DNA of 64,000 nucleotides. Source: Eledone cirrhosa. Lineage: Eukaryota. Where the stretch lies: contig OZ024741.1 in the NCBI GenBank assembly GCA_964016885.1, forward strand, positions 272,676,001 through 272,740,000. The letters are read 5' to 3'. The translations under genes and the position numbers were made by a program. The number at the start of each line of letters is the position of its first letter. Within the stretch, counting starts at the first letter, position 1. This document shows, piece after piece, positions 1 to 64,000 of the stretch. Below the pieces are notes generated by a model that saw only the letters and a list, made by a program, of their open reading frames with translations, was not told the DNA's origin and ran no database searches.

Positions 1-883
1 CCTAGGTGACCGAATTAGCAACGGAGGTGGGTGCTCAGAAAGTACAATAACTAGGGTAAGAACGGGATGGAAGAAGTTTAGGGAACTACTACCACTGCTA
101 GCTGCAAAAGGCTTCTCCCTCAGAATGAAAGGCAGACTGTATGATGCGTGTATCCGAACAGCGATGTTGCATGGTAGTGAGACCTGGGCGCTGAAGGTGG
201 AAGACTTACGTAGATTAGAGAGAAACGAAGCCTGCATGCTCCGATGGATGTGTAACAGTAATATACGTGAACGACAAAGCATAAAGGAATTGAGAGAGAG
301 ACTGAGCATAAGAGGAATCAAATGCTGCGTGCAGGAGAGGCGGTTACGCTGGTATGGACATGTGATGCGTATGAAGGATGACAGCTGCATAAAAAGGTGC
401 AGAGCACTAGAAGTTGATGGAAACCGCGGAGTGGGGAGACCCAAGATGACTTGGGATGAGGTGATAAAAGCCGACCTTACCCAACTACACCTTTCAAAGA
501 CAATGACACACGACCGTGACTTCTGGCGTCACGCAGTAATACAGGGTACCCGACCTCCCATGGGTACATGCTGAAGCATATAAACAATATGCCCCCACTC
601 CCCCCACCGCAAGGTGGTCGTGGAGGTGCCACGGAAAAAAAAGCGCCCAGCCCACACTGTAAAGTGGACGTGTAGGCGCCACGAAAAAGCACCCAGCACT
701 CACTGTAAATGAGGTTGGTGTCAGGAAGGGCATCCAGCTGTAGAAATCAAGCCAGATCAGTTCCTGTATGAGCAAGGCATGGTCAGCCGACCAGACACTG
801 CCCGCAACAGGACAACCCGTCTAACCCATGCTAGCGTGGAAGAACGGACGTAAAACGGTGATGATGATGATGATGATGATGAT
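1..883 (+). mobile_element. RTE-clade LINE, 3' fragment (ORF2 C-terminus, 3'UTR, (GAT)n tail)
   Basis: ORF 125-574 carries RTE-type motifs (LHGSETW, RRLRWYGHVMRM, RGVGRPKMTW, DRDFWR). It ends in a (GAT)n tail at about 859-883. Highly similar to the copy at 1546-2727. Confidence 0.9.
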
Positions 884-1545
884 AATAAATTTAGTAAAGT
901 TTACCTTCGTGAGGATGTAAAAACATGTTTTCTTTCTCGAGTTTGTAAAGCCTTTAAATTTGATTTTATAAATTAAATATGAAAGTATACTTTAATATTA
1001 ATACAGATATTTATTAACTTTTATAACCTAAAATATTATTCATTACTCTGAACTAACTTAAATTAAATGATTTGAATGTTAACGGTCAACCGTCAACGGT
1101 CAATGTTTGGATATATATTGTATATATAGATAATTATCTAAAGACTTGTTATTAACCTTCATATGAATACACCCAATTATATTTAAAATTTCGATTGATG
1201 AATACTTTTAGATAATTCAATAATTCAATGAATTGAGTTTTTTTTCTTTTTCATAAAGCTAAGCCCAAACGTTGTTCTATATAGAAATATACAATTAATA
1301 TCTCCCTATATATTACACTATAAAAGTTATTCCTCTTTATCTCTCTCTCTGTAATCAACTCTCTTTTGCTTTCTATGCTCCTACTAGCTATATAATCCCC
1401 TCATCTGTTTTTTTCTCTATGCCTTTCTTTTCTTTCCTCTTTCTTTAGTAATTTAAATTATTTGAATCTCTAACAGTTATATTGCTGCTATATATTTTTT
1501 AAGCTTTCTCACACACACCCTCTCTATTATATGTATTATAGGGTC

Positions 1546-2727
1546 TCAAGTCAACATGACAAAGACTAAGGTCCTTGTAAGTAGATGAGAAAACAGAACC
1601 CAGATCCCCTCAGGGAAATGGCCTTGCTCGGTATGTAGGAAAGGTGTAGGTAGGAACTCCATTCTCTGCCCCAAATGCAAACAATGGGTACACAAGAGAT
1701 GTAGCGGGATCTCGGGAAGCTTTATTAAGAATGCAGGCTTCACATGTAGCAGCTGTACTGGGACAGCAAGTAGCAAACAGCCACAGGAAACAAGTACCAC
1801 CAATCTCTGGGAGGGCTCTGTAGAAACAGTAGACAACTTCTGCTACCTAGGTGACCGAATTAGCAGCGGAGGTGGGTGTTCAGAAAGTACAATAACTAGG
1901 GTAAGAATGGGATGGAAGAAGTTCAGGGAACTACTGCCACTGCTAGCTGCAAAAGGCTTTTCCCTCAAAATGAAAGGTAGACTGTATGATGCGTGTATTC
2001 GAACAGCAATGTTACATGGTAGTGAGACCTGGGCGCTGAAGGTGGAAGACTTACGTAGATTAGAAAGAAACGAAGCCTGCATGCTCCGATGGATGTGTAA
2101 TAGTAATATACGCAAACGGCAAAGCATAAATGAATTGAGAGAGAGACTGAGCATAAGAGGAACCAAATGCTGTGTGCAGGAGAGGCAGTTGCGTTGGTAT
2201 GGACATGTGATGCGTATGAAATATGACAGCTGCATAAAAAGGTGCAGAGCACTAGAAGTCAATGGAAACCGCGGAGTGGGGAGACCCAAGGTGACCTGGG
2301 ATGAGGTGATAAAAGCCGACCTTACCCAATTACACCTCTCAAAGGTGATGACACATGACCGTGACCTCTGGCGTCATGCAGTAATACAGAGTATCCGACC
2401 TCCCTTGGGTACAAGCTGAAGCATATAGACAATATGCCCCCACACCCTCCCACTGCAAGGTGGTCGTGGAGGTGCCATGCAAAAAAGCACCCAGGCAACA
2501 CTGTAAACTGGACGTGTAGGCACCACGGAAAATAGCACCCAGCACTCATTCTAAATGAGGTTGGTGTTAGGAAGGGCATCCAGCTGTAGAAATGAAGCCA
2601 AAATCAGTTCCTGTATGAGCAAGGCATGGTCAGCCGACCAGACACTGCCCACAACAGGACAACCCGTCTAATCCATGCTAGCATGGAAGAACGGACGTAA
2701 AACGGTGATGATGATGATGATGATGAT
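1546..2727 (+). mobile_element. RTE-clade LINE, 5'-truncated copy with a PHD-finger-like segment in ORF2
   Basis: The frame from 1553 reads NMTKTKVLVSR*...KWPCSVCRKGVGRNSILCPKCKQWVHKRCSG...FTCSSC...VDNFCYLGD and continues into ORF 1907-2419. One stop at 1586. (GAT)n tail. Confidence 0.9.
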
Positions 2728-2848
2728 ATGTAGGGTTTTTTCATGTTTCAATATGAAGGTATATAAATATTGAGTTTTGTCATATCTTACTCACTACCAT
2801 GACTGAATCTTAACCATCTACTATGTCAGGGTATGTCATGCATCATCT

Positions 2849-2915
2849 TATTTTATCTGATGAGGACGTACTGTTGAAGTTAACTCAGTACCTCTGAAAT
2901 ATGTATAATAAAATA
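2849..2915 (+). ncRNA. Type I hammerhead ribozyme motif
   Basis: TATTTTAT-CTGATGA-[stem II containing gtactg...cagtac]-GAAA-TATGTA-TA-ATAAAATA. Perfect 8-bp stem I and intact catalytic core. Confidence 0.8.
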
Positions 2916-3161
2916 TACTTGATCACAAGAATATCTACTTTGTTAATATTTTGAATTAATATTATATATATATATATATATATATGCATAAACATGTTTA
3001 CAAACACACCGAGCATTATAATAAATGTTCGGTAAATCCATACGTACATATATATATGTGTGCATGTATGTATATATATATACATACTACTGTACGTCTG
3101 TATACATATATGTATGTACGTATACATACATACACATATATATATATATATATATATGCAT

Positions 3162-3206
<45 letters not shown>

Positions 3207-3209
<3 letters not shown>

Positions 3210-3497
3210 TCATCATCATCATCATTTTACGTCCGCTTTTCCCTGCTTGCAAGGGTGGGACGACAACTGATTCTGGCTTGATTTCTACAGCTGGATGCCC
3301 TTCCTAACACCAACCTCATTTACAGTGAGTGCTGGGTGCTTTTTTGCCGTGGCACTTCCACGACCACTTTGCAGCTGAGTAAACTGGAGCAATGTGAAAT
3401 AAAGTGTCTTGTTCAAGGAAACAACACATCACCTGGTCTGAGAATTGAACTCACAACCTTTAGATTGCAAGGCAAATGCTCTAAGCCATGTGACTCC
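3207..3497 (-). mobile_element. tRNA-derived SINE with RTE-derived 3' tail (family A)
   Basis: Reverse complement of the element at 16449-16799, with a (GAT)n tail and internal deletions. Confidence 0.85.
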
Positions 3498-3650
3498 ATA
3501 TATATATATGTATACACATATACTTAGGTTAAACATTGATGCAATTCAATTCAAGCACTCAACGTACTTTTTCCACATAGGAGTGATGGAGTAAATATTG
3601 AATAAGGAAAAGCGAAGTAGTTTCAGATGTTCAAGTCTTTTAATAATAAT

Positions 3651-3724
3651 GCTGTGATATATATTTCAATGACGACACTGGCCACACTGTTCTGTGTGCG
3701 AGTGTCGTGACATCGTCAGACAGC
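3651..3724 (-). ncRNA. Type I hammerhead ribozyme motif (left arm)
   Basis: Reverse complement of 4976-5049, core intact. Confidence 0.85.
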
Positions 3725-4975
3725 TTGTTACATAATAAGGTTATGTTTCTGAGGCAATCCAAATTGAATCGACATGGGAACGGACGAAGTGTGTGCTTTT
3801 GGGTTCTTCATCCGTTCCCCTGTGAGTACCAATTCACCCCCACCGGTCTGCGCAGCCGCAGGTCCGAAGGAAGTTGACCATTAGCTACCGCAGATTTCAA
3901 CCTAATTCGCTTAGTCAGTTCCCCCTTTCAGCCAAACAATGACCCATTCAGGCCTGTACGATAGTTTACTGCTACCCATCCCGTCTGTGGCAGTCAGCCG
4001 AAAGCCAGAAGGGATGGGAGAGTGTTAGTTTTTATAGGTCACAATACTACCAAGCATGGACAGTACAACTGACCATCAACCCCTAAGAGAAAATATACTT
4101 AATTCTAGGTATCATGGTTTTACATTGGAAGTTATGAGTGAGAGTTGGAAATAAAAATAAAAATTTAAAATCGAAAATCCTAAATCAAATAGAAATTATA
4201 AATTAAAAAATAAAAAAATTAAAAAATTAACAATTAGAAATTAAAAAATTTTTCAAGTGAGAATCCAGATTGAGGTGAGTAAAAAAACATATAGATTGAA
4301 GTGAGTAAATAATATGCAGAGAGATGTTTAAGTAAAAAGTTCTGAAAGGGGTCCCAATGTCACAGTTACACTATCCACATATTGAACGATAGTGCCGTAC
4401 ATTAGAACGGAGGGTAAACTACAGTATTAAAGGCAGTAGTCAATCTGGTAAATAGTCATGATTTCCATCACATGGAACAAATCCCCCCCCCCCAAAAAAA
4501 AAACTGATATAAAGTACACAAACGAAAAGAACCAATAATGAGTACATATATGCAAAATGATCCATATGATTGTCAATTTGTCCATGTATAGATTGAATTG
4601 AGGGGGCTTCTGTTCAAATGCGATTTGGTGCAGGAAAATAGGGGTTCATCTTAGTTTTTGTTTCCGCGTATTTATCCTGCCGAAAGTTATTATTATGTCC
4701 GTCCAGTGTCAGGGGTTTCCATCCCCATGGTAGAGGGAATTTCCTGGTGTAGCTCGTTGTTGGTTCCTCTCTTCTCCACCATATCGGTTACATCATAGAA
4801 CGCTCAACTAATTGGAGCTAATGGTCAACTTCCTTCGGACATGCACCTGTGCAGACCGGTGGGGGTGAATTGGTACTCAGGGGAATGGATGAAGAACCCA
4901 AAAGCACACACTTCGTCCGTTCCCATGTCGATTCAATTTGGATTGCCTCGGAAACATAACCTTATTATGTAACAA

Positions 4976-5049
4976 GCTGTCTGACGATGTCGCGACACTC
5001 GCACACAGAACAGTGTGGTCAGTGTCGTCATTGAAATATATATCACAGC
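4976..5049 (+). ncRNA. Type I hammerhead ribozyme motif (right arm)
   Basis: GCTGT-CTGACGA-[cgacact...agtgtcg stem II]-GAAA-TATATA-TC-ACAGC. Palindromic stem III; predicted cleavage after AUC at 5044. Confidence 0.85.
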
Positions 5050-5077
5050 ATTATTATTAAAAGACTATTATTAAAAG

Positions 5078-5263
5078 GGCGGTGAATTGGCAGTATCGGT
5101 AGAGGGTCGGATGCCATGCTTTGACGTATAGAGTTACGGCCCTTGCCATTCTGAGTTCAAATCCTGCCGAGGTTAACTTTGCCTTTCATCCTTACGGGGT
5201 TGATAAAATAAAGTACCAGTAATGCACTGGGTAATTGCTGGCCTTGTGCCAAAAGTAGAAACA
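5078..5263 (+). mobile_element. tRNA-derived SINE (family B, Meta-domain-like core) with 17-bp target site duplication
   Basis: A/B-box-like head (TGGCAGTATCGG; GAGTTCAAATCC) and core TTTGCCTTTCATCC...GATAAAATAAAGTACCAG. ATTATTATTAAAAGACT is duplicated at 5050-5066 and 5264-5280. Confidence 0.85.
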
Positions 5264-5317
5264 ATTATTATTAAAAGACTTGAACATCTGAAACTACTTC
5301 GCTTTTCCTTATTCGAT

Positions 5318-5321
5318 GCAT

Positions 5322-5359
<38 letters not shown>

Positions 5360-5363
5360 GCAT

Positions 5364-5415
<52 letters not shown>

Positions 5416-5419
5416 TCAT

Positions 5420-5455
<36 letters not shown>

Positions 5456-5459
5456 GCAT

Positions 5460-5509
<50 letters not shown>

Positions 5510-5513
5510 GCAT

Positions 5514-5547
<34 letters not shown>

Positions 5548-5553
5548 ATGCAT

Positions 5554-5587
<34 letters not shown>

Positions 5588-5593
5588 ATGCAT

Positions 5594-5677
<84 letters not shown>

Positions 5678-5735
5678 GCATACACACACATATATATATA
5701 TATATATAAATGCATTCACACATATATATATATAT
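5318..5735. repeat. Compound (TA)n/(CA)n microsatellite
   Basis: Repeated ATGCATACACACA(TA)n blocks. Confidence 0.95.
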
Positions 5736-6019
5736 TAACAAACCACAGACACAAGATAAAATAATGAAATGGATGTATTTAAAAGCTTTTAGACAAAAAA
5801 AAAAAAATATATTGATTTGTTAATTGCTGTATAACAATTGAAATAATACTTAGATAGTACTTAAGATGGGGGGGGGGGGGAGGAGCAATCTATTCCATTT
5901 TGTAATAATTACTTCATAATATAGATAACAAAGATTAAGGAGAACAATAATGAAGAGATTATAATGAGAAGAATGAGACAAATTGATCATTTAGTGTCAC
6001 TTAATGGATTCTTAAAGAA

Positions 6020-6482
<463 letters not shown>

Positions 6483-8400
6483 ATTATTTTAGGCACAAGG
6501 CTAATAATTTTGTGGCAAGGGGAAAGTCGATTAAATTGACCTAGTATGTTACTGGTACTTTATGGCGATTAAATTGATCCCAGTATGTTACTGGTACTTT
6601 ATTAACCTAGAAAGGATGAAAGGCAAAGTTGATCTTGGCAGGATTTTAAATAATTGTTTCTACCTTTGGCACAAGGCCAGCAATTATCCCAGTTTATTAC
6701 TGGTACTTTATTTTATCGACCCTGTAAGGATGAAAGGCAAAGTTAACCTCGGCATGATTTGAACTTAGATCATAAAGGGCCGTAACTCTATGCTGCAAAG
6801 CATGGCATCTGACCCTCTACTGATTCTGATTTAGGCACAAAGCCAACATTTTTGGGGGAAGGGAATTCTTAGCCACTTTCACCTTAGTGGAATGGAAAAT
6901 AAAGTGTATATGAATCAATAGAAGTAGCAATGATATCAAACCCTTTAGCATTTAAACCGGCCGTATTCGGCCAGAATTCTCTCACCTCTTTCTGTTCAAA
7001 CTGACTGTAACTGGTCGCTCATACTCATGTTAAGGTATTTTTCTCAAAATAAATGACATAAAAATCTCGTAGATTCGATATTATGTGAGATAATTATGTT
7101 AGGTAAAGCCTTCACCATGAAAATACAATAGTATATATAGAGTAATGTAAATGCTAAAGGGCTAAAGGGCACAAGGCCAGCAATTACCCCAGTGCATTAC
7201 TGGTACTTTATTTTATTGACCCTGTAAGGATGAAATGCAAAGTTAACCTCGGCAGGATTTGAACTCAGACTGTAAAGGGTCGTAACTGTATGCTGCAAAG
7301 CATGGTGTCCGATCCTCTACCAATACTACCAATCCAATAATAATATCAATCGTTTCTACTTTAGGCACAAGGCCAACAATTTGAAGGGAAGGGGAAAGTC
7401 GATTAAATTGACCCAAGTGCATAACTGGTACATTATTTTATCGACCCGGTAAACATTTTCCATCAACAGTTTCATCACTTTTCCATCTTCATTATTGTCT
7501 TTTTTTAATGTATCATGGATTACTTTATTGATTATAGAAGTAAGTGTAACACAGTTTTTGTTCAATTTATGTGCATATTGTCAATTTACTTTTCAATTTA
7601 CGTATCATATCTATATTCATATATATTTGTGTATAATATCAATATGCCCACTGCAAATGCTAACAGAAAACCACTCGGAGGGCGGTTTTTCTGTTAATAA
7701 TAGAGTTTCTACTTTTGGCACAAGGTCAGCGGTTACCCCAGTGCACCACCGGTACTTTATTTTATCGACCTCATAAGGATGAAAGGCAAAGTTAACCTTG
7801 GCGGGATTTGAACTCATAAAGCAAAGGGCCATAACTATGCTGCAAAGCATGGTGTCCGACCCTCTACCGATACTGCCAAACCACAGCCCTTTTTTCTGCT
7901 AATAATAATAATAATTGTTTCTACTTTTGGCACAAGGCCAGCAATTTGAAGGGAAAGGGAAAGTTGATTAAATGGACCCTAGTGCATTACTGGTACTTTA
8001 ATTTATCGACCCCTTAAGGATAAAAGGCAAAGCTAACTTCTGCAGGAATTGAACTCAGACTATAAAGGGCTATGACTCTGTGCCACAGAGCATGTTGTCT
8101 GATGCTCTATCGATACTACCAATCTACTGCCCTTAATAATAATGATAATAATAATAATAATGATTTCTAGTATAGGCACAAGGCCAGTAATTTGGGAGGC
8201 GGGGAAAGTCGATTAAATCGACCCTAGTACGTTACTAGTACTTTATTTTATCGACCCCGTAAGGATGAAAGGCAAAGTTAACCTCAAGGGGATTTGAACT
8301 CAGATCGTAAAGGGATGTAACTATGCTAGAAAGCATGGCGTCCAACCCTCTACCGATACTGTCAATTCACTGCCCTCATAATAATAATAATAATAATAAT
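6483..8400 (-). mobile_element. Cluster of about 7-9 full or partial family-B SINE copies in the same orientation
   Basis: Recurrent GGCACAAGGCCAGCAAT...CTGGTACTTTATTTTATCGACCC..AAGGATGAAAGGCAAAGTTAACCTCGGCAGGATTTGAACTCAGA blocks separated by (AAT)n. Confidence 0.85.
6941..7161. mobile_element. MITE with 14-bp TIRs (piggyBac-like CCC...GGG ends)
   Basis: CCCTTTAGCATTTA at 6941 and TAAATGCTAAAGGG ending at 7161. Flanks CAAA and CTAA resemble a decayed TTAA. Confidence 0.6.
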
Positions 8401-8660
8401 ACTTTCTTTATTAACCACAAGGGTTGATATACAGTATAACATTAAGGACAGCACATGACAGTACAGGACGGTACAGGATGGTACAAATGGGAATTTCTGC
8501 ATGTAAAAGAAACAAACAAAATTATATATATAAAAAAGAAAAACAAAGGATGTAACAAAAAAATGGAAACAAAGGAGAAATTCCTCAATAGGAGGAAGAC
8601 TTCTGAGGGTGACTCATGGAGAAAGCCCACAAAAAGCCACAGTCACCCTGACTGCGAGGG
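8401..8660 (-). mobile_element. Retroelement 3'-end fragment (second copy at about 12882-12990)
   Basis: CTTTCTTTATTAACCACAAGGGTTGA...ACATTAAGGACAG..TACAAATGGG occurs twice, each time next to an (AAT)n tail. Confidence 0.5.
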
Positions 8661-8663
8661 AAA

Positions 8664-9152
8664 TCATCATCATCATCATCATTTTACGTCCGCTTTTCCC
8701 TGCTTGCAAGGGTGGGATGGGAACTGATTCTGGCTTGATTTCTACAGCTGGATGCCCTTCCTAACACCAACCTCATTTACAGTGAGTGCTGGGTGCTTTT
8801 ATTTCCGTGGCTCCTACACATCCACTTTACAGTGAGTGCTGGGTGCTTTTATTTCCGTGGCTCCTACACATCCACTTTACAGTGAGTGCTGGGTGCTTTT
8901 TTTTCCGTGGCTCCTACACGTCCACTTTACAGTGTGGGCTGGGTGCTTTTTTGCCGTGGCACCTCCACGACCACTTTGCAGTGGAATGATAGGGACCCCA
9001 GTCCTATCATCTCATTTCTACAGCTGAGTAAACTGGAGCAATGTGAAATAAAGTGTCTTGCTCAAGGATACAACACATCACCCGGTCTGAGAATTGAACT
9101 CACAACCTTTCGATTGCAAAGCCAATGCTCTAACCACTAAGCCATGTGCCTC
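8664..9152 (-). mobile_element. Family-A tRNA/RTE SINE with an internal 50-bp tandem expansion
   Basis: Matches 16449-16799. A 50-bp unit (TTTACAGTGAGTGCTGGGTGCTTTT...CCTACACATCCAC) is repeated three times at about 8777-8926. Confidence 0.85.
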
Positions 9153-9299
9153 TAAATAATAATAATAATTTTTTTTGGGGGGGAGGGGGCACTGGAGTTG
9201 ATAAAATGACTTTCTCCGCCTCCCAATAAATTAATAAATTATTTACAACATTATTTGCCAATAATGTGAGGGGCACCACCCAGGTGAAATTAAGGAACA

Positions 9300-10232
9300 C
9301 CATGATAATGATGGTGATGGTGGTGATTGTTGTGGTGGCGATGTTTGTGGAAGTTATGATGGTGGTTGTGGTGGTAGTGATAGTGGGGATGGTGATGATG
9401 GTGGTTGTGGTGATGATGATGGTTGGGGTGGTTGTGTTGGTGATGATGGCGATGATGATGGTTGTGGTGGGTGTGATGGTGGTGGTGGTGATGATTGTGG
9501 TGGTGGTGGTTACGATGGTGATGTTGGTGGTTGTGGGGGTAGTGTTGATGGCGGTGGTGATAGTGGTGAGTGTGGTGGTGGTGATGGTGATGATGGTGGT
9601 TGTGGTGATGATGATGGTTGGGGTGGTTGTGTTGGTGATGATGGCGATGATGATGGTTGTGGTGGGTGTGATGGTGGTGGTGGTGATGATGGTGGTTGGG
9701 GTGGTTGTGTTGGTGATGATGGTTGTGGTGGGTGTGATGGTGGTGGTGGTGATGATTGTGGTGGTGGTGGTTGCGATGGTCATGTTGGTGGTTGTGGGGG
9801 TAGTGTTGATGGCGGTGGTGATAGTGGTGGGTGTAGTGGTGGTGATGGTGATGATGGTGGTTGTGGTGATGATGGTGGTTGTGTTGGTGATGGTGATAGT
9901 TGTGGTGGTGGTGATGATGGTAGTGGTGGTGATGATGATGGTTGTGGTGGTGGTGGTTGTGATGATAATAGTTGTGGGTGTGGTGGTGGTGATGATGGTT
10001 GTGGTTGTGGTGGTGATGATAGTTGTGGTGATGGTGGTTGTGGTGGTGGTGGTGATGATGATGGTTGTGGTGATGATATGGTTGTGGTGGTGGTGATGGT
10101 GGTTGTGGTGTGGTGGTGGTGATGATGGTGGTGGTGGTGATGATGGTTGTAGTTGTTGTGGTGATGCTTGTGGTGGTAGTGGTGATGATGGTTGTGGTAG
10201 TGCTGATGATTATGGTTGTGGTGGTGGTGATT
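9300..10232. repeat. Degenerate (GGT/GAT/TGT)n trinucleotide low-complexity tract
   Basis: Direct inspection; gives poly-V/M, poly-T and poly-H ORFs. Contains internally duplicated blocks. Confidence 0.9.
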
Positions 10233-10269
10233 TGGGAGCATGGAGTATAGAAGGAGTCTGAGGAAGCCA

Positions 10270-11530
10270 TCACAGTGAAGGTTGAAATCAGGTTATGAAA
10301 TACAGAACTGGAACTTCAGTTGTGGACTGGACAAAGATGGAACTGCAGAAACTCAACAGAAACTCTAGAAAGCTGCTGTGTATGTGTTGAGCCCACCATT
10401 TGAAAACTGATATCAACCGGTTGTAGTTGAGGAGAAATCAGAGCTGAAGAGGTTTAACTAGTGTGGAAGATTTTCTACTGATGAAATAAAGCAGCTTACT
10501 TCATCATTTGTAGAATTGCACAGAAACATTAGGAAAGGTAGTAAAGAACAAAGGATGAAGTCTGGATAGAGTGGTAGAAAGGATAAAAATAAAATTAAAA
10601 GAGACTATTTTGAACCCTTACCTATGGTCATGAATCCTAGGTAATGACTGAAAGGATATGATCGCGAATACAAGCAGCTGAAATGGGGTTTCTCTGAAGG
10701 GTTTTTGGCATAATGTTACTCGATAGAGTGTGTAGTTTGGAGATCAGAGAGTCACTCCAGGTAGAGCGACTACTTCTTCGAATTGAGGGATCACAGTTCT
10801 GATACTATGGGCATGTGGTTAGAATGTCTCAGGCAAGAATTGCTGGACAGATTTTACGGGCAAAATCAACTGTCAGGAGACTCAGGGGTAGACCCCGAAC
10901 AAGATGGTTGGATAGCATCCATGAGTTTGGCTGGTCATGCTTGGGGATCCAGCTGGATCAGTTGGAGACGGTTGCTTCTGACAGGACCTGCTGGAAGGAG
11001 TGTTTGAGGACTCTACCCCCAACAACCCTCTCAGGAATAAGTGGGTGATGAAGAAGAAGAAAATGTTGAACAGATTGAAGAGAAACCTTTGAAAGGTCAG
11101 TTTCAGAAATCCACTGAAGATGTACATGGGAAAAACCCTGGGCTTCGTTGAAAAAGAGAATAATTGAAAAAAGAAAGAGAATTTTATTACAGCAACTGAA
11201 GATTAAACACTGTAAACAAACAACTTGAAGAAATATGTTTATAGGGATGAGGTGACAGCAAAATGTAGAATATAAGGAATTTAGGATGAAACAGTAGCTC
11301 ACATTGTGGAAGAATGTCCCAAATTTGACCATGGATAATATAAATATAAGAAATGGAGACATATTAAGTTATGAAAGTTTTGCACTGAAAGTTTTATCAG
11401 AAATGGAGATTTGAAGCAGAAAGAATGTGATGCCCCATGTTTGTTCAGGGACAATATAAGAAGTAAAAATGTATGATGAAGTTATGTAAATTTTAAACTA
11501 GAAGAAATGGGGTTTGAAGTAGAAAGTATG
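10270..11530 (+). mobile_element. Degenerate R4/Dong-clade LINE fragment, interrupted by an RTE insertion
   Basis: Translates with stops to VVDWTKMELQKLNRNSRKLL..AHHLKTDINRL.LRRNQS.RGLTSVED. After 11060 it reads AKCRI.GI.DETVAHIVEECPK, a CCHC knuckle remnant typical of RLE-type LINEs. Confidence 0.7.
10600..11061 (+). mobile_element. Second RTE-family LINE 3' fragment with (GAA)n tail
   Basis: LTYGHES.VMTERI.SRIQAAEMGFL...YYGHVVRM...GRPRTRWLD...DRTCWK, then GATGAAGAAGAAGA. Distinct from the family at 1-2727. Confidence 0.8.
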
Positions 11531-11539
11531 TGATAGAGT

Positions 11540-12275
11540 TGTAGTGACCTACATTCCGAGGGCTCATAGATACATTCTCTGTTCGTTGTTTGGCTCAGTT
11601 CAGCCAATCGCCGCCAGCGTAGGAGAATGTATCTCGACACGCCCTGAGGGAAAAATTCCCACGTCAATTCAGAAATCTCTCTCTTGCAGTTTGACCATGT
11701 TAAGGTAAACACCACTTCTTCTTTTGCTCCGCAAGCACAAACAATATGTAACGGTAAGATTTGCACTTTGGCCTGTCGGCCTTCTTTGGGCCTGGCACAA
11801 TGCCACATTCCTTTAATAACCTTATATTGTTAATTTTAACTACCCAATTCAACAAACATTACTTTGTGATTAACTTTCTCTCTTTCTCACTACAATAAAT
11901 AAACATACATTCATCATAATTATCCGTGTTGATATTCCCATCATTATTATTGGATTGGCAGTATCGGTAGAGGGTCGGATGTCATGCTTTGATGCATAGA
12001 GTTACGGTCCTTTCCCGCCGAGGTTAACTTTGCCTTTCATCCTCATGGGGTCGATAAAATAAAGTACCAGTAATGCACTGGGTAATTGCTGGCCTTGTGC
12101 CAAAAGTAGAAACAATTATTATATCTTTCTGCTAAAATGGTGACTCGACGTGAGTCTTGGTGATATCAATTATTAGAAACAACAGCTAAAATGGTGACCC
12201 CGACGTGATATTTTAGCTGTTGTTTCTAATAATCGGAGAATGTATCTATGAGCCCTCGGAATGTAGGTCACTACA
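11540..12275. mobile_element. Non-autonomous DNA transposon with perfect 40-bp TIRs and TGT...ACA termini (Ginger-like)
   Basis: TGTAGTGACCTACATTCCGAGGGCTCATAGATACATTCTC at 11540-11579 and its exact reverse complement at 12236-12275. Flanks GAGT and CAGT. Contains a family-B SINE at about 11952-12120. Confidence 0.75.
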
Positions 12276-12467
12276 CAGTTATTAGGTAGGCATTACGTTT
12301 CGCGGTTGGACTCTTTTTGCTATAAGATCATGCCGGATTTTGTAACATGTTTTTGCTAATTGCTTGCAACCACTAGCAATAGGTGCCACAGATTCATCTG
12401 TTTTATGGCACATTCTTCAGAGTGGGGGAGCAGTTTTGATAATAATAATAATAATAATAATAGTTAC

Positions 12468-12667
12468 TGATTTAGGCACAAGGCCAGCAATTTGGGAGGA
12501 TGGGAAAGTCGATTAAATTAACCCCAGTGTATTACAGGTGCTTAATTTATCGACCCCGTAAGGAAGAAAGGCAAAGCTAACCTTGGTGGGATTTGAAATC
12601 AGAACTTAAATGGCCGTAGCTCTATGCTGTTGTCCGATAGTCTACTGATACTGCCAACCCACTGCCT

Positions 12668-12706
<39 letters not shown>

Positions 12707-12853
12707 TGTTTCTACTTTTGACACAAGGCCAGCAATTACCCCAGTGCATTACTGGTACTTTATTTTATCGACCCTGTAAGGATGAAAGGCAAAGTTAACC
12801 TCGGCGGGATTTGAACTCAGACCGTAAAAGAGCGTAACTCTATGCTGCAAAGC
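12468..12853 (-). mobile_element. Two family-B SINE copies
   Basis: Same core as 5078-5263 in reverse orientation, separated by (AAT)n. Confidence 0.8.
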
Positions 12854-12992
12854 AATAATAATAATAATAATAATAATAATGCTTTCTTTATTAACCACAA
12901 GGGTTGACACAAAGTAGACATTAAGGACAGTACAGGACAATACAAATGGGCATTTCTGCGTGTAAAAAAAAATAACAACAGAGTATATGACA

Positions 12993-13025
<33 letters not shown>

Positions 13026-13280
13026 CAATACATCAAAGAGAAAGGAGTAAAATAATCAATGAAATATATATGAAATAATATTTATTTATTGTTTTTGATT
13101 TGTTACGTTGTTTAAAATTATGGATAAGTAAAATAATAATAGGGATAAGTAAAATAACAATAGGGAGTGTCATACAGTTTACAATAATAGGCTATTTCAA
13201 AACAATGGATCTCGCTTCACTAAAAGTTATCCTTTAATTTCTCTGATGTCCTCAGCATCTTTCATCCGCCCATTATAATG

Positions 13281-15103
<1,823 letters not shown>

Positions 15104-15150
15104 TAGTCTGTGTGTAATCATCAAGTCTCATGAACCCATGAAAAATAAAC

Positions 15151-15449
15151 ATGAATTTCAAACTACCTTCGTTTATGCGTAATGAGAGAACAGGAGATGG
15201 AAATACACCTGTAAAATCCTGGATACATTATCTCTCGGATAAAATCCACTTTGAGAAGCAACATATTGGCAAAAGTTTCGGGAAGGAATTTCATACAGAT
15301 GATAAAAATGATGTTGATCCTCAAAGACAACTTATCAAAGAGGAGAAAAATTACAACGAATGTACCAAAAGTCTTTTACTGAACTTTTCAAGTCACACCA
15401 GTCTCCATGGAATAAAAAATATAACTGATGGCAAGAACACTCTACTAAG
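15151..15449 (+). CDS. DEG/ENaC (ASIC/FaNaC-superfamily) channel subunit, first visible coding exon
   Basis: [13 protein letters not shown] is the conserved pre-TM1 HG motif. Ends AG|GTAAAT in phase 2, compatible with the exon at 26995. The ATG at 15151 is the presumed start. Confidence 0.85.
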
Positions 15450-15689
15450 GTAAATTCTTCATAACTTATTCTTTATTTATTTCCTTCTTTCTCTCTCTCT
15501 TTCTTTTTCTTCTTTCCTTTCTTTTATTGTTTGCTTGTTTGTTTGTTTGTTTCCTTTCTTTTATTCTTTCTTTGTTTCTTTCCTTTTTTTCATGGCCGTG
15601 TTGTAAAAAGCATTTGTTTTTCCACCACCTAGCTTTGGGTTCAGTCCCACTGAGTTACAACACATTCAGCAAGTGTCTTCTACTAAATA

Positions 15690-16425
15690 TATATATGTGT
15701 CTTAGTATCATTCAGCAACACCTTTGTCAGCCGCTCTTCAGCTATCTATTTAAGGCTGTATATAGCTATGGTGCAGCCACACTTAGAATGTGCATCACCA
15801 GTCTCGAACCCCTATCTTGCTCAGAACATTGACCTCCTGGAAACTGGCATCTACCATACTCTGAACGCCTTGCTTCCCTGGGCATGGATATATTGAAGCT
15901 CCGACGTCTGGCAACTGACTTGGTAAACACCCACAAAATTATTAACCATCTTGCCAACATCAATCCTGAGCACCTTTTCGATTTCCATGGGTCTAACACT
16001 TGTGGGCATGCCTATAAAGTCAGAAAACAGCACAGCTCCCATGACTTTCGGAAACATTTTTTCATACTCAGAGTTGCTGAAGCATGGAACAAACTACCTG
16101 CATCAGTTGTTAGCTGTCGAGACACTGCATCCTTTAAAACCTCCATGCTTCCTGAAATTCGCCAACGCTACACCTGATATCCCTCCTCCATACACGCGCA
16201 CGCATGTATTTCATGACTCATACACTGTTCATTTTCCTGACATTTGAATATTATTTTCACTTTGCCTTTCATCCTTACATGGTCAATAAAATAAAGTACC
16301 AGTAATGTACTGGATAATTGCTGGCCTTGTGCTAAAAGTAGAAACAATTATTTTATGTACTATAACTATACATGCACCTTTGATGAGTTGTAGTGCACCT
16401 GAGCACTGTACACAATAATTTCATT
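15690..16425 (+). mobile_element. CR1/L2-group LINE 3' fragment (SINE piece inserted at about 16256-16352)
   Basis: LKLRRLATDLVNTHKII...TCGHAYKV...RKHFFILRVAEAWNKLPASVV...SFK is the typical CR1-group ORF2 C-terminus. Confidence 0.8.
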
Positions 16426-16448
16426 CTATATAATATATATATATATAT

Positions 16449-16799
16449 GGAGGCATATGGCTTAGTGGTTAGAGCATTGGCCTTGCAATCGAAAGGTTGT
16501 GAGTTCAATTCTCAGACCGGGTGATGTGTTGTTTCCTTGAGCAAGACACTTTATTTCACATTGCTCCAGTTTACTCAGCTGTAGAAATGAGATGATAGGG
16601 ACTGGGGTCTCTATCATTCCACTGCAAAGTGGTCGTGGAGGTGCCACGACAAAAAAAGCACCCAGCACTCACTGTAAATAAGGTTGGTGTTAGGAAGGGC
16701 ATCCAGCTGTAGAAATCATGCCAGAATCAATTCCCGTCCCACCCTTGCAAGCAGGGAAAAGCGGACGTAAAATGAAATGATGATGATGATGATGATGAT
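16449..16799 (+). mobile_element. Family-A tRNA-derived SINE, full length
   Basis: A box TGGCTTAGTGG, B box GAGTTCAATTC, central CCTTGAGCAAGACACTT. The 3' half matches the RTE 3'UTR at about 606-755. (GAT)n tail. Confidence 0.88.
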
Positions 16800-17230
16800 A
16801 TATAATACCGTAAGAAGAGATGAACACAGATATATAACTATATGTGTTCAAATCATAAGGGACAGAGACCATCAGGGTAAAGAAAATATTGACTAAAATA
16901 GTATGGTTCACAGAACCCAATGAAAAGGATTAATTGAGAAAAACGAACCTACCATGATAACTATCATGTACCCGGGCAGTTTATGGATAGAACTGTTTCG
17001 CAAAATTCACTGAAGAGAATTATTGGGGTTGTGCTTCTCAACGGGTACCTACATCAATATTCACTTCACTACTATGTTTGGTAGAAGACTAAATAACACG
17101 CGTGTTAAAAGAGAGAGCACATAGAAAGAATGTGCCGGGAAGAACGAATAGAACATAAGGTTACAAGAAAAATAGCAGCCGGGCCCATTCGATATATCAA
17201 AGCTCTACAAAAGCGATGGAGCAAAATTAT

Positions 17231-17428
17231 AAAAAGTATATATTGAGTTAAAATCTCATAATAGTCCCCTATAATTAAAATAGTTCAAGGAGAAAAATTT
17301 TTCTGAGCCTTATTTTGTTCTTTTTTGTCTCTCCTTACAGTATTCTAAGGATCGGAAAAATTGTTCTCCTTGAGCTATTTTAATTATAGGGGACTATTAT
17401 GAGTTTTTAACTCAATATATATTTTATA
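17231..17428. repeat. ~75-bp imperfect inverted repeat (hairpin) abutting (TA)n(CT)n
   Basis: TATATTGAGTTAAAATCTCATAATAGTCCCCTATAATTAAAATAGTTCAAGGAGAA versus TTCTCCTTGAGCTATTTTAATTATAGGGGACTATTATGAGTTTTTAACTCAATATA. Confidence 0.85.
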
Positions 17429-17468
17429 TATATATATATATTTCTCTCTCTCTCTCTCTCTCTCTCGC

Positions 17469-17543
<75 letters not shown>

Positions 17544-17555
17544 CTATATATAGAA

Positions 17556-18200
17556 GCACACAAGCACACAAACATACATATCTTTACTTTCTTTATTTCA
17601 ATAGAAAATCTGAATTCTGACACCCCAGCGAACTAACCATATTCACTGAACCAGAACAATTCTCCCATCCCATTTCTCTTGACCATTATCTTTTGCTTGT
17701 CATAAAATTCTCTAAAAAGGCTACAGAATAGATTTCCAAATACGGGCGCGAGATTTAATGAAAATTTGTTCACGTGACAGCAATAATTTCATTTATAACC
17801 AATCAAATTACGTTTATTAAAAAAAGCCTTCGTGAGCCCCCTTTTTTAAGTAAAAAGAAATTCAAACACACACACACACACAACACATAAGCGCACAAAT
17901 AAACATACACATCTTTACTTTCTTTATTTCAATAGAAAATCTGAATTCTGACACCCCAGCGAACTAACCATATTCACTGAACCAGAGCAATTCTCCCATC
18001 CCATTTCTCTTGACCTTTATCTGTTGCTTATCATAACATTCTCTAAAAAGGCTACAGAATAGATTTCCAAATAAGGGCACAAAATTTAATGAAAACTTGT
18101 TAACGTGACAGCAATAATTTAATTTATAACCAATCAAATTACATTTATTAAAGAAAAAGCCTTCGTGAGCCCTTTTTTTTAAGAAAAAGAAATTCAAACA
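17556..18200. repeat. Tandem duplication with 331-bp period
   Basis: TCTTTACTTTCTTTATTTCAATAGAAAATCTGAATTCTGACACCCCAGCG at 17581 and 17912. Confidence 0.9.
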
Positions 18201-18580
18201 CTCATATATGAAAAAACAACCTGAGCCCCCCCTCCCCGTTTGAAGAACTTTGTAACCCGAACTTGCGCGAAATTTATTATAATTATTGACCAACCAATCA
18301 AATTACTTCTCTAAAAACCTGGCTTTTCCAGCCACTTTTTTCCATATAAAACAAGTAACATTCAAAGACCAACCAGATGTGAGAAAAACCACAGACCCTC
18401 CATCTCAACTCTACTTTTGAAAAGCAGAAGAACTGCGAAACCGGTAAAGGAACCAAATGAATATATATATATTTAAAAAAATAAGACTCCAGTTGCATTT
18501 TCGATTTCATCTTTTTTTCTTTATACTTTCACTCGTGTAGGACACCTCGGTTATTTTTCATTTTGTAAAAAAACCCTCAC

Positions 18581-18657
<77 letters not shown>

Positions 18658-18780
18658 GGAGGTGAGTTTTATTGTAGTACAATAAAGCAATGCAGATATC
18701 GGATAAGAAGCACTCTACAGTTTGTAGGACTGGAGTATACATAATATATAAGATCAAAAGATGGTTAAAGGAGTTCCATG

Positions 18781-18851
18781 TATTTTATTATGCGCATTTC
18801 AAAAACAAACATCATCATGCAATAATATTTGTGTTTTCATCAGATAAAACA
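18781..18851 (-). ncRNA. Type I hammerhead ribozyme motif (left arm)
   Basis: Reverse complement of 19463-19533. Confidence 0.8.
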
Positions 18852-19462
18852 GGAGGACATGATATGAAGGCTAAAAAACACTTGTGGATAGTGCAGTTTT
18901 AAATCAGCATATGAGAAGTAATTTTAGATTGATGTGTGATATTGGGAAAAATATTTTATTTAGAGGGGGGTGGGGGTGGAAAGGATGAAAAAAAAATAAA
19001 GAAATTTCAATAATACTTGTAAACATACACACATTTTTTTGACGTTAGAATATTCATCCGCAACTTATTATTCTATTCTCTCTATCATCAAACTTTTTAA
19101 TCTCAATACATATTAACTCCCTCTCCTTCTTCGTACATATTTTTCCCTTCGTTAATTTTCAAATTCTTTTAATTTATACATTATCTTCCAACGGTTTTCA
19201 ACCTCTCTATGTAAAACAATATATCTTTTCTCAGTTATAAAAACTATCTCTTTCTCTCTATCACCCATCTCTCTATCTCCACCTTCACTCTCATCTCCTC
19301 CCCCTTTTTTTTTTCTTTTTTTTTTTCATCCCCCCCCCCCCCCCCCCTCTCTAAATAAAATATTTTTCCCAATATCACACATCAATCTAAAATTACTTCT
19401 CATATGCTGATTTAAAACTGCACTATCCACAAGTGTTTTTTAGCCTTCATATCATGTCCTCC

Positions 19463-19533
19463 TGTTTTATCTGATGAAAACACAAATATTATTGCATGAT
19501 GATGTTTGTTTTTGAAATGCGCATAATAAAATA
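19463..19533 (+). ncRNA. Type I hammerhead ribozyme motif (right arm)
   Basis: TGTTTTAT-CTGATGA-[acaaatattatt...gatgatgtttgt]-GAAA-TGCGCA-TA-ATAAAATA. Palindromic stem III TGCGCA. Confidence 0.8.
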
Positions 19534-19563
19534 CATGGAACTCCTTTAACCATCTTTTGATCT

Positions 19564-19642
<79 letters not shown>

Positions 19643-19834
19643 AAAATTGAACGGGAACAAAACAGAGAGGCAGTACAAACAAAGGTTTATTAGTTTCACG
19701 CTCTTGAGAGTGGGGGGGGGGAACGACATTTCGGACATAAGCCCTTCTTCAGGTGAAAAGTGTGTGGGAAGAGAGTTCAAAGGGTGTGTAGGGGTGGTGG
19801 CGGGTGGAGTGGGGAGAGGGAGACGGGGTGTCCG

Positions 19835-20318
19835 AGCAGGTTTTCACCTAATGTGGGCCCTAGGGGATGAAGAAAATTAATTCGTTTTATGTGCATAATA
19901 TGCCTTGAAATTTCGGGAAAATCGGCTAGACGTAACGCCTCAAAAAAGCCCTAAAAAGCTGAAAAGAGGAAGTTTTTCACCTAATGCGGGCCCTAGGCCA
20001 TAAAAAAGTTGGATTTTCTTTGCTCACAGTATGAAGAAGAGACTGACTAATACATAGTTACAATTTCAAGGAAATCTGTCTAACGTAACGCCTAAAAAAC
20101 CCCCTAAAAAGCTGAAAAAACGCAGTTTTTCACCTAATGCTGGTCCTAGGGGATCAAAAAGTTGAATTTCTTTATGTGCATAACACTCCCTGAAACATAA
20201 GTAATACACATGTAAAGTTTGAAAAATATCGGTAGGGTACTTCTCGAGTTTTAGGGATTTAAACTCACACACACGCACACACACGCACACACACACACGC
20301 ACGCACACACACACACAC

Positions 20319-20374
<56 letters not shown>

Positions 20375-20405
20375 ATACACACATCCTCAGTTTTATATAT
20401 ATAGA
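19835..20405 (-). mobile_element. Helitron-like non-autonomous element, 5' part
   Basis: The minus strand begins A|TCTATATATATAAAACTGAGG followed by (GT)n. Internal ~140-bp subrepeats TTTTCACCTAATGCGGGCCCTAGG. The 3' end is not seen. Confidence 0.45.
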
Positions 20406-20424
20406 TGATGATTATATATATATA

Positions 20425-21411
20425 TCTGTATATATATAAAATTAAGTATGTGTGTGTGTGACTGTGTATTACCTATAGGGGCCTACATCTTACGACTGAT
20501 TTTCATGAAACTTTACAGGCTCATAGATTACTCATCGGGGAGTATTTTCTATATATCAGTGTATCGTTTCTTTTATTCCGGGGTTATTCTGCAGATAAAA
20601 ATCAATAAGGGGGTCACCTTTTTTTAGGTATCGAAAAATAAGACTTTTGGCACTAGCTCCCACATTTGCCACCGATTTCGTTCAAATTTTAAAGCAAAAT
20701 TGTAATGGCTTTATATTTTGCATTTGTTGTTCAGGGATGGCGTGGCAGCCGCTTAAATATTCAAGAATACAACTTTTAGACTCAAATTTCTACTTTTTCG
20801 GTCTAGTTTTCACATTAATCAACCTACTTTGTTCAAATTTTACACTACGCTAGATCTGATTATTTCACGTCTTAAAGTGGCTTTACATTTTGGATATTTT
20901 GTTCAGGAACGGCGTGGCAGCCGCTTAAATATTTGAAAATACCACCTTTTCGCTCAAATTTCCGCCTTTTCGGCACTAGCTCCCAGATTTTTCAACCGAT
21001 TTCGTTCAAATTCGAAACTTCGGCTCCACCTCACACACAAATCAATTTATTTGGTTCAACTTTTATACTAAGATAGAACCTATCATTGCATATCTTATAG
21101 ATGGTCAAAGGTAAAACGATGGCCACTGACATCGTCTGAGCTTTTAGTTGTGTATTTGAGAACTCATCGGTTTCCAATCAAGAAGAGTGAGGAAATTTGG
21201 CTTAGTGTTAGAGGTCATTACCTCCCTCCCCCAGCATGCCCCTTCGTCAGTCACCCGCGTTTCTCAGTGATAGAGGTCATCACCACCCTCCCCCGCATGA
21301 CCTGTGTGTGGCCATAAATGAGTTATCGAGAAGCAGTCGCTAAGATCAACACCTTTTCATCAAAGCAGATATTATTTTACCTACCCAGGCAACGCTGGGT
21401 ACTGCTGCTTG
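20425..21411 (+). mobile_element. Helitron-like non-autonomous element
   Basis: 5' A|TC start, subterminal hairpin TACCCAG-GCAACG-CTGGGTA at 21382-21401, 3' end CTTG|T (degenerate CTAG), internal subrepeats. Confidence 0.6.
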
Positions 21412-21414
21412 TAT

Positions 21415-21495
<81 letters not shown>

Positions 21496-21731
21496 CTATA
21501 TATATATATTTCGTTTCTGAATTTGTTTAGCAAGATTCTTTATCTGAAATCGTGTGTTGAAACCGATATTGTTATACTTTGGGAGGGTCATGTTGCCAAT
21601 AAGAAACACACGCACCAGTTGCTTTCACTTCAATTTATTATATATTTATAAATTTATAAATTTACAAATTTACAAACTTATAAATTTCTGGTTGGTTGGT
21701 TGGTTCCACAACCAGATAGTTGTTTATATAT

Positions 21732-21776
21732 AGTCATAGTCCTTTCGTCACACACTCTGTGACCTCTTCAGTGACT
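21732..21776 (-). ncRNA. Type I hammerhead ribozyme motif in the PLE 3' pLTR
   Basis: Reverse complement of 25645-25689, about 280 nt downstream of the ORF stop. Confidence 0.75.
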
Positions 21777-22055
21777 GGGGATTCCTTTCTTTGTTTCTGT
21801 GCCTTTCCTTTCTTCTATCCTACGCCATTTTGTTTCTGTGTGTGTGTTGTGTGCTCAGTTTGCGCATGCGCCACATCCGGGTGTCTGTGTGTGTTTGTGT
21901 TCATTTATCTATTTGTTTATTTATTTATTTATTTATTGTTGGTTGGTTGTTTGTTCTATGTGTGTGTGTGTGTTTTCATTTTGTCCTGTGTGTGTTTTCA
22001 TTTTGTCCTTAATTGTAAGTTGTTTGTTCTATGTGTGTGTGTGTTCATTTTGTCC

Positions 22056-24380
22056 TTAATTGTAAGTTGTGATGTTGCTGTTCCACTCATATTTTCTATT
22101 TAATTTTGGTTTTAATTCTTTTATGCTTACTGCCTCTGTAATTTGCCTAAACATTGCGTCTTTTCTGTGTGTGGATTCTATTTTTATTTCTATGCTCTCT
22201 AATCTACCCCTGTGTTCTATCTTAGCATGTTGGTAGAGCACAGATGATTCTTTATTATCTTGGAGGTCTCGCCAGTGTTCATTTATTCGTTCCCCTATAC
22301 TACGAGCTGTCTCACCTATGTACACTATATTTTTGTTTCTACATTGTCCTTCAGTACATCTTATGCTATACACTACATTTCTAGTTTTACAGTTAATATG
22401 GGGGCTTATTTTACAGGTTATACATTTCTTATCTATACATGAGGGTCTTTGGAACGGGTATGTCTTGCTAATAAGTGTTTTTACGGAGGTACCAGGTCTT
22501 TCTACTATCCTAATATTGAGATTATGTTTATTTAGGGCCCTTCTAAATTTGTAGGCTAGTTCGCCTCTAGGGGTTGTATTGATGAACATTACACTCTGGT
22601 ATTTATTGCTATCATACCATGAGTTTATTCTATTGGCCATGTTACTAGTTCTTTCTATTCTATTCCAAAATTTGCTCCTATACAAGGGGCAGGTCCCATT
22701 TATGTCATTATTTACCATTTTTTCCCATTTGGTTCTGGCTCCTTTATACACTCTGATCCTATCTCTCTGATTGTAGCCAGAGAACTGCATACGGTGGATG
22801 AAGTGTTGTATGTGTCTCTCTAGTTCTTCGGGGTTGCACATGCGGGACACATTTCTCATCACCCGTACCAAATCCGCAATCAGTATGTTGATTTTGGTAT
22901 GGTCCGAAATGGCCGAGTTTCGGTGGATCAGATGTTTGGAAGTCATGGGTTTGGCATAATGGGAATGGAGGATTTGTTTTTGGTTGTTAATGGTATCTAA
23001 CCAGAGCTCTGTGTCTAGTACAGGTAATCGATGGTTGGGGTGTCTACTTGGGTAGTCTATAGTAACTCTAATGCTCTGGTGGATGGAGTTTGCTATTTGC
23101 TGGATGCTTTCCATTGTGTTTTTCTCTAGTTCCTGACTGTTCTTTAGTGGGGGTGTCTTAACTACGATGTTTATATCATCTACGTAGCGGGAGTACATTA
23201 TCAGGGTTAAGCTGTCTTCTAATTGTTCATTAAGTTTTTGTTTAAGTCTACTGTCCCACCATACCATGAATAAGTTAGCTATGTCGCCTGCAATGCTAAC
23301 ACCAATGGCTGCTCCTTCCTCTTGGGTATATGTTTTACCATTAAATTTGAACATATGTTCCTTAAGGGTTAATTTTATGCTGGCCCCTACCGCATGTGCA
23401 ATCATTTTCTTCAGTTCATCGTGGTTTTCGGATGTCCGTATGGCTCTGGTCCACCCGTTCCATCTATCTGTGTGGGTTTTCTTGGCCATTGAGGTAATGG
23501 TAGGTGGTCTGCCTCTTGCTGGTCTTGTAGGGCACAGGTTGCTAAGGTCATAAGTGTCTAGGTAACTATTACTATGGGTAAGCTTAAGTAGAAGTCCCAG
23601 ATCACTGGTATCAATCCCACGGAACTCAACCTTGCTCTCGCTGATCATTTCTACGCATTTCTCCACAGCAAAATCCACGTCAATAGATGGATACAGGGAC
23701 ACAACATCCATACTGCCTATTATGCAGTTTGTTAGGTCCCCAGATCGGTTACCCGCGCCGATTCTGCTGAGGAGGTCCTCCGTGCTGTCACACACATCTG
23801 GGGACATCTCAATGATGGGGCGTATGATTAGGGAGAGGAAGTAGGACAGTCTGTAGTTACTAGCAATGTTAGCCCCACAGACTGGCCGTGTTGGTGGTCC
23901 CGCAACAGGGTCCCAGCCCATTTTATGGTCTTTTCGAAGCCCATACAACGCCGGCACGTCATTGTTCCAGGCCTGGAAGTTGTTGGCAGTCCTTTTGTTG
24001 GGCTGCATTATATTCGTCCACATCACCATATGGGCATTGAGGGCTTTTTCTCTATCCTCATGCTCCTGTGGTGTTACCTCTCTTGTGTTAGTGATGTGGG
24101 GTTGCATTGCCTGGATGTAGTTTGGCAGGCTGTCAACCGACATTCTGCCAGACTTGTCTGTTGGAAAACATGCTATCTCTCCATTACGCGAGCGCTGCAT
24201 GAGCTTACGCAAGCCATTTGCAGATTCTTCTCCCAGTTGCTGGGCCTCTATTCTATTATGCTTCTTGCTATACTGTTCTATAATATTTCTAAGTTCGGAT
24301 TTAGCTATACTAAATTGTGCTTCTGTTTGTTCGTCGACCTGCGACGGCAACTGCGTGCGTTTGTTAAATGGCAAAGTCAT
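22056..24380 (-). CDS. Penelope-like reverse transcriptase / GIY-YIG endonuclease (Naiad/Neptune-type Cys linker)
   Basis: PTDKSG, LYGLRKDHK, RPVC, SMDVVSLYPSI, QEEGAAIG, SRYVDD, LPVLD; linker CxxxxCxxC (CIDKKCITC); VVYSIRC...YIGETAR..ERINEH...EAV.I...KPKLN. The true N-terminus probably extends upstream. Confidence 0.93.
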   Translation of the reverse strand: MTLPFNKRTQLPSQVDEQTEAQFSIAKSELRNIIEQYSKKHNRIEAQQLGEESANGLRKLMQRSRNGEIACFPTDKSGRMSVDSLPNYIQAMQPHITNTREVTPQEHEDREKALNAHMVMWTNIMQPNKRTANNFQAWNNDVPALYGLRKDHKMGWDPVAGPPTRPVCGANIASNYRLSYFLSLIIRPIIEMSPDVCDSTEDLLSRIGAGNRSGDLTNCIIGSMDVVSLYPSIDVDFAVEKCVEMISESKVEFRGIDTSDLGLLLKLTHSNSYLDTYDLSNLCPTRPARGRPPTITSMAKKTHTDRWNGWTRAIRTSENHDELKKMIAHAVGASIKLTLKEHMFKFNGKTYTQEEGAAIGVSIAGDIANLFMVWWDSRLKQKLNEQLEDSLTLIMYSRYVDDINIVVKTPPLKNSQELEKNTMESIQQIANSIHQSIRVTIDYPSRHPNHRLPVLDTELWLDTINNQKQILHSHYAKPMTSKHLIHRNSAISDHTKINILIADLVRVMRNVSRMCNPEELERHIQHFIHRMQFSGYNQRDRIRVYKGARTKWEKMVNNDINGTCPLYRSKFWNRIERTSNMANRINSWYDSNKYQSVMFINTTPRGELAYKFRRALNKHNLNIRIVERPGTSVKTLISKTYPFQRPSCIDKKCITCKISPHINCKTRNVVYSIRCTEGQCRNKNIVYIGETARSIGERINEHWRDLQDNKESSVLYQHAKIEHRGRLESIEIKIESTHRKDAMFRQITEAVSIKELKPKLNRKYEWNSNITTYN

Positions 24381-24684
24381 GGCGTGGACTCGTCGTAGGT
24401 CGAATGATTTATCGGAGGGGTTATAAAACGGAGAGTTCCAGGCTGCTGCTTTATGTGTACTAGTGCTATTATTATTGTTAGTTGTGTTGTTTCTATTTCT
24501 ATTTCCACCAACAGCCTCATGGTTGTTTTACTCCTGTCTCTTTCCACTGGCTCAATGTTGTTATCTACCCTATTTTGTGTGTCTGTGTGTTTGTCTTGGT
24601 TATTCTCTTTGTCCTTAGTCTCCCATGTCCTTTTCCTTTTAATCCTATTACGTTCTCTTATTTCTCTGATTTCTGTGCTACTGT

Positions 24685-25365
24685 CAATCAGAGAGATAGG
24701 ATCAGAGTGTATAAAGGAGCCAGAACCAAATGGGAAAAAATGGTAAATAATGACATAAATGGGACCTGCCCCTTGTATAGGAGCAAATTTTGGAATAGAA
24801 TAGAAAGAACTAGTAACAAGGCCAATAGAATAAACTCATGGTATGATAGCAATAAATATCAGAGTGTAATGTTCATCAATACAACCCCTAGAGGCGAACT
24901 AGCCTACAAATTTAGAAGGGCCCTAAATAAACATAATCTCAATATTAGGATAGTAGAAAGACCTGGTACCTCCGTAAAAACACTTATTAGCAAGACATAC
25001 CCGTTCCAAAGACCCTCATGTATAGATAAGAAATGTATAACCTGTAAAATATGTACATAAGATGTACTGAAGGACAATGTAGAAACAAAAATATAGTGTA
25101 CATAGGTGAGATAGCTCGTAGTATAGGGGAACGAATAAATGAACACTGGCGAGACCTCCAAGATAATAAAGAATCATCTGTGCTCTACCAACATGCTAAG
25201 ATAGAACACAGGGGTAGATTAGAGAGCATAGAAATAAAAATAGAATCCACACACAGAAAAGACGCAATGTTTAGGCAAATTACAGAGGCAGTAAGCATAA
25301 AAGAATTAAAACCAAAATTAAATAGAAAATATGAGTGGAACAGCAACATCACAACTTACAATTAA
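24685..25365 (+). pseudogene. Inverted duplicate of the PLE ORF 3' end, frameshifted by a net 37-bp deletion
   Basis: ORFs 24482+ and 25051+ reproduce NQRDRIRVYKG...NITTYN. The segment SPHINCKTRNVVYS is lost at about 25052. Confidence 0.88.
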
Positions 25366-25644
25366 GGACAAAATGAACACACACACACATAGAACAAACA
25401 ACTTACAATTAAGGACAAAATGAAAACACACACAGGACAAAATGAAAACACACACACACACATAGAACAAACAACCAACCAACAATAAATAAATAAATAA
25501 ATAAACAAATAGATAAATGAACACAAACACACACAGACACCCGGATGTGGCGCATGCGCAAACTGAGCACACAACACACACACAGAAACAAAATGGCGTA
25601 GGATAGAAGAAAGGAAAGGCACAGAAACAAAGAAAGGAATCCCC

Positions 25645-25689
25645 AGTCACTGAAGAGGTCACAGAGTGTGTGACGAAAGGACTATGACT
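25645..25689 (+). ncRNA. Type I hammerhead ribozyme motif in the inverted PLE arm
   Basis: AGTCA-CTGAAGA-G-GTCACA-GAGTG-TGTGAC-GAAA-GGAC-TA-TGACT. Confidence 0.75.
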
Positions 25690-26030
25690 ATATATAAACA
25701 ACTATCTGGTTGTGGAACCAACCAACCAACCAGAAATTTATAAGTTTGTAAATTTGTAAATTTATAAATTTATAAATATATAATAAATTGAAGTGAAAGC
25801 AACTGGTGCGTGTGTTTCTTATTGGCAACATGACCCTCCCAAAGTATAACAATATATATATATATTTCTATTATAAACCTAATTAATATACACCTTACTC
25901 TTAGATTTTACAAATTATTATAATTTTTTTTTTTAAATTTAGTTAACCTATAATTAGTATTTTACTGCAGGGAACTTCATAATTTTATTTCCCTCTTACA
26001 ACTCTCTTTTCCTAAAATTAATATCTAAAA

Positions 26031-26362
26031 GTATACCTATAAATTAATTTAATTTCCTGTTATGTATCTAGATTCCTTGTAGTTTAAATAAGATTGGTAT
26101 TTCTCACTACTACCCTTATCCCAAAATTTTACTTTCCTTCGTTTTTAACAACATTCTTTAATAACATCTAATTCTTATTTATCACATTCATATGAATTAA
26201 TATAACTTTATCCCTATAAGTATACCTATCAATTGATTTAACTTCTTGTTATAGATCTAGATTCCTTGTGGTTTAAATAAGATTGGTATCTCTCACTAAT
26301 ACCCTTACCCTAAAATTTTATTTTCATTCGTTTTTAACATTATTCTTTAATAACATCAAATT
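26031..26362. repeat. Diverged direct duplication with ~189-bp period
   Basis: GTATACCTAT...TCTAGATTCCTTGT.GTTTAAATAAGATTGGTAT at 26031 and 26220. Confidence 0.8.
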
Positions 26363-26586
26363 TTCGTGTACCTTTCACTATCTCCTTGGCTTGACCTCTT
26401 TTCATCCCCAAAGTATTCTTTTCATTCAAAACATAAGTCTGCACTCCTCTACCCCTAAATTAAATTTCTACTAGTACTATTCTATCAACTTGACCTCTAA
26501 CTACTTTTCTATTGGTCAATTCAAAACCTGTTCCCAAACAGATCTTTTATATTAAATCTTTGTTTGTTTTTTTCAATAAACACATC

Positions 26587-26722
26587 TCATCATTTCTGAG
26601 GAAGGCTTGTATATGTGAAGGTATGTATATTTTCTCTGATAATTTGTAATCTTTTTACATAGATCTATATGATATACATACCGACACACATATACATCCC
26701 AGAAACGATTGTAAAATGATGA
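26587..26722 (+). ncRNA. Type I hammerhead ribozyme motif with ~100-nt extended stem II
   Basis: TCATCATTT-CTGAGGA-[tgtatatgtg/cacatataca; ggtatgtatat/atatacatacc]-GAAA-CGATTG-TA-AAATGATGA. 9-bp stem I, GUA triplet. Confidence 0.8.
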
Positions 26723-26994
26723 ATTTTTTAATATAAGGAACTTGTTCTTTGTTTTTATTTCATTGTTTTTATTAATTTATTTCTATATTTCTATATTTCT
26801 ATTGTAGTTTATTTTACATTGGTGTTGTGACAATTTTTATAATATTAGTCATGCTAAGCATGTTGTCCGACACTTACCAATTACTGCTAAACCACTGTCC
26901 TTGTATAATATGAATTACTTTGTATAATATGAACTACTTTGTTTTAAATAAATGTTTCTTTTGTATCATATATATATATATATTTCTATTGTAG

Positions 26995-27499
26995 GTTATT
27001 TTACATTGGTGTTGTGGCAACGTTTATGATAATAGTCACCTACTATTTAGTAAATCTATTCCTGGTTTATAACTCTCACCCAGTGAATAGACAATACACA
27101 GCCAGTCTTCAGGAGAAAATAATATTCCCTGCCGTAACTATGTGTGACATGATGCCGTATGATTTAAAAAATTTAACAATTTTAAAGGAACTTCGGCAAG
27201 GATTGATATCAAAGAATTATTCCAGCCCGTTTTTTTCTCTGGAAGAAAAGACAATATATAATTTAATTTACTTAGATGAAAACAATGATATAGTATCTAA
27301 GTTTCATTCAGAGAAATTATCTGCTGATGACTGGAACTTCAGGTGGATGGTTACAGATATCGACATGTTTAAATGTTACACGTTCAATGAAGTTAACGAA
27401 ACAGAACCTCGTATTATTCATAAACCAGGTATTAGATATGGACTCGAGATTGTACGTAACTTTTCAGACTTATATGATTATTCCACAACTGGTGTGAAG
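26995..27499 (+). CDS. DEG/ENaC channel exon: TM1 and first part of the extracellular domain
   Basis: TTTCTATTGTAG| acceptor. R-LFYIGVVATFMIIVTYYLVNLF (TM1), FPAVTMC, CYTFN, PGIRYGL, Y..TTGVK. Donor AAG|GTAAGT in phase 0. Confidence 0.92.
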
Positions 27500-27507
27500 G
27501 TAAGTTG

Positions 27508-27564
27508 TCTTCTTCTTCTTCTCCTCCTCCTCCTCCTCCTCCTCCTCCTCCTCCTCCTTCTTCT

Positions 27565-27596
<32 letters not shown>

Positions 27597-27756
27597 TTCT
27601 TTTCTTCTATTCTTCTTCTTCTTCTTCTTTTTCTTTTTCTTCTTCTTCTTCTTCTTCTTCTTCTTCTTCCTCCTCCTCCTCCTCCTCCTCCTCCTCCTCC
27701 TCCTCCTCCTCCTTCTTCTTCTTCTTCTTCTTCTTCTTTTTCTTCTTCTTCTTCTT
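27508..27756. repeat. (CTT)n/(CCT)n microsatellite
   Basis: Direct inspection. Confidence 0.95.
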
Positions 27757-27758
27757 TC

Positions 27759-30727
27759 AAACTGAGTGACAGATTAAGCCTACCACCCAAGTACCAGATG
27801 GTGATGTTAAACTGAGTGACAGATGAAGTCTACCACCCAAGTACCAGATGGTGATGTTAAACTGAGTGACAGATTAAGTCTACCACCCAAGTATCAGATG
27901 GGGATGTTAAACTGAGTGTCAGATTAAGTCTACCACCCAAGTACCAGATGGGGATGTTAAACTGAGTGTCAGATTAAGTCTACCACCCAAGTACCAGATG
28001 GTGGTGTTAAACTGAGTGACAGATTAAGTCTACCACCCAAGTATCAGATGGGGATGTTAAACTGAGTGTCAGATTAAGTCTACCACCCAAGTACCAGATG
28101 GGGATGTTAAACTGAGTGTCAGATTAAGTCTACCACCCAAGTATCAGATGGTGGTGTTAAACTGAGTGTCAGATTAAGTCTACCACCCAAGTACCAGATG
28201 GTGGTGTTAAACTGAGTGACAGATTAAGTCTACCACCCAAGTATCAGATGGGGATGTTAAACTGAGTGTCAGATTAAGTCTACCACCCAAGTACCAGATG
28301 GTGGTGTTAAACTGAGTGACAGATTAAGTCTACCACCCAAGTACCAGATGGTGGTGTTAAACTGAGTGACAGATTAAGTCTACCACCCAAGTATCAGATG
28401 GGGATGTTAAACTGAGTGTCAGATTAAGTCTACCACCCAAGTACCAGATGGTGGTGTTAAACTGAGTGTCAGATTAAGTCTACCACCCAAGTACCAGATG
28501 GTGATGTTAAACTGAGTGACAGATTAAGTCTACCACCCAAGTACCAGATGGTGATGTTAAACTGAGTGACAGATTAAGTCTACCACCCAAGTACCAGATG
28601 GTGGTGTTAAACTGAGTGACAGATTAAGTCTACCACCCAAGTATCAGATGGGGATGTTAAACTGAGTGTCAGATTAAGTCTACCACCCAAGTACCAGATG
28701 GTGGTGTTAAACTGAGTGACAGATTAAGTCTACCACCCAAGTACCAGATGGTGGTGTTAAACTGAGTGACAGATTAAGTCTACCACCCAAGTATCAGATG
28801 GGGATGTTAAACTGAGTGTCAGATTAAGTCTACCACCCAAGTACCAGATGGTGGTGTTAAACTGAGTGTCAGATTAAGTCTACCACCCAAGTATCAGATG
28901 GGGGTGTTAAACTGAGTGACAGATTAAGTCTACCACCCAAGTATCAGATGGGGATGTTAAACTGAGTGACAGATTAAGTCTACCACCCAAGTATCAGATG
29001 GGGATGTTAAACTGAGTGTCAGATTAAGTCTACCACCTAAGTACCAGATGGTGGTGTTAAACTGAGTGACAGATTAAGTCTACCACCCAAGTACCAGATG
29101 GTGATGTTAAACTGAGTGACAAATTAAGTCTACCACCCAAGTACCAGATGGTGGTGTTAAACTGAGTGACAAATTAAGTCTACCACCCAAGTACCAGATG
29201 GTGATGTTAAACTGGGTGACAGATTAAGTCTACCACCCAAGTACCAGATGGTGATGTTAAACTGAGTGACAAATTAAGTCTACCACCCAAGTACCAGATG
29301 GTGGTGTTAAACTGTGTGACAGATGAAGTCTACCACCCAAGTACCAGATGGTGGTGTTAAACTGTGTGACAGATTAAGTCTACCACCCAAGTATCAGATG
29401 GTGATGTTAAACTGGGTGACAGATTAAGTCTACCACCCAAGTACCAGATGGTGATGTTAAACTGGGTGACAGATTAAGTCTACCACCCAAGTATCAGATG
29501 GTGATGTTAAACTGGGTGACAGATTAAGTCTACCACCCAAGTATCAGATGGTGATGTTAAACTGAGTGACAGATTAAGTCTACCACCCAAGTACCAGATG
29601 GTGATGTTAAACTGAGTGACAGATTAAGTCTACCACCCAAGTACCAGATGGTGATGTTAAACTGAGTGACAGATTAAGTCTACCACCCAAGTATCAGATG
29701 GTGATGTTAAACTGGGTGACAGATTAAGTCTACCACCCAAGTATCAGATGGTGATGTTAAACTGAGTGACAGATTAAGTCTACCACCCAAGTACCAGATG
29801 GTGATGTTAAACTGAGTGACAGATTAAGTCTACCACCCAAGTATCAGATGGTGATGTTAAACTGAGTGACAGATTAAGTCTACCAACCAAGTACCAGATG
29901 GTGGTGTTAAACTGAGTGACAGATTAAGTCTACCACCCAAGTACCAGATGGTGATGTTAAACTGGTCGACAGATTAAGTCTACCACCTAAGTACCAGATG
30001 GTGATGTTAAACTGGGTGACAGATTAAGTCTACCACCCAAGTACCAGATGGTGATGTTAAACTGGGTGACAGATTAAGTCTACCACCCAAGTACCAGATG
30101 GTGGTGTTAAACTGAGTGACAGATTAAGTCTACCACCCAAGTACCAGATGGTTGTGTTCAACTGAGTGACAGATTAAGTCTACCACCCAAGTACCAGATG
30201 GTGATGTTAAACTGAGTGACAGATTAAGTCTACCACCCAAGTACCAGATGGTGGTGTTAAACTGAGTGACAGATTAAGTCTACCACCCGAGTACCAGATG
30301 GTGATGTTAAACTGAGTGACAGATGAAGTCTACCTCCCACGTACCAGATGGTGATGTTAAACTGAGTGACAGATGAAGTCTACCTCCCATGTACCAGATG
30401 ATGTTAAACTGAGTGACAGATTAAGTCTACCACCCAAGTACCAGATGGTGGTGTTAAACTGAGTGACAGATTAAGTCTACCACCCGAGTACCAGATGGTG
30501 ATGTTAAACTGAGTGACAGATTAAGTCTACCACCCAAGTACCAGATGGTGGTGTTAAACTGGGTGATAGATTAAGTCTACCACCCGAGTACCAGATGGTG
30601 GTGTTAAACTGAGTGACAGATTAAGTCTACCACCCGAGTACCAGTTGGTGGTGTTAAACTGAGTGACAGATTAAGTCTACCTCCCATGTACCAGATGGTG
30701 ATGTTAAACTGTGTGACAGATTAAGTC
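27759..30727. repeat. 50-bp minisatellite, about 59 copies, intronic
   Basis: Unit ACTGAGTGACAGATTAAGTCTACCACCCAAGTACCAGATGGTGATGTTAA. One 3-bp deletion near 30401. Confidence 0.97.
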
Positions 30728-31376
30728 ATCTTAGTTACATATATAACATTATCTAATACTTTACAGATGTTTGTTTAAGTTGAAATTAAATCAGTTTACA
30801 GTCTTAGTTACATACTTAAAATTATTTAATATATTACAGATTTTTAAATTGAAATTAAGGCAGTTTACAGTCTTAGTTACATATACAACATTGTTTGTCA
30901 CTGTCGAGATCCCAGACATCCTCAGACCCTGTATAGCTTTCTAGAAAACTGGAACGACAATAGCCCCTCTGAGGAAGGGGCCCCGTGCAGTGGGCTGGCT
31001 GTTGTAGTGGGTGCCGCTGGCCATTGTCTGTGGAAATGCCTTTGTAATTTTGTCTGCTGGGTGCAGTTGAAACCCCACTTCAGATGTAGAATCTGTCACC
31101 CACTCCCCTCCCTGTTGCCTAATAATCCTTGCTCTTTCCCTCCTTTCCATCTCATTTATGGCATTTATAGTCCTTTCCTTTACTTTCTATACAATCAGAT
31201 CTGCCCTTCTTTAAACCTTTCCCCCTTTTTTTCATTACTTAATTTTGTTTTTATCCTTTTTTAATATTTTCATCATTGTATAACTTGTGTTCAATAAACA
31301 AAATGTTTTGTTTAAGTTGAAATTAAGGTACTATACAGTTTTAGTTACATACATAACATTCTTTAATATTTTTCAG

Positions 31377-31475
31377 ATATTTATCCACAGTCCCTACAAA
31401 AGGGCCTATGATCAAGATAGCTGTTTTTTTGCAGGACCTGGATTATCTACATTTGCAATTATTCATCCACTAAAG
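31377..31475 (+). CDS. DEG/ENaC channel exon (continuation of the extracellular domain)
   Basis: TTTTTCAG| acceptor in phase 0. GVK|IFIHSPYKRAYDQDSCFFAGPGLSTFAIIHPLK fits the family pattern G-x-x-x-x-I-H...PG-x-x-T. Probable donor AAG|GCAAGG. Confidence 0.82.
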
Positions 31476-31839
31476 GCAAGGAAAATATAACCCTTTATGT
31501 ATTCTATTTACTATATAACACCATCCCCTGTATTTTATAATATTTAACACTTTCATGGCTAGAATTTCTAATGAAATATACTACTTACCCCCTCCTCCTC
31601 ACATGTTGATTGGTATCAAAGGGTTAACCTGATGTTTGGAACATAGATCAACAAAAGTTTTTTTTTCATAAAATTATGATGGGAGGTTTTTAAAATAAAT
31701 ATAAGCACTTCAAAATAAACATCTTTAAACTGCAGAACCTCAGGTTTTAGTTACATATATAATATTTAATATATTACAGATTGTTAAGTTGAAATTAAGG
31801 CAGTTTATAGTCCTAGTTACATATACAAGTAAAATTCTG

Positions 31840-34800
31840 TTATAACAAATACCATTATAACAAATACCATTATAACAAATACCATTATAACAAATACCAT
31901 TATAATGAATACCATTATAACAAATACCATTATAACAAATACCATTATAATGAATACCATTATAACAAATACCATTATAACAAATACCATTATAACAAAT
32001 ACCATTATAACAAATACCATTATAACAAATACCATTATAATGAATACCATTATAACAAATACCATTATAACAAATACCATTATCACAAATACCATTATAA
32101 TGAATACCATTATAACAAATACCATTATAATGAATACCATTATAACAAATACCATTATAACAAATACCATTATAACAAATACCATTATAACAAATACCAT
32201 TATAATGAATACCATTATAACAAATACCATTATAATGGATACCATTATAACAAATACCATTATAACAAATACCATTATAATGAATACCATTATAACAAAT
32301 ACCATTATAACAAATACCATTATAACAAATACCATTATAATGAATACCATTATAACAAATACCATTATAACAAATACCATTATAATGAATACCATTATAA
32401 CAAATACCATTATAACAAATACCATTATAACAAATACCATTATAATGAATACCATTATAATGAATACCATTATAACAAATACCATTATAACAAATACCAT
32501 AATAACAAATACCATTATAATGAATACCATTATAACAAATACCATTATAATGAATACCATTATAACAAATACCATTATAACAAATACCATTATAATGAAT
32601 ACCATTATAATGAATACCATTATAACAAATACCATTATAACAAACACCATTATAATGAATACCATTATAATGAATACCATTATAACAAATACCATTATAA
32701 CAAATACCATTATAACAAATACCATTATAACAAATACCATTATAACAATTACCATTATAATGAATACCATTATAACAAATACCATTATAATGAATACCAT
32801 TATAACAAATACCATTATAACAAATACCATTATAACAAATACCATTATAACAAATACCATTATAACGAATACCATTATAACAAATACCATAATAACAAAT
32901 ACCATTATAACAAATACCATTATAACAAATACCATTATAACAAATACCATTATAACAAATACCATTATAACAAATACCATTATAATGAATACCATTATAA
33001 CAAATACCATTATAATGAATACCATTATAATGAATACCATTATAACAAATACCATTATAACAAATGCCATTATAATGAATACCATTATAACAAATACCAT
33101 TATAACAAATACCATTATAATGAATACCATTATAACAAATACCATTATAACAAATACCATTATAATGAATACCATTATAACAAATACCATTATAACAAAT
33201 ACCATTATAATGAATACCATTATAACAAATACCATTATAACAAATACCATTATAATGAATGCCATTGTAACAAATACCATTATAACAAATACCATTATAA
33301 CAAATACCATTATAACAAATACCATTATAACAAATACCATTATCACAAATACCATTATAACAAATACCATTATAACAAATACCATTATAATGAATACCAT
33401 TATAACAAATACCATTATAACAATTACCATTATAATGAATACCATTATAACAAATACCATTATAATGAATACCATTATAACAAATACCATTATAACAAAT
33501 ACCATTATAATGAATACCATTATAACAAATACCATTATAACAAATACCATTATAATGAATACCATTATAATGAATACCATTATAACAAATACCATTATAA
33601 CAAATACCATTATAACAAATACCATTATAACAAATACCATTATAATGAATACCATTATAACAAATACCATTATAATGAATACCATTATAACAATTACCAT
33701 TATAACAAATACCATTATAACAAATACCATTATAACAAATACCATTATAATGAATACCATTATAACAAATACCATTATAATGAATACCATTATAACAAAT
33801 ACCATTATAACAAATAACATTATAACAAATACCATTATAACAAATACCATTATAACAAATACCATTATAATGAATACCATTATAATGAATACCATTATAA
33901 CAAATACCATTATAACAAATACCATTATAATGAATACCATTATAACAAATACCATTATAACAAACACCATTATAATGAATACCATTATAACAAATACCAT
34001 TATAACAAATACCATTATAATGAATACCATTATAACAAATACCATTATAACAAATACCATTATAATGAATACCATTATAACAAATACCATTATAACAGAT
34101 ACCATTATAATTAATACCATTATAACAAATACCATTATAATGAATACCATTATAACAAATACCATTATAACAAATACCATTATAACAAATACCATTATAA
34201 CAAATACCATTATAACAAATACCATTATAATGAATACCATTATAATGAATACCATTATAACAAATACCATTATAATGAATACCATTATAACAAATACCAT
34301 TATAACAAATACCATTATAACAAATACCATTATAACAAATACCATTATAATGAATACTATTATAACAAATACCATTATAATGAATACCATTATAACAAAT
34401 ACCATTATAACAAATACCATTATAACAAATACCATTATAACAAATACCATTATAATGAATACCATTATAACAAATACCTTAATAACAAATACCATTATAA
34501 CAATTACCATTATAATGAATACCATTATAACAAATACCATTATAATGAATACCATTATAACAAAGACCATTATAACAAATACCATTTTAATGAATACCAT
34601 TATAATGAATACCATTATAACAAATACCATTATAACAAATACCATTATAACAAATACCATTATAATGAATACCATTATAACAAATACCATTATAACAAAT
34701 ACCATTATAACAAATACCATTATAACAAATACCATTATAACAAATACCATTATAATGAATACCATTATAACAAATACCATTATAATGAATACCATTATAA

Positions 34801-37800
34801 CAAATACCATTATAACAAATACCATTATAATGAATACCATTATAACAAATACCATTATAACAAATACCATTATAACAAATACCATTATAACAAATACCAT
34901 TATAATGAATACCATTATAACAAATACCATTATAATGGATACCATTATAACAAATACCATTATAACAAATACCATTATAATGAATACCATTATAATGAAT
35001 ATCATTATAACAAATACCATTATAACAAATACCATTATAACAAGTACCATTATAATGAATACCATTATAACAAATACCATTATAACAAATACCATTATAA
35101 CAAATACCATTATAACAAATACCATTATAATGAATACCATTATAACAAATACCATTATAATGAATACCATTATAACAAATACCATTATAACAAATACCAT
35201 TATAACAAATACCATTATAACAAATACCATTATAATGAATACCATTATAACAAATACCATTATAACAAATACCATTATAACAAATACCATTATAATGAAT
35301 ACCATTATAACAAATACCATTATAATGAATACCATTATAACAAATACCATTATAACAAATACCATTATAACAAATACCATTATAAAAAATACCATTATAA
35401 TGAATACCATTATAACAAATACCATTATAATGGCTACCATTATAACAAATACCATTATAACAAATACCATTATAATGAATACCATTATAATGAATACCAT
35501 TATAACAAATACCATTATAACAAATACCATTATAACAAATACCATTATAATGCATACCATTATAATGAATACCATTATAACAAATACCATTATAATGAAT
35601 ACCATTATAACAAATACCATTATAACAAATACCATAATAATGAATACCATTATAACAAATACCATTATAATGAATACCATTATAACAAATACCATTATAA
35701 CAAATACCATTATAACGAATACGATTATAACAAATACCATTATAACAAATACCATCATAACAAATACCATTATAACAAATACCATTATAACAAATACCAT
35801 TATAATGAATACCATTATAATGAATACCATTATAACAAATACCATTATAACAAATACCATTATAATGAATACCATTATAATGAATACCATTATAACAAAT
35901 ACCATTATAACAAATACCATTATAACAAATACCATTATAACAAATACCATTATAACAATTACCATTATAATGAATACCATTATAACAAATACCATTATAT
36001 TGAATAACATTATAACAAATACCATTATAACAAATACCATTATAACAAATACCATTATAACAAATACCATTATAACGAATACCATTATAACAAATACCAT
36101 AATAACAAATACCATTATAACAAATACCATTATAACAAATACCATTATAACAAATACCATTATAATGAATACCATTATAACAAATACCATTATAACAAAT
36201 ACCATTATAACAAATACCATTATAACAAATACCATTATAATGAATACCATTATAACAAATACCATTATAATGAATACCATTATAATGAATACCATTATAA
36301 CAAATACCATTATAACAAATACCATTATAATGAATACCATTATAACAAATACCATTTTAACAAATACCATTATAATGAATACCATTATAACAAATACCAT
36401 TATAACAAATACCATTATAATGAATACCATTATAACAAATACCATTATAACAAATACCATTATAATGAATACCATTATAACAAATACCATTATAACAAAT
36501 ACCATTATAATGAATGCCATTGTAACAAATACCATTATAACAAATACCATTATAACAAATACCATTATAACAAATACCATTATAACAAATACCATTATAA
36601 TGAATACCATTATAATGAATACCATTATAACAAATACCATTATAACAAATACCATTATAATGAATACCATTATAATGAATACCATTATAACAAATACCAT
36701 TATAACAAATACCATTATAACAAATACCATTATAACAATTACCATTATAATGAATACCATTATAACAAATACCATTATAATGAATAACATTATAACAAAT
36801 ACCATTATAACAAATACCATTATAACAAATACCATTATAACAAATACCATTATAACGAATACCATTATAACAAATACCATAATAACAAATACCATTATAA
36901 CAAATACCATTATAACAAATACCATTATAACAAATACCATTATAATGAATACCATTATAACAAATACCATTATAACAAATACCATCATAACAAATACCAT
37001 TATAACAAATACCATTATGATGAATACCATTATAACAAATACCATTATAATGAATACCATTATAATGAATACCATTATAACAAATACCATTATAACAAAT
37101 ACCATTATAATGAATACCATTATAACAAATACCATTTTAACAAATACCATTATAATGAATACCATTATAACAAATACCATTATAACAAATACCATTATAA
37201 TGAATACCATTATAACAAATACCATTATAACAAATACCATTATAATGAATACCATTATAACAAATACCATTATAACAAATACCATTATAATGAATGCCAT
37301 TGTAACAAATACCATTATAACAAATACCATTATAACAAATACCATTATAACAAATACCATTATAACAAATACCATTATCACAAATACCATTATAACAAAT
37401 ACCATTATAACAAATACCATTATAACAAATACCATTATAACAAATACCATTATAACAAATACCATTATAATGAATATAATTATAACAAATACCATTATAA
37501 CAAACGCCATTATAACAAATACCATTATAATGAATACCATTATAATGAATACCATTATAACAAATACCATTATAACAAATACCATTATAACAAATACCAT
37601 TATAACAAATACCATTATAATGAATACCATTATAACAAATACCATTATAACAAATACCATTATAACAAATACCATTATAACAAATACCATTATAACAAAT
37701 ACCATTATAACAAATACCATTATAATGAATACCATTATAATGAATACCATTATAACAAATACCATTATAACAAATACCATTATAACAAATACCATTATAA

Positions 37801-40800
37801 CAAATACCATTATAACAAATACCATTATAATGAATACCATTATAACAAATACCATTATAATGAATACCATTATAACAAATACCATTATAACAAATACCAT
37901 TATAACAAATACCATTATAACAAATACCATTATAATGAATACCATTATAACAAATACCGTTATAACAAATACCATTATAACAAATACCATTATAATGAAT
38001 ACCAGTATAACAAATACCATTATAACAAATACCATTATAACAAATACCATTATAACAAATACCATTATAATGAATACCATTATAACAAATACCATTATAA
38101 TGAATACCATTATAACAAATACCATTATAACAAATACCATTATAACAAATACCATTATAATGAATACCATTATAACAAATACCATTATAACAAATACCAT
38201 TATAACAAATACCATTATAATGAATACCATTATAACAAATACCATTATAACAAATACCATTATAATGAATTCCATTATAACAAATACCATTATAATGAAT
38301 ACGATTATAACAAATAACATTATAACAAATACCATTATAACAAATACCATTATAACAAATACCATTATAATGAATACCATTATAACAAATACCATTATAA
38401 TGAATACCATTATAACAAATACCATTATAACAAATACCATTATAACAAATACCATTATAACAAATACCATTATAATGAATACCATTATAACAAATACCAT
38501 TATAACAAATACCATTATAACAAATACCATTATAATGAATACCATTATAACAAATACTATTATAATGAATACCATTATAACAAATACCATTATAACAAAT
38601 ACCATTATAACAAATACCATTATAACAAATACCATTATAACAAATACCATTATAATGAATACCATTATAACAAATACCATTATAACAAATACCATTATAA
38701 TGAATACCATTATAACAAATACCATTATAACAAATACCATTATAACAAATACCATTATAATGAATACCATTATAACAAATACCATTATAACAAATACCAT
38801 TATAACAAATACCATTATAACAAATACCATTATAATGAATACCATTATAATGAATACCATTATAACAAATACCATTATAACAAATACCATTATAACAAAT
38901 ACCATTATAATGAATACCATTATAATGAATACCATTATAACAAATACCATTATAACAAATACCATTATAACAAATACCATTATGATGAATACCATTACAA
39001 TGAATACCATTATAATGAATACCATTATAACAAATACCATTATAATGAATACCATTATAACAAATACCATTATAACAAATACCATTATAATGAATACCAT
39101 TATAACAAATACCATTATAACAAATACCATTATAACAAATACCATTATAATGAATACCATTATAACAAATACCATTATAATGGATACCATTATAACAAAT
39201 ACCATTATAACAAATACCATTATAATGAATACCATTATAATGAATACCATTATAACAAATACCATTATAACAAATACCATTATAACAAGTACCATTATAA
39301 TGAATACCATTATAACAAATACCATTATAACAAATACCATTATAACAAATACCATTATAACAAATACCATTATAATGAATACCATTATAACAAATACCAT
39401 TATAACAAATACCATTATAACAAATACCATTATAATGAATACCATTATAACAAATACCATTATAATGAATACCATTATAACAAATACCATTATAACAAAT
39501 ACCATTATAACAAATACCATTATAACAAATACCAGTATAATGAATACCATTATAACAAATACCATTATAATGGATACCATTATAACAAATACCATTATAA
39601 CAAATACCATTATAATGAATACCATTATAACAAATACCATTATAATGAATACCATTATAATGAATACCATTATAACAAATACCATTATAACAAATACCAT
39701 TATAACAAATACCATTATAATGCATACCATTATAATGAATACCATTATAACAAATACCATTATAATGAATACCATTATAACAAATACCATTATAACAAAT
39801 ACCATAATAATGAATACCATTATAATGAATACCATTATAATGAATACCATTATAACAAATACCATTATAACAAATACCATTATAACGAATACGATTATAA
39901 CAAATACCATTATAACAAATACCATTATAACAAATACCATTATAACAAATACCATTATAACAAATACCATTATAATGAATACCATTATAATGAATACCAT
40001 TATAACAAATACCATTATAACAAATACCATTATAATGAATACCATTATAATGAATACCATTATAACAAATACCATTATAACAAATACCATTATAATGAAT
40101 ACCATTATAATGAATACCATTATAACAAATACCATTATAACAAATACCATTATAACAAATACCATTATAACAAATACCATTATAACAATTACCATTATAA
40201 TGAATACCATTATAACAAATACCATTATAATGAATAACATTATAACAAATACCATTATAACAAATACCATTATAACAAATACCATTATAACAAATACCAT
40301 TATAACGAATACCATTATAACAAATACCATAATAACAAATACCATTATAACAAATACCATTATAACAAATACCATTATAACAAATACCATTATAATGAAT
40401 ACCATCATAACAAATACCATTATAACAAATACCATTATAACAAATACCATTATAACAAATACCATTATAATGAATACCATTATAACAAATACCATTATAA
40501 TGAATACCATTATAATGAATACCATTATAACAAATACCATTATAACAAATACCATTATAATGAATACCATTATAACAAATACCATTTTAACAAATACCAT
40601 TATAATGAATACCATTATAACAAATACCATTATAACAAATACCATTATAATGAATACCATTATAACAAATACCATTATAACAAATACCATTATAATGAAT
40701 ACCATTATAACAAATACCATTATAACAAATACCATTATAATGAATGCCATTGTAACAAATACCATTATAACAAATACCATTATAACAAATACCATTATAA

Positions 40801-43800
40801 CAAATACCATTATAACAAATACCATTATAATGAATACCATTATAATGAATACCATTATAACAAATACCATTATAACAAATACCATTATAATGAATACCAT
40901 TATAATGAATACCATTATAACAAATACCATTATAACAAATACCATTATAACAAATACCATTATAACAAATACCATTATAACAATTACCATTATAATGAAT
41001 ACCATTATAACAAATACCATTATAATGAATAACATTATAACAAATACCATTATAACAAATACCATTATAACAAATACCATTATAACAAATACCATTATAA
41101 CGAATACCATTATAACAAATACCATAATAACAAATACCATTATAACAAATACCATTATAACAAATACCATTATAACAAATACCATTATAATGAATACCAT
41201 TATAACAAATACCATTATAACAAATACCATCATAACAAATACCATTATAACAAATACCATTATAATGAATACCATTATAACAAATACCATTATAATGAAT
41301 ACCATTATAATGAATACCATTATAACAAATACCATTATAACAAATACCATTATAATGAATACCATTATAACAAATACCATTTTAACAAATACCATTATAA
41401 TGAATACCATTATAACAAATACCATTATAACAAATACCATTATAATGAATACCATTATAACAAATACCATTATAACAAATACCATTATAACAAATACCAT
41501 TATAACAAATACCAGTATAATGAATACCATTATAACAAATACCATTATAATGGATACCATTATAACAAATACCATTATAACAAATACCATTATAATGAAT
41601 ACCATTATAACAAATACCATTATAATGAATACCATTATAATGAATACCATTATAACAAATACCATTATAACAAATACCATTATAACAAATACCATTATAA
41701 TGCATACCATTATAATGAATACCATTATAACAAATACCATTATAATGAATACCATTATAACAAATACCATTATAACAAATACCATAATAATGAATACCAT
41801 TATAATGAATACCATTATAATGAATACCATTATAACAAATACCATTATAACAAATACCATTATAACGAATACGATTATAACAAATACCATTATAACAAAT
41901 ACCATAATAACAAATACCATTATAACAAATACCATTATAACAAATACCATTATAACAAATACCATTATAATGAATACCATTATAACAAATACCATTATAA
42001 CAAATACCATTATAACAAATACCATTATAACAAATACCATTATAATGAATACCATTATAACAAATACCATTATAATGAATACCATTATAATGAATACCAT
42101 TATAACAAATACCATTATAACAAATACCATTATAATGAATACCATTATAACAAATACCATTTTAACAAATACCATTATAATGAATACCATTATAACAAAT
42201 ACCATTATAACAAATACCATTATAATGAATACCATTATAACAAATACCATTATAACAAATACCATTATAATGAATACCATTATAACAAATACCATTATAA
42301 CAAATACCATTATAATGAATGCCATTGTAACAAATACCATTATAACAAATACCATTATAACAAATACCATTATAACAAATACCATTATAACAAATACCAT
42401 TATAATGAATATCATTATAATGAATACCATTATAACAAATACCATTATAACAAATAACATTATAATGAATACCATTATAATGAATACCATTATAACAAAT
42501 ACCATTATAACAAATACCATTATAACAAATACCATTATAACAAATACCATTATAACAATTACCATTATAATGAATACCATTATAACAAATACCATTATAA
42601 TGAATAACATTATAACAAATACCATTATAACAAATACCATTATAACAAATACCATTATAACAAATACCATTATAACGAATACCATTATAACAAATACCAT
42701 AATAACAAATACCATTATAACAAATACCATTATCACAAATACCATTATAACAAATACCATTATAATGAATACCATTATAACAAATACCATTATAACAAAT
42801 ACCATCATAACAAATACCATTATAACAAATACCATTATAATGAATACCATTATAACAAATACCATTATAATGAATACCATTATAATGAATACCATTATAA
42901 CAAATACCATTATAACAAATACCATTATAATGAATACCATTATAACAAATACCATTTTAACAAATACCATTATAATGAATACCATTATAACAAATACCAT
43001 TATAACAAATACCATTATAATGAATACCATTATAACAAATACCATTATAACAAATACCATTATAACAAATACCATTATAACAAATACCAGTATAATGAAT
43101 ACCATTATAACAAATACCATTATAATGGATACCATTATAACAATTACCATTATAACAAATACCATTATAATGAATACCATTATAACAAATACCATTATAG
43201 TGAATACCATTATAATGAATACCATTATAACAAATACCATTATAACAAATACCATTATAACAAATACCATTATAATGCATACCATTATAATGAATACCAT
43301 TATAACAAATACCATTATAATGAATACCATTATAACAAATACCATTATAACAAATACCATAATAATGAATACCATTATAATGAATACCATTATAATGAAT
43401 ACCATTATAACAAATACCATTATAACAAATACCATTATAACGAATACGATTATAACAAATACCATTATAACAAATACCATTATAACAAATACCATTATAA
43501 CAAATACCATTATAACAAATACCATTATAATGAATACCATTATAATGAATACCATTATAACAAATACCATTATAACAAATACCATTATAATGAATACCAT
43601 TATAATGAATACCATTATAACAAATACCATTATAACAAATACCATTATAACAAATACCATTATAACAAATACCATTATAACAATTACCATTATAATGAAT
43701 ACCATTATAACAAATACCATTATAATGAATAACATTATAACAAATACCATTATAACAAATACCATTATAACAAATACCATTATAACAAATACCATTATAA

Positions 43801-46800
43801 CGTATACCATTATAACAAATACCATAATAACAAATACCATTATAACAAATACCATTATAACAAATACCATTATAACAAATACCATTATAATGAATACCAT
43901 TATAACAAATACCATTATAACAAATACCATTATAACAAATACCATTATAACAAATACCATTATAATGAATACCATTATAACAAATAGCATTATAATGAAT
44001 ACCATTATAATGAATACCATTATAACAAATACCATTATAACAAATACCATTATAACAAATACCATTATAATGCATACCATTATAATGAATACCATTATAA
44101 CAAATACCATTATAATGAATACCATTATAACAAATACCATTATAACAAATACCATAATAATGAATACCATTATAATGAATACCATTATAATGAATACCAT
44201 TATAACAAATACCATTATAACAAATACCATTATAACGAATACGATTATAACAAATACCATTATAACAAATACCATAATAACAAATACCATTATAACAAAT
44301 ACCATTATAACAAATACCATTATAACAAATACCATTATAATGAATACCATTATAACAAATACCATTATAACAAATACCATTATAACAAATACCATTATAA
44401 CAAATACCATTATAATGAATACCATTATAACAAATACTATTATAATGAATACCATTATAATGAATACCATTATAACAAATACCATTATAACAAATACCAT
44501 TATAATGAATACCATTATAACAAATACCATTTTAACAAATACCATTATAATGAATACCATTATAACAAATACCATTATAACAAATACCATTATAATGAAT
44601 ACCATTATAACAAATACCATTATAACAAATACCATTATAATGAATACCATTATAACAAATACCATTATAACAAATACCATTATAATGAATGCCATTGTAA
44701 CAAATACCATTATAACAAATACCATTATAACAAATACCATTATAACAAATACCATTATAACAAATACCATTATAATGAATATCATTATAATGAATACCAT
44801 TATAACAAATACCATTATAACAAATAACATTATAATGAATACCATTATAATGAATACCATTATAACAAATACCATTATAACAAATACCATTATAACAAAT
44901 ACCATTATAACAAATACCATTATAACAATTACCATTATAATGAATACCATTATAACAAATACCATTATAATGAATAACATTATAACAAATACCATTATAA
45001 CAAATACCATTATAACAAATACCATTATAACAAATACCATTATAACGAATACCATTATAACAAATACCATAATAACAAATACCATTATAACAAATACCAT
45101 TATCACAAATACCATTATAACAAATACCATTATAATGAATACCATTATAACAAATACCATTATAACAAATACCATCATAACAAATACCATTATAACAAAT
45201 ACCATTATAATGAATACCATTATAACAAATACCATTATAATGAATACCATTATAATGAATACCATTATAACAAATACCATTATAACAAATACCATTATAA
45301 TGAATACCATTATAACAAATACCATTTTAACAAATACCATTTTAATGAATACCATTATAACAAATACCATTATAACAAATACCATTATAATGAATACCAT
45401 TATAACAAATACCATTATAACAAATACCATTATAACAAATACCATTATAACAAATACCAGTATAATGAATACCATTATAACAAATACCATTATAATGGAT
45501 ACCATTATAACAATTACCATTATAACAAATACCATTATAATGAATACCATTATAACAAATACCATTATAGTGAATACCATTATAATGAATACCATTATAA
45601 CAAATACCATTATAACAAATACCATTATAACAAATACCATTATAATGCATACCATTATAATGAATACCATTATAACAAATACCATTATAATGAATACCAT
45701 TATAACAAATACCATTATAACAAATACCATAATAATGAATACCATTATAATGAATACCATTATAATGAATACCATTATAACAAATACCATTATAACAAAT
45801 ACCATTATAACGAATACGATTATAACAAATACCATTATAACAAATACCATTATAACAAATACCATTATAACAAATACCATTATAACAAATACCATTATAA
45901 TGAATACCATTATAATGAATACCATTATAACAAATACCATTATAACAAATACCATTATAATGAATACCATTATAATGAATACCATTATAACAAATACCAT
46001 TATAACAAATACCATTATAACAAATACCATTATAACAAATACCATTATAACAATTACCATTATAATGAATACCATTATAACAAATACCATTATAATGAAT
46101 AACATTATAACAAATACCATTATAACAAATACCATTATAACAAATACCATTATAACAAATACCATTATAACGTATACCATTATAACAAATACCATAATAA
46201 CAAATACCATTATAACAAATACCATTATAACAAATACCATTATAACAAATACCATTATAATGAATACCATTATAACAAATACCATTATAACAAATACCAT
46301 TATAACAAATACCATTATAACAAATACCATTATAATGAATACCATTATAACAAATAGCATTATAATGAATACCATTATAATGAATACCATTATAACAAAT
46401 ACCATTATAACAAATACCATTATAATGAATACCATTATAACAAATACCATTTTAACAAATACCATTATAATGAATACCATTATAACAAATACCATTATAA
46501 CAAATACCATTATAATGAATACCATTATAACAAATACCATTATAACAAATACCATTATAATGAATGCCATTGTAACAAATACCATTATAACAAATACCAT
46601 TATAACAAATACCATTATAACAAATACCATTATAACAAATACCATTATCACAAATACCATTATAACAAATACCATTATAACAAATACCATTATAACAAAT
46701 ACCATTATAACAAATACCATTATAACAAATACCATTATAATGAATATAATTATAACAAATACCATTATAACAAACGCCATTATAACAAATACCATTATAA

Positions 46801-49800
46801 TGAATACCATTATAATGAATACCATTATAACAAATACCATTATAACAAATACCATTATAACAAATACCATTATAACAAATACCATTATAACAAATACCAT
46901 TATAATGAATACCATTATAACAAATACCATTATAACAAATACCATTATAACAAATACCATTATAACAAATACCATTATAATGAATACCATTATAATGAAT
47001 ACCATTATAACAAATACCATTATAACAAATACCATTATAACAAATACCATTATAACAATTACCATTATAATGAATACCATTATAACAAATACCATTATAA
47101 TGAATAACATTATAACAAATACCATTATAACAAATACCATTATAACAAATACCATTATAACAAATACCATTATAACGAATACCATTATAACCAATACCAT
47201 AATAACAAATACCATTATAACAAATACCATTATAACAAATACCATTATAACAAATACCATTATAATGAATACCATTATAACAAATACCATTATAACAAAT
47301 ACCATCATAACAAATACCATTATAACAAATACCATTATAATGAATACCATTATAACAAATACCATTATAATGAATACCATTATAATGAATACCATTATAA
47401 CAAATACCATTATAACAAATACCATTATAATGAATACCATTATAACAAATACCATTTTAACAAATACCATTATAATGAATACCATTATAACAAATACCAT
47501 TATAACAAATACCATTATAATGAATACCATTATAACAAATACCATTATAACAAATACCATTATAACAAATACCATTACAACAAATACCAGTATAATGAAT
47601 ACCATTATAACAAATACCATTATAATGGATACCATTATAACAAATACCATTATAACAAATACCATTATAATGAATACCATTATAACAAATACCATTATAA
47701 TGAATACCATTATAATGAATACCATTATAACAAATACCATTATAACAAATACCATTATAACAAATACCATTATAATGCATACCATTATAATGAATACCAT
47801 TATAACAAATACCATTATAATGAATACCATTATAACAAATACCATTATAACAAATACCATAATAATGAATACCATTATAATGAATACCATTATAATGAAT
47901 ACCATTATAACAAATACCATTATAACAAATACCATTATAACGAATACGATTATAACAAATACCATTATAACAAATACCATAATAACAAATACCATTATAA
48001 CAAATACCATTATAACAAATACCATTATAACAAATACCATTATAATGAATACCATTATAACAAATACCATTATAACAAATACCATTATAACAAATACCAT
48101 TATAACAAATACCATTATAATGAATACCATTATAACAAATACCATTATAATGAATACCATTATAATGAATACCATTATAACAAATACCATTATAACAAAT
48201 ACCATTATAATGAATACCATTATAACAAATACCATTTTAACAAATACCATTATAATGAATACCATTATAACAAATACCATTATAACAAATACCATTATAA
48301 TGAATACCATTATAACAAATACCATTATAACAAATACCATTATAATGAATACCATTATAACAAATACCATTATAACAAATACCATTATAATGAATGCCAT
48401 TGTAACAAATACCATTATAACAAATACCATTATAACAAATACCATTATAACAAATACCATTATAACAAATACCATTATAATGAATATCATTATAATGAAT
48501 ACCATTATAACAAATACCATTATAACAAATAACATTATAATGAATACCATTATAATGAATACCATTATAACAAATACCATTATAACAAATACCATTATAA
48601 CAAATACCATTATAACAAATACCATTATAACAATTACCATTATAATGAATACCATTATAACAAATACCATTATAATGAATAACATTATAACAAATACCAT
48701 TATAACAAATACCATTATAACAAATACCATTATAACAAATACCATTATAACGAATACCATTATAACAAATACCATAATAACAAATACCATTATAACAAAT
48801 ACCATTATCACAAATACCATTATAACAAATACCATTATAATGAATACCATTATAACAAATACCATTATAACAAATACCATCATAACAAATACCATTATAA
48901 CAAATACCATTATAATGAATACCATTATAACAAATACCATTATAATGAATACCATTATAATGAATACCATTATAACAAATACCATTATAACAAATACCAT
49001 TATAATGAATACCATTATAACAAATACCATTTTAACAAATACCATTATAATGAATACCATTATAACAAATACCATTATAACAAATACCATTATAATGAAT
49101 ACCATTATAACAAATACCATTATAACAAATACCATTATAACAAATACCATTATAACAAATACCAGTATAATGAATACCATTATAACAAATACCATTATAA
49201 TGGATACCATTATAACAATTACCATTATAACAAATACCATTATAATGAATACCATTATAACAAATACCATTATAGTGAATACCATTATAATGAATACCAT
49301 TATAACAAATACCATTATAACAAATACCATTATAACAAATACCATTATAATGCATACCATTATAATGAATACCATTATAACAAATACCATTATAATGAAT
49401 ACCATTATAACAAATACCATTATAACAAATACCATAATAATGAATACCATTATAATGAATACCATTATAATGAATACCATTATAACAAATACCATTATAA
49501 CAAATACCATTATAACGAATACGATTATAACAAATACCATTATAACAAATACCATTATAACAAATACCATTATAACAAATACCATTATAACAAATACCAT
49601 TATAATGAATACCATTATAATGAATACCATTATAACAAATACCATTATAACAAATACCATTATAATGAATACCATTATAATGAATACCATTATAACAAAT
49701 ACCATTATAACAAATACCATTATAACAAATACCATTATAACAAATACCATTATAACAATTACCATTATAATGAATACCATTATAACAAATACCATTATAA

Positions 49801-52800
49801 TGAATAACATTATAACAAATACCATTATAACAAATACCATTATAACAAATACCATTATAACAAATACCATTATAACGTATACCATTATAACAAATACCAT
49901 AATAACAAATACCATTATAACAAATACCATTATAACAAATACCATTATAACAAATACCATTATAATGAATACCATTATAACAAATACCATTATAACAAAT
50001 ACCATTATAACAAATACCATTATAACAAATACCATTATAATGAATACCATTATAACAAATAGCATTATAATGAATACCATTATAATGAATACCATTATAA
50101 CAAATACCATTATAACAAATACCATTATAATGAATACCATTATAACAAATACCATTTTAACAAATACCATTATAATGAATACCATTATAACAAATACCAT
50201 TATAACAAATACCATTATAATGAATACCATTATAACAAATACCATTATAACAAATACCATTATAATGAATGCCATTGTAACAAATACCATTATAACAAAT
50301 ACCATTATAACAAATACCATTATAACAAATACCATTATAACAAATACCATTATCACAAATACCATTATAACAAATACCATTATAACAAATACCATTATAA
50401 CAAATACCATTATAACAAATACCATTATAACAAATACCATTATAATGAATATAATTATAACAAATACCATTATAACAAACGCCATTATAACAAATACCAT
50501 TATAATGAATACCATTATAATGAATACCATTATAACAAATACCATTATAACAAATACCATTATAACAAATACCATTATAACAAATACCATTATAACAAAT
50601 ACCATTATAATGAATACCATTATAACAAATACCATTATAACAAATACCATTATAACAAATACCATTATAACAAATACCATTATAATGAATACCATTATAA
50701 TGAATACCATTATAACAAATACCATTATAACAAATACCATTATAACAAATACCATTATAACAAATACCATTATAACAAATACCATTATAATGAATACCAT
50801 TATAACAAATACCATTATAATGAATACCATTATAACAAATACCATTATAACAAATACCATTATAATAAATACCATTATAACAAATACCATTATAATGAAT
50901 ACCATTATAACAAATACCATTATAACAAATACCATTATAACAAATACCATTATAATGAATACCAGTATAACAAATACCATTATAACAAATACCATTATAA
51001 CAAATACCATTATAACAAATACCATTATAATGAATACCATTATAACAAATACCATTATAATGAATACCATTATAACAAATACCATTATAACAAATACCAT
51101 TATAACAAATACCATTATAATGAATACCATTATAACAAATACCATTATAACAAATACCATTATAACAAATACCATTATAATGAATACCATTATAACAAAT
51201 ACCATTATAACAAATACCATTATAACTAATACGATTATAATGAATTCCATTATAACAAATACCATTATAATGAATACGATTATAACAAATACCATTATAA
51301 CAAATACCATTATAACAAATACCATTATAACAAATACCATTATAATGAATACCATTATAACAAATACCATTATAATGAATACCATTATAACAAATACCAT
51401 TATAACAAATACCATTATAACAAATACCATTATAACAAATACCATTATAATGAATACCATTATAACAAATACCATTATAACAAATACCATTATAACAAAT
51501 ACCATTATAATGAATACCATTATAACAAATACTATTATAATGAATACCATTATAACAAATACCATTATAACAAATACCATTATAACAAATACCATTATAA
51601 CAAATACCATTATATTGAATACCATTATAACAAATACCATTATAACAAATACCATTATAACAAATACCATTATAATGTATACCATTATAACAAATACCAT
51701 TATAACAAATACCATTATAACAAATACCATTATAATGAATACCATTATAACAAATACCATTATAACAAATACCATTATAACAAATACCATTATAACAAAT
51801 ACCATTATAATGAATACCATTATAATGAATACCATTATAACAAATACCATTATAACAAATACCATTATAACAAATACCATTATAATGAATACCATTATAA
51901 TGAATACCATTATAACAAATACCATTATAACAAATACCATTATAACAAATACCATTATGATGAATACCATTACAATGAATACCATTATAATGAATACCAT
52001 TATAACAAATACCATTATAACAAATACCATTCTAACAAATACCATTATAATGAATACCATTATAATGAATACCATTATAACAAATACCATTATAACAAAT
52101 ACCATTATAACAAATACCATTATAATGAATACCATTATAACAAATACCATTATAACAAATACCATTATAACAAATACCATTATAATGAATACCATTATAA
52201 TGAATACCATTATAACAAATACCATTATAACAAATACCATTATAATGAATACCATTATAATGAATACCATTATAACAAATACCATTATAACAAATACCAT
52301 TATAACAAATACCATTATAACAAATACCATTATAATGAATACCATTATAATGAATACCATTATAATGAATACCATTATAATGAATACCATTATAACAAAT
52401 ACCATTATAACAAATACCATTATAACAAATACCATTATAGCAAATACCATTATAACAAATATCATTATGACAAATACCATTATAATGAATACCATTATAA
52501 CAAATACCATTATAATGAATACCATTATAACAAATACCATTATAACAAATACCATTATAACAAATACCATTATAACAAATACCATTATAACAAATACCAT
52601 TATAACGAATACCATTATAACAAATACCATTCTAACAAATACCATTATAACAAATACCATTATAACAAATACCATTATAACAAATACCATTATAATGAAT
52701 ACCATTATAACAAATACCATTATAACAAATACCATTATAACAAATACTATTATAACAAATACCATTATAACAAATACCATTATAACAAATACCATTATAA

Positions 52801-55800
52801 TGAATACCATTATAACAAATACCATTATAATGAATACCATTATAACAAATACCATTATAACAAATACCATTATAACAAATACCATTATAATGAATACCAT
52901 TATAACAAATACCATTATAACAAATACCATTATAACAAATACCATTATAATGAATACCATTATAACAAATACCATTATAACAAATACCATTATAACTAAT
53001 ACCATTATAATGAATTCCATTATAACAAATACCATTATAATGAATACGATTATAACAAATACCATTATAACAAATACCATTATAACAAATACCATTATAA
53101 CAAATACCATTATAATGAATACCATTATAACAAATACCATTATAATGAATACCATTATAACAAATACCATTATAACAAATACCATTATAACAAATACCAT
53201 TACAACAAATACCATTATAATGAATACCATTATAACAAATACCATTATAACAAATACCATTATAACAAATACCATTATAATGAATACCATTATAACAAAT
53301 ACTATTATAATGAATACCATTATAACAAATACCATTATAACAAATACCATTATAACAAATACCATTATAACAAATACCATTATAACAAATACCATTATAA
53401 TGTATACCATTATAACAAATACCATTATAACAAATACCATTATAACAAATACCATTATAATGAATACCATTATAACAAATACCATTATAACAAATACCAT
53501 TATAACAAATACCATTATAACAAATACCATTATAATGAATACCATTATAATGAATACCATTATAACAAATACCATTATAACAAATACCATTATAACAAAT
53601 ACCATTATAATGAATACCATTATAATGAATACCATTATAGCAAATACCATTATAACAAATACCATTATAACAAATACCATTATGATGAATACCATTACAA
53701 TGAATACCATTATAATGAATACCATTATAACAAATACCATTATAACAAATACCATTATAACAAATACCATTATAATGAATACCATTATAATGAATACCAT
53801 TATAACAAATACCATTATAACAAATACCATTATAACAAATACCATTATAATGAATACCATTATAACAAATACCATTATAACAAATACCATTATAACAAAT
53901 ACCATTATAATGAATACCATTATAATGAATACCATTATAACAAATACCATTATAACAAATACCATTATAATGAATACCATTATAATGAATACCATTATAA
54001 CAAATACCATTATAACAAATACCATTATAACAAATACCATTATAACAAATACCATTATAATGAATACCATTATAATGAATACCATTATAATGAATACCAT
54101 TATAATGAATACCATTATAACAAATACCATTATAACAAATACCATTATAACAAATACCATTATAACAAATACCATTATAACAAATATCATTATGACAAAT
54201 ACCATTATAATGAATACCATTATAACAAATACCATTATAATGAATACCATTATAACAAATACCATTATAACAAATACCATTATAACAAATACCATTATAA
54301 CAAATACCATCATAACAAATACCATTATAACAAATACCATTATAATGAATACCATTATAACAAATACCATTATAATGAATACCATTATAATGAATACCAT
54401 TATAACAAATACCATTATAACAAATACCATTATAATGAATACCATTATAACAAATACCATTTTAACAAATACCATTATAATGAATACCATTATAACAAAT
54501 ACCATTATAACAAATACCATTATAATGAATACCATTATAACAAATACCATTATAACAAATACCATTATAACAAATACCATTATAACAAATACCAGTATAA
54601 TGAATACCATTATAACAAATACCATTATAATGGATACCATTATAACAATTACCATTATAACAAATACCATTATAATGAATACCATTATAACAAATACCAT
54701 TATAGTGAATACCATTATAATGAATACCATTATAACAAATACCATTATAACAAATACCATTATAACAAATACCATTATAATGCATACCATTATAATGAAT
54801 ACCATTATAACAAATACCATTATAATGAATACCATTATAACAAATACCATTATAACAAATACCATAATAATGAATACCATTATAATGAATACCATTATAA
54901 TGAATACCATTATAACAAATACCATTATAACAAATACCATTATAACGAATACGATTATAACAAATACCATTATAACAAATACCATTATAACAAATACCAT
55001 TATAACAAATACCATTATAACAAATACCATTATAATGAATACCATTATAATGAATACCATTATAACAAATACCATTATAACAAATACCATTATAATGAAT
55101 ACCATTATAATGAATACCATTATAACAAATACCATTATAACAAATACCATTATAACAAATACCATTATAACAAATACCATTATAACAATTACCATTATAA
55201 TGAATACCATTATAACAAATACCATTATAATGAATAACATTATAACAAATACCATTATAACAAATACCATTATAACAAATACCATTATAACAAATACCAT
55301 TATAACGTATACCATTATAACAAATACCATAATAACAAATACCATTATAACAAATACCATTATAACAAATACCATTATAACAAATACCATTATAATGAAT
55401 ACCATTATAACAAATACCATTATAACAAATACCATTATAACAAATACCATTATAACAAATACCATTATAATGAATACCATTATAACAAATAGCATTATAA
55501 TGAATACCATTATAATGAATACCATTATAACAAATACCATTATAACAAATACCATTATAATGAATACCATTATAACAAATACCATTTTAACAAATACCAT
55601 TATAATGAATACCATTATAACAAATACCATTATAACAAATACCATTATAATGAATACCATTATAACAAATACCATTATAACAAATACCATTATAATGAAT
55701 GCCATTGTAACAAATACCATTATAACAAATACCATTATAACAAATACCATTATAACAAATACCATTATAACAAATACCATTATCACAAATACCATTATAA

Positions 55801-58800
55801 CAAATACCATTATAACAAATACCATTATAACAAATACCATTATAACAAATACCATTATAACAAATACCATTATAATGAATATAATTATAACAAATACCAT
55901 TATAACAAATACCATTATAACAAATACCATTATAATGAATACCATTATAATGAATACCATTATAACAAATACCATTATAACAAATACCATTATAACAAAT
56001 ACCATTATAACAAATACCATTATAACAAATACCATTATAATGAATACCATTATAACAAATACCATTATAACAAATACCATTATAACAAATACCATTATAA
56101 CAAATACCATTATAATGAATACCATTATAATGAATACCATTATAACAAATACCATTATAACAAATACCATTATAACAAATACCATTATAACAAATACCAT
56201 TATAACAAATACCATTATAATGAATACCATTATAACAAATACCATTATAATGAATACCATTATAACAAATACCATTATAACAAATACCATTATAATAAAT
56301 ACCATTATAACAAATACCATTATAATGAATACCATTATAACAAATACCATTATAACAAATACCATTATAACAAATACCATTATAATGAATACTAGTATAA
56401 CAAATACCATTATAACAAATACCATTATAACAAATACCATTATAACAAATACCATTATAATGAATACCATTATAACAAATACCATTATAATGAATACCAT
56501 TATAACAAATACCATTATAACAAATACCATTATAACAAATACCATTATAATGAATACCATTATAACAAATACCATTATAACAAATACCATTATAATGAAT
56601 ACCATTATAATGAATACCATTATAACAAATACCATTATAACAAATACCATTATAACAAATACCATTATGATGAATACCATTACAATGAATACCATTATAA
56701 TGAATACCATTATAACAAATACCATTATAATGAATACCATTATAACAAATACCATTTTAACAAATACCATTATAATGAATACCATTATAACAAATACCAT
56801 TATAACAAATACCATTATAATGAATACCATTATAACAAATACCATTATAACAAATACCATTATAATGAATACCATTATAATGAATACCATTATAACAAAT
56901 ACCATTATAATGAATACCATTATAACAAATAGCATTATAATGAATACCATTATAATGAATACCATTATAACAAATACCATTATAACAAATACCATTATAA
57001 TGAATACCATTATAACAAATACCATTTTAACAAATACCATTATAATGAATACCATTATAACAAATACCATTATAACAAATACCATTATAATGAATACCAT
57101 TATAACAAATACCATTATAACAAATACCATTATAATGAATGCCATTGTAACAAATACCATTATAACAAATACCATTATAACAAATACCATTATAACAAAT
57201 ACCATTATAACAAATACCATTATCACAAATACCATTATAACAAATACCATTATAACAAATACCATTATAACAAATACCATTATAACAAATACCATTATAA
57301 CAAATACCATTATAATGAATATAATTATAACAAATACCATTATAACAAATACCATTATAACAAATACCATTATAATGAATACCATTATAATGAATACCAT
57401 TATAACAAATACCATTATAACAAATACCATTATAACAAATACCATTATAACAAATACCATTATAATGAATACCATTATAACAAATACCATTATAACAAAT
57501 ACCATTATAACAAATACCATTATAACAAATACCATTATAATGAATACCATTATAATGAATACCATTATAACAAATACCATTATAACAAATACCATTATAA
57601 CAAATACCATTATAACAAATACCATTATAACAAATACCATTATAATGAATACCATTATAACAAATACCATTATAATGAATACCATTATAACAAATACCAT
57701 TATAACAAATACCATTATAATAAATACCATTATAACAAATACCATTATAATGAATACCATTATAACAAATACCATTATAACAAATACCATTATAACAAAT
57801 ACCATTATAATGAATACTAGTATAACAAATACCATTATAACAAATACCATTATAACAAATACCATTATAACAAATACCATTATAATGAATACCATTATAA
57901 CAAATACCATTATAATGAATACCATTATAACAAATACCATTATAACAAATACCATTATAACAAATACCATTATAATGAATACCATTATAACAAATACCAT
58001 TATAACAAATACCATTATAACAAATACCATTATAATGAATACCATTATAACAAATACCATTATAACAAATACCATTATAACTAATACCATTATAATGAAT
58101 TCCATTATAACAAATACCATTATAATGAATACGATTATAACAAATACCATTATAACAAATACCATTATAACAAATACCATTATAACAAATACCATTATAA
58201 TGAATACCATTATAACAAATACCATTATAATGAATACCATTATAACAAATACCATTATAACAAATACCATTATAACAAATACCATTATAACAAATACCAT
58301 TATAATGAATACCATTATAACAAATACCATTATAACAAATACCATTATAACAAATACCATTATAATGAATACCATTATAACAAATACTATTATAATGAAT
58401 ACCATTATAACAAATACCATTATAACAAATACCATTATAACAAATACCATTATAACAAATACCATTATATTGAATACCATTATAACAAATACCATTATAA
58501 CAAATACCATTATAACAAATACCATTATAATGTATACCATTATAACAAATACCATTATAACAAATACCATTATAACAAATACCATTATAATGAATACCAT
58601 TATAACAAATACCATTATAACAAATACCATTATAACAAATACCATTATAACAAATACCATTATAATGAATACCATTATAATGAATACCATTATAACAAAT
58701 ACCATTATAACAAATACCATTATAACAAATACCATTATAATGAATACCATTATAATGAATACCATTATAACAAATACCATTATAACAAATACCATTATAA

Positions 58801-61800
58801 CAAATACCATTATGATGAATACCATTACAATGAATACCATTATAATGAATACCATTATAACAAATACCATTATAACAAATACCATTATAACAAATACCAT
58901 TATAATGAATACCATTATAATGAATACCATTATAACAAATACCATTATAACAAATACCATTATAACAAATACCATTATAATGAATACCATTATAACAAAT
59001 ACCATTATAACAAATACCATTATAACAAATACCATTATAATGAATACCATTATAATGAATACCATTATAACAAATACCATTATAACAAATACCATTATAA
59101 TGAATACCATTATAATGAATACCATTATAACAAATACCATTATAACAAATACCATTATAACAAATACCATTATAACAAATACCATTATAATGAATACCAT
59201 TATAATGAATACCATTATAATGAATACCATTATAATGAATACCATTATAACAAATACCATTATAACAAATACCATTATAACAAATACCATTATAACAAAT
59301 ACCATTATAACAAATATCATTATGACAAATACCATTATAATGAATACCATTATAACAAATACCATTATAATGAATACCATTATAACAAATACCATTATAA
59401 CAAATACCATTATAACAAATACCATTATAACAAATACCATTATAACAAATACCATTATAACGAATACCATTATAACAAATACCATTCTAACAAATACCAT
59501 TATAACAAATACCATTATAACAAATACCATTATAACAAATACCATTATAATGAATACCATTATAACAAATACCATTATAACAAATACCATTATAACAAAT
59601 ACTATTATAACAAATACCATTATAACAAATACCATTATAACAAATACCATTATAATGAATACCATTATAACAAATACCATTATAATGAATACCATTATAA
59701 CAAATACCATTATAACAAATACCATTATAACAAATACCATTATAATGAATACCATTATAACAAATACCATTATAACAAATACCATTATAACAAATACCAT
59801 TATAATGAATACCATTATAACAAATACCATTATAACAAATACCATTATAACTAATACCATTATAATGAATTCCATTATAACAAATACCATTATAATGAAT
59901 ACGATTATAACAAATACCATTATAACAAATACCATTATAACAAATACCATTATAACAAATACCATTATAATGAATACCATTATAACAAATACCATTATAA
60001 TGAATACCATTATAACAAATACCATTATAACAAATACCATTATAACAAATACCATTATAACAAATACCATTATAATGAATACCATTATAACAAATACCAT
60101 TATAACAAATACCATTATAACAAATACCATTATAATGAATACCATTATAACAAATACTATTATAATGAATACCATTATAACAAATACCATTATAATGAAT
60201 ACCATTATAACAAATACCATTTTAACAAATACCATTATAATGAATACCATTATAACAAATACCATTATAACAAATACCATTATAATGAATACCATTATAA
60301 CAAATACCATTATAACAAATACCATTATAATGAATACCATTATAATGAATACCATTATAACAAATACCATTATAATGAATACCATTATAACAAATAGCAT
60401 TATAATGAATACCATTATAATGAATACCATTATAACAAATACCATTATAACAAATACCATTATAATGAATACCATTATAACAAATACCATTTTAACAAAT
60501 ACCATTATAATGAATACCATTATAACAAATACCATTATAACAAATACCATTATAATGAATACCATTATAACAAATACCATTATAACAAATACCATTATAA
60601 TGAATGCCATTGTAACAAATACCATTATAACAAATACCATTATAACAAATACCATTATAACAAATACCATTATAACAAATACCATTATCACAAATACCAT
60701 TATAACAAATACCATTATAACAAATACCATTATAACAAATACCATTATAACAAATACCATTATAACAAATACCATTATAATGAATATAATTATAACAAAT
60801 ACCATTATAACAAATACCATTATAACAAATACCATTATAATGAATACCATTATAATGAATACCATTATAACAAATACCATTATAACAAATACCATTATAA
60901 CAAATACCATTATAACAAATACCATTATAATGAATACCATTATAACAAATACCATTATAACAAATACCATTATAACAAATACCATTATAACAAATACCAT
61001 TATAATGAATACCATTATAATGAATACCATTATAACAAATACCATTATAACAAATACCATTATAACAAATACCATTATAACAAATACCATTATAACAAAT
61101 ACCATTATAATGAATACCATTATAACAAATACCATTATAATGAATACCATTATAACAAATACCATTATAACAAATACCATTATAATAAATACCATTATAA
61201 CAAATACCATTATAATGAATACCATTATAACAAATACCATTATAACAAATACCATTATAACAAATACCATTATAATGAATACTAGTATAACAAATACCAT
61301 TATAACAAATACCATTATAACAAATACCATTATAACAAATACCATTATAATGAATACCATTATAACAAATACCATTATAATGAATACCATTATAACAAAT
61401 ACCATTATAACAAATACCATTATAACAAATACCATTATAATGAATACCATTATAACAAATACCATTATAACAAATACCATTATAACAAATACCATTATAA
61501 TGAATACCATTATAACAAATACCATTATAACAAATACCATTATAACTAATACCATTATAATGAATTCCATTATAACAAATACCATTATAATGAATACGAT
61601 TATAACAAATACCATTATAACAAATACCATTATAACAAATACCATTATAACAAATACCATTATAATGAATACCATTATAACAAATACCATTATAATGAAT
61701 ACCATTATAACAAATACCATTATAACAAATACCATTATAACAAATACCATTATAACAAATACCATTATAATGAATACCATTATAACAAATACCATTATAA

Positions 61801-64000
61801 CAAATACCATTATAACAAATACCATTATAATGAATACCATTATAACAAATACTATTATAATGAATACCATTATAACAAATACCATTATAACAAATACCAT
61901 TATAACAAATACCATTATAACAAATACCATTATATTGAATACCATTATAACAAATACCATTATAACAAATACCATTATAACAAATACCATTATAATGTAT
62001 ACCATTATAACAAATACCATTATAACAAATACCATTATAACAAATACCATTATAATGAATACCATTATAACAAATACCATTATAACAAATACCATTATAA
62101 CAAATACCATTATAACAAATACCATTATAATGAATACCATTATAATGAATACCATTATAACAAATACCATTATAACAAATACCATTATAACAAATACCAT
62201 TATAATGAATACCATTATAATGAATACCATTATAACAAATACCATTATAACAAATACCATTATAACAAATACCATTATGATGAATACCATTACAATGAAT
62301 ACCATTATAATGAATACCATTATAACAAATACCATTATAACAAATACCATTATAACAAATACCATTATAATGAATACCATTATAATGAATACCATTATAA
62401 CAAATACCATTATAACAAATACCATTATAACAAATACCATTATAATGAATACCATTATAACAAATACCATTATAACAAATACCATTATAACAAATACCAT
62501 TATAATGAATACCATTATAATGAATACCATTATAACAAATACCATTATAACAAATACCATTATAATGAATACCATTATAATGAATACCATTATAACAAAT
62601 ACCATTATAACAAATACCATTATAACAAATACCATTATAACAAATACCATTATAATGAATACCATTATAATGAATACCATTATAATGAATACCATTATAA
62701 TGAATACCATTATAACAAATACCATTATAACAAATACCATTATAACAAATACCATTATAACAAATACCATTATAACAAATATCATTATGACAAATACCAT
62801 TATAATGAATACCATTATAACAAATACCATTATAATGAATACCATTATAACAAATACCATTATAACAAATACCATTATAACAAATACCATTATAACAAAT
62901 ACCATTATAACAAATACCATTATAACGAATACCATTATAACAAATACCATTCTAACAAATACCATTATAACAAATACCATTATAACAAATACCATTATAA
63001 CAAATACCATTATAATGAATACCATTATAACAAATACCATTATAACAAATACCATTATAACAAATACTATTATAACAAATACCATTATAACAAATACCAT
63101 TATAACAAATACCATTATAATGAATACCATTATAACAAATACCATTATAATGAATACCATTATAACAAATACCATTATAACAAATACCATTATAACAAAT
63201 ACCATTATAATGAATACCATTATAACAAATACCATTATAACAAATACCATTATAACAAATACCATTATAATGAATACCATTATAACAAATACCATTATAA
63301 CAAATACCATTATAACTAATACCATTATAATGAATTCCATTATAACAAATACCATTATAATGAATACGATTATAACAAATACCATTATAACAAATACCAT
63401 TATAACAAATACCATTATAACAAATACCATTATAATGAATACCATTATAACAAATACCATTATAATGAATACCATTATAACAAATACCATTATAACAAAT
63501 ACCATTATAACAAATACCATTATAACAAATACCATTATAATGAATACCATTATAACAAATACCATTATAACAAATACCATTATAACAAATACCATTATAA
63601 TGAATACCATTATAACAAATACTATTATAATGAATACCATTATAACAAATACCATTATAACAAATACCATTATAACAAATACCATTATAACAAATACCAT
63701 TATAACAAATACCATTATAATGTATACCATTATAACAAATACCATTATAACAAATACCGTTATAACAAATACCATTATAATGAATACCATTATAACAAAT
63801 ACCATTATAACAAATACCATTATAACAAATACCATTATAACAAATACCATTATAATGAATACCATTATAATGAATACCATTATAACAAATACCATTATAA
63901 CAAATACCATTATAACAAATACCATTATAATGAATACCATTATAATGAATACCATTATAACAAATACCATTATAACAAATACCATTATAACAAATACCAT
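31840..64000. repeat. 15-bp satellite array, about 2,140 units, running off the window end
   Basis: Unit ACCATTATAA[CA/TG]AAT. The register holds at four units per 60-nt line throughout. Confidence 0.99.

Follow-up and report, generated by a model that had tools for sequence, protein, structure and literature searches.

Penelope-like elements (PLEs) are found as inverted head-to-head copies and partial tandems, carry a tail at one end, and are biased towards (TA)n targets (PMC8557442; PMC3846280). Dimeric minimal hammerheads are located in their pseudo-LTRs (pLTRs) (PMC4209133). How the tandem and inverted structure and the tail arise was listed in PMC8557442 as still to be worked out, and PMC11167929 has given part of the answer. 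Animal retrozymes, whose monomers measure about 300 bp (reported range 51-972 bp), have been proposed to be dependants of PLEs (PMC7229834; bioRxiv 10.64898/2026.07.22.740005).

Biochemical data are available for the PLE Poseidon. The purified protein is predicted to be dimeric, and it nicks and extends both strands. Reverse transcription begins internally, at two sites that mark out the tail, with the RNA bound downstream of them. In vitro, the start site is alike on both strands, and activity is independent of ribozyme cleavage (PMC11167929). The hammerhead is likely not needed for PLE insertion.

The window analysed here is a stretch of 64,000 nucleotides from Eledone cirrhosa (contig OZ024741.1, positions 272,676,001 to 272,740,000). 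It contains three elements with the fold-back layout claimed in the original prediction: each of the inverted arms has an outward hammerhead core, one of them bears a tail, and the flanks are TA. The arms of element 1 pair 3634-3886 with 4816-5066 (96% identity) and 3597-3650 with 5264-5317. Those of element 2 pair 18736-19004 with 19312-19578 (97% identity), and those of element 3 pair 21566-22773 with 24685-25855 (3 mismatches, 37 gap positions). All three lie in TA-rich surroundings, as had been stated, and among them the RT/GIY-YIG ORF is indeed exclusive to element 3. The unpaired tail is on the left in each case and measures about 75 nt in element 1, 82 nt in element 2, and 56 nt in element 3. 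The left-hand position describes the window but is not a rule, since the outer end is on the left in 11 and on the right in 17 of 28 element-1 copies genome-wide. All three elements have a pLTR with a type-I hammerhead motif, partial tandems, inverted 5'-truncated copies, and an optional tail, the hallmarks of PLEs. They are Penelope-like insertions in TA repeats, and the fold-back layout that they share, including the tail on one side, is ordinary, already published PLE biology.

The hammerheads were located with a custom type-I descriptor because an Rfam search gave no hammerhead at E<=1. The descriptor finds six cores in the three elements, one per arm and all pointing outward: 3719-3656 (minus strand) and 4981-5044 (plus) in element 1, 18843-18789 (minus) and 19471-19525 (plus) in element 2, and 21771-21737 (minus) and 25650-25684 (plus) in element 3. 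A seventh core, absent from the original prediction, lies outside these elements at 2857-2907 (plus), in a fourth PLE fragment called E4. When the first 31.7 kb were block-shuffled 30 times, no shuffle gave a match. An intact hammerhead had been claimed for every arm; the six cores bear this out in number and direction, but “intact” overstates the case of element 1, where stem II closes with U.U. By eye, a pyrimidine mismatch at the fourth stem-II pair is common to the element-1 hammerhead and those of Hydra families. The motif in the left arm of element 1 (3651 to 3724, minus) has a fold z of -3.05 and a cut after 3656, in both respects as a prediction only. Within families, changes in the stems are mostly one-sided or CpG-like. 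Between families the stems are wholly different, pairing having been a requirement of the scan.

Relatives of the elements were sought in the genome of 3.0 Gb. First-look candidates, which are not copy numbers, amounted to 2343 for element 1 and 3149 for element 2. The loci described below are best-scoring matches rather than a random sample, with the best 40 candidates scored per DNA search.

Element 2 is part of a coding PLE. Its sense arm (19002 to 19573, plus) consists of the 3'UTR and pLTR of a Hydra-clade PLE, terminates at the inner end, and is 94.6% identical to the stretch 513-1074 behind the ORF in locus L063. Its inverted arm (18654 to 19004, minus) terminates at the outer end and holds the tail (18654-18735) and a short motif, box 1 (18709-18736), described below. 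Pieces of a Hydra-clade ORF at 80% or more are present in 23 of 29 other element-2 loci, and in homologous loci the GIY-YIG end is found upstream of the element-2 “spacer”. Longer stretches of the family show the arrangement pLTR-ORF-3'UTR-pLTR, together with tandems. Two copies (L003 and L027) read through from the tail into the beginning of the ORF. The spacer had been expected to lack any alignment to a coding PLE, and the read-through copies contradict this; it is the outcome that the original prediction itself had named as speaking against it. Given the Hydra ORF in homologous loci and the copies that continue into it, element 2 is neither non-autonomous nor an independent ORF-less lineage. 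Thus, of the two short elements once held to be non-autonomous, only element 1, an ORF-less unit, deserves the description.

The protein of the element-2 parent has a DKT motif, an RW motif, a CxCx5C linker, and CxxC/CxH around the endonuclease end, and has no CCHH. The parent has a canonical hammerhead and (TA)n targets. Among Hydra-clade loci, L241 and L256 have open frames of 861 and 894 aa without interruption. Judged by motifs read in translations against section 11 of PMC8557442, this parent and E4 belong to the Hydra clade. An assignment to Naiad was rejected, as the C-terminal endonuclease and the motifs point to Hydra. Selenocysteine at an in-frame TGA in L003 and L062 was likewise rejected: the residue is arginine in L027 and L063, which indicates a mutation.

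Element 3 is a coding PLE of a clade other than Hydra. Its 3'UTR and pLTR (21510 to 22055, minus) include the tail at 21510-21565, which terminates at the outer end. The RT and GIY-YIG ORF (22056 to 24527, minus) is 823 aa from stop to stop and has a Cx4Cx2C linker. Its Pfam matches, RVT_1 (E 3e-4) and GIY-YIG (E 1.5e-3), both fail the curated cut-off. The inverted arm (24685 to 25855, plus) runs from aa 586 of the ORF to the inner end. The family's 5' head, seen in L108, is missing, and this copy is therefore 5'-truncated. The linker is of the Nematis/Neptune type, and by eye its short spacing is like that of the Nematis rows in Fig. S2 of PMC8557442. An outright assignment to Neptune was withdrawn, since the spacing fits Nematis or Neptune. 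E4 is the 3' fragment of a Hydra-type family (882 to 2964, plus; pieces 882-1540 and 2723-2964), interrupted by a LINE-like fragment.

Element 1 is the sole non-autonomous one of the three elements. Its long arm (3520 to 4821, minus) is one complete ORF-less unit of about 1302 nt, collinear with genomic copies at 85-92%, with its outer 3' end at 3520. The tail (3520 to 3596, minus) spans the inner to the outer 3' end, the two sites at which arm ends cluster. Directly behind the inner end, a pattern search places box 1 (ACTC...GAGT-GCT; 3554 to 3584, minus). Box 2 (GCTC...GAGC; 4799 to 4818, minus) forms the head of the unit and, in tandem copies, stands behind the outer end. The short inverted arm (4816 to 5317, plus) has the inner 3' end and meets the long arm head to head with a 6-nt overlap. 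It is split by a SINE-like secondary insert with a target duplication (5067 to 5263, plus), at an insertion hot spot immediately 3' to the hammerhead. Such inserts (n=21) have one common 3' junction, with varying 5' ends and duplication lengths. A SINE in one arm was considered as proof of two templates; this was rejected, because the variable ends and duplications mark the inserts as independent later insertions.

The coding capacity of element 1 is nil. All six frames are closed, and no similarity to a PLE ORF is seen (best tblastn E 0.6). A sister family, whose identity to element 1 is 78-87% over the hammerhead and 67-70% over the body, is ORF-less in all 25 loci fetched, and searches for a coding parent gave only this family. 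Among 150 loci of element 1 or the sister family, with overlapping loci counted, in none is the unit continuous with a PLE ORF; an ORF piece is present in 13, but with a TA tract between, inverted, or distant. In tandem and read-through copies, including 30 read-through arms, the end of the tail is directly followed by the head, and one array runs head to tail with a 1297-nt period over three or more units. The 5' breakpoints (144 distinct ones) are spread over the whole unit, five of them exactly at the head. No RNA holder of element 1 is listed in four contig sets, whose kind is unstated.

The 3' ends fall at two sites. In element 1, 149 arm ends comprise 59 inner, 60 outer, and 30 read-through, with none between. 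Element 2 has 24 inner, 14 outer, 2 read-through, and 1 other among 41, and E4 has 23 inner, 11 outer, 1 read-through, and 2 other among 37. The outer end of E4 was first read from box 2 in one locus (L173) and later found in 11 copies. In element 1 the ends group 0-20 nt in front of each box, and the situation is similar for element 2 and E4. A pattern search finds the box, RCTC-loop-GAGY-RCT, behind both 3' ends in all three families, with 0 matches in 5 shuffles of 715 kb. The first clue to it was that the head of element 1 resembles the sequence after the tail of element 2.

The box was then sought in 70 loci chosen by similarity to Hydra protein alone, without using the box. They consist of the 30 best matches and 40 others, picked among 150 listed because their identity was lower and their start intact. 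The box is present in sense within 300 nt upstream of the ORF start in 54 of the 70, counts that are not phylogenetically independent. On the antisense strand of the same loci it is present in 4, and shuffles give a mean of 0.76 and a maximum of 3. It remains in 30 of 45 loci when the family that defined the pattern is left out, and it appears in all six clusters of Hydra loci with at least two members. Box 2 is located 34-55 nt and box 1 about 100-140 nt upstream of the start codon. A metagenome scan gave no Hydra relatives, and ARAGORN found no tRNA gene.

The box is also visible outside this genome. By eye, it occurs in 4 of the 5 published Hydra consensi with visible ends in File S7 of PMC8557442, from coral, sea cucumber, and Crog, and it is degenerate in the fifth, Hydra-1_Obim. 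It is seen twice in Hydra-1_Ajap, also in Hydra-2_Ajap, in the record that precedes Hydra-1_Obim (by file order, Hydra-2_Amil), and, with the changed pair GCCC/GGGC, at the 5' end of Hydra-1_Crog. Across 208 distinct strings the outer pair is counted as A-T 79, G-C 24, G-T 15, and A-C 2. Hairpin predictions for the box are weak, with z from -0.04 to -1.25, so its role may lie in its primary sequence, in the DNA, or in promoter function.

Two-armed insertions combine the two ends. In element 1, all 28 such insertions pair an inner end with an outer one (p 4e-9 if the two were chosen independently). Mixed ends are found in 8 of 9 insertions of element 2, with one more unclassified; the one exception (L007) has two outer ends. 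The same holds for 2 of 2 in E4, with one more unclassified, for 4 of 4 in the sister family (by eye), and for 5 of 5 in element 3, counted only from copies met in other loci. The Hydra-type box is absent from the element-3 family. Since element 3 follows the rule of one inner and one outer end without it, the box is clade-specific. Of the four queries, two were biased towards copies with a tail and were expected to enrich pairs of outer ends; none was seen for element 1.

The arms of one insertion resemble each other. Divergence in element 1 is 3.3% within an insertion (26 of 28, those with enough overlap) against 5.1% between insertions. Minor variants are common to both arms in 55 cases against 20 expected, a value reached in 0 of 2000 shuffles. 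This similarity could instead come from a shared source locus or from later gene conversion. Microhomology at the junctions exceeds chance only slightly: overlaps of at least 2 nt occur in 10 of 27 cases, against a null of 17%, and 7 have gaps.

The favoured account, with a probability of about 0.62, is that element 1 would be copied by a Hydra-clade RT/endonuclease that recognises the two boxes and starts just ahead of each. A complex with two subunits is predicted to bind box 1 and box 2 and would nick both strands of the self-complementary (TA)n target. One strand would prime a cDNA at the inner site and the other strand a cDNA at the outer site. Head-to-head joining of these cDNAs would then produce an inverted repeat with a tail on one side only. 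We infer the binding, the geometry of the dimer, the mobilisation in trans, and the form of the RNA. Counting against this account, RT start sites did not differ between strands in vitro (PMC11167929). Simple twin priming would place the second primer at the next upstream unit, a site that long arms often overrun; this version was rejected on that ground. The likely mobiliser is a Hydra-clade enzyme, not the adjacent element-3 family: element 1 shares its cis signal of two boxes with coding Hydra families. The choice of partner rests on the box and the shape of the hammerhead, as no coding family with an element-1-like pLTR, and no extended pLTR homology to Hydra families, was found. A wider claim is held more tentatively, at somewhat less than even chances. 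It states that a duplicated RNA signal in the Hydra clade docks two RT/endonuclease subunits, primes (TA)n at two sites, and lets non-coding RNAs parasitise the machinery.

One alternative needs only a single cDNA. Primed at the outer site, it would fold back and prime itself, the endonuclease would trim the second arm at the inner site, and the boxes would be DNA cleavage marks. Self-priming has been proposed for rotifer PLEs (PMC3846280), and the Drosophila Penelope endonuclease requires a tail for recognition (as cited in PMC11167929). Such a process accounts for one tail per insertion and for similar arms, and junctions are near-palindromic in a few copies (L099, L111, and L135). In most copies, however, the 5' breakpoints are hundreds of bases apart, the longer arm can be either one, and one-armed copies terminate at the inner or the outer site. 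Moreover, no inserted copy includes box 2, which is therefore readable only in the template. Self-priming is therefore considered unlikely. Long terminal inverted arms and TA targets might suggest MITEs of DNA transposons, or foldback elements, but for the short elements this can be virtually dismissed. The original prediction was right to set them apart from MITEs: neither the TIR ends nor the length are fixed. Every copy differs in arm length and junction, although duplications are unreadable inside (TA)n. The 27 places found with a hammerhead-only query were sorted by eye: 12 are two-armed, 8 have a single arm that is truncated, 3 are partial tandems in direct orientation, and 4 are complex. 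Together with the variable breakpoints, these one-armed and tandem copies indicate PLE-type retro-insertion, and element 2 is part of an RT-coding element.

Element 1 might also be a rolling-circle retrozyme, in which the hammerhead cuts multimers and the monomers circularise into templates for any PLE RT. The head-to-tail array fits such a process, as do the hammerhead core kept in the sister family despite its diverged body and a palindromic stem III suited to dimeric cleavage (PMC4209133). Tandems occur in coding Hydra copies too (L061), however, the U.U pair closes stem II, and the 1302-nt unit exceeds the reported 51-972 bp. The 5' breakpoints show no pile-up at the predicted cut: 0 of 144 are at the site, and the 6 in 1155-1180 are background-like. 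This origin appears quite improbable, and it would be compatible with the two-box account if the circles carried both boxes. Poorer still are the prospects of element 1 as the very long UTR of an unsampled coding PLE. Element 2 proved to be just that, Hydra 3'UTRs in this genome exceed 1.3 kb (L256 and L241), and scoring covered the best 40 candidates per DNA search. Against this, the unit closes on itself in the read-through arms, and the ORF pieces of the 150 loci are never continuous with it.

If the wider claim is true, a box signal has been kept from corals to molluscs, echinoderms, and arthropods. It would provide a cause for the long-unexplained one-sided tail and inverted repeat of PLEs. 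Two boxes alone would suffice for unrelated non-coding RNAs like element 1, making them SINE-like parasites of Penelope. With a defined signal of about 20-30 nt per start site and strict pairing of ends, the question of PLE tails and inversions becomes directly testable. The box is also a diagnostic for pairing ORF-less repeats with their PLE partner, so that they are not filed as MITEs.

The elements here resemble the canonical PLE insertion in their inverted, 5'-truncated head-to-head copies, optional tail, and partial tandems (PMC3846280; PMC8557442 Fig. 2). They differ from it in a near-obligate one-sided tail, present in 28 of 28 element-1 insertions, and in having their own conserved box at each start. 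The Poseidon PAc enzyme has two RT start sites and extends both strands (PMC11167929), as in the mechanism proposed here. The Hydra-clade PLEs of Craig et al. 2021 have the same motifs, hammerhead, and (TA)n targets as the element-2 parent, but their tails are 30-40 nt long, compared with 56-100 nt here (PMC8557442). Boxes behind the 3' ends and ORF-less Hydra partners are not described in the portions of that source considered here, and its main text does not use “hairpin” or “stem-loop”.

Animal non-LTR retrozymes are like element 1 in being non-coding, bearing a type-I hammerhead, forming tandem units, and being proposed to depend on PLEs. Element 1 differs in its length of 1.3 kb and its mostly dispersed, PLE-like truncated or inverted copies, and no pLTR homology to a coding partner was found. 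The non-autonomous MRC1-type elements of Chlamys are similarly ORF-less PLE partners with pLTRs, head-to-tail insertions, and a preference for microsatellites. These are green algal, mostly lack a hammerhead, and have 3' sequence in common with their partner (PMC8557442). Element 1, in contrast, has only the box of about 20-30 nt and the hammerhead shape in common with its putative partner.

The box, the end-pairing rule, and the 1.3-kb ORF-less partner appear to be the new parts of a known fold-back layout. No description of them was found in the literature searched; Repbase entries may already hold element 1. The twin priming of L1 makes an inversion from two target-strand primers, with microhomology at the join. 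Here, both primers would be at defined 3' sites about 70-100 nt apart. Unlike L1 twin priming, two such sites would result in an inverted duplication with both 3' ends facing outward.

Element 1, an ORF-less Penelope-like element (PLE) unit of ~1302 nt, has itself been a target for insertion. A SINE-like repeat of ~200 nt with an (ATT)n tail lies inside it, just 3' of the hammerhead (window 5067-5263). Among about 149 arms, this repeat accounts for 21 independent insertions at a single element-1 site, in the window, in the genomic loci L032, L044 and L048 and in others. Of 144 5' breakpoints of element 1, five lie exactly at unit position 1 (window 4821), beside box 2, the short RCTC-loop-GAGY-RCT motif of the unit head, hinting at either a transcript start or copying stopped by a bound protein.

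Loci L263-L287 represent a sister family of element 1, likewise ORF-less and 67-87% alike. The two families have in common the hammerhead shape, box 1 (the motif behind the inner 3' end) and mixed ends, in which one arm has the inner and the other the outer 3' end. The sister family is the older of the two.

An example of a shortened unit comes from the family of element 3, a 5'-truncated coding PLE. On the reverse strand of L108 (648-1092), an ORF-less tandem unit of 444 nt consists of that family's head fused to its pseudo-LTR. This unit is a deletion derivative of retrozyme size.

The window contains a fourth hammerhead-bearing PLE fragment, of Hydra type (882-2964), whose family gave about 2100 first-look candidates in a genome search; these are candidates, not copy numbers. 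The fragment is split by a LINE-like 3' fragment terminating in (GAT)n (1541-2722), and a second copy of the same LINE end occupies 1-880. Two copies of a composite repeat face in opposite directions (8679-9158 and 16444-16775); the repeat has a (GAT)n end and a head resembling a tRNA, which scores 27-28 bits with the Rfam tRNA model, below the cut-off. In one copy, 50-nt internal duplications at 8810-8890 fit the box pattern, a match that is probably due to chance. Further along, an exon-like frame that matches the amiloride-sensitive sodium channel family lies on the plus strand (26948-27769; Pfam ASC, E 1e-13), and a satellite occupies the window's second half (31740-63300, >30 kb), built of 15-nt units and organised into a higher-order structure.

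Across the fetched loci, type-I hammerheads of twelve or more additional, separate families occur in the flanks, several combining a palindromic stem III with a long stem II. A pyrimidine mismatch at the fourth stem-II pair is common to Hydra-type hammerheads. Hydra ORFs in L061, L063, L241, L248 and L256 carry long Asn/Thr/His-rich insertions in the interval between reverse transcriptase and endonuclease, resembling the N-rich inserts that PLEs of rotifers are reported to have.
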